A stretch of 64,000 bases of DNA from Spirochaetia bacterium. GTDB taxonomy: Bacteria > Spirochaetota > Spirochaetia > DSM-2461. The DNA lies in contig CAXXIA010000002.1 of NCBI GenBank assembly GCA_963666985.2, forward strand, positions 1,376,001-1,440,000. Direction: 5' to 3'. The notes under the pieces were generated by a model, which was given only the letters and a program-made list of their open reading frames with translations, ran no database searches and had not been told where the DNA came from. A program made the position numbers and the translations under genes. Below, piece by piece: positions 1-64,000 of the stretch. The stretch's first letter is position 1. Each line of letters opens with the position of its first letter.

Positions 1-103
1 GGCCCTGACCGGATTCACACCCCGGACCGGGGATAAGTTCGCGGGTCGATGAGCAACATCGGCAAAAGCCGCCGGACCGTGCTTCAAACGTTTTCAGCGG
101 CAT
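1..103 (-). CDS. Possible 5' end of a gene following trpE (runs off window; product unknown)
   Basis: ATG at 103 with GGAGG 6 nt upstream, immediately after the trpE stop. The frame is open to the window edge (MPLKTFEARSGG...). No recognisable TrpG motif in the visible part. Confidence 0.25.
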   Translation of the reverse strand, partial: MPLKTFEARSGGFCRCCSSTRELIPGPGCESGQG

Positions 104-104
104 G

Positions 105-1517
105 CTAAACCTCCACCCCGGCCGCCAATGCCAGCGCCCGCAGTTTTTCATTCGATTCCTCCAGCTCGCGTTCAGGATTGGAATCGAACACGATACCGCC
201 GCCCGCCTGAAGGAAAAGACGGTTTTCCTTTTTCAAAGCGCTGCGAATGGTGATGCACGTATCCAGAGTGCCTCCGGGCTGCAGATAGCCCACGAGCCCC
301 GCATAAAAAGAACGCGGCATCTTTTCGATTCCGGCTATGGTCTTCACCGCCTGAATCTTGGGAGCGCCGGACACCGTTCCCGCCGGGAAGGTTGCCCGAA
401 TCACGTCCGCGGCATTCTTTCCCTCGGCCAGATCGCCTTCCACCTGACTGACGATGTGCATTACTTTCGAATACTTTTCGATGGTCATCATCTCGGTCAC
501 TTCCACCGACCCAACCTCGCAGACCCGGCCCAAATCATTACGCCCCAAATCCACAAGCATCAGATGCTCGGCCCGTTCCTTCTCATCCGCCAGCAGTTCG
601 GCGGCCAAGGCGCGATCCTCGGCTTCATTCCGGCCCCTCCGGCGTGTCCCGGCGATGGGCCTGAGAATAACTCGGCCGTGCTGCACCTTCACATGCACCT
701 CCGGAGAAGCGCCGAAAAGCTGCCAGGGACCGAAGTCCAGATAAAACTGATACGGCGAAGGATTGGAACTTCGAAGCGACCGGTACGCGTCCAGCGCCGG
801 CATCTCGGTGGCAATTTCCAGCCTCCTGGAAGGAACCGCCTGAAGAAGATTCCCTTTGATGATCTCCTGACGCACCTTGGAAACCGCCGTTTTGTAGTCG
901 TCGCTCTCTTCTTTTGAAGACGCGATGATGGCCGGATATTCAACGGTCTTTTCCATCATGTAATTGAAGTTCAGATCGTTAATCTTCGCTTCCGTACGGT
1001 CCAGCGCTTTCTCCAAATCGATATCGTCATCTCCGCCGTAATTCACGCCGATCAAATGCACCCGGTCCGTGTAATGATCGAAAATCACATAGACATGACC
1101 GAAGAGAAAAGCGGCCAAAGGCAGATTCAGGGGATCGGGTCTGTCGGGGAAAACCATCGAATCGCAATACGCGGCGAACTCAAACGAAAGAAAGCCGATT
1201 CCGCCGGCAGGGAAAGGAAACTCGGTTTCCACATCGGCATGACGGTCCGCGATCTCCTGGAGAACATCAAGAATGTCCCCGCCCTCTTCTCCGACATTGC
1301 GGCGCTCGGGGCCTCTGTACAAAACAACCGACTTGCCTTCCTGGCGTACCTGGAAAGCCTCCTCCACCAAAAGAACGGAATAACGCTCCCGGCCCCGGGA
1401 AAGAGATGATGATTCGAGAATCACCTTGGCATCCAGCTTCTTAGCCAGGCCGAACGGCGTATGTTTTTCTCCCGGCAGCGTTCTCATCGTCACACCGGCG
1501 GAACTGACGGCACTCAT
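105..1517 (-). CDS. trpE: Anthranilate synthase component I
   Basis: Motifs LESS..GRERYS, NPSPY, GASPE, PIAGTRRRG, KERAEHLMLVDLGRND, VMHIVS, FPAGTVSGAPK, CITIRS, QAGGGIV. ATG 1517 is preceded by a GGAGG RBS. Confidence 0.95.
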   Translation of the reverse strand: MSAVSSAGVTMRTLPGEKHTPFGLAKKLDAKVILESSSLSRGRERYSVLLVEEAFQVRQEGKSVVLYRGPERRNVGEEGGDILDVLQEIADRHADVETEFPFPAGGIGFLSFEFAAYCDSMVFPDRPDPLNLPLAAFLFGHVYVIFDHYTDRVHLIGVNYGGDDDIDLEKALDRTEAKINDLNFNYMMEKTVEYPAIIASSKEESDDYKTAVSKVRQEIIKGNLLQAVPSRRLEIATEMPALDAYRSLRSSNPSPYQFYLDFGPWQLFGASPEVHVKVQHGRVILRPIAGTRRRGRNEAEDRALAAELLADEKERAEHLMLVDLGRNDLGRVCEVGSVEVTEMMTIEKYSKVMHIVSQVEGDLAEGKNAADVIRATFPAGTVSGAPKIQAVKTIAGIEKMPRSFYAGLVGYLQPGGTLDTCITIRSALKKENRLFLQAGGGIVFDSNPERELEESNEKLRALALAAGVEV

Positions 1518-1606
1518 ATTAACCTCCGGTACCAATGTTTCACTTTAAGTATATGTATAGTTCAGAAAGCGTTTCTACTCATAGATGCATTGATACATCG
1601 AAGCAG

Positions 1607-1635
1607 AGTCTAGAGAAACGAGGTGTTCTTGTCAA
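1607..1635 (-). promoter_or_regulatory. Sigma70 promoter for trpE (TTGACA-N17-TAGACT)
   Basis: Minus-strand TTGACA at 1635-1630 and TAGACT at 1612-1607, with a 17-nt spacer. Confidence 0.7.
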
Positions 1636-1698
1636 TAGAAACGCATGGGAAACAGATTTAAGCCGTATCCGTCCGGAAACGGACCGCTCAGCCCTAAA

Positions 1699-1809
1699 AG
1701 GCTGTTGAAAAAATCAATGCCCGAAATGCTCACGTACAGCCGGTACGCTGCGCTTTCTGTGCCTGATTCGGCCTTGTCTTCGAAGAAAATCTTACTTTTT
1801 CAACATCCT
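1699..1809. mobile_element. MITE-like non-autonomous element (~111 bp)
   Basis: Terminal inverted repeats AGGCTGTTGAAAAA (1699-1712) and TTTTTCAACATCCT (1796-1809) match at 13/14. Internal CGTAC..GTACG palindrome; no coding capacity. Confidence 0.6.
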
Positions 1810-1963
1810 GCTGAACGCGCAAACACATCAAAAATCCGGGACAATCCCCGTGCGGATTCGGCGGCGGCTGCCCGGACGAAGTCTTCCCGCTTGCCTGGGG
1901 AATCGCCGGGCTTTTTTCCGGCGCCGGAAAGCGAACCATACAAACATCACCGCTCCGGCGGCA

Positions 1964-2536
1964 CTATCCCAAAGCCCGCTCTATCCTTTTCTGAATTCGC
2001 GGAGCTTTATTCTCATACCGACCGGAATCAGGAACGTTGATTATCTTGCGGATTTTATATCCTCCGGCGCCGAGGATTGTTTTCATGGCGCGGACCGCTC
2101 CTCGGCTCTGGGACGGCAGAAGATGATAGCCTGCCGGGGCGTTGCTCGCCGTAATGATAATCCCCGTTTTCCCTTTCTGCTTCTTAATGGGAATCCGGGA
2201 TACTTCGGGTTCGATATGCTCGAAAACGGGAACCAGCCTGTCGATGAGGATTTTTAACTGACCGGAAACATTCCCCCAATAGGTGGGCGAGGCCAGAATA
2301 AGCATATCGGCTTCCTCGATGAGTTCGGCAATCCGGTGCGCATCGTCCCTGGGTAAAACGCACGTTTTGTCGGGCCGGCATTTCAGACAGCCCAAACACG
2401 GCTTTACGTTAAGATCGTAGACCCGCTCGGTGCGGACATCCACGCCTTTCCGAATCAGAGTTCCGGCGACAATGGCACTCAAATCGGCCGTTACGCCTTT
2501 GCGGCGGGGTCCGCCTTCCAAAATCAGTGTTTTCAT
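1964..2536 (-). CDS. Flavodoxin-fold iron-sulfur flavoprotein / NAD(P)H-dependent FMN reductase family
   Basis: GGPRRKGVT, PCLGCLKC...C (CxxCxxC-x5-C), DDA, ASPTYWGNVSGQLKILIDR. Start taken at MKTLIL. Confidence 0.85.
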   Translation of the reverse strand: MKTLILEGGPRRKGVTADLSAIVAGTLIRKGVDVRTERVYDLNVKPCLGCLKCRPDKTCVLPRDDAHRIAELIEEADMLILASPTYWGNVSGQLKILIDRLVPVFEHIEPEVSRIPIKKQKGKTGIIITASNAPAGYHLLPSQSRGAVRAMKTILGAGGYKIRKIINVPDSGRYENKAPRIQKRIERALG

Positions 2537-2658
2537 CTTTTTTCCTCGCAAGTATAAGTATAGAACCCGCCCGGAGACTTTCTCTGTTTCCCGTTCTCGA
2601 AAATCAATCAAAGAATTAAGGGTGAAGTAATCTCAAAAATCGGCGATTTCTGAAACAA

Positions 2659-2690
2659 AGCCCCTCACAAGCGAGTTCCGGGGGGCTATC
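2659..2690 (-). terminator. Possible intrinsic terminator after the permease genes
   Basis: AGCCCC...GGGGCT stem followed by TTGTTT on the minus strand. Confidence 0.35.
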
Positions 2691-2776
2691 GGATTGAGGC
2701 GATTACATGAATGATGAAACGGCCTCAGATATCGGGAAACCTTAACCGCCTGCCGCATCCGCCCCGCAGAAGGTAT

Positions 2777-3307
2777 TCAACCGATGGAACGCTCTCCGCC
2801 TTTTGCGGACGGCGGAACGAACAAACGCCCGAGAATTTCCGAGCTGATGATAATCAGCGGCAGGGATACCATAAAGCGAACCAGGGTGAAGGGAACTCCC
2901 AAATACGTCGCTTCAAAAACACTCATGGGGATTCGGCAAACCGTGGAGAAGCCGAGAAATCCCAAAACGATCTGCAGCCGGGCACCCTTTTCCGAAAGAG
3001 ACTTGGCTATGGGCAGAGCAATAACCATAGGTGCCATTACGGAAAAGGCCAAAAGAAGCACCCAGAAATATCCCAAAAGGCCTCCCGTCTCTCCCAAGTG
3101 CTTCTCCACCAGAGATCGATCGATCCATACTTCAAAAAGCCCAATGAGAATAAAAGCGCCGGGAAACATTAAAATCATCGTTTTGGTAAAGTCCCAGCTG
3201 ATCCGTCCAAGCTTCATTCCCGGCTGCAGGCCGAATACAAATGAAGCGACAACAAAAACGACAAAAGCCGCGGCCAAACATAAATTGACGATATCGCCCT
3301 TTTTCAT
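2777..3307 (-). CDS. Predicted permease half (DUF318/ArsP-like)
   Basis: Hydrophobic; FILIGLFEVWI, HLGE, PIAKSLSEKGA, RIPMSVFEATYLG. Start overlaps the stop of the upstream permease half. Confidence 0.75.
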   Translation of the reverse strand: MKKGDIVNLCLAAAFVVFVVASFVFGLQPGMKLGRISWDFTKTMILMFPGAFILIGLFEVWIDRSLVEKHLGETGGLLGYFWVLLLAFSVMAPMVIALPIAKSLSEKGARLQIVLGFLGFSTVCRIPMSVFEATYLGVPFTLVRFMVSLPLIIISSEILGRLFVPPSAKGGERSIG

Positions 3308-3789
3308 GCCGCCAGTTCCCCGAAAATAAGACCCGTCACGAGCGCCGTCAGCATGGCCAGAATAAAAGCGGAAATATTGCGTGCCGCGGCGAGTTTCCAT
3401 CCCAGAACATCTTTCTCAAGACCGAAGGATAAAACGCCCACCATCATCAAGGTTGTCGTAAACGCCGACAAAACTGTGTAGGAAACCCCATGTTCCCGAA
3501 GAAGTCCGCAAAGAGGAAACACGATGAATCCGGGTATAAACGCTATGGAGCCGATAACCGCCGCAACAGCCGATCCGGCAAGAAGCCCATGCTCTTCGAG
3601 AATCTCCGCGATACGGTCCTCGGGGACAAAATACAAAACAACCGATACCGCAATTATAAAGATAAGAATCTGCGGAAGTATCTTCCAAAACTTCCGGGCG
3701 GCAATCTTCAGAGCCTCCGCGGTTTTTCGCGGGCTGAAGGCCGCGGAAAGCGCCAATGCGGCCCCGGCCGCTATATAAAGAATATTCAT
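3304..3789 (-). CDS. Predicted permease half (DUF318/ArsP-like)
   Basis: Hydrophobic; GSIAFIPGFIVFPL, AFTTTLMMVG, ARN. Translationally coupled to arsR. Confidence 0.75.
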   Translation of the reverse strand: MNILYIAAGAALALSAAFSPRKTAEALKIAARKFWKILPQILIFIIAVSVVLYFVPEDRIAEILEEHGLLAGSAVAAVIGSIAFIPGFIVFPLCGLLREHGVSYTVLSAFTTTLMMVGVLSFGLEKDVLGWKLAAARNISAFILAMLTALVTGLIFGELAA

Positions 3790-4091
3790 TTATCCGTTAA
3801 ATCCATTCCAAAAAAATCCATGCTCATTCTTCGTATTTCAAGCAGCCGGTTTTTATTCACCGCGTAATGCTTGAAGTATCCTTCCTTTTGAACCGTAACC
3901 AGCCGACAATTTTTCAGAACCTTCAGATGCTGAGAAACGGCCGACTGGCTGATGCCCAAATTACAGGCCAAACCATTCACGCAAATAGGATGCTTTGAGG
4001 AATTCAGGAGATTCAGAATTCTCAGTCTGTTCGAATCGGAAAGGGCTTGAAACACCTCCGCAAGCCGCTGCGTCCGCTGATCTTCAACCAT
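3786..4091 (-). CDS. ArsR/SmtB family transcriptional regulator
   Basis: FQALSDSNRLRIL, CVNGLA, ISQSAVSQHLKVLK winged HTH. Confidence 0.92.
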   Translation of the reverse strand: MVEDQRTQRLAEVFQALSDSNRLRILNLLNSSKHPICVNGLACNLGISQSAVSQHLKVLKNCRLVTVQKEGYFKHYAVNKNRLLEIRRMSMDFFGMDLTDK

Positions 4092-4093
4092 AT

Positions 4094-4113
4094 AAGTATA
4101 TTAGAATATACTT
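4094..4113. promoter_or_regulatory. Putative ArsR operator (perfect 9-2-9 inverted repeat)
   Basis: AAGTATATT-AG-AATATACTT directly upstream of the arsR ATG. Confidence 0.7.
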
Positions 4114-4309
4114 CATTACCAATGAAAGCAAGACCTTCGACCTTAAAGACTCCGCCGATCGGAGGAATCAAACCGGAGGAAAATGCGCGGCACTCAACGG
4201 CTCGCCGAAAGCATATATAAAATTTTCTCGTTCATTTGCCCGAGTAAGACTTGCCCTCACACCCAACTCATGCGAAATTGATTGTTAACAATTGAAAAGG
4301 GGAATTCAT

Positions 4310-5909
4310 ATGAAAAGATCACTTCTTCTCGTGCTCGTCATCACTACCCTTGCCGCATCGGCCTTCGCGAGCGGCGGCAAAGACGGCGGCGGAACAGCGG
4401 CCGCCGGCGGAAAATCGGGCGGAGTTCTCGTCTTCGGGCGTTCCGGTGATTCGGTCGGTCTGGATCCGGCCAGAGAAACCGACGGTGAATCGTTCTACGC
4501 CACCCACCAGGTCTTCGACACTCTGGTGGAATTCAAAACAGGAACCACCGAAGTCGTTCCCGCCCTGGCCACAAGCTGGGATGTTTCCGACGACAACCTT
4601 ACCTACACCTTCCACTTAAGGAAAGGCGTCAAATTCCACGACGGTACGCCGATGAATGCCGATGCCGTCGTGTTTTCCCTGGACCGCCAGCTTTCCGAAG
4701 ACCATCCCTACCATGACTACGGTCCCTGGAAGTACTGGACCAACTATATGGGAATGAGCGACATCGTCGAATCCATCACGGCAAAGGACGAACTCACGGT
4801 CGTATTCAAACTCCAGAAACCCGAAGCCCCGTTCATCGCCAACCTGGCCATGGATTTCGCCGGTATCGTTTCCCCCACCGCCTACAAAGCCAACCCCGAG
4901 GGATTCGCTTCCAATCCGGTGGGCACCGGTCCTTTCAAATTCGTTTCCTGGACCAAAGACTCCGACATCGTCCTTGACCGGAATGAGGATTACTGGGAGC
5001 CGGTCTATCTCGATCGCCTCATCCTTAAAGTCATCCCCGACGCAACCGCCCGCTGGCTGGCCCTGCAGAAGGGCGAAGTGGACATCATCGACTTCCCGGC
5101 CAGCCGACGATCTGCCGGCCATGAAAGCCGATCCCGACATTCAGCTCATCCAGCAAGCCGGCCTCAATGTCGGTTATCTGGCTCTGAACTGCGAAAAGGA
5201 ACCGTATGACGACGTCCGCGTCCGCCGGGCCATGAACTACGCCATCGACAGAAACGAAATCATCACGGCGGTCTACGGCTCGGCCGGACAGGTCGCCAAG
5301 AATCCCATTCCGCCGATCATGTGGTCCTATAACGACGACATCAAGCCCTATCCTTATGATCCCAAAAAGGCCAAGGCTCTTCTGGCCGAAGCCGGGTATC
5401 CGAACGGCTTCAAGACCGAGCTCTGGGCCATGCCCGTGGCGCGTCCCTACAATCCCGACGCCCGTAAAATCGCCGAAATTATGGACGCTCAGCTGGCCAA
5501 GGTCGGAATCGAGACGGAAATCATTTCCTATGAATGGGGCACATATCTGGACAAAACCGACATGGGCGAACACCAGGCGGCCATGCTGGGCTGGACCGGC
5601 GACAACGGCGATCCGGACAACTTCCTGTGGGTTCTCCTTTCGGCTCCCGCGGCCGTTCCGCCCGCCGGCAACATCGCCTTCTGGAAGAACGATGAATTCA
5701 CCGCGCTCATCAAGGAAGCCAAGGAAACCGCCGATACGGCCCGCCGTACCGAACTCTACCGCGAGGCCCAAGTGGTTTTCCACGAAGAGGCTCCGTGGGT
5801 TACCATCGCCCATTCGGTCGTAACGCTTTCGGCCGGCAACGCCGTAAAGAACTTCAAGATTTCTCCCACCGGCACCCGGGTGTTCAAGAGCGTCTGGCTC
5901 GAACAATAG
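4310..5909 (+). pseudogene. dppA: Dipeptide ABC transporter substrate-binding protein, split by a +1 frameshift near 5100 (pseudogene or sequencing error)
   Basis: One frame gives the signal peptide, LATSW, FHLRKGVKFHDG, PVGTGPFKF..DIIDFP. The +1 frame continues ADDL..GLNVGYLA..LWAMPVARPYNP..GWTGDNGDPDNF, typical of DppA. Confidence 0.85.
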
Positions 5910-5939
5910 GCCTCCTCAGGTCTATCAGCGTCTAAATGC

Positions 5940-5972
5940 AAACGGCCCGTCATTCCGGCGGGCCGTTTTTTT
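5940..5972 (+). terminator. Rho-independent terminator/stabilising hairpin after dppA
   Basis: AAACGGCCCG..CGGGCCGTTT followed by a T run. Confidence 0.85.
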
Positions 5973-6105
5973 GATTCATCCGAATGCCGCCGGTCGCCGC
6001 CGAAACAAACCGGTCGTTCAACCGTTTTCTCAGCCGGCGAAACCGGCCCGAATCGGCGCCGCGTTTCTTTTCCCCGGTGCCGGTCAAACAGTCTATAATG
6101 AACCT

Positions 6106-7122
6106 ATGCTGAAATTCATACTGAAAAGGCTGCTGCTCCTGATTCCGACGCTGCTGGGAGTGGTTACGCTGGTTTTCTTCATGATCGCGCTCGCGCCCGG
6201 CGATCCGGCCCGCATCATGCTCGGCGAACGCGCCAATGCCGAACAGCTGGCCCAGCTCCGCGCCGAACTGGGCTTGGATCAGCCCTTAAGCAAACAGTAT
6301 CTTCTCTACCTCGAACGCGTTCTTCACGGCGATTTGGGTAAATCCATCGTTTCCCAGCAAAAGATAACGGACGAACTCAAAGACCGCCTGCCGGCCACCA
6401 TAGAGCTGGCCATCACCGCGACAATCTTCGCTTCCGTCCTGGGCATCATCCTGGGAGTGGCCGCCGCCCGGAAACGCAATTCCTGGGTTGATTACACCAC
6501 CATGACCGGCGCCCTGGTGGGCGTGTCCATGCCCGTGTTCTGGCTGGCCCTGGTTCTCATCATGATCTTTTCCGTGGCCCTCGATCTGCTTCCCACAGGT
6601 GGACGGATTGATGTGCGGATGTACTTCAAACCCATTACGAATTTCTATTTAATCGACGGACTCATTCTCGGATTCCGGGGTGACGGCTTCAAAGTGTTCT
6701 GGACGGCCTTGAAGCATCTGATTCTTCCCACAATCGCCCTGGGCACCATTCCGCTGGCCATCATCGCCCGCACCACGCGCAGCAGCATGCTGGAAGTTCT
6801 CAAACAGGATTACGTTAAAACAGCCCGGGCCGCGGGAATCATGGAACAGAAAGTCGTGTACCGATACGCGCTGCGGAACGCCCTTCTTCCTGTTATCACC
6901 GTTATCGGCATTCAGTTCGGGCTGCTGCTCTCGGGGGCCATTCTCACCGAGACCATCTTTTCCTGGCCGGGCATTGGGAAATGGATTTACCATTCCATCA
7001 GCGCGCGGGACTTTCCCGCCGTACAAGGGGGCATCCTCTTCATCAGTTTTTTCTTCGTGATGATCAACCTGATAGTGGATCTGCTGTACTCGGTTATCAA
7101 TCCCCGGATCCGGCTGAAGTGA
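6106..7122 (+). CDS. dppB: Dipeptide ABC transporter permease
   Basis: PGDPARIMLG, GLDQPL, GVSMPVFWL, RSSMLEVLKQDYVKTARA, ETIFSWPGIG, NPRIR. Confidence 0.93.
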   Translation: MLKFILKRLLLLIPTLLGVVTLVFFMIALAPGDPARIMLGERANAEQLAQLRAELGLDQPLSKQYLLYLERVLHGDLGKSIVSQQKITDELKDRLPATIELAITATIFASVLGIILGVAAARKRNSWVDYTTMTGALVGVSMPVFWLALVLIMIFSVALDLLPTGGRIDVRMYFKPITNFYLIDGLILGFRGDGFKVFWTALKHLILPTIALGTIPLAIIARTTRSSMLEVLKQDYVKTARAAGIMEQKVVYRYALRNALLPVITVIGIQFGLLLSGAILTETIFSWPGIGKWIYHSISARDFPAVQGGILFISFFFVMINLIVDLLYSVINPRIRLK

Positions 7123-7129
7123 GGCGTCT

Positions 7130-8026
7130 ATGAGCGACAATACGAACCCGGCCATCATCGAATCGGACGCCGTTCCACCCGAACCCGGCTTTTGGAAAGA
7201 ATCCTGGTACCAGCTCACCCGGAACCGGGCCGCCATGGCCGGACTGGTCATCATCGCGATCTTCGCGCTCATGGCGATTTTGGCGCCCATCCTTGCTCCG
7301 GCCGATCCTCTGGAACAGACCATCTCCGCCCGCATGACCGCGCCGTTCACCGGCGGCTACATCCTGGGCACCGACGATTTGGGCCGCGACATGCTCTCGC
7401 GCATCATCTACGGCGGCCGAATCTCGCTGATTATCGGCGTGGTATCGGTGGGCATCAGCTTGGCGCTGGGACTCGTCCTGGGCCTGATCGCGGGCTATCT
7501 CGGCGGCTGGGTCGATAAACTGATCATGCGGATCATCGACATCATGCTGGCCTTCCCCTACATTCTGCTCACCATCGTTATCGTGGCCATCCTTGGACCG
7601 TCGCTGCTGAACGCCATGGTGGCCATCGGCATCAGCCAGATGCCCCGCTACGCCCGAGTTATCCGGGCCTCGGTACTGGCCGAGCGGGAACAGGATTACG
7701 TTTTGGCCGAACGCTCATTGGGCACGGGGAACCTGGAACTGATGTTCCGAACCATCCTGCCCAACGCTTTGGCGCCCACCATCGTCCAGGCCACCCTGGG
7801 CGTCGGCGAGGCCATCCTGAGCTCCGCCGGCTTAAGCTTTCTCGGACTCGGAGCCCAGCCGCCGACGCCCGAATGGGGTTTGATGATCGCGTCGAGCAAA
7901 CAGTTCATCACCAGCGCCTGGTGGATCGTTACCCTTCCCGGCATCGCCATACTCCTGGCCGTCCTGGGCTTCAACCTTCTGGGCGACGGACTGCGCGACA
8001 TCCTGGACCCGAGGCTGAGGGACTAA
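7130..8026 (+). CDS. dppC: Dipeptide ABC transporter permease
   Basis: LGTDDLGRDMLSRIIYG, LSFLGLGAQPPTPEWG, FNLLGDGLRDILDPR. Confidence 0.93.
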   Translation: MSDNTNPAIIESDAVPPEPGFWKESWYQLTRNRAAMAGLVIIAIFALMAILAPILAPADPLEQTISARMTAPFTGGYILGTDDLGRDMLSRIIYGGRISLIIGVVSVGISLALGLVLGLIAGYLGGWVDKLIMRIIDIMLAFPYILLTIVIVAILGPSLLNAMVAIGISQMPRYARVIRASVLAEREQDYVLAERSLGTGNLELMFRTILPNALAPTIVQATLGVGEAILSSAGLSFLGLGAQPPTPEWGLMIASSKQFITSAWWIVTLPGIAILLAVLGFNLLGDGLRDILDPRLRD

Positions 8027-8029
8027 AGC

Positions 8030-9070
8030 ATGAATGAAACCTCATCGAAAGAATTAAGCAAGAGAGAAACTGCGGCCGGAGAATTACTGGACATAGAAAA
8101 TCTCAGCATCAGCTTCAACACCCGCCGCGGCGTGGTCCGGGCGGTCCGAAACCTGAACCTCGCCATCAGGGAAGGCGAAACCCTGGCCCTGGTGGGAGAA
8201 TCCGGCTGCGGCAAATCGGTTACCGCGCATGCCGTTACCCGGCTGCTTCCCATGCCTCCGGGCGTTATCGAGAACGGCATCATTCGATTCCGCGGCACGA
8301 ATCTCCTGGAACTGCCGGAGAAAGAAATGCGCGCCCTAAGAGGGTCGAAAATCAGCATGATTTTTCAGGAACCGATGACCAGTCTGAATCCCGTGTTCAC
8401 CATCGGCACCCAAATCGCCGAGGTGTTCATCACGCACGAACATATCGGAAAAAAGGAAGCCTTTGAAAAAGCCGTCGATCTTTTGGATTTGGTTAAGATT
8501 CCCGACCCCTCGAAGCGGGCCCGTTCCTACCCGCATCAGCTCTCGGGAGGCATGCGCCAGCGAGCCATGATCGCCATGGCTCTCGCCTCGCCGGAACCCG
8601 GCCTGATGATCGCCGACGAACCCACCACGGCTCTGGACGTAACCATCCAGGCCCAAATTCTTCAGCTTTTGGGAGAATTAAAGCAGCGCGTCGGTATGGC
8701 CATCCTTTTGATTACCCACGATATGGGCGTGGTGGCCGAAACCGCCGACCGCGTGGCGGTGATGTACGCCGGACGAAAAGTCGAAGAGGCTCCGGTGGAA
8801 AGTCTCTTCGCCGATCCCCGCCACCCCTACACCGCGGGTCTGATGGGATGCCAGCCTTCCGCTCCGGCCAACCGCGGCGCCGAACGGCTCACCTCCATCG
8901 CCGGTTCCGTCCCGGATCTGCTCACCCTCAAAGAAGGCTGTCCCTTCGCCAACCGCTGCGGCAATGTTCTTCCCGAATGCCGCGAAACCTTCCCCGGTGA
9001 ATTCTTCGCCGGTCCCAACCACAGTTATTCATGCCGTAATCCGATGAAAGCCGGGGAGGCCGCCGAATGA
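8030..9070 (+). CDS. dppD: Dipeptide ABC transporter ATP-binding protein
   Basis: GESGCGKS Walker [19 protein letters not shown]-terminal CPF..RC..C..C oligo-HPY domain. Confidence 0.93.
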
Positions 9071-10083
9071 GTACCGCCGTGAAAATGAATCCGACCGCTT
9101 CCGAAACCGATGCGCCCGCCCCCCTCCTTTCGGCCCGCGACATTCGGAAAAACTTCATCATCAAAGACGACAGAAGTCCGGCACAGACCTTAAAAGCCGT
9201 GGACGGCGTTTCCCTGAACATTAATTCGGGAGAAGTGGTCGGCGTGGTCGGCGAATCCGGCTGCGGAAAATCCACCCTGGGCAAAACCCTGCTTCGGCTC
9301 CATGAACCCGACGGCGGCAGCCTTCTCTGGAAAGGGAAGGACATGACCGGCATCGAAGGCGCCGAACTGAAAAAGATGCGCCGCAGCATGCAGATAATCT
9401 TCCAAGATCCCTTCTCTTCTCTGAATCCCAGAAAGAAAATCCGGGACATCATCAGTCAGCCCCTGCGCGTTCACGGTATCGGCGACAAAGCGGAAATTGC
9501 CGAACGCACCGAAGCGGTCATGGCCGAAGTAGGCATCAATCCCGAATACTCAAGACGCTACCCGCATCAGTTTTCAGGCGGTCAGAGGCAGCGTATCGGA
9601 ATCGCCCGGGCTCTGGTGCTGAATCCCGAATTCGTCGTCTGCGACGAAGCGGTCAGCGCCCTGGACGTATCCATTCAGGCTCAAATTTTGAATCTGCTTC
9701 TGGATTTGAAAGAAAAATACGGATTTGCCAATCTCTTCATTTCGCATGATTTGTCGGTTGTCGAATTCCTCTCCGAACGCATCATGGTGATGTACCTCGG
9801 CCGTATCGTGGAAAAGGCCCCCAAGGTTGAATTGATGGCGAAACCTCTCCATCCCTATACGAAGGCGCTCCTTGACGCCTTCCCGACGGCCGATCCTTCC
9901 GTTCGCTCGTCGAAGAAGCAAATCGTGGTGGGCGATGTTCCCTCGCCGCTGAATCCGCCGAGCGGGTGCCATTTCCATCCGCGCTGCCCTCTTGCGGCCG
10001 ACCGGTGCCGCGAGGCCTATCCGCCGCTTCGGGAAACGGCCCCCGGCCGGGAAGTTGCCTGCTGGGCTGTGAACGGAAGTTAA
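9067..10083 (+). CDS. dppF: Dipeptide ABC transporter ATP-binding protein
   Basis: [41 protein letters not shown]. Confidence 0.93.
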   Translation: MSTAVKMNPTASETDAPAPLLSARDIRKNFIIKDDRSPAQTLKAVDGVSLNINSGEVVGVVGESGCGKSTLGKTLLRLHEPDGGSLLWKGKDMTGIEGAELKKMRRSMQIIFQDPFSSLNPRKKIRDIISQPLRVHGIGDKAEIAERTEAVMAEVGINPEYSRRYPHQFSGGQRQRIGIARALVLNPEFVVCDEAVSALDVSIQAQILNLLLDLKEKYGFANLFISHDLSVVEFLSERIMVMYLGRIVEKAPKVELMAKPLHPYTKALLDAFPTADPSVRSSKKQIVVGDVPSPLNPPSGCHFHPRCPLAADRCREAYPPLRETAPGREVACWAVNGS

Positions 10084-10313
10084 CCCGCGAAAGCGATTGC
10101 AGGGACGCCGAAGGCGGTCGGGCTGTAATTTTTACAGCCTGACGGAACTCCCGAAAAGCGCGGTTTTCGCCCGGTCGCCACGAGCGGCGGGGCGAAAATT
10201 CGCCAAAAAAAACGATACGATTCAATGCAAAGCATTAACCTTGCTATTCTTCGGACAGAAGGCGTCGTCGCCTCAGCCATGCCAAAGCTTTGCTTTGTCG
10301 TGGCCTTCGGCTC
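10084..10313. repeat. REP-like multi-hairpin element between convergent operons
   Basis: Hairpins GTCGGGCTGTAA/TTACAGCCTGAC (10117-10143) and TTTTCGCCC/GGGCGAAAA (10164-10198), plus nested CCGCG/CGCGG pairing. Confidence 0.5.
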
Positions 10314-11273
10314 CTAGCCCTTAACCCCGCCTTCGGACATGCCGCCGGTCAGATTTTTCTGAATCGCCATGAACAAGGCCATTACCGGCAGCGCGGTAAG
10401 CATGGATGCCGCCATAATTCTGTCCCAGATCGCGTTTTTTGAAACAAAAAGACTCCGCAGTCCGATGGGAAGGGTATACAGCTCCTTATATCCTTTCAGA
10501 AATACCGAGGCGAATAGATATTCGTTCCAGGCAATCATAAATGCATAGATGAACACGGTGGCGATGGCCGAACCGGCCAAGGGAATTACAATACGCCAGA
10601 TAATTCCGAAACGGGAAACACCTTCAATCAAAGCGGCCTCTTCGATGGAATAAGGAATGGTACGGAAAAAATTCCCCAGCATGTACAGAGAAACGGGCAA
10701 AGTCTGCACCAGATAAATAATCAGTAAGACCGTATAAGTTCCCGCGGGAGTGGCCAAGAAGCCCAGAGCCACGGCGATTCGATACAAAGGAATCAACAGC
10801 AGAATCCCGCCGATCATATAGACGAAAAGAACGCCCCGCTGAATCACCGCCCTTCCTTTATACCGAAGACGGCAGAATGAATACGCACCGAAAATAGCGA
10901 GAAAAACAGACAATGCCGCCGCACTCACCGCCAGGGCGAGAGAGTTGCGGAAATACTTTAAAAAGGGAAACACATCACTGGAATCCTTATACTTGGCCAA
11001 AATATCATTTTTCTGCTGACGGGTGAGTTCCGATTCTTCAAGAAGAATTTTCACCGATTCGGGAACATGCTTTTCTTCCTGCCCGATATTAAGCAGTTCG
11101 GCATAGGCTCCCCAGTTCAGCTGCGTAGGAATCAGCGAAGGATTCCCCCAATCCCACTGATACTTCAACGACATGGAAAGCATCTGCAGAAAGGGGAAAA
11201 TCGCAAAAAGGACAATTAACAGAACCAGAAGAGCAAAGCCGATTTCCCGCGGAATGCTTTTCGCTTTTACCAT
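10314..11273 (-). CDS. Carbohydrate ABC transporter permease (MalG/YcjP-like)
   Basis: YFRNS, IEEAALIEG (EAA loop), AWNEYLFA, TLPIGL. Confidence 0.9.
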   Translation of the reverse strand: MVKAKSIPREIGFALLVLLIVLFAIFPFLQMLSMSLKYQWDWGNPSLIPTQLNWGAYAELLNIGQEEKHVPESVKILLEESELTRQQKNDILAKYKDSSDVFPFLKYFRNSLALAVSAAALSVFLAIFGAYSFCRLRYKGRAVIQRGVLFVYMIGGILLLIPLYRIAVALGFLATPAGTYTVLLIIYLVQTLPVSLYMLGNFFRTIPYSIEEAALIEGVSRFGIIWRIVIPLAGSAIATVFIYAFMIAWNEYLFASVFLKGYKELYTLPIGLRSLFVSKNAIWDRIMAASMLTALPVMALFMAIQKNLTGGMSEGGVKG

Positions 11274-12139
11274 TTGAGCACCTTCTTCACGTAATAAAGA
11301 ATAAAACCGACAAGCAGGGCAAATTGAAGAATCACCAGCGCCGAACCCTGTCCAAGTTCGGCAACTCCGACAAACGCTTTGAAATACGTATAAACCGAAA
11401 GAACCTTTACGTTATCGGTCAAAAGATAAATATCTTCAAACTTGTTGAAATTCCAAATCACCCGAAGCAGCACGATGGAACCCATCACAAAATACAATTC
11501 CGGCATTGTAATATACCGGAACTTCTGCCATCCTCCGGCGCCGTCCACGTCGGCCGCTTCGTAGAGATTCCTGTCTATGGCCTGAAGCCTGGAAAGAAGC
11601 ATCAAATACGTAAAGGGAAAATTCTTCCAGATACTGAAAATAATAGCCACCCATAGAGCCGACTCGGGATTGCCGATCAGATTAAAACGCTGATCGAAAA
11701 GCCCCAGCCGTTCAACCGTGATATCAATAAAAAGGCCGTTCACCGGATCAAAGAAAAATTTCCAGGCGTATACAACGGAAAAAACAGGCGCAACATACGG
11801 CAGCAGAATCAAACTGCGCACAAACCCTCTCAGCGGGAACTTTCTGTTCATCACCAGAGCCACACCCAGGCCCACGAGAGTCGTCCCGATCGTGGTTCCC
11901 GTTACGTATACAAAAGTTACCAGAACCGCTCTCCAAAACGAGCCGTCGGTAACGATGTTCCGGTAATTTTCCAGTCCGATGAAGGTATCCGGCTCCATCA
12001 GAGACACTTTGAAAAAACTGGAGAAAATATTGGTAAGAATTGGATAAAGAATGAGGCTGAGGATAATAATCACCGAAGGCGCGATTAATCCCCATCCCAA
12101 TACCGATTCACGCTGCTGAAGATTCAGTTTTGTACTCAT
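11267..12139 (-). CDS. Carbohydrate ABC transporter permease (MalF/YcjO-like)
   Basis: FIGLENY, WKNFPF, LQAID..LYEAADVDGA. Confidence 0.9.
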   Translation of the reverse strand: MSTKLNLQQRESVLGWGLIAPSVIIILSLILYPILTNIFSSFFKVSLMEPDTFIGLENYRNIVTDGSFWRAVLVTFVYVTGTTIGTTLVGLGVALVMNRKFPLRGFVRSLILLPYVAPVFSVVYAWKFFFDPVNGLFIDITVERLGLFDQRFNLIGNPESALWVAIIFSIWKNFPFTYLMLLSRLQAIDRNLYEAADVDGAGGWQKFRYITMPELYFVMGSIVLLRVIWNFNKFEDIYLLTDNVKVLSVYTYFKAFVGVAELGQGSALVILQFALLVGFILYYVKKVLKW

Positions 12140-12168
12140 GACTCCGCCTGCCGCTTTAAAAATGAGAA

Positions 12169-12205
12169 AATCCCGGAAGCCGGCTTAAATCCGACTCCCG
12201 GGATT
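12169..12205 (-). terminator. Hairpin/terminator between the sugar-binding protein gene and permeases
   Basis: AATCCCGG..CCGGGATT stem followed by a T-rich tract on the minus strand. Confidence 0.6.
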
Positions 12206-12212
12206 GGGTTCT

Positions 12213-13583
12213 TTACATAATCTTCTTCATTTCCGCTTCAGCCCAGGACATGGCTTCATCAACACTCATACCTTCCTGAGTCACCTTGTAAATCATCTGA
12301 GGAATAATCTGCTTTGAGTAAATCACACTCGCCGCATCAATCCGCTTACCATCGACGATTCCGAAGGTTTCGATGCTGTCCAGTCCGTTGATAATCTCGG
12401 CCATCTTTTCCGGACCGTAATTTTCAAAGATCTTTTTGGGATCCTGCTGGAAGCGCGGATTCGTGGCAATCTCTTTCAGCACGGGATTCATGCCGCCGGG
12501 AGCCATGTGCAAAAACGTGATGTAGGCATTCGGAGAATATAAATAGCGGACAAATTTCCGAGCTGCGGCCGTTTTTGCCGAATCTCCGGTATCGGGGAAG
12601 GCCAGAGAGACGATTGTTCCGTAACCGGCCGGTCGCTTATTCGAAATAATGGGAACCATTCGGGTATTTTTCACCAAGTCCGGATCGAAGCTGGAACCGG
12701 CCAATTCGGCGAAGTTCTCGGCCGTCAGAGAACCGGCGGCAACTTCGGCCAACGCCAAATCGTCCATGATATAAGTGGAATAGAAGAACATGGCCATCTT
12801 GCCTTGAAGATAGTAATCACGAGCACGCCAGGTTTGCGGCCCGGGGGGATTGTATTTCGCCAGTTCGGCGTAGTATTCCACCGTTTCTTTCATTGCCGGA
12901 GAATTGAAAATCAAATTCCCGTTTTTATCGAAAAGACCGGCATTGTTGGACATGGCGAATTGTGTAAAGCATTGTTCCGAATAAGCTTCGGCCATTGTGC
13001 CGACAAGGATGCCGTATTGATTCTTCGCCGGATCATAGAAATACTTGGCGGCCTTGAGGATGTCTTCCCATGTTTCGGGAGGATTCAGCCCGGCCTTTTC
13101 AAACCAATCGTTCCGATACCATATTCCTTGAACCCACCCATGAAAAGGCAGCGAATAGAATCCGTCGCCGGCCCCGGTCTGATTAAGTTTCAATACACCG
13201 GAATAAAACTTATCCCGACCGATTTCATCAATCATTTCGGTTGCCGCGCTCCGATCCAAAAGACCGGCCGAACCGAAGGCCACGGTGTTGGGAGTGGCCG
13301 CTTCAATTAAAGCCGGAAGCGTTCCGGCGGCCGCCGCCGCGTTGATTTGAGTGGCCATGTCGTTTTCATCAACGGGAATAACGTTTACGGTTATATCCGG
13401 ATTCATTATCTGGAATGTATCGACAAGAACTTGAATCGTAGCCTGACGATCCGACTGAGTTTCCGTAGTCCAGAATTCAATCGTAACGGGCCCGGACGAC
13501 TTTTCCGGTTCGTCGCCGCCATTAGCAAACAGCGGAATACCAACCAGGGCGGCAGTCAAGACGATAAAGAAAACACGTTTCAT
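12213..13583 (-). CDS. Carbohydrate ABC transporter substrate-binding protein (YcjN-like)
   Basis: Signal peptide ..LFANGG; WVQGIWYRNDW, PETWEDIL, EQCFTQFAMSN, YSTYI recall E. coli YcjN. Confidence 0.85.
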   Translation of the reverse strand: MKRVFFIVLTAALVGIPLFANGGDEPEKSSGPVTIEFWTTETQSDRQATIQVLVDTFQIMNPDITVNVIPVDENDMATQINAAAAAGTLPALIEAATPNTVAFGSAGLLDRSAATEMIDEIGRDKFYSGVLKLNQTGAGDGFYSLPFHGWVQGIWYRNDWFEKAGLNPPETWEDILKAAKYFYDPAKNQYGILVGTMAEAYSEQCFTQFAMSNNAGLFDKNGNLIFNSPAMKETVEYYAELAKYNPPGPQTWRARDYYLQGKMAMFFYSTYIMDDLALAEVAAGSLTAENFAELAGSSFDPDLVKNTRMVPIISNKRPAGYGTIVSLAFPDTGDSAKTAAARKFVRYLYSPNAYITFLHMAPGGMNPVLKEIATNPRFQQDPKKIFENYGPEKMAEIINGLDSIETFGIVDGKRIDAASVIYSKQIIPQMIYKVTQEGMSVDEAMSWAEAEMKKIM

Positions 13584-13655
13584 GATTTTCTCCTTTAGCG
13601 CGTGATTGTTTTTCAATTATTTTCATGCCGATTTTTTTTCGGCACAACTTCAACC

Positions 13656-13675
13656 TGGTACCGGTTTGGTACCGG
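13656..13675. promoter_or_regulatory. Candidate response-regulator site (TGGTACCGG direct repeat, 11-bp period)
   Basis: TGGTACCGG at 13656-13664 and 13667-13675, between the regulator and the sugar-binding protein gene. Confidence 0.5.
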
Positions 13676-13700
13676 CCGAGGAATCATCCGGCTTGCTTTA

Positions 13701-14369
13701 TTAATGATTCAGAAGGTGCTGACAGAAATCCTTGAGTCTGGAATCTCGAGCCGCCTTCATAACACCGATCCGCTCGTGGATTTCCAACTTATGATAGATA
13801 TGGCTGATATGATTTTTCACCGTTTGTTCCGATAAATATAATTTCTCCGCGATGGAAGAATTTTCATATCCTCGGGACATCAGGAATAAAACTTCCCGTT
13901 CCCGGCTGCTGAGTTTCTCAATGGGGAAACTCCTCTCTTCTGCGGAAAAAGAAGCTTTCTCCACAAGATGAGAAACAACATCGGGAGAAAGCTGTACGGT
14001 ACCGGCGAGCACATTCCGAATAGACATGATGAGAACCGCGGATGGAATATTTTTCAGAAGATATCCCGCCGCTCCATGAGCCAGAGCATCATGAACATAT
14101 TCATCGTCGTCAAAGGTGGTAAGAACCAAAATTGCCATATCGGGTGCCGATTCATGAATAAGACGCGTGGCTTCCACACCGTCCATAACCGGCATACGGA
14201 TGTCCATTAAAACCAAATCGGGCCGATGTTCCAAAGCCAAACGCACCGCTTCTTCACCGTTTTCCGCTATGGCGACAACTTCCAGGTCGGGATTCTGCTG
14301 CTCAAGGACGGTTTTCAGATTCTCAACAAAAAGCCTCTGATCGTCGGCCAGCAGAATACGTATGGACAT
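13701..14369 (-). CDS. NarL/LuxR family response regulator
   Basis: LLADD, DLVLMDIRMPVMDG, LTTFDD, GYLLK; C-terminal LSSREREVL..TVKNHI HTH. Confidence 0.95.
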   Translation of the reverse strand: MSIRILLADDQRLFVENLKTVLEQQNPDLEVVAIAENGEEAVRLALEHRPDLVLMDIRMPVMDGVEATRLIHESAPDMAILVLTTFDDDEYVHDALAHGAAGYLLKNIPSAVLIMSIRNVLAGTVQLSPDVVSHLVEKASFSAEERSFPIEKLSSREREVLFLMSRGYENSSIAEKLYLSEQTVKNHISHIYHKLEIHERIGVMKAARDSRLKDFCQHLLNH

Positions 14370-14374
14370 TTTCT

Positions 14375-15583
14375 CTATTCCTCTTTCGGCAAAGGCAGCC
14401 AAGCCCGGACTTCAAATCCGTCCGGACAGGGACCGAATTCCACCTCGCCGTTCAAAGCGCCGACCCGTTCCCTCATACCGGTGATTCCCAAACCTTCCAT
14501 CACTTCTCCGCCGCCTCTTCCATTATCACGGATAATCAGCCTGAGCACATCCTTATCATGCCGAAGATAAATCATTATTTCGGTAGCCATGCCGTGGCGG
14601 AAAGCGTTCGTCATCCCCTCCTGCACCAATCTGTAAACCGTCTTTTCCACAATAATCGGCCAGTTTGAGGGAACATTGCCGTAATCGGCACAAACACGAA
14701 TCCCGGTGACATCGCCGAAGGCCTTTACCAACCTCTGAATCGCCGAAATTCCCGAAGCCGCGGAAATTTCCCGTGTCCGAAGCTGTCTCATGGCCATTCG
14801 GGTCTGCTCAAGGCAAAGGTCGGCTTCTTCCACGGACTGTCGAATCAATTCAACGGTTTCATCAGGATTGTTATTCATCCGAAGCGTCGCCGCCTCAAGC
14901 ATCACGCGGATATTGGTTAAGGAATACCCGACGGTATCATGGATTTCCCTCGAAATTCGGCGTCTCTCTTCGGCAATCGAATCGCCCCGGACTTCTTGGG
15001 CGTAATGCTGGTATCCGAGATTTACTTCGGCCAGCCGGGAAACGGCCAAATCCAGCCGATCCACAGTGCCTCGCCATCGGGTTTCTCCATCCAATGCCCG
15101 GCGCAGCATCTGAGCCAAAACAATCGCAGGCAGCACCAACGCGGCAAAAACAATAAATTCTCCCGGATTCCAGCCGGAGACGGGAACGCCGAAAACACTT
15201 CGGTCCGGAATTACGGCAATCAACGCCGCTGAAAGGGTTAAGGCAATAATAATTCCGCCCCAAACCGTGCTTTGCCGAAAACCGGTTTCCTGTATAACGG
15301 CCAATACAAAAAGAACCGGTATATACGGATCTCCCGGAACGGCATAACAGTACAAATAGACGACCATCAGACGCAGAAGCAAAGTAAACCTGGAAATTTC
15401 AACGCCGAAGAACCCGCCGAAAATGGCTAAAAAGGCGGCGAATCCCAACAGAAATCGATATTGCCAGACAAATCGCTCAAGAAAAGGTATTTTTTCAACA
15501 ATTCCGGGAATCGACTTCCAAATCACCCAGTAGAGAAACAATGAAACGGCCGCGGCGGCAATACGGCTGTGTGATTTCACCAT
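14375..15583 (-). CDS. Membrane sensor histidine kinase (HisKA_3)
   Basis: N-terminal TM helices; EERRRISREIHDTVG, YRLVQEGMTNAFRH, DNGRG, GLGITGMRERV. Confidence 0.93.
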   Translation of the reverse strand: MVKSHSRIAAAAVSLFLYWVIWKSIPGIVEKIPFLERFVWQYRFLLGFAAFLAIFGGFFGVEISRFTLLLRLMVVYLYCYAVPGDPYIPVLFVLAVIQETGFRQSTVWGGIIIALTLSAALIAVIPDRSVFGVPVSGWNPGEFIVFAALVLPAIVLAQMLRRALDGETRWRGTVDRLDLAVSRLAEVNLGYQHYAQEVRGDSIAEERRRISREIHDTVGYSLTNIRVMLEAATLRMNNNPDETVELIRQSVEEADLCLEQTRMAMRQLRTREISAASGISAIQRLVKAFGDVTGIRVCADYGNVPSNWPIIVEKTVYRLVQEGMTNAFRHGMATEIMIYLRHDKDVLRLIIRDNGRGGGEVMEGLGITGMRERVGALNGEVEFGPCPDGFEVRAWLPLPKEE

Positions 15584-15604
15584 GCCGAACGCTCCGAAAA
15601 AAAA

Positions 15605-17485
15605 TCATTGGCCAAGCAGCGCCAAACTGAACCAGGGCACGTAAGTAATCAGGAGCACGGCCACCAGCAGGACGACCAAGAAGGGCCAAACCTGACGATA
15701 AATACGCGGCATCGGTTCTTCGAACGTATAACTGGCAAGGAATAAATTCATTCCCACAGGCGGCGTCAGGTAACCCAGCTGAAGATTGGCAAGAAAGATA
15801 ATTCCCAACTGAACCGGATGAACTCCGTAAAGCTCGCCTAATGGGATGATGAGCGGAGCAACCACCAGAATGGCCGAATAAATATCCATCAGAGTACCTG
15901 TAATCAGCAGCGCCAGATTCAAAAGAATCAAAAAGACGAAGCGGGACGAAACGTGATTGCGGAAGAACTCGGTCAGCATCATCGGCACCTGGGCGTCGAC
16001 AATGTAATAACTCAGTCCCTTGGCCATGGCCAGAATCACCAGAACGCCGCCGATAACGGGCACGCCCCGGCGCAAAACCCTCAAGATAAGTCCCAAATTC
16101 AACTCTCCGGTTACCAGAGTCAAAACGAGGACATACACCACGGCCAAAGCCGCCGTTTCCACGATGTTCGTCAAACCCGTGAAGTAGGAGACTAAAAGCA
16201 CAACCGGAAGAAGCAAATCGCCCGCCGCTCCCTTGGTCGCGGAAACCAATTCCTTCCAGTTAAAGGGAACTCTTTCTTTTTTGTTCCGCAGGGCCCGCAC
16301 GATGCCCATTCCCGAAAGCACCAATACCAGAAGAATCCCCGGCATAAGGCCGCCGAGAAACATATCCAAAATACTGATCTGCGCCGTCACGCCGTACATA
16401 ATGATGGGCAGCGCCGGAGGGAAAAGCAGACCGACGCTTCCGGATGAGGTGATCAGACCGCGGGAAAAATCTTTTCCATACTGATTACTTTCCACCAGAA
16501 CGGATGCCAATAATCCTCCGAGTGCGAGGATTGTTACGCCCGAAGCGCCCGTGAACGTCGTAAAATACGCACAGGCCACCACCGCCACCACCGCAAGACC
16601 GCCGGGAAGCGATCCCAAGAACGCCTGAAAAAAGCGGACAAGCCTTTTCCCGGACGAACATTCGGAGAGCAGATAACCGGTTACCGTAAACAGAGGAATC
16701 GCGGGGATCATGTTTCCGGAAAGCAGATTATACGCCTCATTGGGCATGGATTCCAAAGCACCCCAATTTCCGGCGAACAGGAGAAGTGCCGTGCCGCCGA
16801 GCATCAGGTAAATGGGCAGGCCGCGGACACCCAGAAAAATCAGCAGAATAATGAGCGGCCAGCGCAGCCAGGAAAAAACCATGTACCAGCCGTCCACCGT
16901 ATCGAAAAAGAAGAACGGCAGACCCGGAACGGCCATACCCAGCAAATTCACAACGGAAGGCCAGGAAAGCAGCAGGCCGATAAAAAGTCCCGGCACAAGC
17001 CAGCCGGAAGGTTTTTGATGAGGACGCCAAAGGGAACGGACGGACATGGAAAGATATCCGAAAGGCAGAATAATCAGCACCAATCGGAGCGGAAAAATAC
17101 CGACACTCTCGCCCGGCGCGAATCCCAGTACCAGAAACGACGCCGAAGCCACGGCAAAGGCCATGTTGACCGCGCCTGATGATACGTCTTTAACACCGTC
17201 CACGATTTTCCAAAAACGCTTCGTCGGCGGTATGGAAGAACTGAGCGAAAGATGAACGCCCTCGCGGGATGCGGCAATGCCGCCCACCCATGCAACCCAG
17301 ACAACAATGTGCTGGAGGAATCCCGCGGACCAGACCAGTCCCGATCCGGTGAGTTTTCTCAGAATAATTTCCACAACAGGTACAACGGCCAGTCCGAGGA
17401 GAAAAACTCCCGCGAGAAGATCCTCTATCAAGGCCATTCGGTTGTCCCGGAGGCTCATTGTCTTTTCCGGCATAGGCATCACCAA
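15605..17485 (-). CDS. TRAP transporter fused small/large permease (DctQM, TatQM-like)
   Basis: AIPLF, FTTFTGASG, GSVGLLFPPA, GYLTPPVGMNLF; 626 aa with an N-terminal DctQ-like segment. Confidence 0.92.
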   Translation of the reverse strand: MVMPMPEKTMSLRDNRMALIEDLLAGVFLLGLAVVPVVEIILRKLTGSGLVWSAGFLQHIVVWVAWVGGIAASREGVHLSLSSSIPPTKRFWKIVDGVKDVSSGAVNMAFAVASASFLVLGFAPGESVGIFPLRLVLIILPFGYLSMSVRSLWRPHQKPSGWLVPGLFIGLLLSWPSVVNLLGMAVPGLPFFFFDTVDGWYMVFSWLRWPLIILLIFLGVRGLPIYLMLGGTALLLFAGNWGALESMPNEAYNLLSGNMIPAIPLFTVTGYLLSECSSGKRLVRFFQAFLGSLPGGLAVVAVVACAYFTTFTGASGVTILALGGLLASVLVESNQYGKDFSRGLITSSGSVGLLFPPALPIIMYGVTAQISILDMFLGGLMPGILLVLVLSGMGIVRALRNKKERVPFNWKELVSATKGAAGDLLLPVVLLVSYFTGLTNIVETAALAVVYVLVLTLVTGELNLGLILRVLRRGVPVIGGVLVILAMAKGLSYYIVDAQVPMMLTEFFRNHVSSRFVFLILLNLALLITGTLMDIYSAILVVAPLIIPLGELYGVHPVQLGIIFLANLQLGYLTPPVGMNLFLASYTFEEPMPRIYRQVWPFLVVLLVAVLLITYVPWFSLALLGQ

Positions 17486-17737
17486 GTCAAAAGAACGGAA
17501 TATAGTAACATTCTATCTCAGTAAGACATTGAATGGGCCTTTTTCTCAAGACTTTCCGAATTGAAGTTTATAAAGGAAGGCCGAAATAGAGATTGATTCG
17601 ACAAAAAATATAATTTCAGCCGCCGATGAGGTCGTCAAATCGGGAGAAAGCCGGAAGCAAAAGAATCAAACGGCCACCGATACCCACTCGTAGAGCGGAG
17701 TGAAATCGGCGGCGTGATTTTCACCCGCCCGAGACAA

Positions 17738-19126
17738 TTAAAACGTATCGATATAACCCGTTTCGGCTTTTACCCGTTCCAGTTCACTCCGCAGCATCGG
17801 AAGAAGTTCATCTCCTTCGGGCGTACCGTAGAGATTGTGATACTGTCCGGGATCTTCCAACAGATCAAATATTTCCGGCCGCTTCTTATTATTCTGATAA
17901 GTGATATAGATATACCTATCGGTCCTCACCGCGGTGATTCCCGGAATGGGAATCGGATAAACCGGAAAATGCTCGTACAGCCAAGCGCTCCTCGTCGTCA
18001 TGGGACGGTCTTGAAGAATCGGCAGAACGCTCACCCCCTGCATGTTCTCCGGCACGGGAAGGCCGACAAGATCGAGCAGAGTCGGAGCCAGATCGATATT
18101 CAGCAGCATGTCGTCAACACGCCTTCCCGGATTATCAATGATTCCCGGTCCCCAGGCAAAAAAGGGAATCCTGATCGATTCCTCATAGGCGGACCGTTTA
18201 TCGTACAAACCGTGCTCTCCGAAATAATGGCCGTTATCCCCGGCGTAAATCACGAGAGTATTCTCATCCATTCCGGACTCTTTCAGGCTTTCAATGATTC
18301 GTCCCACTTGCTCGTCAAGAGAAAGAATGGTTTCGCAGTAGCGCTGATACAGGAACGGAAGCGGCGCCGGGGCCCCGACAAAAAGATTATCCCGGGTAAT
18401 CGTAAGCAGCGGATCGGCCTCCTGGGGAAGCTGTAAATCCGTATCATCGAACGTTCCGCGCAGATGTTTCGGCGGCAGGAAACCGAAATGAGCCGCTTTG
18501 TGCGAAAGGTAGAGACAGAACGGCTGGGAACGTTCTTTTTCAATGAACTCGAGCGCGAAATCGGTCAGATCCTCGGTAATGTATTTTCCGGGCCTCTCTT
18601 CTTCCGCTCCGTCGATAATAAGCGGACAGTTTTCATAAACGCCTTGTCCGCCTTGTGCCGTAAACGTGATGAAACGATCAATCCCGTCCACCTCGGGAAC
18701 CCCTTCTCCGGGCATATGCCATTTACCGATGAACGCCGTTTCATATCCGTTATCATGAAGAATCTCCAGAAAACTCGTATTTTGCTCTTCATCCCAGATG
18801 GTGTGATTGGTCGTTACGCCGTGAATGTGAGGATATTCTCCGGTTAAAAAACTGGCTCTGGAGGGACTGCAGAGCGAGGTTGTGCAGAACGAGTTTGAAA
18901 AAAGAATCCCACCTTCCGCGAGCGCATCAAGATTCGGTGTGTCGATAAACGGATGATTCATGCAGCCGAACGCGTCCCACCGGTGATCGTCGGCCAGAAT
19001 GAAAATGATATTGGGCCGGGGTTTAATTCTTTCATCTTCGGCCTTTTTTTCGGCCGACTGGGTAAACGCCGCGGTTGCCGTTGAAAACAAAATAACCGCA
19101 CTGACCATAAATTGTCTTATGTTCAT
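17738..19126 (-). CDS. Cys-type (formylglycine-dependent) sulfatase, probably exported
   Basis: PNIIFILADDHR, LCSPSRASFLTG (CxPxR), GKWHM, GDNG..GEHGLYDKR. Signal-peptide-like N-terminus MNIRQFMVSAVILFSTATAAF. Confidence 0.92.
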   Translation of the reverse strand: MNIRQFMVSAVILFSTATAAFTQSAEKKAEDERIKPRPNIIFILADDHRWDAFGCMNHPFIDTPNLDALAEGGILFSNSFCTTSLCSPSRASFLTGEYPHIHGVTTNHTIWDEEQNTSFLEILHDNGYETAFIGKWHMPGEGVPEVDGIDRFITFTAQGGQGVYENCPLIIDGAEEERPGKYITEDLTDFALEFIEKERSQPFCLYLSHKAAHFGFLPPKHLRGTFDDTDLQLPQEADPLLTITRDNLFVGAPAPLPFLYQRYCETILSLDEQVGRIIESLKESGMDENTLVIYAGDNGHYFGEHGLYDKRSAYEESIRIPFFAWGPGIIDNPGRRVDDMLLNIDLAPTLLDLVGLPVPENMQGVSVLPILQDRPMTTRSAWLYEHFPVYPIPIPGITAVRTDRYIYITYQNNKKRPEIFDLLEDPGQYHNLYGTPEGDELLPMLRSELERVKAETGYIDTF

Positions 19127-19137
19127 GGAATACTCCG

Positions 19138-19704
19138 CTATCCGAACAGTTTGATATACAAATCGAGAAACCAGAAATAGTAGAAATGCCCGAGTCTCCA
19201 GAAGAAAATCGTAAACAAAGCGATTCCTATTAAAAGAAAAACGGATTCTCTTCTGAAAAGGATTCTTGCGGCGGCGTCGCCGGAACGCTTTTTCTTTACG
19301 GAATGACAGACAATCGAAGCAAGTCCGATTTCCAGGAAAGCGAAGACAACCGGCGCCAAGATACAGTGATGAATCAGCAGAAGAAGAACTTCTCCGACTG
19401 AGAAAATGCCGAAGAATGACGATAAAATCATGAAACTCTTGAGAACCGGAGCCGTCAGTGAAGCAATGATTCTTTCTCCGAAACCGGCGCCCTTGAAAAA
19501 ACCGAAGATGTAAATAATGAGCGGTGAAATGAAGCTGCAGAGAATCATGCCGATCAATCCGCTCCAAACGGCAACATCGTTCCAAAAAGGATTTCCAACG
19601 GCGACGGACCGATTGTATATCAGTGTGAAAAGTACTGTTCCGATAACCGCCGCCGAAGAGGGAATCAGCGAACGGTTTATGATTTCTTTGGTTACTCTCT
19701 GCAC
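19138..19704 (-). CDS. Hypothetical integral membrane protein
   Basis: 188 aa with about 5 hydrophobic segments; AAGGAG RBS upstream; ends 11 nt before the sulfatase start. Confidence 0.7.
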   Translation of the reverse strand: MQRVTKEIINRSLIPSSAAVIGTVLFTLIYNRSVAVGNPFWNDVAVWSGLIGMILCSFISPLIIYIFGFFKGAGFGERIIASLTAPVLKSFMILSSFFGIFSVGEVLLLLIHHCILAPVVFAFLEIGLASIVCHSVKKKRSGDAAARILFRRESVFLLIGIALFTIFFWRLGHFYYFWFLDLYIKLFG

Positions 19705-19760
19705 AAGCTCCTCCTTAGAGAGTCTTTTTGTAATGCTGCTTACCGAATTACTTACCGAAT

Positions 19761-19908
19761 ATCCGCGCGATTCAGCTGTGTGCGCTCGCTATTTTGCTGT
19801 GTAAAACAGCTGTATGCGTTCGCTAATTCGCTTCGCAAATCAGCTGTGCGGACTCGCGGCTCGGCTTTGCCAAACCGCTGTTGCCCGCTAATTCGCCGCG
19901 CGATTCCG
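19761..19908. repeat. Degenerate 34-bp tandem repeat (~4.5 units)
   Basis: CAGCTGT/CCGCTGT cores at 19773, 19807, 19841 and 19875 (exact 34-bp period), most followed by CGC..TT(C/T)GC. Confidence 0.65.
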
Positions 19909-19922
19909 TCGACGGCCCGGAT

Positions 19923-20750
19923 TTAGGGATACACGTATCCGGCCTTCGGCGGCAGTGAATTGTAAACACGTTCTATATCCATCCTTCCCGACCTTCCAAA
20001 GGGTGAGAAACCGAATCCTCCAAAACGTCCTTTCACAAGAGTTCCCACCATATCGAAATTAAGACCGTTTATCGCGACGGCCGCCCCTTTCTTCAAATCC
20101 TTCGCTTTCGCGGCATACGGTTTCGCGGGAATCACAATGGTTCCCGAATCCGAAGCCTGCGCTTCAATAACCGGCAAAATTCGGGGAACTCCATCTTCGG
20201 AAACCCAGGAGAGGAATTTCAGGGTTTGAAGACCCTTCATGAGTTTCTCCGCCCAGCTCTTCAATATCCGGGACTTCCTCTTGTTTCTGTAGAACTGTTT
20301 CCCAATCATGTTGAGGGCGGCCCTGAACACAATCGCACCCATTTTTAAATCTTCGCCTTCGGAGATTTCAATCAGATCGAAATAGTGCACCGTATGAACT
20401 CCGAAATATGTGTTGTAGCGGAACAGAGGCTTCTTGTTGTACATGTCGAATTCCTCTCCCTCGGTTCGGCAATGGGTCCATCGGGCGGTTCCCGTCCAAA
20501 AACGCCTGTCCATGCTCATAATAAGAAAACCGACTTCCGGACGGATCCGCATGAAATCCTTGCTGAGCCCCTCGGTAAACTGACCCATAACCAACTGCCG
20601 CGGCGAAGACGCCTGAAGACTGGAGAGCATGGTGATGTGAGGCCCGCCCTCGTCGTCGAGGGTGGCGATCAGCCCGACTTTGTACGTCGATTTAAAACGC
20701 TCAATCATTTCATTGGTCATTGTTTCCATCACTGTTTCCTTTTGATTCAT
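19923..20750 (-). CDS. Tandem pyridoxamine-5'-phosphate-oxidase-like (split-barrel, putative FMN-binding) protein
   Basis: Two repeats of the PNPOx-like start: LIATLDDEGGPHIT and FLSWVSEDGVPRIL. Confidence 0.7.
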   Translation of the reverse strand: MNQKETVMETMTNEMIERFKSTYKVGLIATLDDEGGPHITMLSSLQASSPRQLVMGQFTEGLSKDFMRIRPEVGFLIMSMDRRFWTGTARWTHCRTEGEEFDMYNKKPLFRYNTYFGVHTVHYFDLIEISEGEDLKMGAIVFRAALNMIGKQFYRNKRKSRILKSWAEKLMKGLQTLKFLSWVSEDGVPRILPVIEAQASDSGTIVIPAKPYAAKAKDLKKGAAVAINGLNFDMVGTLVKGRFGGFGFSPFGRSGRMDIERVYNSLPPKAGYVYP

Positions 20751-21685
20751 GATCCTGTCAAACCGGTCGCGAAGATCCTCTCGGGTGCGAGGCCCGAGTT
20801 AACGGCGGTTCGTCTGAACGATTCCATCCGGGCCGCTTCAACCAGCGGGGTGTCCGAATATTTCCACTCTTTTCCAAATCGCCGGTACTTCGCGCCGCAA
20901 AGATTATTGAACGCACACAATTCCCAGCGTTCTACCTCACCCTGCAGATCGTTTTTGATAAACTTGGAGATCGCCGCGATATTGCCCTCGGAATCGGTAG
21001 CTCCGGGAATCACCGGCGTCCGAATCCACAGGGCGGCTCCCGTTTCTTTCAGCCTTCCGGTAAGTTTCTTCAGATTCTCGAAAATCAGTCCGTTGTCCGC
21101 ACCCGTATGGGCCTTATGCTCGGCCGAGTCGAAAATCTTCATGTCGTACAGAAAAAGATCGGCATACGGAAGCACCGCTTCAAAAGCCGAGAACGAACAG
21201 AGTCCGCAGGTATCCACGGCCACATGAATTCCCTCCAGCTTTAAAAGACGGCAAACCTCAACGGTGAAATCGGCCTGAAACAGCGCTTCTCCGCCGGAGA
21301 GGGTAATCCCTCCCTGCTCGCCGAAATAGGCCCGATCCTTAATCAATTCCTTAACCAAAGCCTCGGGCGTATACCGTTCTCCTTTGGTCCGAAACGCGAG
21401 CGCGGGACAATTCTCACTGCATCGAAGACAGAGCCGGCACCGTTCCGCATCCCGTACGATGCCGCCCTCGCCCATGCTCAGCGCGCCTTCGGGGCAGTCC
21501 TTCACGCAAAGACCGCATCCGATGCACCGGTCCGGAAAATATTCCAGTTCCACCTTCGGCGAGATGCTTTCGGGATTGTGGCACCATTCGCAGCGCAGCG
21601 GGCAGCCTTTCAGAAAGACCGTCGTGCGCAAACCCGGTCCGTCTTCGGTGGACATCCGCTGGATGTCCAGAACAAGTCCCTCCAT
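20747..21685 (-). CDS. Glycyl-radical enzyme activating enzyme (radical SAM, ferredoxin insert)
   Basis: DGPGLRTTVFLKGCPLRCEWCHNPES; two CxxCxxCxxxC motifs; GITLSGGE; IRTPVIPG. Confidence 0.95.
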   Translation of the reverse strand: MEGLVLDIQRMSTEDGPGLRTTVFLKGCPLRCEWCHNPESISPKVELEYFPDRCIGCGLCVKDCPEGALSMGEGGIVRDAERCRLCLRCSENCPALAFRTKGERYTPEALVKELIKDRAYFGEQGGITLSGGEALFQADFTVEVCRLLKLEGIHVAVDTCGLCSFSAFEAVLPYADLFLYDMKIFDSAEHKAHTGADNGLIFENLKKLTGRLKETGAALWIRTPVIPGATDSEGNIAAISKFIKNDLQGEVERWELCAFNNLCGAKYRRFGKEWKYSDTPLVEAARMESFRRTAVNSGLAPERIFATGLTGS

Positions 21686-21686
21686 G

Positions 21687-24359
21687 CTACATGTCCCGAT
21701 GGCTTTCGCGCGCGATAATTTCGTCCTGGAGTTCCCGGCCGATACTGCTGAAATACGCGTTGTACCCCGTCACTCGGACAAGAAGATTCGGGAAATCCTT
21801 GGGGTGTTCCTGCGCTTCTTTCAACATTTCCGCATCGAGAAGATTCACCTGAAGAGCCGTGCCGCCGTTCTCGATATAGCCGCGCAGGAAGGCCTTGAAC
21901 TTCTCTTTCGCGGCGGGATTGCGAAGCAGCGACGTGTTGAAGGTAATCGTATGGCTGGCTCCGTTCGGCAGGCTGTTGAAGTAGCCCTCGTAATCACCGG
22001 CCGTCCCAGACGCAGCAGCTGCGGCATCCCCGAAAGCTCCGGCATCCCCAGATGCGTTCGCAGCAGCGGAAGAAGACACGGGGTTGGCCTGAACGGCGGC
22101 TTTATCCGCGAATCCGGGCGCGGCCGATGGAAGTTCCGCGAGGTTCACCGCACCCGCTCGGCCCGCCGCGGCCCTGCCCCCGAGCACTTTGCCCACAGAA
22201 TTGCTGTTGGCCGTCGGTCCGTTGATATCGGCTCCGTTGCTGGGACAAATGGCGTTGGAAAGAAACTGCCCCTTGCTTCGGCCGTCCGGGCTCGCGGGCA
22301 AGATGAATCCGTCGCCCACCCAGTAATTCCAGCTCAGCATACCCGGACGGTAAATCGCGTTCGTGGCCGCGGTTTTGTATTTCCATACTTCCGAAGTCCA
22401 GGTATCCATCACCTTCAGCGCCAACTCATCCGCTTCATCATCGTCGCGGCCGTATTTGGGCGCCTGATTCTTCGCGCGGGCCTGCAGAATTTCATGACCT
22501 TCCCAGTTGTCCTTCAGGGCCGCGACGAGTTCTTCGAGACTGCAGATCTTCTGATCGTAAACAAGGTATTTCACCGCCAGCAGCGAATCGACGGTCGTGG
22601 CGTAGGTAACCGCCTCAACCGTAACGAAGTTCAGTTCCGCGCCGCCGCGGGTTACATCGCGCGCCTTGTCGACGCAGCCCTTTACAAGCAGCGAAAGATA
22701 CGGAGTCGGGCTGAAGTCGGCGCGGATCGATTCGCTTTTCTCATAAACCTCGACCATTTTCGCGATGATGTATTTGGTCTGGAGAACATAGGCATCCCAG
22801 AACTTCTCCCAGCTGTCGAGCTGGGCAAGAGATCCGGTAACCGGACCGTCCTGTTCGATCTTTTCCGCCTTTCCGGTCATTTCATCAACGAAAGGTAGAA
22901 GATCCCGACCGTTGCCCAGCACCAGCTCAACGGCTTTCAGCAGGTTCAGGTTGCAGTTGACCGTATTGGAACGGTCGTTTCCCACCATCGTATTCTCAAG
23001 ACAGCCGACCGAAGCGTAATCAAAGACATTGTCCTTATTAATTAAGTCCTCCACACCGGCCATTTCGGCCTCGCGCAGCATGCCCGCCATGGACCTCTCG
23101 TCGAAGTTCAGCAGGAACGGAGCCCCCTGACTGGAAAGTATCATCTCAACAACCCTGTCCAGCAGATCCTCAGGACTGTTGCGGTGCAGCCTGACATTCG
23201 GCTTGGGTTCGAGAATCGGGCTCATCTCATCGATGACTTCAAGCAGCAGCCATGTCGTGTCGTTGGTCATATCCGCGCCGCCGGGGCCCATTCCCGAGAG
23301 ATTGAAAAGCTGCCCGAAGCCCGCTGTAATCCCTTGATTTCCGCCCACCCGAATCTGGGCGTCGTACACGGTGTTGCAGTGGAACCAGAAGCATCCGAGG
23401 ATTTCTTTCAGGAACTCCCGGTCCGCTCCTTCGGCGATCGATCTTTGATAAAAAGGATCGAGAATCTGATCCAGTCTGCCGAAGGACACTCCCGGACCGG
23501 GATAATTCTCATCGGCCATTACAAGCATATGGGTGAGCCACAGCGATTGGATCGCTTCATGGAACGTTTCGGCCCCCCGCCATGGAACCTTATCCATGAT
23601 TCGGGCCATTTCATGAAGCTCCTGTTTCCTGAACGAATCGTTTGCCGATTCGGCTTCCTTCCTGCAGATCCAGCTGTATTTCTCAGCCAATTCACGCGGT
23701 ATCGTGCAGGCCGTCATCATGGCCCGAAGCTGCGCGCCTTCGTCCCCGCTCTTTTCCGATGCGCTTAACGCCGCGTATTTCTTTTCCAGGCGGGCATAGA
23801 CGGCGGAAAAGCCGTCTTTCAGAATCACTTCGTAATGAGGAATAAGATGGCCGTTGGTGGCCCCCGCGTTTCCGTATCCATGGTTATGCATCCGAAGAAC
23901 CGAGGGTCTCACCCCGTTTTTTCCATACATCCGTTTATCGCGCCGTTTCGATTCCGATTTGGTCCAGCAGCCGGAAGTAAAGAGATTAAAATTCGATCCG
24001 CACAGAAGATCGCCGGGGAGAATGACTTTCTCCATGTGATTCAGCACGACTTCTTTCAGAAAAACGGCGCGGCGTTCGGCAATCGACTGTGTATAAAAGT
24101 CCTTCCCCATGGGAACATCGACCGCCGCCTGATAGGAAGACGCCCGGAAAGTTCCGTGGAAAGCGTAGGTTTCGGGGACAATCAAATAGCTGTTCTCATC
24201 ATAGAGAATGTCCCAGGGAGTTCCGGTGGAATAACAGGCGAACTCATTATTCCAGTCGCGCTCCACCCCCATGAAATAATAATCCCTTAAGGCTTTCACC
24301 CTCGGAGACAACTCTCCCGGTTCTTTGATGTTGAATTTTCTTTGGGCCGATTCCGCCAT
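21687..24359 (-). CDS. Glycyl radical enzyme of unassigned class (PFL2/dehydratase-like fold)
   Basis: SFGRLDQ, single-Cys loop SVGCLE, PKYG.DD, ASPDGR, C-terminal Gly loop LLVRVTGYNAYF. Confidence 0.93.
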   Translation of the reverse strand: MAESAQRKFNIKEPGELSPRVKALRDYYFMGVERDWNNEFACYSTGTPWDILYDENSYLIVPETYAFHGTFRASSYQAAVDVPMGKDFYTQSIAERRAVFLKEVVLNHMEKVILPGDLLCGSNFNLFTSGCWTKSESKRRDKRMYGKNGVRPSVLRMHNHGYGNAGATNGHLIPHYEVILKDGFSAVYARLEKKYAALSASEKSGDEGAQLRAMMTACTIPRELAEKYSWICRKEAESANDSFRKQELHEMARIMDKVPWRGAETFHEAIQSLWLTHMLVMADENYPGPGVSFGRLDQILDPFYQRSIAEGADREFLKEILGCFWFHCNTVYDAQIRVGGNQGITAGFGQLFNLSGMGPGGADMTNDTTWLLLEVIDEMSPILEPKPNVRLHRNSPEDLLDRVVEMILSSQGAPFLLNFDERSMAGMLREAEMAGVEDLINKDNVFDYASVGCLENTMVGNDRSNTVNCNLNLLKAVELVLGNGRDLLPFVDEMTGKAEKIEQDGPVTGSLAQLDSWEKFWDAYVLQTKYIIAKMVEVYEKSESIRADFSPTPYLSLLVKGCVDKARDVTRGGAELNFVTVEAVTYATTVDSLLAVKYLVYDQKICSLEELVAALKDNWEGHEILQARAKNQAPKYGRDDDEADELALKVMDTWTSEVWKYKTAATNAIYRPGMLSWNYWVGDGFILPASPDGRSKGQFLSNAICPSNGADINGPTANSNSVGKVLGGRAAAGRAGAVNLAELPSAAPGFADKAAVQANPVSSSAAANASGDAGAFGDAAAAASGTAGDYEGYFNSLPNGASHTITFNTSLLRNPAAKEKFKAFLRGYIENGGTALQVNLLDAEMLKEAQEHPKDFPNLLVRVTGYNAYFSSIGRELQDEIIARESHRDM

Positions 24360-24377
24360 ATCCTTAACCTCCTCGTA

Positions 24378-25073
24378 TTACGATTTTCCCGCTTCTTTCA
24401 GTATTTTTTCCCCGTGTTCGAGAATCTCAGACATAATTTCCGAACTCATCCGGGCATCACCCGCTTTTATCGCGTCGATCAATTTCTCATGCCGAACCGC
24501 AACACTTCGCGGATCGGGGATGGTGGAATAGAACGTCTCAATCAGCGTCTTCTGCAGCGGTTCGAATGATTTGAGAATAAGAGGATAAAGAGGATTCTTC
24601 GATGCCACGGCTACGGTATGGTGAAATGAGAAATCAAGTTCACATCGTTCTTCCCTTACCGTCGATTCACATTCTTCCCGCAGAATACGTTCCAGAAATT
24701 CGATATCGTCTTCGGTTCTCTTTTTTGCGGCCAGCGAAGCGGTTTCCACTTCTATAAGACGGCGGCTCTGTATAAGAGCATCAAGAAGATCCGGAGCGAG
24801 ATTGCCGCCGTTGTAATGCATTATCGATTCAAGAACCGACAGCGTACCTTCGGTCCGGTAATCGGTTACGATATATCCCTTGCGCGGTTTGGTTGTGATA
24901 AAACCGAGCGCCGCGAGTTCGCCAAGTCCGGCATGGACTACCGTACGGCTAATATTAAGTTCTTCAACCAGTTCGCGCTCGGCGGGCAGTCTGCCTCCGC
25001 AGACCAATTCCCCCGAAATAATCCTGCGCTCGATTTCACGGATGAATTTTTCCTTCCGACTGACTTTGCTCAC
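24378..25073 (-). CDS. GntR family, FadR subfamily regulator
   Basis: RLPAERELVEELNISRTVV; FCD domain SRRLIE..AA, DFSFHH..ASKN, RHEKLIDAI. Confidence 0.93.
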   Translation of the reverse strand: MSKVSRKEKFIREIERRIISGELVCGGRLPAERELVEELNISRTVVHAGLGELAALGFITTKPRKGYIVTDYRTEGTLSVLESIMHYNGGNLAPDLLDALIQSRRLIEVETASLAAKKRTEDDIEFLERILREECESTVREERCELDFSFHHTVAVASKNPLYPLILKSFEPLQKTLIETFYSTIPDPRSVAVRHEKLIDAIKAGDARMSSEIMSEILEHGEKILKEAGKS

Positions 25074-25081
25074 GCATTCTC

Positions 25082-25131
25082 CTGTGGTACTACCACAGAA
25101 TGACTATAAAGCGCTTATTTCCGGTTTGCAA
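25082..25131 (-). promoter_or_regulatory. Promoter (TTGCAA-N17-TATAGT) and palindromic FadR-type operator CTGTGGTA-C-TACCACAG
   Basis: -35 at 25131-25126 and -10 at 25108-25103. Perfect 8-1-8 palindrome at 25082-25098 with a TGGT-N3-ACCA core, overlapping the RBS. Confidence 0.8.
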
Positions 25132-25245
25132 GAATTATTTTTGCAAGGGATGTTCCTGCGGCCGTTCTTCCATCAATTGATAAGATCACGGCTCTTTTGT
25201 AAAATAATTAATTATTATAGTGATAAAAAATTACGAGGTGTTCCC

Positions 25246-25899
25246 GTGAATCGGTATGTTGAAAAATATAGAGATCTTGTTGACTTCCTGGCTGACTTCT
25301 TGGGAGATGATACGGAGGTGGTCCTCCATGATATGACCGATCTGGACAGCTCCGTGGTAGCCATAAGAAACGGACATATCAGCGGAAGAAAAATAGGCGC
25401 ACCCGCAACGGATTTGGTCCTGAAAATCATTAAAAGTAAAAAAGGAAGCGACCAGAATTTTCTGGCCAACTACAAAGGAACGTCAAAAAGCGGAGCCGCA
25501 TTAAAATCCGCAACATATTTTATCAGAGATGATAAAGGGCAAATCGTCGGTACGATGTGCATCAATATGAACATCGATAAATTCATGCAGTTTAAAACGC
25601 ATCTGGATAGATTCATAGGATTTGATGATGATCGGGAAAAAGCAAATCCTGTCTCCGAAAATCTCAGTCTCTCCGCCGCCGAACTTACATTGGACAGCAT
25701 CAATAAGGTTGTCCGTGCTCTGGGAATACCGCCGGCGAGGATGGATCAGAATGAAAAACTGAAAATCGTCAATGAACTGAATGAAATGGGTATTTTCCTT
25801 ATAAAGGGAGCCGTAAGTCAGGTGGCTTCGGAACTGAAAGCTTCGGAAGCCACGATATACAGATATCTCGGCAAACTGAAGAAGAATGGAATTGAATAA
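25246..25899 (+). CDS. YheO/DauR-like PAS + HTH transcriptional regulator
   Basis: EVVLHD, IRNGHISGRKIGAP.TD, LKSATYFI, GTMCIN, GIFLIKGAV, SEATIYRYL. GTG start after GAGGTG. Confidence 0.9.
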   Translation: MNRYVEKYRDLVDFLADFLGDDTEVVLHDMTDLDSSVVAIRNGHISGRKIGAPATDLVLKIIKSKKGSDQNFLANYKGTSKSGAALKSATYFIRDDKGQIVGTMCINMNIDKFMQFKTHLDRFIGFDDDREKANPVSENLSLSAAELTLDSINKVVRALGIPPARMDQNEKLKIVNELNEMGIFLIKGAVSQVASELKASEATIYRYLGKLKKNGIE

Positions 25900-25991
25900 G
25901 AACATATCCCTCATCAGTTGATTCGGCACGGTACGGGAACCGCTGAAAGACTCAGTGCAGGATCATGCTTCAGCGTAATAATAATTTTTTA

Positions 25992-26020
25992 TTGACGTAA
26001 TAAAACATTAGCGATATAAA
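25992..26020 (+). promoter_or_regulatory. Sigma70 promoter for ridA-malY-permease (TTGACG-N17-TATAAA)
   Basis: Exact 17-nt spacing in the AT-rich region upstream of ridA. Confidence 0.65.
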
Positions 26021-26068
26021 AATGTGTAGTGGTAATAATGAATTTACCATCAATAAGGAAAATCAAAG

Positions 26069-26449
26069 ATGAAAGAAGTTATAGCGACGAATAATGCTCC
26101 GGCGGCGATCGGCCCCTATTCTCAGGCCATAAAGGCGGGAAGTCTGATTTTTATATCGGGACAATTACCGATTGATCCGAAAACCGGTGAATTCGCGGGT
26201 AATGATATTACCTCTCAGACGGAAATGTCCCTGAAAAATGTCAAAGCCGTTCTCAATGAAGCCGGGTATGAAATGTCGGATGTAATTAAAACAACTGTTT
26301 TTCTTAAAGATATGAACACCTTTTCCGGCATGAATGAAGTGTATGCCGGTTTTTTTAACGAACCATTTCCGGGCAGAGCGGCCGTTGAGGTCGCCAGACT
26401 GCCCAAAGACGCATTGGTGGAAATCGAAGCAATCGCGTACAGGGATTAA
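26069..26449 (+). CDS. ridA: RidA family enamine/imine deaminase
   Basis: [44 protein letters not shown] with the catalytic Arg. Confidence 0.95.
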
Positions 26450-26471
26450 CTCCCGAATACGGAGCAGGCAG

Positions 26472-27650
26472 ATGAAATATGACTTTGATACTGTAATTTC
26501 GCGAAAAGGATCGGGGTGTATAAAGTGGGATGTTAAGGATCTCTTCGGCGTGGATTCCGATGCGGATCTTCTTCCGTTCTGGATAGCGGATCAGGATTTT
26601 CCGGTTCTTCCCGAAATCCAAGAAGCTCTGAGGAAGAGAGTTGATCATCCGATGTACGGATATACCATGCCGTCTTCCGGCAGTGTATCCGCTCTCACCC
26701 AGTGGTATTCCAGACGCCACGGCTGGGAATTTTCCCCTTCCGAGGTTATTTCGGGTATCGGAGTCGTTACGGTTCTCAGCTATGCGATCCGGGCTCTTAC
26801 GGAACCCGGCGACAAGATAGCCCTGTTCTCTCCGGTGTACGATCCTTTTTTCGCTCTTATAAAGAACGGCGGCAGAAGCCTGGTTGATGTTCCCATGGAA
26901 TACCAAGGCGGACAATATACTCCGGATCTTGAGCTCTTTGAAAAAGAGCTGGCCGCGGGAGTAAAGGCTCTGATTCTCTGCAATCCCCACAATCCGGTCG
27001 GCAAGGTCTGGACCCGAGAAGAACTGACGGATATTGCGCATCTCTGCAAGAAATATAACACCTTGATTCTCTCCGATGATGTTCATGGGGATATCGTGAT
27101 GAAGGGTCACAAATATGTCCCGATGGCGTCCGTTACGGAAGCAAGAGACCGACTTGTAACGTTTACGGCAATCAGCAAAACCTTCAATCTCGCCGGACTG
27201 GGCGCTTCGGCAACCATTGTCCAAAATCATGAACTCTTTCAAAAGCTTAACGGCGCTTTAAGAGATGTCTGGCTTTTCGGTCCCAACGTCATGGCTTTCC
27301 CCGCCATGGAGGCCGCATATACCTGCGGTGACGAATGGGTGGATGAGCTGAATGAATACCTTACGGATAATTCCCGGTACGTTTCCGAACAATGCCGAAA
27401 AGATATGCCCGATATAAAGGTTGCCGACCACCAGGGAACGTTCCTTATGTGGCTGGATATGACCTGTTTTGCTCTCTCCAGTGATGAACTCACATCAATA
27501 CTGGCCAAAGAATACGGAATTGCCCTTGGGAATGGGGCTCATTATGGGAAGCAATGTGATGGGTTTATGCGGCTGAATATGGCATGTCCCAGAGAAACAT
27601 TGGAAAAGGGTTTCGAATCGCTTAAGCGTTTCTATAAAAATCGGAGGTAA
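26472..27650 (+). CDS. MalY/PatB family PLP-dependent C-S lyase
   Basis: KW, PFWIADQDF, YGY, LCNPHNPVG, SDDVHGD, SKTFNLAGL, FMRLNMACPR. Confidence 0.92.
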   Translation: MKYDFDTVISRKGSGCIKWDVKDLFGVDSDADLLPFWIADQDFPVLPEIQEALRKRVDHPMYGYTMPSSGSVSALTQWYSRRHGWEFSPSEVISGIGVVTVLSYAIRALTEPGDKIALFSPVYDPFFALIKNGGRSLVDVPMEYQGGQYTPDLELFEKELAAGVKALILCNPHNPVGKVWTREELTDIAHLCKKYNTLILSDDVHGDIVMKGHKYVPMASVTEARDRLVTFTAISKTFNLAGLGASATIVQNHELFQKLNGALRDVWLFGPNVMAFPAMEAAYTCGDEWVDELNEYLTDNSRYVSEQCRKDMPDIKVADHQGTFLMWLDMTCFALSSDELTSILAKEYGIALGNGAHYGKQCDGFMRLNMACPRETLEKGFESLKRFYKNRR

Positions 27651-27658
27651 TAATTAAA

Positions 27659-28978
27659 ATGGCAGAACGGGAACGGAAAACTCTGGGCTTCATCGATTGT
27701 ATGGGAATCGGTATAGGCCAGATTATCGGGTCGGGCGTGATGGTTCTTACCGGAATCGTCGTGGGATTAACGGGACATGGAACACCGCTGGCATTTATCC
27801 TTGCGGCGGTGGCGGTAATCGCAACCATGGTTCCTACGGTGGTGCTTTCATCATCAATTCCGTCGAACGGCGGCGGATACTATTATGTGAAGACTCTGAT
27901 TGGTGAAAAAATCGGCTTTGTATACCTCGGCATGTTTGTTATAACCCAGGTATTAATAGCGACATTTGCCTTGGGCTTCGCAAGCTATCTTGCCGCGATT
28001 ATTCCATCGGTAAATCAGACTCTGGCCGCCGTGGGCATACTGGCTTTGGCGACTATTATCAATATTATAGGCCTGAAAACAGCCGCTTCGGTGCAGAACA
28101 TTATGGTTGCTCTTCTGCTTGTCTCCCTTGGCCTCTTCGTCATCTTCGGTCTTCCGAAGGTTACATGGAGCGAACTCACATTTTCCTCAGCGAACTTGAT
28201 GCCCAATGGTGTAAAAAACTTTCTGGTGGGTATTGCTCTTCTTTCCTTTGCCACCGGAGGAGCCAAATTTCTTGCCGAAACAGGCGGTGAAGTTAGGAAT
28301 CCCGGGAAAACCCTTCCTCTTGCCATGATAATTTCCACCGCCTTGGTAGCCATATTCTATGCACTGATCGGTGTGGTTGCTTGCGGAGTCCTGCCCCTGG
28401 AACAGGTGGCGTTTCAGAATCTGACACTTGTAGCACAAACCATCTTCCCGCCGTGGCTGTTCTTTTTCTTCATTATCGGCGGTGCCCTCTTTGCTCTTGC
28501 AACAACTCTCAACGGAACACTGTCTTGGGTTACACGGGGACTTCAGTTATCCGCCAAGGAAGGATGGCTTCCGGAAGTGTTCGCGAAAGAAAACAAGGGA
28601 GGAGCTCCGGTACTCTTGCTCATTCTCTTCTTTGTCGTCGGGGCGCTGCCCATCGTAACGGGAATGGATACAACCATGATTGCCAGTATGGGAATCGGAC
28701 TTAATATGGTCTGTGTAATTATGGAAATCATCGCCTGCTGGAGACTTCCCAAGTTAAAACCCGCGGAATTTGAAGCCGCCGTCGTCAAACCCAAAAAGAG
28801 TGTTCTTTACGTTCTGCTTGTTCTGGCCATAGCGATTGCTTTCGGCACGTTCCTTGTGAGCCTTGCCGACCTCACATTAAAAGTTTGGCTGGCCATCATC
28901 ATATGGGTCGCTTTGGTTGGGATTTATACCTACTTCAAAGGGAAACAAAGAGATAACGCAGTTCTTGCCGGCGAATAA
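27659..28978 (+). CDS. APC family amino-acid permease
   Basis: About 12 TM segments; GQIIGSG, GGGYYY, EVRNPGKTLP. Confidence 0.9.
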   Translation: MAERERKTLGFIDCMGIGIGQIIGSGVMVLTGIVVGLTGHGTPLAFILAAVAVIATMVPTVVLSSSIPSNGGGYYYVKTLIGEKIGFVYLGMFVITQVLIATFALGFASYLAAIIPSVNQTLAAVGILALATIINIIGLKTAASVQNIMVALLLVSLGLFVIFGLPKVTWSELTFSSANLMPNGVKNFLVGIALLSFATGGAKFLAETGGEVRNPGKTLPLAMIISTALVAIFYALIGVVACGVLPLEQVAFQNLTLVAQTIFPPWLFFFFIIGGALFALATTLNGTLSWVTRGLQLSAKEGWLPEVFAKENKGGAPVLLLILFFVVGALPIVTGMDTTMIASMGIGLNMVCVIMEIIACWRLPKLKPAEFEAAVVKPKKSVLYVLLVLAIAIAFGTFLVSLADLTLKVWLAIIIWVALVGIYTYFKGKQRDNAVLAGE

Positions 28979-29000
28979 ACCGGAAGAGACCTGAAACAAG

Positions 29001-29043
29001 GGGCTGTTGAAACGTCGGGGAAGACTTTCAGCAGCCCTTTTTT
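29001..29043 (+). terminator. Intrinsic terminator after the APC permease
   Basis: GGGCTGTTGAAA..TTTCAGCAGCCC followed by TTTTTT. Confidence 0.75.
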
Positions 29044-29197
29044 CATGAAAGATCCGGAATGAACCGCCGAATTCATAAAACGCCGCCGACACACCCGGAA
29101 CATGAGGGATTTATATGTCTTTTCCGTACATCTTCATCGGCGGTGACTGTTCATGCCGTATTGACACTATTCAAGAATCATTTCATCCGTTACCACC

Positions 29198-29656
29198 ATG
29201 AAAGCAGAAAAATACACGGGACCGCACAGTTTCAGCATGCCCTCCTGGATCGGCTGTGCTCCTTTCGAACGGCTTCTCTCCATAACCATTGTTTTCGCGG
29301 AAGAAGGAAAAGCGGTTCTGAGCATGCCCTTTTATGAACAATATGCCCAAGGCGCCGGACTGATGCACGGAGGCGCGCTGTTAAGCCTGGCCGATACGGC
29401 CGCTGTAATGGCGGTAAAAAGCCTGACGGCACCGGGAACGCATTTCGCCACAATTTCGGTAGAAAGCCGTTTTCATCATCCGGTTAAACAGGGGATTCTT
29501 TCCGCGGAAGCGGCGGCAGAGGAATGCGGGGAAAGGATGCTAAGGGGGCACTGCGATATCCTGGACGAATCGAAAAGAACGGTAATGAGTTTCGATGCCG
29601 TTTATAAAATCGCATCGGATGCGAACATCAGGAATATTTCATTCAATATCACATAA
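29198..29656 (+). CDS. PaaI family hotdog thioesterase
   Basis: QGAGLMHGGALLSLADTAA motif. Confidence 0.88.
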   Translation: MKAEKYTGPHSFSMPSWIGCAPFERLLSITIVFAEEGKAVLSMPFYEQYAQGAGLMHGGALLSLADTAAVMAVKSLTAPGTHFATISVESRFHHPVKQGILSAEAAAEECGERMLRGHCDILDESKRTVMSFDAVYKIASDANIRNISFNIT

Positions 29657-31066
29657 ACCGGGCATCAAATCAGGCCGCCGGCCGTTCCAAGGAGAAGCTT
29701 TCTCAAAGGCATACGAAGCCTGAAGAACCAAATCGTCCCGATGGCGGGGAGCGATAATCTGCAGCCCGACGGGAAGTCCCGAAGGCGTAAAACCCGCTGG
29801 GAGGGTTGCCGCCGGATGTCCTGAAAAATTAAAGGGATAGGTAAAGGCCACGTCTCCCAGAGGTGCCAAGCGCCGACCTTCCATCGTCTCGGGAGGAGGA
29901 GCTTCCGCGCGAAACGCCTCGCCGGGCATTGTCGGCGTCAGAAGCAAATCAAAAGTTTCGAAGATGCTTCCGATTTCGGCATTCAGCAGGGCCCGCCTTT
30001 TTTGGATAACCGTAATCTCTTCGACGGTCAACCGCCGGGCCTCATCGAGAATCCCGGAGAGGGAACGGCCGATTTGTCCGCGCTCATTTTCCGGAATCTC
30101 TTTAACTTGTGTATAAATATCCGAAGCAAAAAACACGGGCCATGCATCACCCAGTTCCGGCAGAGTGCCGGACCACAGCGTGACACCATGCCCCATCTCT
30201 TCAAAAACCCGAACGGCATTTTCCACCGAGGACAGAACTTCCTTCTGAACAACCGCGTATCCGAGATTGGGACTGAAGGCAATGTTCAGGTGTTCGGGAA
30301 GATCTTCGAGAATCTCCGCATACGATACTGTCGGCGCGGAAAGCGAATACGGATCCGCGGGATGCGATCCCGAGGCGCAGTCCAGATAAAGCGCCGCATC
30401 CCGAACACTGCGCGTTAACGGTCCGAAAGAAGTAAGGCCGCTGAACCCGGTACACGGCGAAGGACCGGCCGGGATACGGCCGAACGTGGGCTTCATTCCG
30501 AAACAGCCGCAATAAGAAGCGGGAATGCGTATGGAACCGCCGGAATCGGATCCGGTGGCAATGGGAACCAGGCCGCCGGCGACGGCCGCCGCGGAACCGC
30601 CGCTGGAGCCGCCCGAAGTCCGTTCCAAATTAAAAGGATTTCGGGTAATGCCGTACAGTCTGTTTTTCGTAAAACCGGTAAATCCGAATTCGGGAACATT
30701 GGTCTTACCCACGACAATGGCGCCGGCGGCCTTCAGCCGCGCCACCTGAACGGAATCCGCGGATGCGATATTGTTCCGATAACAAAGAGATCCGTAACTG
30801 GTCACCATACCGGCGACATCTTCCAAATCCTTTACGCCGATGGGAACTCCGGCAAGCGGACCGAAGGTTTTCCCTTTCGCCATGGCTTCGCTCATGTCGT
30901 AGGCTTCCTTCAGCGCTTCTTCCGGCCGCAAGGCCGCAAAGGCGATCAATTCCGGATTAACCGCCTCGATGTACTCAAGGGTGCCGCGCATCACTTCCAA
31001 AGGAGAAATCTCTTTTCCCGCGATAAGAGAAGCCGTTTCCCAGGCTGTTTGAAAACTCAAAGACAT
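29639..31066 (-). CDS. Amidase-signature family amidase
   Basis: GVPIGVKDL, GKTNVPEFG, GGSSGGSAAAVA, GSDSGGSIRIPAS (Ser-cisSer-Lys triad). Confidence 0.93.
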   Translation of the reverse strand: MSLSFQTAWETASLIAGKEISPLEVMRGTLEYIEAVNPELIAFAALRPEEALKEAYDMSEAMAKGKTFGPLAGVPIGVKDLEDVAGMVTSYGSLCYRNNIASADSVQVARLKAAGAIVVGKTNVPEFGFTGFTKNRLYGITRNPFNLERTSGGSSGGSAAAVAGGLVPIATGSDSGGSIRIPASYCGCFGMKPTFGRIPAGPSPCTGFSGLTSFGPLTRSVRDAALYLDCASGSHPADPYSLSAPTVSYAEILEDLPEHLNIAFSPNLGYAVVQKEVLSSVENAVRVFEEMGHGVTLWSGTLPELGDAWPVFFASDIYTQVKEIPENERGQIGRSLSGILDEARRLTVEEITVIQKRRALLNAEIGSIFETFDLLLTPTMPGEAFRAEAPPPETMEGRRLAPLGDVAFTYPFNFSGHPAATLPAGFTPSGLPVGLQIIAPRHRDDLVLQASYAFEKASPWNGRRPDLMPGLCDIE

Positions 31067-31381
31067 AAAGGAGCATCCTCCTTTTCCCTGAGGGAATCAT
31101 TCAATCACTGAAATCCGTCAAAATCGCTTCGGCACGGCTTCGTTTCGAAAACGCACCCGTCTTTATGAGTGTACCACAGAGAATCGGTAACCGGGACAAG
31201 CCTTCAAAGCGGCGATGTTCGCCGATATCCAAACCGAAAAATAAGACGACTAAAATACGGACTCGGCAGCCGTACGCTTCTAACAACTTTCGAATCCGCC
31301 GCTTACATAAAGTTCATAAACATATAAGAAAAATTGAGGACCGTTAATAAATCCTGTCATTTTCCAACAAAGAGGTATTCC

Positions 31382-32956
31382 ATGAAACGTTTCTTACTCC
31401 TTCCGGTTGTGCTATTGGCTGTAGGATCATCGATATTTGCCGGAGGCGGCAAAGAAAGCGATGAGGCCGCCGCGGCATCGTCGGAACCCAAGAATCTCAT
31501 TATTGCGGTTCAGGATCTTCCCCAGGCGGCGATTTCCGCCATGGCCGAAAACTCCAACGTGGCCATCAGAATCGATTTCTCTGTAGAAGAAAACCTGATT
31601 CAAACCGATTATTACGACAACTATAAGCTTAAACCCGGTTTGGCCGAATCCTGGGAACTGGTTGATGAAAAAACCCTGCGATTCAAGCTGCGCAAAGGCG
31701 TCAAATTTCATAACGGCGAAAAGATGACCGCCGAAGACGTGGCCTTTACATTCGGTAAAGAACGATTGCTTTCGGAAAACGCTCCGGGCCGGGCCGTTGC
31801 CGCCTCATTTCTTTCCAACATTGAATCGGTTACCGCCATCGACGACTATACCGTTGAAATCAAAGGCAAAAACCCGGATGCCCTGTTCGTTACCCGCTTT
31901 GCCAACTTCCCTTCCCAGATTATCAGTAAAAAAGGTTACGAAGACGCCGGAAGCTGGGAAGAATTCGGCCGCAAACCCGTTGGAACGGGCCCTTACAAAG
32001 TGACCGAATATACCGACGGCCAGCGCATTGTGATTGAACGATTCGCCGATTACTGGGGAGGCGATGTCGCGGCTGTTGACCGCGTTGAGTTCCGCAAAGT
32101 TCCCGAACTGGCCACTCGGATAGCCGGGTTGCGCAGCGGAGAATTCGATATCATCACCGAAGTTCCGCCGGATCAGGCCGAAGCCGTCAACAAAATGAGC
32201 GGCGTGAGCGTCGTCGGCGGTCCCATTCGAACCATCTACGGCATGTTTTTTGATGAAACAAGCAACACCCCCATGGCCGATCCGCGGATTCGCGAAGCCT
32301 TAACCCTTTCCATCGACCGCCGGCTTCTGGTTGATACGCTGTTCGGCGGGTATACCACCATTCCGAACAACTGGCAGATGAAGCTTTTTGGAGATATGTA
32401 CCTGGAGGATTATCCGGGACTGGAGTACAACCCCCGGCGCGCCAAAGAGCTGATGAAAGAAGCCGGATACCATGGTGAGAAAATCGTGTACCGCATTCTT
32501 CCGGGATACTACACCATGGAGCAGATCGTCTCCGAAGCGGTTACACAGATGTGGCAGGACGTCGGCTTCAACGTTGAACTTCAGGTTAAGGAAAACTGGA
32601 ATCAGATTCTTGAAGATAACGATGAACGGAATATTTTCAACGGTTCCTTCTCCGCTTATTATCCCGATCCGGTAGGACAGTTCTGGCGCCGTTTCGGGCC
32701 GGCTACCGGCGGCGCTTACGGAGGCCTGTGGACCAATCCCGATGAATTCGTAAAGCTGGGTTCCGTACTGGAAACCAATTACGACTTAAACGCCCGCCGT
32801 GATGCTTTCGAAAAAATGATGGACATCTTTAATAAAGATCCCAAGGGTGTTTACCTGTACAACCTTCCCATGATTTACGGTGTGCGCGACGGCGTGAAAT
32901 GGAACGCTCTTCCCATTGAAGGAATGGACCTTACCAAGGCCGCTCTGGAGCTGTAG
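31382..32956 (+). CDS. Family-5 ABC substrate-binding protein, AccA (agrocinopine-binding)-like
   Basis: Signal peptide ..FAGGGKE; NSNVAIRI, PGLAESW, DVAFTFGKERL, PVGTGPY, TRIAGLRSGEFDIIT, LEYNP..AK.LMKEAGY.GE.IVYR...YY. Confidence 0.85.
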   Translation: MKRFLLLPVVLLAVGSSIFAGGGKESDEAAAASSEPKNLIIAVQDLPQAAISAMAENSNVAIRIDFSVEENLIQTDYYDNYKLKPGLAESWELVDEKTLRFKLRKGVKFHNGEKMTAEDVAFTFGKERLLSENAPGRAVAASFLSNIESVTAIDDYTVEIKGKNPDALFVTRFANFPSQIISKKGYEDAGSWEEFGRKPVGTGPYKVTEYTDGQRIVIERFADYWGGDVAAVDRVEFRKVPELATRIAGLRSGEFDIITEVPPDQAEAVNKMSGVSVVGGPIRTIYGMFFDETSNTPMADPRIREALTLSIDRRLLVDTLFGGYTTIPNNWQMKLFGDMYLEDYPGLEYNPRRAKELMKEAGYHGEKIVYRILPGYYTMEQIVSEAVTQMWQDVGFNVELQVKENWNQILEDNDERNIFNGSFSAYYPDPVGQFWRRFGPATGGAYGGLWTNPDEFVKLGSVLETNYDLNARRDAFEKMMDIFNKDPKGVYLYNLPMIYGVRDGVKWNALPIEGMDLTKAALEL

Positions 32957-32960
32957 GGAA

Positions 32961-34952
32961 GTGTCTTTACTGGAAGTCCGGAATCTGAAAGTTCGTTTTG
33001 ATACGGTTAATGGACCGGTTGAAGCGGTTCGGGGGCTGGACTTCTTTCTTAATGAAGGAGAAATCCTGGGCGTTGTCGGTGAAACCGGATCGGGGAAAAG
33101 CGTTTCCTGCAAGGCACTGACCCGCCTGCTTCCCGACAATGCCGTAATTGACGGAGAAGTTCTGTTCAACGGAACGAATCTTCTGAAGCTTCCGCCCCGG
33201 AACCTGCGGACCGTCCGGGGAGATTCTCTGTCCATGATTTTTCAAGACCCCCAGAGCTGTCTAAATCCGATTAAGACCATTGAAAGTCACCTGAAAGAAG
33301 TTCTGATTCGTCATGGGCAGAAATCCGGCTTTCATAAAACAGCCAAAGATCGTTTAAAAGCCCTCCATATCAAATCACCGGGAAAACGGCTGAAAGACTA
33401 TCCGTTCCAGTTTTCCGGAGGCATGGCTCAGCGGGTTCAAATCGCCATGGCCACAACAGGCCATCCGGCCGTTATGATTGCCGATGAACCGACAACGGCC
33501 CTTGACGTTACCATCCAGGCGCGCATTCTCGGCGAGCTGAAAGCCCTTTCGCAAAAGGAAAAACTGGCGGTTATCCTCATTACTCACGATCTTTCGGTTG
33601 TTGCTGAAATCTGCGATCGGGTACTCGTACTCTATCACGGAAGAATCGTGGAAAGCGGACCGGTGGAATCCCTTTTGCATCATCCGACTCACCCCTACAC
33701 TCGGGCCCTTCTGGATTCGGTGCCGGCACTCGGCGCCGCCGGTACGCGCCTGAAACCGATTGCGCCGGATACGGGCGGCGAAAAAAACCTTAAAGGGTGT
33801 TCCTTCGCGCCCCGCTGCGGCTTTGTCCGCGACGATTGCCGCCTCGCCTTTCCTTCTCCGGAATATTCCGGGAAACGGATGGTACGCTGTTTTCATCCTC
33901 TTCTTTCCGCCGGGGAAAGCGCGGACGATTCCGGGAAACTTCCCATGTCTTTTTTAAACGATACCCAAACCGATCCCAAGAAAACGCCGGAACCGTCCGA
34001 AGACATTCTTTTTGAAGCGAACAATCTGATTTGCCGCTTCAGACTGAAAAGCATTGAAAATCCGTGGCTTCAGGCGGTGGACGAAGTAAGCCTCCGGGTA
34101 CGCCGCGGTGAAATCCTGGGAATCGTCGGCGAATCCGGTTCGGGAAAATCCACTCTGGCCAAAGCCGCCATGGGCCTCATAACGCCCTATTCGGGAACAA
34201 TGAAATACCGGGGAACACCCTATTACGGTTCAAACTGGGACTTCAAAGCGCATTGCCGAAGAACCCAGTATGTTTTCCAAGATCCTCTTGGGGCCCTGGA
34301 TCCCCGAATCCCGATTCTCTTCCAGTGCGCCGAACCGATATTTATCCATGAACATAATCCGGAGCGTTCCGAGGCGAAAAAGCGGGCGGCCGCCATGCTC
34401 CGGCGCTGCGGCCTGGAAGAGGAATTCCATCTCCGAAAGCCCTATAATCTTTCGGGCGGTCAACGGCAGAGAGCCGTACTGGCCCGATCATTAATTTTAA
34501 ATCCTGAGTTTCTTATCTGCGACGAACCGGTTTCGGCCATGGACGTTTCCGTTCAGGCTCAGATTATAAACCTGTTAAAAGACCTAGCCGCCGAAGAGGG
34601 TCTCACCATTCTTTTTATCAGTCACGATTTAAGTGTGGTTTCGGTCATCTGCCGGCGGGTGGCGGTGATGTATGCCGGACGGATTGTTGAAATAGGACGT
34701 ATGGAGGATCTGTTCAACAATCCGTCCCATCCCTATACCCGTCTGCTCATTAATTCGATTCCCGGAAAATCTTCTCGGGGAAAAGCCGCCGGTAATAGCC
34801 CCGATAAAAAGGTTTCGGAAGAATCCGACCTTTATTCGAACGGCTGTCCGTTCGCTTCACGGTGTCCGGAAGAACAAAAAATATGCCGGGAGAACAGACC
34901 TGTTCTTAAGAATATCGCATCTTTTCATCAGGCGGCCTGCCATGAGCGATAA
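32961..34952 (+). CDS. Fused two-domain peptide/opine ABC ATP-binding protein
   Basis: Two Walker A motifs ([17 protein letters not shown]), two signature motifs and two oligo-HPY Cys domains. Confidence 0.9.
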
Positions 34953-35910
34953 ATCGGTTCGGAAAATTACCGCTTTGTTTCATCGTTATTCTTATTTCTT
35001 TATTAAAATTATCCGGGCTCTGGTAACGGCGCTGATTATTATGGTGATCAGCTTTTTCATGATCCGCTCCTCAGGCAATCCGGCTCTTATTTACCTTGGA
35101 ACCGAAGCCACGCCCGAAGCCCTGGAATACTTCAACCACAAATGGGGATTGGATCGGCCGGTAATCCACCAGTTTTCATCCTATTTTGGCCGGCTGATGC
35201 ACGGGGAACTGGGAAACTCCCTGATTAAAAGCCGCCCCGTAGGAGAAATCATCGGAAGTCGTTTGGGCGCGACTCTTTCCCTGATGATTCCGGCGGCCGT
35301 TCTTTCCATCGGCGGCGGAATTATTTTGGGAACAATCGCGGCCCTTCGTCATAAAAAACCGCTGGACGGAACCATTCTGGTTGTATCGACGCTGGGATTC
35401 AGTCTGCCGAATTTCTTTTTCGGCGTTCTGCTGATCTTTCTTTTTTCGGTTGTTCTCGGGTGGCTCCCCTCCAGCGGGAACGAAGGATTCAGACATTACC
35501 TGATGCCCCTTACGGCCATTGTAACGGCGGACTGCGCCATCTTCACGCGTTTTACACGGGCCGCTCTGGTGGATATCTTCGACAGTCATTTCATCGCTTC
35601 GTTCCGCTCTCTCGGAATCAAGGAACGGCGGATCTTATTCCTGCAGGCCCTTCCAAACGCGGCGATTTCCCTGCTGACCATTTCCGGTTTCTACATCGGG
35701 TCTTTGGTAAGCGGAGCCATCATAACCGAAACGGTTTTTTCCTGGCCGGGACTGGGTTCGCTTCTGGTCGAATCCTTACGGGCCCGCGACTACCCAATCG
35801 TGCAGGCGCTCATGCTTCTTTTCGGATTCTCCATTGTCGTTACCAACCTGATTATCGACGTTCTTTACGGCGTGGCGGATCCGCGGATTCGAAAAGGGGC
35901 CGAAGAATGA
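34942..35910 (+). CDS. Peptide/opine ABC permease (DppB-like)
   Basis: WGLDRP, GFSLPNFF, ETVFSWPGLG, DPRIR. Confidence 0.9.
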   Translation: MSDKSVRKITALFHRYSYFFIKIIRALVTALIIMVISFFMIRSSGNPALIYLGTEATPEALEYFNHKWGLDRPVIHQFSSYFGRLMHGELGNSLIKSRPVGEIIGSRLGATLSLMIPAAVLSIGGGIILGTIAALRHKKPLDGTILVVSTLGFSLPNFFFGVLLIFLFSVVLGWLPSSGNEGFRHYLMPLTAIVTADCAIFTRFTRAALVDIFDSHFIASFRSLGIKERRILFLQALPNAAISLLTISGFYIGSLVSGAIITETVFSWPGLGSLLVESLRARDYPIVQALMLLFGFSIVVTNLIIDVLYGVADPRIRKGAEE

Positions 35911-36731
35911 AGAGGTTTTTCCGCATCCATCCTCCAAGATTTCTGTTTGCCGTCACCATCTTGGTTGGATTTGTAATTCTTTCCTTCATCCCGCTTCCTT
36001 TTGAGGCCAACGATCAGGTTCTGACCGATCGCTTCATTCCCCCGTCGTTTATGAACGGCGGACGGGCGGATCATCTTTTGGGTACTGATCATCTGGGACG
36101 GGATATGCTCAGCCGGACAATGGCGGGCATTCGAATCAGTTATTTTATCGCCCTGGCCGGAACGGTCGTTGGAGCGGCCATCGGAGTCGGCCTTGGCTTT
36201 TTGGCGGCCCGGTTTCAAAGCTGGACGGACGAACTGATTATGATGCTGGTGGATATTCAGGCATCCCTGCCGTTCATCCTGATCGCCATCGCCATGCTGT
36301 CTTTTATCAGCAGTTCGTTTCTGGTAATAGTCATTCTTCTGGGAGTGGCCGGTTGGGAAAAATACGCCCGGCTTACCCGGGCTCTCACCATGACCTCGAT
36401 GAACCACGGATATGCCCGAGCGGTAAAGGCTGCCGGTGCCTCCCAGGGAAGAATCTTTTTCAGACACATTCTTCCCAATATTTCCGGAGCGCTGATTGTG
36501 AACATGACATTGAATTTCCCGGGAACCATGATCGCCGAGAGTTCCTTGAGCTTTCTGGGACTGGGAATCCAGCCGCCGCTGATAAGCTTGGGACGGCTTC
36601 TCGGAGAAGGCCGGGTTTATCTGCTCACCGCCTGGTGGATCACCGTTGTTCCCGGGGCCGTAATCTTTTTATCAACCCTGGCCATGACCATCGTCGGAGA
36701 CTGGGCACGGGATCGGAGCGGTACACGATGA
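35907..36731 (+). CDS. Peptide/opine ABC permease (DppC-like)
   Basis: LLGTDHLGRDMLSR, HILPN, ESSLSFLGLGIQPP. Confidence 0.9.
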   Translation: MKRFFRIHPPRFLFAVTILVGFVILSFIPLPFEANDQVLTDRFIPPSFMNGGRADHLLGTDHLGRDMLSRTMAGIRISYFIALAGTVVGAAIGVGLGFLAARFQSWTDELIMMLVDIQASLPFILIAIAMLSFISSSFLVIVILLGVAGWEKYARLTRALTMTSMNHGYARAVKAAGASQGRIFFRHILPNISGALIVNMTLNFPGTMIAESSLSFLGLGIQPPLISLGRLLGEGRVYLLTAWWITVVPGAVIFLSTLAMTIVGDWARDRSGTR

Positions 36732-38170
36732 AAATAATTCTTTTCGGTTTTGACGGACTGCGGGCGGATATGGTGAATCATTCATCCATGCCGCATCTGG
36801 CTTCATTTTTGGAATCCAATGTTTGGTATTCCGATGTTCGCTCGGTCTTTCCCGCCGAAACATACGTAAATCATCCCAGCATTTTCACCGGTTTTCTTCC
36901 CGAGCGTCACGGAATGGTGGCCAATGCCTTTTTCGACGCGGCGGTATCCAGGAAAGACTTCTTTCTCGGCAGTCTGGTGGAACGGATAGAAGAAGCGGAG
37001 AAACGGACAAGCGGCGCTCTGTTTCAGGTTCCGACTCTCACTGAAAATCTTGCCGCTCACGGACTTAAATACTTCAGCATCAGTTCGAACTCTCCGGGCA
37101 GTACGCGGCTTATGGCTCATAAAGCCCCGAGTATCGGCGGAGTGAATATTTCGGTAAACGGGATTGCCCACGCCTGCCCGGAATCCCTTCGCGGGAAATA
37201 TGGGCCGGATTCCGAAGAACCGCTGGTAAAACCCGATTTAAAGGGACTGCGAAAAATGAATCAGATCGTTCACGATCTGGTGCGTGAAGACGGACTGCCG
37301 GATGTCGGCATTATCTGGTATGGAGAACCCGACCACAGTTTTCATGCCTTCGGACTCGATGCCCCCGAAAGCTCGGAATGCCTTCGGAGCGCCGATGAAT
37401 GTTTTGCCGAAATCGTCGAAGCCTACGGTAAAAACGATGATGTTCAAATCATCGTGGTTTCCGATCACGGCCATATTACCATTCGGGAACATTTCGATCT
37501 TATCGCGGCATTGGAGAATGCCGGTTTCCGGCATGGCGAATCGCTGGAAAGCCCAAGCGCCGATTTCACCCTTTTATGGGGGTACAGCGGCAATATCTAT
37601 CTTCGAAATCAGAACAGACTGGAAGACTTCTGCGAAGCCCTGCGGGCGATGGATGAAGTGGGGATGCTGTTTACCCGAGACCGCAACGGCAGAGACGGCT
37701 TGGCCTCCGGAACATTCTCAAGCCGTCTTGTCGGCGGAGACCATGCGCGAGCCGGAGATATCCGCTTTATTCTGCGTGCTTTTGATGAAAAAGGCCCCGG
37801 AGGGTATCCGGGAATCTGTGTTTGCGCCGCTTCAATGCTTGATGTCGGCTGCGGTATTCACGGAGGGCTTCATCCGGGTGAACTGCGAACCGTCCTCGGT
37901 TTCGGCGGATCGGCCTTTAAAAAAAGCCGAATCGTTGAGAATCCGGCGGGGGTTATCGACATCGCTCCCACGATTTATCGTCTTTTAAAAATCAAACCGG
38001 CCCTTAATCCTCAGGGCCGAATTCTTAAAGAGGCTTTGATGGGTGAACCGTCAACTCATCCGGAAGCTGAAAAAGAAATTTTCCGCTGTGGAAACGCCCG
38101 CTTTTCACAGGAATTGAGTATCGATTATATTGCCGGGATTCCTTACATCGATCGGGGCGGGCGGGTTTAA
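36728..38170 (+). CDS. Alkaline-phosphatase superfamily phosphodiesterase (NPP-like)
   Basis: FDGLRAD, SVFPAETYVNH (Thr nucleophile), EPDHSFH, VSDHG, GIHG. Confidence 0.85.
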   Translation: MKIILFGFDGLRADMVNHSSMPHLASFLESNVWYSDVRSVFPAETYVNHPSIFTGFLPERHGMVANAFFDAAVSRKDFFLGSLVERIEEAEKRTSGALFQVPTLTENLAAHGLKYFSISSNSPGSTRLMAHKAPSIGGVNISVNGIAHACPESLRGKYGPDSEEPLVKPDLKGLRKMNQIVHDLVREDGLPDVGIIWYGEPDHSFHAFGLDAPESSECLRSADECFAEIVEAYGKNDDVQIIVVSDHGHITIREHFDLIAALENAGFRHGESLESPSADFTLLWGYSGNIYLRNQNRLEDFCEALRAMDEVGMLFTRDRNGRDGLASGTFSSRLVGGDHARAGDIRFILRAFDEKGPGGYPGICVCAASMLDVGCGIHGGLHPGELRTVLGFGGSAFKKSRIVENPAGVIDIAPTIYRLLKIKPALNPQGRILKEALMGEPSTHPEAEKEIFRCGNARFSQELSIDYIAGIPYIDRGGRV

Positions 38171-38206
38171 TTCACCGCTCATTGGAGCGGCCGAACTGAT
38201 GGGCCT

Positions 38207-38250
38207 AAAAAAGGCGAACCCGGACGCAACATCCCGGATTCGCCTTTAAA
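38207..38250. terminator. Bidirectional terminator between convergent genes
   Basis: AAAAAAGGCGAA..TTCGCCTTT inverted repeat. Confidence 0.7.
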
Positions 38251-38270
38251 GCAGATTCTCGAATCGTACG

Positions 38271-39533
38271 CTATTCCGCGTCGGCCTTCAAAACGGTATT
38301 CAGCAGAACGGTAGCTCCTTCGGTGCAGTGCTCAACGGTGGAGAACTCATCTTCACTGTGGGAAATCCCGTCTTTCGACTGAACGAACAGCATCGTGGTG
38401 GGCATCATGTAAGCGGCGAACTGAGCATCGTGTCCGGCGCCGGAATGCAGAACCTGATGACTGATTCCCGATTCTTCGGCGGCTTCTTTTGCATAGCCCA
38501 CAAGCTTTTCATCCCAGTAAACGGTGTCGCGGTTCCACATTTTCTCAACTTCACAGCGGCATCCGGCCCATTCTTTACCGTTGCAGCTTTTCACGATGGC
38601 CAGCACTTTCTCAAGAACTTTCGGATCGTCGTGACGGGAGTCGAGAGAGAAATCGACATAATCGGGAACACAGGTATGCACGCAGGGGTGGCAGACGATT
38701 TCACCGGTGGTGTACACAAGTTCCGGATGCCCCAGCTTGTCGATTTCCTCATGGAGATAGCAGATGGCCTGCGAGGCCGCGAACAGAGCGTCTTTTCTCT
38801 TCTGCATGGGGAAGGTTCCCGCATGGACGGTTTGTCCGTAAAACCGGAAGCGGTAATTGAACATCCCCATGACGCAGTCGACGATACCGACATCCTTTCC
38901 CGCATCTTCCAGAATGGGTCCCTGCTCGATATGGATTTCAAACATGTATTTATACTGGTCCGGATTCAATCTGTACTTTTTGTCGCCTTTAAATCCGGAT
39001 TGATTCAGCGCTTCGCCGAAGGTCTTGGTCGCGTCCAGCATGCTCTTGGAGACCATCATATCTTCATATTTGAATTTTTCCCGAATGGCTTCCGGCAGAT
39101 AATCGTAGCAGACGATTCCGGAGACCATCATGGCGGGCGGATAAAGGGAGCCTTCCTCATTGGTCCAAACCATGGCCGTTAAGGGATGTTTGTGAGGAAT
39201 CTTCTTTTCGGCGACCGTTTCAAGAACTTCCATGGCGGACATAACGCCGAGGATTCCGTCGTAGTTGCCGCCGTTTTTCACCGAATCGGTATGGGAGGCC
39301 ATAACGATCCGCTTTGCATTCGGATCGCTTCCCGGAAGAGTCGCGTACATATTGGCCACATCGTCAACTTCGATTACGGCACCGATGGCTTCCATTCGCT
39401 TTTTAAATTCGTTTCGGGCCTGAATGTCTTCGGGAGACAGAGAATATCGAGTAACACCGCCGTGGCCGGCATCACCAAATTGACTGAATGTTTTAATTTT
39501 GTCTTCCATTCGATCATTGCTGCATGTATACAT
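38271..39533 (-). CDS. M20 Zn-dependent N-carbamoyl amidohydrolase (allantoate amidohydrolase / beta-ureidopropionase family)
   Basis: SHTDSVKNGGNYDG, WTNEEG, EIHIEQG, HAGT, SGAGHDA, GISH. Confidence 0.92.
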   Translation of the reverse strand: MYTCSNDRMEDKIKTFSQFGDAGHGGVTRYSLSPEDIQARNEFKKRMEAIGAVIEVDDVANMYATLPGSDPNAKRIVMASHTDSVKNGGNYDGILGVMSAMEVLETVAEKKIPHKHPLTAMVWTNEEGSLYPPAMMVSGIVCYDYLPEAIREKFKYEDMMVSKSMLDATKTFGEALNQSGFKGDKKYRLNPDQYKYMFEIHIEQGPILEDAGKDVGIVDCVMGMFNYRFRFYGQTVHAGTFPMQKRKDALFAASQAICYLHEEIDKLGHPELVYTTGEIVCHPCVHTCVPDYVDFSLDSRHDDPKVLEKVLAIVKSCNGKEWAGCRCEVEKMWNRDTVYWDEKLVGYAKEAAEESGISHQVLHSGAGHDAQFAAYMMPTTMLFVQSKDGISHSEDEFSTVEHCTEGATVLLNTVLKADAE

Positions 39534-39717
39534 CTTTTTAACCTCTCTGCTGTAATATCGCTCCATTATACGTCAGGCTTCGTCTTTTCGACACTTCCAA
39601 ATACCGGGAAGATTTTCATAGACAAAGGCTTTTCAAGGGAAAGAAAGCCGAAGTTGCCCGTGAAATACCGAAATCCGCCGAAAAGAAGCGCTTACGGTAT
39701 TCGACGGCCGCAAATCC

Positions 39718-40776
39718 TCAGTTTCTAAAGTCCTCAAGCATACCGGTGAAATCTTCATATATATCGGTGGGAACCGATCGGCCGTCGCCGACCATCAATT
39801 CATGCCCGCTCTGCATCACGGACATCCATTGTTTGGCCTGCTCGTCGGTTATCGCAACATGATGAAGACCGTGTTTCTCCATTACCGCGAGAGCTTCTTC
39901 ATTCAGCCGAATCGATTCGGCATAGAACGCCGAAGCCATGCGCTTCATCGCCGCCTTCAATTCCTCATGATACTCTTCGGGAATTCGATTCCAGGCACGC
40001 TCGGTAAGAACCAAACCGCCGATAACCGGTGACAGGCGAAAATCGGTCATGTAAGGAGCAAAGGCGAACCATTGGTATGCTCCCGCGCCCACCGGCGGAG
40101 CATAGAACGTATCGGCCAGACCGCTCTGCAGAGATACGGTTATCTCATTAATGCCTACCGGAACGACATTGAATCCCAGGGACTTGAACACAATGGACAT
40201 CTCGGTATCCGTATTGTCCACAAAAATCTTATGCCGCTTCAAATCGCCGGGGCTATAAATCGGTTCCGGCCCGTAGATATAGGCCCAGCCGGTCTTGGAC
40301 CACGCGCCGATCTCAAATCCTTCCTCGTGAAACCGTTCATCGAAACGGCCCATGAAATTCTCCAGCACATAGTCAAGCTCCTCTTCGCTGCGAAGAAGTC
40401 CCGGCAGGGTGAAAACAAAAGTTTCGGGCACGATGGCTTTTAATCCGAATGCGGAAAACACCCCGGCATCCAGCTGACCGAAACGCATTTTGCGAACCAT
40501 GTCGGCTTCGTTTCCGGCAATGGCTCCGGGGTAAATTTGCAGCTTCACCCGTCCTCCGGTTATCTCACGCCAATCATTGGCCATGCGCAAAAGGGCGTTA
40601 TGCCATTCGGTTCCTTCCGGAAGCGGGCTGGCGAGTTTAATCGTCTGAGCCGAGAGAACGGACGCCGAAAAGGAAAAAACAAGCATTAAGAAAATAGCTT
40701 TGACAATACGGGAACATCTGCCGTGCGGGAATCGTTTGCCGAATGGGAAGCCAAAATGCTTCATGAATACCATCAC
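39718..40776 (-). CDS. dctP: TRAP substrate-binding protein DctP (TatP-type), paralog 2
   Basis: IKLASPLPEGTEW, YPGAIAGNE.DMVRKMRFGQLD. Exact start uncertain. Confidence 0.88.
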   Translation of the reverse strand: MMVFMKHFGFPFGKRFPHGRCSRIVKAIFLMLVFSFSASVLSAQTIKLASPLPEGTEWHNALLRMANDWREITGGRVKLQIYPGAIAGNEADMVRKMRFGQLDAGVFSAFGLKAIVPETFVFTLPGLLRSEEELDYVLENFMGRFDERFHEEGFEIGAWSKTGWAYIYGPEPIYSPGDLKRHKIFVDNTDTEMSIVFKSLGFNVVPVGINEITVSLQSGLADTFYAPPVGAGAYQWFAFAPYMTDFRLSPVIGGLVLTERAWNRIPEEYHEELKAAMKRMASAFYAESIRLNEEALAVMEKHGLHHVAITDEQAKQWMSVMQSGHELMVGDGRSVPTDIYEDFTGMLEDFRN

Positions 40777-40816
40777 CTCGATCAGGATCGATTTCGATCC
40801 CTTTTTTACCGATACC

Positions 40817-41809
40817 TTATCGCAAACCGTTCACATGAAACATGAAATCTTCATAAACGTCGTCGTCAATCCACTTGCCGTCGCCGACAACAAGACTGTA
40901 TCCGCCGGTCAGAGTGTCGAACCATTCCTTCTTTTGAGCTTCCGTAAGAGACTCCCGATGCAGACCGTTCCGGTTCATTACATCCAGGGCTTCCTGATTC
41001 AACCGTTCGGATTCGAGATAAAAATCCCGTGCCACATCTTCTATGGCGGCTTTCAGTTCCGCGTGAAAGTTCTCCGGAATGCGCTGCCAGGTTCTTTCGC
41101 TGATAACGAATCCTCCGAGAACCGGAGCCAGAGGCAAATCAATCATATACGGAGCCTGAGAGAACCACTGATAAGACGCGGCCGCCATCGGAGGCGCGTA
41201 GAACGCGCTCACCATTCCGCTTTGAAGCGAAACCATCAATTCATTCATGGACGTGGGAACGACATTGAAGCGCAACGCCTTGAAATTCGCGGCCAACTCT
41301 TCGTCGGTGCTGGTTACCGCCAGTTTTTCAGTCCTCATCTGATCCGTCGTAACCGAAGGCTTCTTGGCGTAAAAATAGGCCCAGCCGCTCTTGGACCACG
41401 TCAGTACGCGAAATCCCTCGCGAACGAAATCATCATCGAAGAGAGGCGCGAAATCGGCAAGAACACGATCAAGCTCCTCTTCGGACTGAAGAATACCGGG
41501 AAGAGTCATCACGAACGTATTGGGGACAATCGTCTTCAAACCGAAGGTGGTCAGCACCGCCGCGTCAAGCTGACCGAAACGCATCTTCCGAATCATATCC
41601 CTATCGTCTCCGGCAACGCCGCCGGGATAGATTCGCATCCGCACCTGCCCGCCGGAAATGTTTTTCCACTCGGCGGCCATGCGCTTCAGCGTGGTATCCC
41701 AGGCGGAACCTTCGGGAAAAGGACTTCCAAGCTTTATGGTAAGGGCCGAAAGAGGCGCGGCAAACGCGATAGTAAAAACAAGAAGCAGAAATCCGACTTT
41801 CTTCATCAT
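40817..41809 (-). CDS. dctP: TRAP substrate-binding protein DctP (TatP-type), paralog 1
   Basis: IKLGSPFPEGSAW, YPGGVAGDD.DMIRKMRFGQLD; signal peptide. Confidence 0.9.
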   Translation of the reverse strand: MMKKVGFLLLVFTIAFAAPLSALTIKLGSPFPEGSAWDTTLKRMAAEWKNISGGQVRMRIYPGGVAGDDRDMIRKMRFGQLDAAVLTTFGLKTIVPNTFVMTLPGILQSEEELDRVLADFAPLFDDDFVREGFRVLTWSKSGWAYFYAKKPSVTTDQMRTEKLAVTSTDEELAANFKALRFNVVPTSMNELMVSLQSGMVSAFYAPPMAAASYQWFSQAPYMIDLPLAPVLGGFVISERTWQRIPENFHAELKAAIEDVARDFYLESERLNQEALDVMNRNGLHRESLTEAQKKEWFDTLTGGYSLVVGDGKWIDDDVYEDFMFHVNGLR

Positions 41810-41819
41810 GATCCTTATC

Positions 41820-42818
41820 CTAGAAATCAACAAGAAAAAATTCTTCGATATGGTCGAGAAGCCATTGAGCTTTATCCTGGTAAATCAGGGTCATCAATCT
41901 GGTATCGGGATTTTCTTCCGGATCTATCGCCAGGGCCGCATTCAAATACGTCCGAAAACTCTCGACATCCTGTTCTTTAACAGAGACGGCACTCGCCATG
42001 GTGATATACGGCGAGGGCTCCAGTCCGTTCGAAAGAGAAACGGCGCGCTCAAAATGGAAAACGGCTCGGTCCCGAGGATTCGTTCCGATACCCGCGCTTT
42101 CATAATACCCGTCCATGTAATTTGCGGTCAGAGGACTTCGCTCCCGCATCGTCGCCAAAACGGAGGAAGGAAGCGACACCTGAAGCTGAATCATCATGTC
42201 GTGGATCCCGGCCGGCGAATCATCAAGCTCCATCGACCGATACATCAGCAGCGCCGCCTTATCCACAGTCGTGAGCACTTCAACATCCAGCGGATCCGTG
42301 CTGGCCATGCCGAGCCAGGCCAGTCCGGCCCAATAGGCGGCATCCGCATCCTCCGTCTCCAGCATGGCGGCGGCCGTATCGTAATCGCCCGAATCCAAGG
42401 AGGCAAGAAATCCTTCATGCCGAAGATCCAGAGCCGAAAGCAGGTAATCCCGCCCTCTTCGGAAGAGTTTTTTCGCCCTGGAACGGGCCTCGGCCGCCTC
42501 TTCCCACATCTCATCGTCCATCATGTCCGCGGGAAGCAGAATAAAACCGCCGGAATACATCGCGAAATTCTTTCCGGTGGCCGCGGCCAATTCGTCGTTC
42601 TTCGGATCCTGAGCGAGCAGAATCTCATAAATCTTCAACGCCAGCGGCAGGGCATCGGCGATCAGCTGAGGATCGTCATCGGAGGTGATGGCCCCGGCTC
42701 CATCCGGCGAAGAGAGCATGTCGGCCACCGAGCGGATGGCTTTCTTCTCCAGCGTACGGCAGGAAACCAGGAGAAGAGAGCCGAGGAGTAACAGGATAAA
42801 CCAGCGTCCTTTGTTCAT
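41820..42818 (-). CDS. tatT: TatT-like TPR lipoprotein of a TPAT (TRAP-T) transporter
   Basis: Lipobox LLVSC; SDDDPQLIADALP..LK.YE.LL, RAKKLF.RG, FERAV.LS; directly upstream of the dctP genes. Confidence 0.82.
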   Translation of the reverse strand: MNKGRWFILLLLGSLLLVSCRTLEKKAIRSVADMLSSPDGAGAITSDDDPQLIADALPLALKIYEILLAQDPKNDELAAATGKNFAMYSGGFILLPADMMDDEMWEEAAEARSRAKKLFRRGRDYLLSALDLRHEGFLASLDSGDYDTAAAMLETEDADAAYWAGLAWLGMASTDPLDVEVLTTVDKAALLMYRSMELDDSPAGIHDMMIQLQVSLPSSVLATMRERSPLTANYMDGYYESAGIGTNPRDRAVFHFERAVSLSNGLEPSPYITMASAVSVKEQDVESFRTYLNAALAIDPEENPDTRLMTLIYQDKAQWLLDHIEEFFLVDF

Positions 42819-42828
42819 ACGTTCATTA

Positions 42829-43881
42829 TCAGATTTCCGGCCTCCAGGCACAACCCGAGACACAAGTTTCGGAAGCAAAATCTCCGGCTATTCGCCGATA
42901 AGCCGTCGGCATGGGTATTCCTTCCAGTTCGTCTGCGCCAATCCATGTACCCGAATAATCCGCCGCCCGAATACAAGCGTCTCCGGAAGCTCTAAAAACC
43001 CGGGGCAGCAGGGTCTCACGGTACCGGGTATAGGAATGAACGCGGGAAGGAAGTTCCTCTCCGGGAATCCACTGTTCCAGGCCTTCGATTTCATCTTCAG
43101 GCGGAAAAAACCACAAACCGCGGCCGATACCTTCGCTTCTTCGGCGCATCAGCACCCGCCCGCCGCTATAGAGCAGAGCCAGCTTCGTAATCATCCTAAC
43201 CGATTGGGCTTTCCGCCGGGCCGGGATTTCGTTTTGAAGGTTCTCCGAGCGGGCACGGCAGATTTCGCCCAAAGGACAGCGGGAGCAGTCGGGAGAACTC
43301 GGCGTGCAGACTTGCTGCCCGAGCTGCATAATCGCGGCATTCAGATCGCCGGGCCGCAGGGAAGGCATCAAGGTCTCCACATCGTTCCTGAAACGCGCAT
43401 CCAAGGCCGAATCCCAAGTGACTTGGGCCGCCAGTCTTTGCGCTATGCGGCGGCCGTTGGCGTCCACCGCCGCCCGTCTTTCGCCGAAACAAAAAGACGC
43501 TATCGCCGCGGCGGTGTAATCACCCACGCCCGGCAGCGCCTTCAGTCCGGAGAAGTTCTCGGGGATGCTCCCGCCGTGAGAATCCCGAACAACCCGGGCC
43601 GCGGCCGCGAGATTTCGGGCACGGCTGTAATATCCCAGCCCTTCCCATTCCCTCAAAACCTCCCGCTCGTCCGCTTGCGCCAAATCCTCGGGGCCGGGGA
43701 ACCGGTCCATCCAGCGGATATATCGGGGCTCCGCCGCGCTCACCGTGGTCTGCTGCAGCATTACCTCCGAAACCCAAACGGCCCAGGGATCGGCGGTCCG
43801 AGACCAGGGATAATCAATGCCGTATTCCGCGAACCAATCCAATAACGCACGGACGGATGCCTCATCAAGAAGAGAGTTCAA
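42829..43881 (-). CDS. mutY: A/G-specific adenine glycosylase
   Basis: WVSEVMLQQT, WEGLGYYSRARNL, LPGVGDYTA, VDAN, C-x6-CxxC-x5-C Fe-S motif. TTG start overlapping the rluA stop is assumed. Confidence 0.92.
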   Translation of the reverse strand: MNSLLDEASVRALLDWFAEYGIDYPWSRTADPWAVWVSEVMLQQTTVSAAEPRYIRWMDRFPGPEDLAQADEREVLREWEGLGYYSRARNLAAAARVVRDSHGGSIPENFSGLKALPGVGDYTAAAIASFCFGERRAAVDANGRRIAQRLAAQVTWDSALDARFRNDVETLMPSLRPGDLNAAIMQLGQQVCTPSSPDCSRCPLGEICRARSENLQNEIPARRKAQSVRMITKLALLYSGGRVLMRRRSEGIGRGLWFFPPEDEIEGLEQWIPGEELPSRVHSYTRYRETLLPRVFRASGDACIRAADYSGTWIGADELEGIPMPTAYRRIAGDFASETCVSGCAWRPEI

Positions 43882-44582
43882 CGCGTCTCTCCGTCCGTAT
43901 CCGGCAAATCCCGAAAAACATCCCAAACCGGATCGGAAGGCGGCGATGCGGTCAAAACCAGCGGTTCCTTGCGGACCGGATGATCAATAACGAGCCTCCG
44001 GGCGTGAAGATGAATGCCGCCGCCGGGGTTCGAACGCCTGGCGCCGTATTTCAAATCGCCCTTAATGGGACAGCCCATCCAGGAAAGCTGCGCGCGGATT
44101 TGATGATGGCGGCCGGTCAGAAGCTCCACTTCCAGCAGCCAATATCTGTCGGAAGCACCGAGATACCGGTAACGAAGACGGGCTTCCTTGGCGCCGGGAC
44201 TTCCGGGCTTGGCCCGGCGCGCGGTATTCGTCTTTCCGTCCTTGCGGAGCCAGTCTGTTAACTCACCGGCATCCGATGAAGGACGATTTTCCACAACGGC
44301 CCAATAAATCTTGGAAACCCGCCGGTCGCGGAAGGCCGCGGCCATCCGGGTAAGGGCCTTGGAGGTTTTGGCCAGCGCAAGAACACCGCTTGTCGGCCGA
44401 TCCAGGCGGTGGGGCAGTCCCAGAAAGATATTTCCCGGTTTGGAATCGCGTTCCTTGATATAGGCCTTTACCTCATCAAGCATGCACTCATCGCCGGTTC
44501 TGTCCCCCTGCGCCAGCATGCCGGGCGGCTTGTTCACGGCCAGAACGTGATTGTCTTCATAAATTATCTCAAAGGATGCCAT
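43878..44582 (-). CDS. RluA family pseudouridine synthase
   Basis: VNKPPG, HRLDRPTSG, TGRHHQIRAQ, PIKGDLKYG, LHA. Confidence 0.93.
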   Translation of the reverse strand: MASFEIIYEDNHVLAVNKPPGMLAQGDRTGDECMLDEVKAYIKERDSKPGNIFLGLPHRLDRPTSGVLALAKTSKALTRMAAAFRDRRVSKIYWAVVENRPSSDAGELTDWLRKDGKTNTARRAKPGSPGAKEARLRYRYLGASDRYWLLEVELLTGRHHQIRAQLSWMGCPIKGDLKYGARRSNPGGGIHLHARRLVIDHPVRKEPLVLTASPPSDPVWDVFRDLPDTDGETR

Positions 44583-44607
44583 AGGGAATATCCAGTGTAC
44601 GGAATGA

Positions 44608-46563
44608 TCAGTGATGACGCCAGAGGTCAATCAAAAGAACAACGGCGACAACTCCGGAAATGAGGAATCCGAGGACACCGATAACCGGAACACTGTAGAA
44701 CAGCGGAGGGATGCCCGATAGAACCAGAAGGGACGACCCCATAATCATCGCAGCAAGCAGAACCGCCGCCGCCAGCCGCGTCACCGTCCTTTTCACGGTC
44801 GAATCCAGTTTGTCCATATCCTTCAATGCGAATTCCACGCGGAATTTGCCGGATTTAAGGAGGCTCGTCATATCCTGCATCTCCCCCGGCAGATCCCTGA
44901 GAAACCTCACCGTATCGGAGGCGGCTCCGGCCGCCTGCTCGGCGATTCTGCCGGGACCGAGTTCCTTCCGAATCATTCGCTTCACGAAAGGCCGGGACGC
45001 ATGAAGAAAATCAAAATCCGGATTCAGAGTACAGGCAATATCTTCAATCGTAGCCAGAGCCTTCGCCAGAAGATAAAAATTCGTCGGGATTTCAATGTTG
45101 TACCGGCGGACCATATCGAAGAACGCGGCGATCATCTCCCCGATTTCCAGCCTGCCGAAAGGCCGGGAGAGATATCGTTCGATAATCATTTCAATATCGG
45201 AAGTCAGATGACGGACCGCATCCGGATCCCGCCGGCCGGACAAATTCTGAATGGCCCTGACCGCCCTGGGAGCATCGTTTCTGATGAGAGCCGAGAGGAG
45301 ATCGACCAGAAACAGACGCTGGCTGGGCAGGATGCTCCCGGCCTGACCGAAATCAAGAAAGGCGATAACACCTCCCTCCAAAACGAATATATTGCCTCCG
45401 TGGGGATCGGCATGAAAAAACCTGTGTTCGAAAATCTGCCGCAGTACGGCTTCGGCGCCGCGGCGTGCCAGCGCTTCGCAATCCACACCGGCCTTATCCA
45501 GCAGTTCTTCATCGCCGACGGGGATTCCGTCAAGCCATTCCATCGTCAGGATGCGCCGGCTCGAAAATTTTCGAAAGGGCTTCGGCGCCGTCACTTCGTC
45601 ATCATCGGCGAAATTCCGCCGAAAGGTTTCCAGATTGTCCGCTTCGTTCCGGAAATCAAGCTCGTAAAGCAGAGCCCGTTCCAGTTCGCGGACCGATTCG
45701 ACGGGATGGAATACCGCTAATGAGGGATTTCGTTTCTCGGCGATCCGGGCCATGTCCCGCAGAATGGCAAGATCGGCTTCGATGATTCGGCGGATGCCCG
45801 GCCGCTGAATTTTAACGGCAACCTGCGCACCCGGAACGGATTCTTGCCGGGAAGCGCTTGCCGCGTTCCGTTCATCGGGTTCCGCCGGGCCGGTCTTCGC
45901 CGTTTCATTCTCCGCGTTATTCGCACCGTCCGATGCGGTATCGCCCGATGCGGCCCCGCCGTTCCGCGTTACTTCACAGTCCGGATCGCTCTTCAGCCGC
46001 GCCCGGTAAACCTGGGCAATCGACGCCGAGGCCACGGGAACGGGATCGAAAAACTCGAAGATCTCTTCGGGAGGGGCGCCGAGATCTTTTTCAACGATCC
46101 GGCGGATACCTTCCGGACCGGCGGGAGGAACCTGATGCCGAAGCTTTCCGAATTCGACAATCCAGTCCCGAGGCAGAATGTCCGGCCTGTGGCTTAAGAG
46201 CTGTCCGCCCTTAATGAAGGTCGGTCCCAGTTCCTCCAGGGCCCGCCTCATCCTCTCCGGACGGCTCCAGGTTCGCCGGGCCCGGCGGGAGTCCCTGCCG
46301 GTGCCTCGAAGACGTCTGTAAACGCCGTGGTCAACTTTCCGAACCAAATCGCCGAATCCGTAACGAAGCAGGATGGAAAGAATCTCCGTGTATCGGGTCA
46401 TCCGGGTTAAGGCTTTTCCGATGAATCCCCTGCTTGTATAGCCGCCGAAGGAATTGTAATGCCGCTTGCGAAACGTACCCGATTCCGCCGAGGCCTCCGC
46501 GGAGGTCCATTCCGATTGATCGCCGAGGGGCGGCCGCGGTCCGTGGGAAGATTCGGATCTCAA
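44608..46563 (-). CDS. AarF/UbiB (ABC1) family atypical kinase
   Basis: LGPTFIKGGQ, ASASIAQVY, VAVKIQRPG, FFHADPHGGN, LDFG; C-terminal TM helices. Confidence 0.92.
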   Translation of the reverse strand: MRSESSHGPRPPLGDQSEWTSAEASAESGTFRKRHYNSFGGYTSRGFIGKALTRMTRYTEILSILLRYGFGDLVRKVDHGVYRRLRGTGRDSRRARRTWSRPERMRRALEELGPTFIKGGQLLSHRPDILPRDWIVEFGKLRHQVPPAGPEGIRRIVEKDLGAPPEEIFEFFDPVPVASASIAQVYRARLKSDPDCEVTRNGGAASGDTASDGANNAENETAKTGPAEPDERNAASASRQESVPGAQVAVKIQRPGIRRIIEADLAILRDMARIAEKRNPSLAVFHPVESVRELERALLYELDFRNEADNLETFRRNFADDDEVTAPKPFRKFSSRRILTMEWLDGIPVGDEELLDKAGVDCEALARRGAEAVLRQIFEHRFFHADPHGGNIFVLEGGVIAFLDFGQAGSILPSQRLFLVDLLSALIRNDAPRAVRAIQNLSGRRDPDAVRHLTSDIEMIIERYLSRPFGRLEIGEMIAAFFDMVRRYNIEIPTNFYLLAKALATIEDIACTLNPDFDFLHASRPFVKRMIRKELGPGRIAEQAAGAASDTVRFLRDLPGEMQDMTSLLKSGKFRVEFALKDMDKLDSTVKRTVTRLAAAVLLAAMIMGSSLLVLSGIPPLFYSVPVIGVLGFLISGVVAVVLLIDLWRHH

Positions 46564-47027
46564 CCGGCGCCGCCTGTTCGGGATTCGGTGTTTTTCGAAG
46601 CATCTTCGCCGGGCGTATTACCAACGTCCGCCGGCCGGCCGCCGGCTTCCCGCTCCGAGCCGGATACGTTACCCAATCCGGCATTCCCGGAATCCGCCGA
46701 ATTAAGTCCTTCGGAATCACCTGTCGAAACACTTGCCGCCGCTTCCAGCTCCCTGATTCGCTTTTCCAAACGCTCCAATTCGCCGCGGGTCGCAAGATTC
46801 ATTCGCGATAAAGTTTTTTCAACCGCTTTATGGACCACCTCGTCGAGATTGCGCCTGGCGCTCTCGGCGTTGTTCTTAAGCTGCTCGGCCAAATGCCGCC
46901 CTTCGTTCTCGGTAAGTCCCCGCTCTTTCTTCAACGTATCAACGGCCTCATCCAGCTTTTCCTTGGTTAAAGCGGCGAGTCCAAGTCCCGTATATGCAGC
47001 CTGTTCAATGGCATCCCAAATTGACAT
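46560..47027 (-). CDS. Phasin/PhaF-like coiled-coil protein with low-complexity tail
   Basis: YTGLGLAALTKEK, GLTENEG, LATRGELERLEKRI; AAGGAGG RBS; coupled to ubiB. Confidence 0.8.
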   Translation of the reverse strand: MSIWDAIEQAAYTGLGLAALTKEKLDEAVDTLKKERGLTENEGRHLAEQLKNNAESARRNLDEVVHKAVEKTLSRMNLATRGELERLEKRIRELEAAASVSTGDSEGLNSADSGNAGLGNVSGSEREAGGRPADVGNTPGEDASKNTESRTGGAG

Positions 47028-47450
47028 ATCGATCCTCCTTCCACAGCCGAACTACGATTCAACACCGTCGAATCTCAAGCGCAAGCGGATGAACCGCAAA
47101 GCGGTTATGCATGATTGCCCTCTTGTACGGAGATGCTGCATCCATAGCTCGCGGATTCGCTCCGTACAAACCTCCGACCGGTGTCCTGCTCCGCTTCCGG
47201 ACAAATCTTTGCACTACCGCCGTTCGCGAACCGGACATACTTATAATAATCCCGTCCGTTAACGATAGGAAGGTTTTCCGAATGTCGGCCGCGGAGAAGT
47301 CTTCCGATTGCCATAATTTCACCGTTCCGTTGTCCGTTTTCAGCGGCCGACTCCGCCGATCGTTCGTATAAAAGCCGGATTTTCACCGAGCCGCGATCCT
47401 CCGCGGGCCGCGCCTCTTAATGTAATCGAAAATGCTGTACAATCTTAAGC

Positions 47451-47711
47451 GTGAACAATCAGGAACCGCCGGAATCACGACTGGACCGACTGGAATCGAT
47501 GCTGACGAAAAGAGAGCGCCGGGGAAACCGTCTCTGCTGGATACGGCCCAATCCCGATTCAACCTACGGGTATGAAATCGATGATGCCCGGGAAGACGTC
47601 CGGTGGATGGTGTTCGAACTCCGCAGACTTCAGGCGGAAAATACCGAGCTTCACGAATTCGTCGACAACTTCCGAAAAATAGTCGAATCGGAACTCGGCC
47701 CCGAGGAATAA
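47451..47711 (+). CDS. Hypothetical protein (86 aa)
   Basis: Charged, coiled-coil-like C-terminus; TACAAT 7 nt upstream of GTG; fills the gap between flanking genes. Confidence 0.6.
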   Translation: MNNQEPPESRLDRLESMLTKRERRGNRLCWIRPNPDSTYGYEIDDAREDVRWMVFELRRLQAENTELHEFVDNFRKIVESELGPEE

Positions 47712-47793
47712 ATTTACGGTATAGCCGAAGCCTTCATGCCGGTTTTTTGCATCCGCAGCATCATAAAGCGGAAGCCGGACAATGCCGTCGGGA

Positions 47794-48282
47794 TTATGCC
47801 CCGCAGCACTTCTTGTATTTTTTCCCGCTCCCGCAGGGACAGGGATCGTTGCGTCCGATTTTAGGATTATCCCTCTTTTGAGGGTTGTTGATCATCTTCG
47901 CGTCTTTGAAGTACCAGCAGCCGTCGGCCTTCTCGAAGGAACTGAGTTCATGATGGGTTACAATCGCCCGGTCCGCGCCGCGGTATTTCGCCGAAAACTC
48001 GACGGTACCCTTGTCGTCGGACTCGCCTCCGCCGACGAGATTGAGAATCTCAAGACCCATCCATTCGGATTCCTTGGCCCATTTCTCCGTGGCGTCTCTG
48101 GAGATCTCCTCACGTCCGTCGGGATGATGGGTTTCAAGGATGTAGTCCACCGCACCTTTTACATAGGCTGTGTAGCGGGATCGCATCAGGGCTTCCGCCG
48201 TCGGGGCTGAAACGCCGCCTTCGATGTAGGGCTTACAGCATTTGGAATAGGCGGAACCGCTTCCGCAAGGGCAACCGGCCAT
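47794..48282 (-). CDS. ychJ: YchJ family protein with SEC-C motifs
   Basis: [45 protein letters not shown]. Confidence 0.92.
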
Positions 48283-48458
48283 GGAAACCTCCTCCGGGAT
48301 AACCGCGCCGATATTCCCGTTCCGGCGGCCCCGGTTCATTCGGGCCAAAGAATATCGCCTTCCCGGAAACGGGGCAAGGGAGGAGTGAAAAACGGATGAT
48401 TCGGATAATTCGCCGACATCGCATCTGCCGGCAATCCCGAAATCACCGGCGGAATGAA

Positions 48459-50708
48459 TCATCGCTTCCCGGCCGCCCACCGGCGAATCCGCGAATGCCG
48501 CACCACACCCCGCCCCAGAGCCGCATCGACAACTCCGGTGTCGGCATAGAGATAAACACGGCTTCTGGCCCGAGTAAAAGCCGTATACAGAATCTCCCGG
48601 GAAAGCAGACGCTCGGCACCTTCGGGCAAAACAATGGTAACCCTGTTGAACTCCGATCCCTGGCTTTTATGGATGGTTTGCATCCACGCCGGTTCCCAGC
48701 CCGGCAGAGCCGCGAGCGGGAACGTACGGAATCCGCCTGATTCGGGGAAACGGGCCCTCAGCCGCCCTTCTTCCCTAACAATCACTCCCCGGTCTCCGTT
48801 CCAGAGACCTCGCCGAGGATCGTTTCCTGTAACAACCACGGGCATTCCCGCAAAAGGCGATATCGTGCCGCCGAGAGCCGCGGACACGCGATTGTTCATC
48901 GCCGCTACTCCCCAGACGCCCCGGCGGAGCGGCGAGAGAACGGTATGATGTTCCATAAGGGAAAAAAGCTCGGCTGTATCCGTTCGATTGTTTTCAGCTT
49001 TCTCAACCAGGTCGCGATAGATATCGGAAATGATCTCCGCCATGCCCGCGGGTGATTCGAGCGTATGGATGCGGACGCCGTCCCGCTCATCATCGCCGTC
49101 TCCGCTCTTCTCATCCGTTTCACGGCAGGCCGCGGCCAGCGCTTCGGAATCGCCGGATCGCACGGCATCGGCGGCTTCAAGCACGGCGGTTGATGATCGG
49201 TAAACCTTAGTCAGCCGCTCGGTTACAGCCGCCAAACGCCCATCTTTCGCCGAAAGCAAGTCGCCGAGAAGAGCACCGGCCTCCACCGACGGGAGCTGAT
49301 CCGGGTCGCCGACAAGCAGCAATGGCGCCGTTTCCGGCATGGCCTTAAGCAGTGAAAGCATCATGGCCGCGTCGACCATGGACGCCTCATCCACAATCAC
49401 CAGAGCGGCATCCAGCGGCCTTTCTTTGTTCCTCAGAGGCGGCCGTCCGGGACGCATTTCCAGCAGACAGTGAAGAGTTCTGGCCGTGTATTCCGAGCGC
49501 ACGCTTCCGGCGGCCGCCAATCCGTCGGTCATCCGAGCGGCCGCGCGTCCGGTAGGAGCGGCAAGGGCCGCCTTCAGCGGAACAGGGGCCGCCGAATCGG
49601 CTCCAACTTCGCAATCCGCAGCCGCAGCACCGGCCGCACTCGGATTAACGGCCTCGGCGCCGGCGCCCGTAACCGCTTCCAATGCTTCAGCCCGCCCCTT
49701 TTCCAGAAGCCCCAGCAGCGCGGCCACTGTCGTGGTCTTCCCCGTTCCCGGTCCGCCGGAAAGCAGAATCAGCCTTCGGCCCTCGGCCAAAAGCTTCGCC
49801 AAACGGCCGGCGGCATTCTCCGGCAAATCGGCCGGCAGCGGAAACACGGATCCGCCGATCGCTCTCCCGACCGCTCCCCCGCAGTCCGCGACGGAGCCCG
49901 ACTCCGCTCCCGGTCCTCCCCCGGCGCCGCTCCCATCCGCCGCTGAGCATCCGGTCGGCGAATCACCCGCCGAATCTCCTGCCGCAGAACTCGGAGCTGC
50001 GCCCGCGTCATGTCCCGCCGCGCCCCCCCCCGCCGACAAACCATCCGCCGAACCCAGCCGCCGCTCCAGGCATTCCAGAAGCTCGTCTTCCAGCCGCCGC
50101 CGCCGCAGGAAATACAGATACCGCTTATCATGACTCAAAACCATGGGAGGCCGGGGAACATCGAAAGAGTCGGCCGCCGCGTCCTCTCCGTCCAAAACGC
50201 CCCAGAGGCCGCTCTCAAGCGCCGCATTCGTCAACGCCTCCACGGCACCTCCGATTACTTCGGGAAGATCGGGATTGAAACCCGGAACCGAAGCGGCCTC
50301 CGCCGTGTACCATTCACGCATCTCTTCGGCAACGGCGGAAAGATCGGTTCGCAGATGGCCCCCTCCCGCCTGCACCGCGGCATGCAAAAGCAGCCACCGA
50401 ATGAGTTCGGCGGCATCCGCGCCATCCGCATCATCCGCACCGAAAAAATCGCCCTCATCGCCGCCGAAACGAGTGCCGCCCTCACCACTTCCGGACTGAA
50501 TGCCGACCGCCTCACCCCCGAGCCGATTGCCGTTTTCCCGGCCGCCACAGGGCCAACCATCCCCGGGACTATTCTCGCCCTCACCACCACCGCCGGCGCG
50601 ACCACCGGCCTCCATATATCGCGACACCAAATCATCGGCCAGGTACATCCGGAAGGGTGAAATCCCAAGCTTATCCCCAATCCGCGAGAAGTCGCCCTGC
50701 CGCGTCAT
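48459..50708 (-). CDS. recD: Exodeoxyribonuclease V alpha subunit (SF1 helicase)
   Basis: [72 protein letters not shown]. Confidence 0.93.
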
Positions 50709-53700
50709 GAGATCACCCCCTCCAAACCCATGGAAGAAGCCAATGAAAGCATGCGCTCCAACTCCGGTTTATTCACATCGACGCCCTGGGAGTCTCCTTC
50801 CCGCATGCCGCGAACAAAAAGATACGCCGCCCCCCCGATTTCATTCTCCCAGTCGACCGCCCCGCCCCGCCGGGCGGAGAGGGTGCGGCAAAGAGCCAGA
50901 AGGTAAATCTCGGATTGCAATCGATAATGATGATGCTCCATCAGCGCCGCGCAGCCGGAACCGTCATAGGCATCGACGCTCAGCGACCCCATCGGGAGAT
51001 TCGTTTTCCAGTCCAGAACCCACCAGGAATCCCCGGTTCGAATCAAAAGATCGATAAAGCCCTTCAGGTAGCCGTTCTTCAAAAAGAGTTTTTGATCGGC
51101 CACCGGAAGGTTCGCATCCCGCGGAACGCTCATCAAAAACTCCACTTCGGCTCTGCGGAACCGGGCGTCGATGTCGCACAATCTCCCAATCCCCGGTATG
51201 GAACACCGCAGAACGGAACGAACCAGGGCCTTCAGCGGCTGCGACCGATACCGGTACCATTCGGGCGGATAGTAGCGCCGTGAAATCTCCTCGAAAAGCC
51301 GGTCGCGTTTTTTATCCTCGAACCATGCGGATTCGTCCCCGGCCGCGGCCTGAAAATCACATTCCTCAAAAAGAGCGTGAATCAGGGTTCCGAATAGAGC
51401 CCCCCGGTCCTCCGGCAGGGGTACCGTCTCTTCTTTATTGATCCCGACTGCCTCGTCGGCGGAAAGAATCGTACCGCTATCCGCGGCGTCCGCTCCCACC
51501 GCATTGACGGCGGCGCCGTATGTTCCGGCACCCTCCGTCGGCATCGCCCCAACATCTTCATCAGCCGCATCCACGTCCCTGTCCCGAAGCTCACCCTTTC
51601 CGGCGATTCCCGCGCCCGGGGCCGCCGCGCCGTCTTCGGAGTCGTGAAGCAATCGAACCAAAGAGGTGTAGCTGTTGGTTTGAGGATCCCGATCCCCGCA
51701 CGGTCCCGGCGGAAGCGGTGCCGCTTTCGGCGGAGCCGTCGGACTCACCGGCAGCGACGGCGGCGGGCTTATATCCCCGATGGCCAGAGACACTCCCGAT
51801 TCGGGATCGGCCGCCAGATTCTCCAGTTTCGCGGACAGCTTCTCCCGGAAAACCGGAACATCCTTCCGGGCCGTAACGGTCAGATGCGGCGGCAGGGAAA
51901 GACGTCCCGCCGAAGGTGCGGCGGCGGCACTTCCCGGACTGCTTTGTCCGGTGCCGCCGGAAGCGGCGACTTCCCAGCCGGCATCTTCGGTCCATCCGGC
52001 CGCGCCGAAGGCTTGAGAGTCGGCAGTTATTCCGCTTTCAGCTGCTGAATCCGCAATCCCGCTTGCCGAATTTTCAGCAGCTTTCCCGCCGCTCATCTCT
52101 TCGGCCGCCGCCGCATCACCCTCGGATAACGCCGCATCCAGAAAGGACTCCACAGCCAAAACCGAACCGCTCATTGTCGGCCGGGGCAGCCAGATTTTGG
52201 TCGATGCCCGGGTGAAGGCCACATACCAAAGCCTCTTCTCCTCTTCCCATTCATAGGCGAGATTCTTCAGCTTGTTTTCCTTTCTGTGCAGCCTGTCGAT
52301 GACCAGCCTGCCGTTCTCCTCAAATCGATAAGGATTCTCCGAAGGAGCCGCTCGATTGCTTTTATATCCGCCGTGTAGGAAGACCAGCGGAAATTCCAAA
52401 CCCTTCGCCGTATGCATGGTCATCACGCGGACCGACGGTTCTTCACTCGCAAGCCGCACGGCATCCTCCCGGCCTTCCGGGTCCCCGGAACTTCCATCTC
52501 TGCGTATCCGGCGGACAAGAGAGTGAATATCGTTCATTCCTGCCGCCTGATTCGCCTGGATCAGTTCCAGGATATGACGCCAATCGTTCCAGGAGCGAAG
52601 ACCGCCGGGCGACGTTAAAAGACGATGTTCCCATGGCCGCCCAAGCCGCCGCGACTGATCGGACCGCCCTTCTTCGGCCGCCCAATCTCCCATATGCCGG
52701 GCAAAACGGAAAAAGTCATCAAAAACCTCGGCCGAACGGCCGTCCCGGAACAAAAGCCGCCACTGCCCGCCGCGTTCCACGAACGCATCCAGGCGGCCCG
52801 CATCCTCAAACTTTTTCAGAAGATCGGGAGGAACGCGGAAACAATCCCCAAGCAAAACCGATCGCCAGCGCGCGATGTTATGAGGCTCCTCGAAGGCCTC
52901 CATCAAAACGGCGGCGATTTCAGCTTCCGGACGGTCAAGAACCGACAGACTCCGTATTCTCTGCGCCGGAATCCCGGCACAGAGCAAACTCTCCAGCAGC
53001 ATCTCTTCATCGTCCCTGCCCCGTGTAAGTACGGCGATGTCGGACGGCCGTACCGGCTCTTCCGATCCGTCATCAGCGCGCCGCCATCGGGCTCCCGAAT
53101 CCGGATCCAGAATCCTGCGGATCTCGGAAACAATCGCCGCGGAGGCCGAGGATTTCACTTCTTCAACCTTATCGCCGGGGATATCCAACAGAGTCAGCGG
53201 CGCATGGTCATGCCAAAGCAGTTCATCATTCTTCGTCTTTCCGGCGGCCACGGGGGTAAAACCCAGCGTCCGGGAACCGTCGGAACTCCGGCTGAACACC
53301 GGAGAAAAAAGACGATTCACCAGGGACACAAGAGGAGGTTTCGAGCGGTAATTCGTCCCGAGTCTGAAAAGTCCGGCCTGTGGAACAACATCCCGGGCAT
53401 CCGAATAGGCCCGTAAATCGGTACCTCGGAATCCATAAATACTCTGCTTGGGATCGCCGATCAGACAAAGAAAATGATCGGATGTATGAAAAATATCCCG
53501 GAACAGTCCCCACTGCAGAGGATCGGTATCCTGGAATTCATCAATCAAAGCGGCCCTGTAGCGGCCGCGAAGCAGCCTTTTCAAAGAAGACCCCGGTTCG
53601 GCAACAGCTTCAACAACCCGGTTAATCAAGTCCGCATAGCTCCATTCTCCGCTGCGATTCTTGAGGTTTTCAACCCTCTCGGAAACTTCTTTCTTCGCGA

Positions 53701-54697
53701 AATCATGAAAAGAACACTGCATATAGCGTTCCACAAATGATTCGGCCGCCTCGGCATAGGGGGCCATTGCTCTCATCAAATCCGCGGCGGCGGCGGCCAA
53801 GGCGGCCGTTTCACCGCTCAGGCCGGCAGGCGGCGCTGCAAGACATTGTTCGGCGGCTTTCAGAAAATCCGAAACATGAGAGTCGTTTTCATAAAGAATT
53901 TCCGAAAGCCGCGCGATTCCCCGAATCCCCCGGCAGGAGCAAAGCCTCTCCTTTATAACTTTCAGAGTGCCTTCCTGCTTTTTTTTCCCGATTCCCTCAT
54001 TAATGAATTCTCCCAGAGCCTCCGTGCTCCAGTCGGGATTAAAAAGCGCGTCCGAGGCCTTTGAAAGAACGCTGTCCGGCTCGGCCGAAGAATCGGCGAA
54101 AGCGGCGAACGCCGCCGATTCGGCATCCGAAGGACGCACGTCCGCTCCCGGCGGGAATTCGTCTTGTATCAGAGAAGAAGTAATCCCCCCCACAAGAGCA
54201 TCGAGACCTTTGGCCTTCCGATAGGCCGTTCGAAACACTTCCCCATCGATATCGGAGGGCCTCAAACCGGCAATCCAGGAACGGGCCTCCGCTTGTTCCA
54301 AAAACCCGCCGGTAATCAGTTCCTGCTTGAACGGCGCCGAACACTCGAACGGCCAGGTTCCCAGAACCGTCTGACAAAAACCGTGGATGGTATAAATCGG
54401 CGCCTTGTCGAAATCGGCCAGGGCCCGGCGGCAGCGTGCCCTCTCCGCCTCCGGTCTTACATCCTCGCTCGCACGGTCGGACAACAATCCTCGAATGCGT
54501 TCCTTCATCTCCCGGGCGGCCCTGTTGGTAAATGTCACCACAAGGATTTCATCAATCTTCAAAGGATTCGAATCCCGTCCGACCAGACGCGTCACCATTC
54601 GTTCAAGGGCGTACGTTTTCCCGGTTCCGGCCGAAGCCTCCAGAAGCAGCAGGCCTTCCAAAGGTCCGTTTTCCGGGTCGTAAATCGGCAGGCTCAC
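50705..54697 (-). CDS. recB: Exodeoxyribonuclease V beta subunit (helicase/nuclease)
   Basis: EASAGTGKT, VVTFTNRAA.E, TIHGFC, IDEFQDTD, IGDPKQSIYGFRG, TMHTAKGLEF, YVAFTRA; nuclease GFIDL..DWKTN, YRLQ..IY. Confidence 0.95.
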   Translation of the reverse strand: MSLPIYDPENGPLEGLLLLEASAGTGKTYALERMVTRLVGRDSNPLKIDEILVVTFTNRAAREMKERIRGLLSDRASEDVRPEAERARCRRALADFDKAPIYTIHGFCQTVLGTWPFECSAPFKQELITGGFLEQAEARSWIAGLRPSDIDGEVFRTAYRKAKGLDALVGGITSSLIQDEFPPGADVRPSDAESAAFAAFADSSAEPDSVLSKASDALFNPDWSTEALGEFINEGIGKKKQEGTLKVIKERLCSCRGIRGIARLSEILYENDSHVSDFLKAAEQCLAAPPAGLSGETAALAAAAADLMRAMAPYAEAAESFVERYMQCSFHDFAKKEVSERVENLKNRSGEWSYADLINRVVEAVAEPGSSLKRLLRGRYRAALIDEFQDTDPLQWGLFRDIFHTSDHFLCLIGDPKQSIYGFRGTDLRAYSDARDVVPQAGLFRLGTNYRSKPPLVSLVNRLFSPVFSRSSDGSRTLGFTPVAAGKTKNDELLWHDHAPLTLLDIPGDKVEEVKSSASAAIVSEIRRILDPDSGARWRRADDGSEEPVRPSDIAVLTRGRDDEEMLLESLLCAGIPAQRIRSLSVLDRPEAEIAAVLMEAFEEPHNIARWRSVLLGDCFRVPPDLLKKFEDAGRLDAFVERGGQWRLLFRDGRSAEVFDDFFRFARHMGDWAAEEGRSDQSRRLGRPWEHRLLTSPGGLRSWNDWRHILELIQANQAAGMNDIHSLVRRIRRDGSSGDPEGREDAVRLASEEPSVRVMTMHTAKGLEFPLVFLHGGYKSNRAAPSENPYRFEENGRLVIDRLHRKENKLKNLAYEWEEEKRLWYVAFTRASTKIWLPRPTMSGSVLAVESFLDAALSEGDAAAAEEMSGGKAAENSASGIADSAAESGITADSQAFGAAGWTEDAGWEVAASGGTGQSSPGSAAAAPSAGRLSLPPHLTVTARKDVPVFREKLSAKLENLAADPESGVSLAIGDISPPPSLPVSPTAPPKAAPLPPGPCGDRDPQTNSYTSLVRLLHDSEDGAAAPGAGIAGKGELRDRDVDAADEDVGAMPTEGAGTYGAAVNAVGADAADSGTILSADEAVGINKEETVPLPEDRGALFGTLIHALFEECDFQAAAGDESAWFEDKKRDRLFEEISRRYYPPEWYRYRSQPLKALVRSVLRCSIPGIGRLCDIDARFRRAEVEFLMSVPRDANLPVADQKLFLKNGYLKGFIDLLIRTGDSWWVLDWKTNLPMGSLSVDAYDGSGCAALMEHHHYRLQSEIYLLALCRTLSARRGGAVDWENEIGGAAYLFVRGMREGDSQGVDVNKPELERMLSLASSMGLEGVIS

Positions 54698-57600
54698 AGC
54701 AGTCCTCCCCCGAGATACAACTCTTCCCAGGCCCGGCGAAAAGCCCCTCCTTCAAAATCCGGATTCGTCAGGAACCGCCGCCGCCAGGAGCAGTCACGAA
54801 GAGCTGAATATGGAGTTCGGGTGTCGGAAAGAATCCCGTTCCATGCTGCAAGCGCGGCATCGGCAAGGAATTCGCCCGCTGCCGGAGAGGAGAAAACCGC
54901 CTCTTTTCCGTTCAAACCCGCCCCGCCTCCGGAGCCCGCTCCGCCGCTTATACCGGATTCGGCGGACTTGAGCCCCTCGGTTTTCTTCAAGCCGCTTCCC
55001 TTCCCGGAACCCGCGCCGCCCTTGAAAATCTTTTCGGCCAGCTCCGGATACAAAGCCAGGGGCGAGGCGCTCCCGTCCCGAAAAACGCGAACCAGTGAGC
55101 GCAGAATGGCGGCCGGAGATTCCAGAACGCTCTTCTCGCCGCCGGCCTTCTCCGGAACATCCCGGGAATCGAAATAATACCGGCGCGCCGCGAAATCATG
55201 GGCTCCCAGCCGAAAAACGCGAATTTCCTTCGGCCGTCTTACACCCAGGGCGGCCCCTAAAACAACGGCCCTTACCCAACCGCTCAGGTTATGTGAAGTC
55301 CGGATGTTCTGCGAAGGAACGAACTCCAGAAGCGTCCAGACCGAACTGTCGGGACCTTCCGGCCCGTTCAGGAAACGCAGGCCGTCCATCAATCCGATTA
55401 CCGCTGCAGGCGGCGCACCGGCGGGCGAAACGATGGGCGCGGGAATAATCAGCGGGGAGCGCGATGAGACTCCGGCGGTATCCGTAGAAAACCGGCTCCC
55501 ACCCGCGACTCCGGCGCCCAGTCCGCCGGCCGCTACTTCACCGCAAATCCCGCCTGCGGCGCCCGCCGCCCCCGAGAAACCTCCGGCCGCCGACCCGGCG
55601 GCCGGACCTATAGCCGCACCCGAATCCGCCGAAAACCGCCCGCCGGCCTCCAGTCTGCAGGCAAAAGACTCTCCAAGATCCAACCCCTCCCGAAGCAGAC
55701 GATCAAGCTGTTTGGCCATGGCTTCGGCATCGCTTCGCCACTCTTCGGCCTGCAGACCGCGGGCTGCCGAATCGGCCACCGCGCCCTCGGCCGAAAGCCT
55801 CTCCCGGAAGGAATCCACCAGATCCTTCGGGACGCTTTAAAAGTTCCGGATTCCCGGTAATCGCATCGGATCGCCACTTCCACCAATCCAGGCTTTCGGC
55901 CTCAAGAACATCATCGTCACTCCGGTCCTCCTCTTCGCTTTCGAAGGAAGCCCCGACTCTCCGCCGAAAAAAGAACTCAACCGGATTCTTCAGGAACGTA
56001 ACCAAATCGCGCCAGTCGATCATCTCCTCATCGTCCATGGGAAGAGACGAAGAAACCGTTTGGAAAAAGCCGACCCCCTCATAACGAACGCGGGCAAGTT
56101 CGAAAGCCTGAAGCGAAGAGGATGCCGCCGGTCCTTCGCCGCTCATGGCGTCGAAAGGATTCAGAGGATGCTTCACAACGAGTTTCTCAGCTTCGGGACC
56201 GATGTGTTCCATGAGTTCAAGCACGGGCGAGGAGGGCGCCGTTTTATCGCCGCGCTCCGCGTCCCGGCCGGTATAGAAGAGGGAAAGATGATCCTCGGCT
56301 GAGAAAATCGTTTCAAGAAGGGCGAAGCGATCCACCGATTCGCGCGAGAGATCAATAACCTTGGGCACCCTGTCGCGAAAATCGAATCCCGGGGTTCTCT
56401 CCGTTTTCGGCCACACGCCCTCATCCAGGCCAAGCACGTAAATGCGGCGGAACGGAATGGCCCGCATGGGCTTAAGGGAAGCGCAAGTGACTCCTCGCGC
56501 CAAATAGCGGCCGCGCCGTTTCGTAACGTTCTCGGCCATCTCGCCCATCAAAGAAGAAAACGCGGTCCAGGACAGCCGCCCGTCGGTGAAATCCGACAAA
56601 TCGTCCACATCGTCGCAAAGCGCCATCAAGTCCCGGAAAATCTTCTTTATCGACAGCCTGTCGGCTTCGTCGTCTTCCTCCTCCCCTTTGCGCGGAAGAA
56701 TCCATTTCTCAACCAAAGACTCCCAGCGCAAGGTCCAGTCCCGGAGTGCGAGATGTTCCTTCTCCAAACCGCGGAAGTCCGCTTCAAGGTCGTCCATCAT
56801 TCTCATCAGAACGCCCGCGGCCTCGGCATCGCCATCCCCGCCGAGATAGGCCGGAAGCAGCTCCGTGCCGTCGCCCTCGTCGAAACAGTACCCGTCCAGC
56901 AGACGCTCGAAGGCGGTCCGCCAGGAACCGATCCTCCCGTCCGCGGCGCCGTTCTCCCTTCGATGATGACCGTCGAGGCCCCAGCGCACGTTGAGATCCG
57001 TTATCAGCCGCCTCCAGATATCCGTGCAGTCGGGATTCCGAACGGCGGGCAGGAAGCACGGGTTATCCAAAAGATCCAAAATGGCGTTCCTTCCGAACCG
57101 CGATCCGGGCAATTCCGCGAGAGCGCGGAACGCCAGAGGATAAGGCGCGTCGGTTCCGGCCGGTAAATCGGTGATGTTGCAGTTCAAATCATCCGGGCCG
57201 CCGCTTCCGCGCGGGGAGGGAAAGATCGTCTCAATGTACGGAGCATACGGGGCAATGTCCGGCGCCAACACGCCGATCTGCGTAGGCGCCAGCGTGGGAT
57301 CGTCCCTTAAAGCTTCCAGAATCCGGTCCTTCAAAACCTCCACCGCCCGCCTGGGGCCCGTTACGTCATGAAAGACCAAAGATCCGTCCGGAACCACGGA
57401 ACCGGTCAAAGGAGCATCCTCGATAAACGACTCGCGAAGCCGATACAGCAGCGGGCCCCGGCCTTCGGAAGCGCGGTCTGAGTGAAAGACCCGCTCCGGA
57501 TGAACCTCTCCATCGGAGACGTTCACGCCGGTGGCCTCCTCGGAAGATTCCGGCCAAAGGCTCATCTGCCCGAAACCGTCCGCTTGGCGGCTGCCACCCG

Positions 57601-58579
57601 ATACGTCCGCCGCTGATTTTAGACCTCCGGCGATGCCGGCTTCCGGGCCGCTCACCTCCAAGTCGGCGCCGTCACTCTCACCACCCGGATGAATCCGCCC
57701 GGGATTGTCCCAAAGGGCCGTTATCTCATCCGGCGCCAAAGACGGAACGAACCTCCCGAAATCCCCCGAAAGGGTACCGCTGCTCTCAAGAAAAGCGGTC
57801 CGTGCTTCACTCCTGATGCTCCCGGCGCCCCAGACTTTCGAAGGCACGAAAATGAAATGATCCACATCCAAATCGTTCGCCAGGTAACGGAAAAACCGCA
57901 GTCCCGTTTCCCCGAGAAACATGGATCCGAAAAGAACGATTCGTCCCGGAGGGCCGCCGTAGGTTTCCCCGGATTCCATAATGGAGGAAAGCAAGCCGCT
58001 CAAATGCCCGTAAGGGGCCTGAGAATGGAAAACCCGTCGCCAAAGAGCCCTTTGCCAGGCCTCGGCCCCGGCATCCGCCGCGGCCGCTTCAGGATAAATC
58101 CCGCCCGCTTCCCAGCATTGAACAAGAGGCAGGCAGTTCATCCCGTAACTGTAAAACAAACCGGCGACGGCATCGCACAGCTGCCAAAGGCGCTCTTCGC
58201 CTTCACCAGTATAAGCCCTCAAGGGGGTATAAACGGGATCGTCTGCGGCCAGAGCTTCGATGAGAGCCTTGTAAAAAACAAGTTTCATGCCGTCCATGAA
58301 AAGAAGGCCCCGGCCGCCTTCCGCCGGGGAACGGAACGGTTCCCCGCTCGGGTAATCCAAGGCAAAAAACCGCAGGGCCTGCTCGGGCAGCAGGATGCGG
58401 GGAGCCATGACCGCGCCGCGAATCGCCGCCAATTTCCGTAAAAGCCACTCACCGAGACCGGCGTTCTGCACAACCGTATACACCGGAGGCGCCAGAGGAT
58501 CCTCCGAAAGAAAAACCCCGTCGAACATTTCGGGAAAAGAAGCCAGACGGGATGATTGATGGAGACGGTAACCGGCCAT
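54694..58579 (-). pseudogene. recC: Exodeoxyribonuclease V gamma subunit, split by a +1 frameshift at ~55818-55839 (pseudogene or sequencing error)
   Basis: VVQNAGLGEWL, VEVLKDRIL, GVLAPDI, RWGLD, LKPMRAIPFR, HPLNPFD, FLKNPVEFFF. The C-terminal part continues in the +1 frame and overlaps the recB start. Confidence 0.88.
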
Positions 58580-58742
58580 GCTTCATGATAACCCGTTGAT
58601 GCGACAATGGAAAACGCCGAAGTACGGCCGAACTCCAAACACTTCTTCGCCGCCGCACGCCTATACGCGGCGGCACAAAGGCGGCGAGTCCCCGGCCGCA
58701 CGGCGGTTCTCAAAGAATCAAAGGAGCGCTATCCTGACTCCC

Positions 58743-59132
58743 ATGTTTACGACGGACCTTACGGTCAGGGACTACGAATGCGATCAGCAGGGCATCGTCA
58801 ATAACGCGGTGTATCTGAATTACCTCCAGCACGCCCGTTTCGAACTCGGCCGGACTATCGGCCTCGACTGGATAGAACTGGCCTCCCGCGGGGTTAATCT
58901 GGTTGTCAGGCGGGTTGAACTGGATTACTTCAAATCTCTTAAAACAGGCGACGAAATCCGAATTTCCGCCGTTCCTTACCGCAAAGGAAAATTCCGCTTC
59001 TATTTTGATCAGGAAATCAGACTTCTTCCGGAAAACGAACTCATCCTGAAAGCTCATTTAACCGTGGCCTGCGTTATCGACGGCAAACCCGCCGCCCCCG
59101 CCGAATTCGACACATGGTTTGGACACCCATAA
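58743..59132 (+). CDS. Acyl-CoA thioesterase (YbgC/4HBT family)
   Basis: VRDYECDQQGIVNNAVYLNYLQHAR motif. Confidence 0.9.
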   Translation: MFTTDLTVRDYECDQQGIVNNAVYLNYLQHARFELGRTIGLDWIELASRGVNLVVRRVELDYFKSLKTGDEIRISAVPYRKGKFRFYFDQEIRLLPENELILKAHLTVACVIDGKPAAPAEFDTWFGHP

Positions 59133-59205
59133 AGTTCAATTCCGCTCACGAAAAAATCATGATTCCGTGACATTTCCCAAACCGGGAATTAACATAATAG
59201 TCACC

Positions 59206-60294
59206 ATGAACGCTTCGGCACACCTAACGCTGCATCTTTCAAACGCCAGAAAGATTCCATACGAAAACAAAGACAAATGGGTCATCTTCTCCGATCTTCA
59301 TATGGGAAACGGCGGCCGGAAGGACGATTTTGTTTCCAATGCCCAAATGTTTCACACCGTCCTGGAAACATATTATCTTTCAAAAGGCTACAACCTCATC
59401 CTGAACGGCGATATAGAAGAACTCCAGAAATTCACATGGAGGCAAATCACCTCCTCCTGGCGCGAAACATATGATCTGTTCAACGCCTTCGACGCCGAAG
59501 GCCGTCTCTACAAAACGGTCGGCAATCACGATTCCCGGCTCATTCTGGATTTAAAGGATCAATATCCCTATCGGATGGATACCGTTCTGGAAATGACGGG
59601 TCTTGATTTCCCCATCCTTTTCTATCACGGCCATCAGGTTTCGGCCTTTTATGAAAGATTCAACGATATCAGCCGCATCGGTCTTCGCTACTTCGCCACT
59701 CCGCTCGGCATTATGAATTACTCGGTAGCGCACGACAGCCGCAAGCGTCATTCTCTTGAAAAGCGTATCTACGACTACTCCAGAAGAGAACAGATCATTT
59801 CGATAATCGGCCATACGCACCGCCCGCTTTTCGAATCCCTGACCAAAGCCGAAACCATACGCTTCCGCATTGAATATCTCTTAAACAGATACAGAAAAGC
59901 CGCCGATTCCCGGAAAGCGGAAATTGAAAACGAAATAGAGCGGCTGCGCGTGGAACTGGTGGACTGGCGGTCCCGAAAACACTTCAACGAATTACAAAGC
60001 GGCATCTATGCCGAAAACGACGTTCCGGTACCCTGTGTTTTTAATTCGGGTACGGTAATCGGAAAGCGGGGCATGACATGCCTTGAAATTTCCAAAGGGC
60101 GCATTCGGCTTATTCATTGGTTCGATGAAGACACGCAAGATGAATTCATCGACTGGGGAAACCGTGAGATAAAAATCCTTCCCAACGGAAAAATCCACCG
60201 CCTTATTCTTCGGCAGGCGGCAATAGACTATGTTATGGACAGCCTCCGGCTGCTCTCACAACCGGTGGCAAACGCCGGAGAGCAGACTCTCTAA
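59206..60294 (+). CDS. Calcineurin-like metallophosphoesterase (LpxH/PlcP-like)
   Basis: SDLH, NGD, GNHD, HGH, GHTH, NSG. Confidence 0.85.
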   Translation: MNASAHLTLHLSNARKIPYENKDKWVIFSDLHMGNGGRKDDFVSNAQMFHTVLETYYLSKGYNLILNGDIEELQKFTWRQITSSWRETYDLFNAFDAEGRLYKTVGNHDSRLILDLKDQYPYRMDTVLEMTGLDFPILFYHGHQVSAFYERFNDISRIGLRYFATPLGIMNYSVAHDSRKRHSLEKRIYDYSRREQIISIIGHTHRPLFESLTKAETIRFRIEYLLNRYRKAADSRKAEIENEIERLRVELVDWRSRKHFNELQSGIYAENDVPVPCVFNSGTVIGKRGMTCLEISKGRIRLIHWFDEDTQDEFIDWGNREIKILPNGKIHRLILRQAAIDYVMDSLRLLSQPVANAGEQTL

Positions 60295-61370
60295 GCCGGT
60301 ATTCTATTCGGCAGGGCCTTAAGCGCCTCGATTTTCTCCGGGACCGACTGGAACCAGTTATACTGCCGCCGGCGTCCGGGACGAACCGTTGAATATTCAA
60401 CGGCGAAAGCGGCAATCAAATCCGCGGTCCTGTCGGTTTCATCATTAAATCGGAACGTCTCAAGCCCCTTAACCGCGCCGGGAAAATCATCAATTCTCGA
60501 AAAGAACTTGGATAGATTCTTCTCAAGATTTCTTATGGAACATCCCATTCCCCTACCGGATAAAGTGAGCATCTTGGCGTTCAAACGCTGTTCGTACTGA
60601 CCTTTCTGCGGAATTGCCAGCACCGGCTTCCCGAGAAAGAGCGACTCGGAAAGAAGCTGATGACCCGCGGGGGCAATCACGCCGCGGCATCCGATGAGAG
60701 CCTCGGTAAAGTCCGAAGACGGATCGGGGAACACTTTGAATCGTTCGTTTGGAAACTTATCAAGAATCGATTGGATAGACTCCCGGGAAGATTCCTTGGT
60801 GTAGACAAGATAATAGTCACCCCGCCGGACATCGGCATCCCGAATTTCCTTGCGGATAATGGGACCGACATCACCTCTGTAAAAGGAGCATATCAGAGTC
60901 CGCTGAGCCGGCGGCATCATCAGAATCGTAACCAATTGGGCAATCCAGGCATCCGGAGAAAGGCTTAAGAATTTCAAGATTACCCCGGGATGATTCAAGT
61001 TGAGAACCGGAACTTCACATTCGGCCGCGGCCCAGGAAGCGTAAGGCTCAAAATCGCTGATAAGCACGGACAAACCATAGCCGCGCATCTTTTGCGACAA
61101 ATCCCGAATATCACGTTTAAACGTCCGAATCGTATTAATCGTCGTAAAAAACGTCTTGAAATAATCAATACCGTGCCCGTTCTTCACGAAATTCAGCGCG
61201 GGCACCGGTTCTATCCTCGCCTCCGGGATATGCTTGAGTATGAAATCTCTTGCCGGTTCCGGGCAGAAATAGACAATTTCATACCGGTCCGCGAGGGCTT
61301 GAGACAAAGCTACGACTCGGGCGGCGTGACCTCGGCCTTCGCCGGCCAGGGAAAAACCGATTCGTTCCAT
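60291..61370 (-). CDS. GT-B glycosyltransferase (MJ1255-like)
   Basis: GEGRGHAAR, ISDFEP, AGHQLLSESLFLGKP..IPQKGQYEQ.LNA. Confidence 0.85.
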   Translation of the reverse strand: MERIGFSLAGEGRGHAARVVALSQALADRYEIVYFCPEPARDFILKHIPEARIEPVPALNFVKNGHGIDYFKTFFTTINTIRTFKRDIRDLSQKMRGYGLSVLISDFEPYASWAAAECEVPVLNLNHPGVILKFLSLSPDAWIAQLVTILMMPPAQRTLICSFYRGDVGPIIRKEIRDADVRRGDYYLVYTKESSRESIQSILDKFPNERFKVFPDPSSDFTEALIGCRGVIAPAGHQLLSESLFLGKPVLAIPQKGQYEQRLNAKMLTLSGRGMGCSIRNLEKNLSKFFSRIDDFPGAVKGLETFRFNDETDRTADLIAAFAVEYSTVRPGRRRQYNWFQSVPEKIEALKALPNRIPA

Positions 61371-61535
61371 ATTGTAGGAATGTTGTCCTTTTTCGTAACA
61401 TTTCGATGATAATTATGTTAATTTTAGATAAGGATGAAAGAATGATTCACTGTATACTCATCAATACTTGACGCCCGAATGATTTCGTTCTAGATACTGG
61501 GTTCTATCAATAGAAACGCCGGGGAGGGGCATTTC

Positions 61536-62255
61536 ATGATTATGCACATCACCGTATTCGGAACAGGATCCGAGGGTCTGACCATTTCCGTCGGTTTGGC
61601 TATGCTGGGCCACACGGTTACCGCGGTCGACATCAACAAGAGCCGTACCCGCCGTTTCCAGCGGGGCTATTACACCGGAACCGATCCGGAACTCGGCGAG
61701 AATCTGAAACTGGTTTTACGGGAAGGCCTCCTGACGTTTACGTCGGAACCCGAAGAGAGCCTGGCGAAAGCCGATGCCGTCATCATAGCCGGAATCCCCG
61801 GAATTGATCAGGAAATCATGCCCGACAGGGCGGCTGTTCTCAGAACCGCGGAATCCCTGACGGGAGCCATCGCATCCTTTTCCACGGTTATCGTTACCAC
61901 AAGAGTCCCCACGGGAAGTTGCCGCATTCTCCAGGACTGGCTTGAAGACGCTCTTTATACCGGTGCGGCCACGGTTGTCGCCTGCCCCGCTTTCTTCAGT
62001 GAAACAGGAGGGTTAAAAGACTTCCTGAACCCGAACCGCATCGTTCTCGGATATGAAAGTGAAACAGCACGGAGAAACATGGATGAAATCTTCGGGGCCC
62101 TTCTGATCGAAGATCCTCCGGTATGCCACGTTTCCTGGGAAGCCGCGGAAATGATGAGAGATCCCGCGGGCGCCATAGGAACAGCAATTCCGGCTGAAAA
62201 AACAGAAAAAAAATCGGCCCGGAACGCTTACGGCAAAATCGCCCAGCACAGATAA
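61536..62255 (+). CDS. Truncated/degenerate UDP-glucose 6-dehydrogenase-like Rossmann domain protein
   Basis: ITVFGTGSEG, GHTVTAVDIN, DFLNPNRIVLG, EAAEMM; GGAGG RBS; lacks the central and C-terminal UGD domains. Confidence 0.7.
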   Translation: MIMHITVFGTGSEGLTISVGLAMLGHTVTAVDINKSRTRRFQRGYYTGTDPELGENLKLVLREGLLTFTSEPEESLAKADAVIIAGIPGIDQEIMPDRAAVLRTAESLTGAIASFSTVIVTTRVPTGSCRILQDWLEDALYTGAATVVACPAFFSETGGLKDFLNPNRIVLGYESETARRNMDEIFGALLIEDPPVCHVSWEAAEMMRDPAGAIGTAIPAEKTEKKSARNAYGKIAQHR

Positions 62256-62267
62256 AGATTCCCCAGC

Positions 62268-62532
62268 TTATCCACAGGAATAAAGCGGCCCTGTGGATAA
62301 GTATCGGTCCATTACTTCTTCAAGATTCCGTCTACTCTTGAATAAAAAAAACGGAAAACGGACTCCCGTCATTCGGACTTTTTGTGATTTTTTCTTTTTA
62401 TAAGCACGGAATCACCGCCGTATCCCTTTTTTTCACTTAAAGAGAGTCCTCTCGGCGATTATTAACCGCATCAGAGGGCAATGTATGATTATCCACAAGT
62501 TATCCACAGCTTTTTATTTCATCTGTGTATAA
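62268..62532. promoter_or_regulatory. Cluster of five DnaA boxes (candidate oriC or datA/DARS-like locus)
   Basis: TTATCCACA at 62268(+), 62292-62300(-), 62489(+) and 62500(+); TTATACACA at 62524-62532(-); T-rich segment in between. Confidence 0.8.
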
Positions 62533-62545
62533 CCCGTATTAGGGC

Positions 62546-63370
62546 TTATTCATCGACGGATTCCGCGCCGGCCTCTTCCACGGGCGAATCCCACTCCCGA
62601 AGCCGGGACATGATAAACTCCAAAACCTGAATATGTTCTTTTTTTCCGCGTCCCGAAGGCATCAGAGGCTCGCCGAACTCAATTCGGCAGGGTTTGTCGA
62701 AATTCAGAGGACCGAAATCCCGAATCAGCTTTCCGGTCCCCCAGAAATCGGTCCGCAGGGCCACGGGAATCACCGGAACACCGGCGCGAAGAGCAAGCTT
62801 TACCGCGAGGCTGTTGAATTTCCTCGGAGTAAAAACATTTTGCCGCGTACTTTCGGGAAAAAGGATAACCGAGACACCTTCGGAAAGAAGGCGGGTTCCC
62901 TCATTCAATACCTGCATTAAATCCTCTCCCGGATGCCGCCTTTCCACGGGTATGGCTCCAAGACGGCGAAGGACTTTCCCGAAAAACGGCGTTTTTAAAA
63001 GTCCTCTCTTCACCACGAACGTCATGGGAATCCGCGACGCGACAAGACCGGGAAGAGCGTTAACCTCGAAGGTGCCCATATGGTTGCACGCGAACACATA
63101 CGGCCCGCCGTCGGCGGGGAAACGGTCCATCCCGACAAAATCCAGAACGGCGCCGAAGCGTTCGGTAATCCGCATTACCCGCAGAGCCTGAAGCGTTACG
63201 CTTTTTTGAGGATTCTTCGTAAAAAGAAATTTAATCCCCGACCAAATAACCAGAATAAGGTATCGGCCGTAGAACCAAAACAATCCGCGAAAGAGTTTCC
63301 GATTTTCGAACCTTCTGTGCCGTTCGGGATCGGTTTGATATCGGTTCCCGGAAACATCGGGTAAATACAC
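62546..63370 (-). CDS. plsC: 1-acyl-sn-glycerol-3-phosphate acyltransferase family
   Basis: ACNHMGTFE (Hx4 acidic), FVVK, ILFPESTR, VPVIPVA. Confidence 0.85.
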   Translation of the reverse strand: MYLPDVSGNRYQTDPERHRRFENRKLFRGLFWFYGRYLILVIWSGIKFLFTKNPQKSVTLQALRVMRITERFGAVLDFVGMDRFPADGGPYVFACNHMGTFEVNALPGLVASRIPMTFVVKRGLLKTPFFGKVLRRLGAIPVERRHPGEDLMQVLNEGTRLLSEGVSVILFPESTRQNVFTPRKFNSLAVKLALRAGVPVIPVALRTDFWGTGKLIRDFGPLNFDKPCRIEFGEPLMPSGRGKKEHIQVLEFIMSRLREWDSPVEEAGAESVDE

Positions 63371-63444
63371 GCTTTAAAGTCCCCCTCGAGATCTACCGGA
63401 TTGAAATCATCGGTACGGCATCGTTCCGAATCGCACTCCGGAAA

Positions 63445-64000
63445 TTATAGGCCGATTCCCAGCGTTCCCTGCTTTTTATTATCATCGCCGAAACCCCGCA
63501 GTGCGTCTCTTTCCCACTGTGCTTCAACGGGCGCCGGTAGATTATTATACGCCAGACGAAGTTTTTCCAGAGAAGATAAGGTTCTGAAGGAATCGGGAAC
63601 CTTACTGAGACGATTCATGGAAAGATCAAGAGAACGCAGACTCTGCAGACGATGCCATTCGGCGGGCAGGTCCGTCAACGCATTCCCTCTAAGATTCAAT
63701 ATTCGAAGATTTTTCAGCCGGCCGATATCCTTGGGAAGCTTCTCCAGATTGTTATAGGAAAGGTTCAGCGCCGAAAGACGCGGCAGCTTAAAGAGTGATT
63801 TCGGGAACTCATTGATTCGATTTCTCGCGAAATCAAGAACTCGGAGACTCTTGGCCTCGGCGGCCGCGTCGGGAAGCCGTGTTATACCGATTCCCCTGAT
63901 AACAAGCACTTCAAGATTGGGCAGCAGAAACAATCCCCGAGGCAGGCGGAAATTCCCGCTGAGATCGCTCCGGATGAATCTGACTCGCGTAACCCTATGC
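63445..64000 (-). CDS. Leucine-rich repeat protein (5' end beyond window)
   Basis: Repeated LxxLxLxxNxL/IxxLP units of ~23 aa; frame open to the window edge. Confidence 0.88.
   Translation of the reverse strand, partial: HRVTRVRFIRSDLSGNFRLPRGLFLLPNLEVLVIRGIGITRLPDAAAEAKSLRVLDFARNRINEFPKSLFKLPRLSALNLSYNNLEKLPKDIGRLKNLRILNLRGNALTDLPAEWHRLQSLRSLDLSMNRLSKVPDSFRTLSSLEKLRLAYNNLPAPVEAQWERDALRGFGDDNKKQGTLGIGL

Follow-up and report, generated by a model that had tools for sequence, protein, structure and literature searches.

A conserved anaerobe cassette pairs an uncharacterised glycyl radical enzyme with a tandem split-barrel protein and may act on substituted glycerols

A glycyl radical enzyme (GRE) lies within a compact minus-strand gene cluster of a Spirochaetia bacterium. 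In the window, the whole 64,000-nt stretch of DNA that we analysed, six open reading frames fall within positions 17738–25073 (Table 1). A preliminary description of the sequence had placed six co-oriented genes here and noted tight coupling of the first four (gaps of 18 nt and 1 nt, then a 4-nt overlap), and both points hold. The overlap between the activase and barrel genes is valid for the first ATG of the barrel gene only; the database product, at 265 aa, is ten codons shorter. Between the barrel and membrane protein genes lies a 218-nt gap filled with an interspersed repeat, and DNA resembling this repeat occurs at 8 other sites in the genome. The six genes are a predicted operon, and the conserved unit, as judged from sequence comparison, comprises four of them, here called the cassette: the regulator, the GRE, its activase and the tandem split-barrel protein. 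The membrane protein and sulfatase genes join these four only rarely. The candidate promoter is one of 6 sites returned by a promoter scan, against 5.5 expected by chance.

Table 1. Features of the GRE locus in window coordinates.
Feature	Position	Strand	Basis or remarks
Candidate sigma70-like promoter, TTGCAA-17-TATAGT	25103..25131	-	Consensus match only
Palindromic FadR-type operator (predicted), TGTGGTA-C-TACCACA	25083..25097	.	Between -10 box and GntR start
GntR/FadR-family regulator P0006	24378..25073	-	Pfam GntR, FCD and FadR_C above cut-off; subfamily tree
Glycyl radical enzyme (GRE) P0001, 890 aa	21687..24359	-	His171, Cys453, Glu455, Trp677, Gly865
In-frame low-complexity GRE loop, about residues 730-788, variable length	21995..22170	-	
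GRE activating enzyme P0002, radical SAM with two-ferredoxin insert	20747..21685	-	TIGR02494; two Fer4 stretches
Tandem split-barrel protein P0003, 275 aa	19923..20750	-	Fold model; GRE linkage
Intergenic interspersed repeat, three degenerate copies, 34-nt spacing	19705..19922	.	
Small membrane protein P0004, no family	19138..19704	-	Accessory, paired with sulfatase
Sulfatase P0005, ATG start, CSPSR motif	17738..19126	-	Pfam Sulfatase and SGSH_C; accessory

The GRE almost certainly represents a new class. It has the superfamily's PFL-like barrel and C-terminal glycyl radical domain with a conserved Gly865 (Pfam PF02901, 398 bits; PF01228, 68.8 bits), and the RVTGY Gly loop pointed out earlier is present, yet it reaches no NCBIfam cut-off. 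Its best matches among known classes are HypD, CutC and glycerol dehydratase (GD), as would suit an outlying representative of a known class (GD, PD, HypD, CutC or HpsG), but its scores lie far below the cut-offs for HypD (NF043068, 357 bits versus 1100), CutC (TIGR04394, 299 versus 1050) and HpsG/HpfG (321–329 versus 1000), and its substrate residues are not kept. Against the glycerol/propanediol dehydratase model TIGR01774 it scores 397 versus 678, with 21–23% identity, and against HPAD 159 versus 1150. Identity to the listed solved GREs is 18–25%. In a 54-row tree, built by a short search without bootstrap and holding no GD, PD, IslA or YbiW members, the GRE forms its own clade (support 100) apart from the HypD member P0171 and the CutC member P0159. 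Membership in a characterised class has next to no probability in our estimate, and the earlier reading as an uncharacterised eliminase type stands. Likewise, the enzyme is not PFL: its loop is the single-Cys SVGCLE instead of Cys-Cys, and it scores 81 bits against 994 for TIGR01255. Foldseek finds the ten-stranded barrel fold to be common to the GRE and solved eliminases and isomerases (TM about 0.7), and the clade reaches at least six phyla of anaerobes.

The GRE has eliminase-like catalytic residues and a pocket of its own. It carries the CxE motif of the 1,2-eliminase/isomerase class, as defined in sections 5.6 and 5.7 of a 2026 superfamily review (PMC13450708). His171, Cys453, Glu455 and Gly865 are invariant in 66 of 66 aligned rows, as is Cys453-Leu-Glu455 as a whole, and the first three align with GD His164, Cys433 and Glu435, whose catalytic roles are given in section 5.6 of the review. 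GD (1R8W/1R9D), HypD (6VXC), CutC, HpsG (6LON) and YbiW/PflD (8ID7/8ID0) share its CxE loop, Gly loop and two-ferredoxin activase, and the His at the GD His164 position is a further likeness to eliminases. The GRE differs from these enzymes in its identity (20–25%), its own N-terminal 160 residues and its pocket (YPGPG, Gly349, Asn470, Trp677), and the cassette differs in having a constant split-barrel partner and no microcompartment, transporter or aldehyde dehydrogenase.

Pocket equivalences were read from sequence alignments, and the GRE model has low confidence at residues 339–345. Gly349, Asn470, Pro289, Gly290, Val467 and Leu675, kept in 64–65 of 66 rows, are small or apolar where the aligned residues of GD, CutC and HypD are aromatic or polar. 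Besides His164, we take the diol-binding residues of GD to be His281, Ser282, Tyr339, Asp447 and Tyr640; none is kept, the GRE having Pro289, Gly290, Gly349, Val467 and Leu675 there. IslA, IseG and HpsG anchor sulfonate with two Arg and a Gln (PMC13450708, section 5.6.3), and the GRE has Ala167, His171 and Gly673 at these positions, with both arginines absent. The register previously proposed for the RPGMLSWNYW strand against CutC, GD and HypD was correct, and along this aromatic strand, with a new invariant Trp677, the pocket is indeed more aromatic; elsewhere that claim fails, aromatics being replaced by Gly, Asn, Pro and Leu. The low-complexity loop spans 59 residues, against 1–7 in the other 65 aligned proteins, and residues 732–785 are modelled with pLDDT below 50. 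It is continuous in the contig of run X1, and in that of run X3 180 nt are replaced by 57 nt.

The split-barrel protein is very probably dedicated to the GRE. A barrel gene comes after the GRE gene in 68 of 68 loci; conversely, in 48 of 50 loci the barrel has the GRE ahead of it. This two-way linkage agrees with the dedicated flavoprotein-like partner first suggested. The activase, which has the two-ferredoxin insert described before (TIGR02494, 299.6 bits versus a cut-off of 174), adjoins the GRE in 73 of 80 loci, and neighbour clustering over 160 loci gave no fifth conserved gene. The barrel usually sits directly behind the activase gene, and activases need a flavodoxin-type donor (PMC13450708, section 2.2), so the barrel might instead be a flavodoxin substitute, serving only as the activase's electron donor and silent on GRE chemistry. 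This is improbable, given that the barrel lies behind the GRE with no activase between them in 8 loci and in 3 sister-clade loci, and that no activase-barrel fusion occurs among the loci examined. We give even chances to the barrel being a physical subunit of the GRE. Apparent activase-barrel and regulator-GRE fusions (L078, L284, L283) were rejected as alternative-frame artefacts.

Dedicated small partners are known from other GREs and are of another kind. Benzylsuccinate synthase, MASS and HPAD are likewise encoded with such partners; in the available sections of the review (PMC13450708, section 4.2), small subunits are known for these three enzymes only, and all are HiPIP- or rubredoxin-like iron proteins. 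By contrast, the present partner consists of two fused split barrels (275 aa), and the GRE has CxE and 18–20% identity to those enzymes. No small Fe-S subunit gene recurs in 160 loci, counting ORFs of at least 80 aa (the window's gaps are 18 and 1 nt), nor do BMC shell or aldehyde dehydrogenase genes appear among recurring neighbours; the preliminary description likewise saw none of these adjacent to the operon. LssP is a putative PNPOx-like protein expressed from the limonenylsuccinate synthase GRE operon (PMC12583861), but that GRE adds fumarate and sits in a full beta-oxidation operon, and LssP is likened to the barrel by description only.

The first barrel has a predicted FMN/phosphate-type site, the only one in the protein. 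Fold comparison of the model (pLDDT 92) covers residues 4–137, which match HupZ (7KPZ; Z 14.7, rmsd 3.0 over 120 residues) and FMN-binding proteins (Z 12–14); the first-barrel fold is shared by the Desulfovibrio FMN-binding protein (1AXJ), Swol_0183 (3IN6) and PhdC, and fold neighbours include F420/flavin reductases. The two halves are related (profile E 6e-6), the split-barrel fold being recognised by fold in the first and by profile in the second. Unlike these proteins, P0003 fuses two barrels in one chain, with 15–18% identity and a phosphate-type motif in the first only; no solved tandem form is among the fold matches listed. The conserved site comprises His38, Gly61-Ser63-Lys64, RYNxYFG and YNSxPP. 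His38, Gly61 and Ser63 are invariant and align with the phosphate-binding segment of HupZ. The Pfam PNPOx-like/FMN-binding match is 24.7 bits, below the 28.1 cut-off; a single-sequence PDB search with the barrel gave no match, and a profile search weak split-barrel matches only.

The regulator and its operator recur with the cassette. P0006 is predicted to be its autorepressor. The operator is a perfect palindrome, which 0 of 100 shuffles reproduced, and a match with at most 3 mismatches precedes the cassette's first gene in 51 of 59 loci with GntR versus 2 of 48 without (shuffled controls of both sets, 0–2%). The regulator gene is missing from 48 of 109 cassette loci. The motif is of a general FadR type: genome-wide matches in 10 other genomes are at control level, and scans of these genomes revealed no new regulon member.

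The same regulator subfamily and operator also head a kinase/G3P-dehydrogenase/alkyl-DHAP-synthase-like (AGPS-like) operon, in 18 of 30 regulator loci in the window's class. This count is of loci beside the operon's first gene; 9 of 9 loci that were extended carry the AGPS-like gene, which keeps an SHHHGVG motif (E 1e-61). The best operator match in the window's genome lies upstream of this operon. The subfamily forms one clade (FastTree support 99), within which cassette regulators make up separate groups interleaved with regulators of the GlpA-like/FGGY kinase/alkyl-DHAP-synthase-like operon. At locus L046, a 42%-identical GlpA-like trio and the cassette flank one operator. With kinship and lifestyle uncorrected and no unrelated-gene control, an AGPS-like orthologue accompanies the barrel in 7 of 9 genomes of the window's class, versus 26 of 192 without it, and in 10 of 15 versus 13 of 236 in a second phylum; a close orthologue is missing from the other 2 of 9 and 5 of 15 barrel genomes. 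No AGPS-like gene occurs at the 10 regulator loci examined in 300 Clostridia. The subfamily also adjoins a CrtI-like flavoprotein pair, a GltD-like enzyme and unrelated genes, and 8 of the 30 loci have other or uninformative neighbours. The AGPS-like operon (kinase, G3P dehydrogenase and a flavoenzyme with an HHH motif) has the same three functions as Pseudomonas PA3026–PA3024 (GliR regulon) and alkyl-DHAP synthase (2UUU, 4BBY), but is GntR-controlled, with a predicted function; it lies elsewhere in the genome than the cassette and is evidence on the substrate, not part of the cassette. Deletion of the related Pseudomonas operon is described, in the portion of PMC8151288 available to us, as having no phenotype.

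This shared regulation suggests that the GRE cuts glycerol ethers without oxygen. Substrate, regiochemistry and product, like flavin binding and complex formation, are what we infer: a glycerol-backbone substrate is somewhat favoured, a lyase acting at C1 is a more tentative assignment, and just as tentatively we propose a radical C-O lyase whose products from a 1-O-substituted glycerol would be a free alcohol and hydroxyacetone. Alkylglycerol remaining from ether lipids would be one such substrate, and the scheme would also accommodate an aryl ether or a thioether (S-glyceryl). The activase would install the radical on Gly865, and Cys453 would take it over and abstract hydrogen from C2 of the glycerol unit. 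Glu455 would then deprotonate the C2 hydroxyl, His171 protonate the leaving O-R group and Cys453 quench the product radical. The overall chemistry would be of the HpsG/YbiW type; according to the available parts of PMC13450708, YbiW and PflD break a C-O bond within a ring, and hydroxyacetone is the product of HpsG. The barrel may act together with the GRE, either as a subunit for substrate delivery or gating, or as a flavoenzyme coupled to it. The recurring neighbours include no microcompartment or aldehyde-dehydrogenase genes, in keeping with a ketone product. The proposal also draws on the SCP2, aldehyde oxidoreductase and alcohol dehydrogenase genes that follow in L139 and L115.

His171 fits dehydration equally well, matching GD His164, the protonator of the leaving OH in the review's account (PMC13450708). 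The GRE could then form an aldehyde by removing the C2-OH of a long-chain 1,2-diol or substituted glycerol, with the barrel, which has a conserved site and reductases among its fold neighbours, acting as a flavin ene-reductase that removes the enal formed on alkoxy elimination. The aldehyde oxidoreductase and alcohol dehydrogenase genes in L139 and L115 agree with this, but no aldehyde-handling or microcompartment gene recurs with the cassette, and the other diol-binding residues of GD are lost; we consider such a dehydratase unlikely.

A substrate without a glycerol backbone is doubtful, with arguments of its own. The regulator might have been recruited separately or sense a general lipid signal, leaving the GRE with some other hydrophobic or aromatic alcohol as its substrate, perhaps one that resembles a flavin or pterin and is presented by the barrel. 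Trp677 and its aromatic strand, a regulator subfamily serving at least four different modules, the roughly half of loci lacking a regulator, and L050, where nucleoside phosphorylases and a NUDIX gene lie inside the cassette, all agree with this. Against it stand AGPS-like co-occurrence in two phyla, the physical joining of both modules at L046 and the glycerol utilisation genes flanking L051, L072 and L079. Riboflavin or pterin side-chain cleavage and nucleoside chemistry, having little support, were merged into this alternative. Counting against the glycerol ether proposal, genes around the 160 loci mostly have no connection with lipids. Acyl-CoA ligases occur near 9 loci but were given no weight, such genes being, by estimate, common in these genomes.

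A radical glycerol etherase would widen the known range of GREs. We found no description of the cassette, of a GRE ether lyase or of a glycyl radical and split-barrel pairing in literature largely outside subscription journals and without supplements, and a print description is possible; the available sections of PMC13450708 describe no ether lyase for acyclic glycerol ethers. Oxygen-free glycerol ether cleavage is not known for the family. Anaerobes of at least six phyla carry this GRE clade with a partner of another kind than iron proteins, and the regulator link narrows the search for a substrate to a handful of candidates, namely alkyl-, acyl-, aryl- and thio-glycerols. If the proposal is true, GREs would gain their first example with a flavoprotein subunit, and an enzyme could be named for the turnover and recycling of ether lipids without oxygen. 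Such an enzyme would matter for the turnover of necromass and for how stable ether-lipid biomarkers are. More speculatively, GRE and double split-barrel flavoprotein subunit may form a widespread anaerobic etherase that cuts glycerol ether lipids in sediments, digesters and rumen, one of several routes (radical lyase; kinase-dehydrogenase-AGPS; flavoprotein pair) under one regulator family.

At most, the membrane protein and sulfatase could feed the cassette locally, for instance by removing sulfate from a precursor. The preliminary description had the exported sulfatase possibly free the GRE substrate in a six-gene pathway, and suggested checking whether the downstream genes accompany GRE orthologues; the barrel does so, the last two genes rarely do. 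Both follow the barrel in 1 of 53 loci found through the GRE, 2 of 51 loci found through the barrel and long enough to judge have the membrane gene, and the sulfatase is missing from 7 of 9 barrel-bearing genomes of the class. The GRE also lacks basic residues at known anion-binding positions, and the repeat-filled gap parts the pair from the core. As a general function this pathway is not supported, and it is very unlikely otherwise, even though the pair lies directly behind the barrel in the window, in L005 and in the distant L139, L101 has it at a distance of 5 kb, and the contig of run X3 has the same six-gene order. The sulfatase link is rare but not random: of 201 genomes of the class, 2 have an orthologue, both times at the cassette, and the 192 genomes without the barrel have none. 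The membrane protein has no Pfam or NCBIfam match and was not found in 60 relatives; a word-based search, which misses distant forms, gave 2 matches, and homologues occur in L005, L101 and L139. The sulfatase N-terminus, judged by eye, resembles a signal peptide.

The six-gene operon survives scrutiny as described. Re-reading the sequence upheld every open reading frame, spacing and motif of the preliminary description, and Pfam and NCBIfam searches matched a GntR/FCD regulator, a PFL-like glycyl radical enzyme (GRE), a GRE activase with two Fer4 stretches, and a sulfatase. The tandem split-barrel protein (the barrel) gave a weak PNPOx match, and the small membrane protein matched no family in either collection. 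A perfect palindrome, here called the operator, separates a promoter-like site from the start of the regulator. For each of the six genes the nearest relative comes from a Spirochaetia genome, so the host is probably a spirochaete. One contig from sequencing run X1, which may be the source sample, spans window positions 17700-23786 with zero differences; another, from run X3 of a separate study, has all six genes in the same order but a shorter loop in the GRE.

The GRE of the cassette (regulator, operator, GRE, activase and barrel) is a real, widespread and uncharacterised variant of the eliminase kind. As first supposed, it stands outside the characterised classes: it reached none of 12 NCBIfam cut-offs, shares 18-25% identity with solved GREs in a Foldseek listing, and falls in a clade that a 54-row tree separates, at support 100, from members of CutC, HypD and HpsG. 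Searching 50%-identity representatives by profile, we found a small group aligning from the N-terminus and a broad field of other GREs aligning from about position 160. Among the best 80 of 180 relatives, proteins at 54-78% identity occur in Clostridia, Desulfobacterales, Syntrophaceae, Myxococcota, Anaerolineae, Izemoplasmatales and spirochaetes, and Promethearchaeota are the commonest source of one atlas cluster of the barrel. Five full-length relatives that group with the clade (P0131, P0134, P0136, P0139, P0173) are missing the catalytic GCLE motif, and in four of the five the Gly loop is absent as well. These are possibly non-catalytic partners or decayed copies.

The barrel is a partner of the GRE, not of the activase. 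Among the best 80 of 180 GRE loci, it lies 3' of the GRE wherever 1.3 kb or more of downstream sequence is available (68 of 68); the activase was seen in 73 of the 80 and the regulator in 49. In the reverse search, 50 loci had 1.4 kb or more of upstream sequence, and in 48 of them a GRE stood upstream of the barrel; L087 and L106 have none, L106 having a transposase there instead. We assign the barrel to the GRE because the link persists in eight loci with no intervening activase and in a sister clade (GRE identity 39-49%; GH, GCLE and SGTVD motifs retained), where it holds in 11 of 12 regions, the twelfth stopping at a contig end. Four genomes with activase-less cassettes, when checked, carried activase homologues elsewhere (44-45% identity) that may or may not be cognate.

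Unlike the barrel, linked in both directions, the membrane and sulfatase genes that had been grouped with the GRE are rarely present. Of 53 loci found through the GRE, a single one has this pair behind the barrel, so the pair cannot define the enzyme; release of the GRE substrate by the sulfatase, as first proposed, is not supported as a general function. The membrane gene occurs in 2 of 51 barrel-found loci, always adjoining a sulfatase (directly after the barrel in L139, 5 kb off in L101). Sulfatase orthologues occur in 2 of the 201 genomes of the window's class, both at the cassette; the second genome is possibly already counted and is not added. This accessory pair turns up again in distant lineages and may act as a local feeder. 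No radical SAM/SPASM gene adjoins the window's sulfatase.

Features of the cassette, its surroundings and related loci (L, loci in related genomes; G000, the window's own genome; C1 and C2, its contigs)
Feature	Position	Content
Ala-rich GRE loop	window 21995-22170	59 residues; unique within genome; shorter in related strain
Degenerate repeat	window 19705-19922	34-nt period; 8 further sites in the genome resemble it
Divergent operon	window 25240-28978 (+)	YheO-like PAS regulator, RidA-family protein, class I/II PLP enzyme, amino-acid permease; not seen adjoining other cassettes
Downstream genes, same strand	window 11267-17485 (-)	TRAP DctM-type transporter, two-component pair, sugar ABC genes; not seen adjoining other cassettes
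Two of five PFL-like GREs in G000	G000:C2:2.09-2.10 Mb	10 kb apart
GntR paralogue and operator heading AGPS-like operon	G000:C2:618831-626489 (L191)	GlpA-like dehydrogenase trio, FGGY kinase, AGPS-like FAD protein
Best operator match in G000	G000:C2:625562	between closest regulator paralogue and AGPS-like operon
Flavoprotein pair	G000:C1:522767-525537	without strong operator match
Genes interrupting cassette	L050:10512-14782	rhomboid, two nucleoside phosphorylases, NUDIX gene
Gene 3' of barrel	L002:12023-14059	linalool dehydratase/isomerase-like
Genes after barrel	L139:9912-14224; also L115	aldehyde:ferredoxin oxidoreductase, SCP2, iron ADH
Gene convergent on sulfatase	L005:14318-15493	radical SAM/SPASM; possibly anaerobic maturase of that sulfatase

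The active site combines conserved catalytic residues with an altered pocket. HMMER alignments match His171, Cys453 and Glu455 to His164, Cys433 and Glu435 of glycerol dehydratase (GD), and all three are invariant across 66 rows, one being an unrelated second GRE from L008. The sulfonate-anchoring arginines of IslA and HpsG align with Ala167 and Gly673, and Pro289, Gly290, Gly349, Val467, Asn470 and Leu675 occupy positions where GD, CutC and HypD carry aromatic or polar residues. Read from the alignments, these replacements point to a more spacious, apolar pocket that would suit a neutral hydroxylated substrate. Trp677 is new in the cassette GRE; the model is low-confidence at residues 339-345.

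The barrel model is confident (pLDDT 92). Its first half resembles HupZ and FMN-binding split barrels, its halves are related to each other, and invariant residues concentrate in His38, Gly61-Ser63-Lys64, RYNxYFG and YNSxPP. We infer that the barrel binds flavin and forms a complex with the GRE. A split-barrel GRE partner is apparently undescribed in the literature excerpts consulted: in those of a 2026 review, HPAD, BSS and MASS are the sole GREs credited with small subunits (PMC13450708), and LssP, described in excerpts on a fumarate-adding GRE operon as PNPOx-like, is a loose precedent (PMC12583861).

The regulator ties the cassette to an operon encoding an alkyl-DHAP-synthase-like (AGPS-like) protein. 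Of 59 loci with a regulator, 51 carry the operator ahead of the first cassette gene, versus 2 of 48 without one (shuffles of those groups, 0-2%), and where the regulator lies downstream the operator stands before the GRE instead (9 of 9). The FAD protein of the L191 operon has alkyl-DHAP synthase as its nearest relative and retains the HHH motif of that enzyme; detected through this gene, the operon occurs in 33 of 201 class genomes. The class has 30 regulator-subfamily loci, adjoining the operon's first gene (18), its kinase (1), a CrtI-like flavoprotein (2), the cassette (1), or other or no informative genes (8). A 59-row tree places the whole subfamily in one clade, in which AGPS-like-operon regulators split the cassette regulators. 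At L046, the GlpA-like trio, the cassette and a flavoprotein pair (CrtI-like FAD protein, FAD/NAD/2Fe-2S reductase) surround one operator, and the pair also adjoins GRE-barrel (rumen Clostridia, L280, L326). AGPS-like orthologues occur in 7 of 9 barrel genomes of the class (6 of 8 excluding G000) versus 26 of 192 others; the counts for Thermodesulfobacteriota are 10 of 15 versus 13 of 236 (cut-offs E <1e-100 for barrel, E <1e-150 for AGPS-like, set after score gaps were seen). The Fisher values are overstated because kin were counted separately and no control gene was used.

These regulator links point to the substrate class of the GRE, which has thereby become testable. A C1-substituted glycerol would account for the set of kinase, G3P-type dehydrogenase and AGPS-like enzyme; for a related Pseudomonas operon, the excerpted source gives a glycerolipid role as predicted and a deletion as lacking phenotype (PMC8151288). 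Ten regulator loci examined in 300 Clostridia adjoin the cassette (1), the flavoprotein pair (4), a GltD-like enzyme (3) or unrelated genes (2), none an AGPS-like gene. Given the His/Cys/Glu residues and the predicted spacious, apolar pocket, the GRE could act on the same C1-substituted glycerol. By analogy with HpsG and YbiW, we tentatively propose that hydrogen would be abstracted at C2 and the C1 substituent lost, giving an alcohol and hydroxyacetone. A GD-type reaction, with abstraction at C3 and loss of water to an aldehyde, could let the barrel serve as an enal reductase and is unlikely; the alcohol-hydroxyacetone route fits the bare cassette because aldehyde handling is unneeded. That the GRE substrate is unrelated to substituted glycerol seems somewhat unlikely.

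The flavoprotein pair, for which no close solved relative was found, is tied to the same regulator subfamily, with loci at L027, L030, L037, L046, L066, L236, L244, L270-L273, L280 and L326. In L323, L324 and L325, which may be kin, the sister-clade cassette has a thiamine pyrophosphokinase gene upstream. A second, dissimilar GRE (about 30% identity) stands behind the barrel in L103, L126 and L284, before the GRE in L322 and convergent in L008, mostly without an activase of its own; that of L008 has one.
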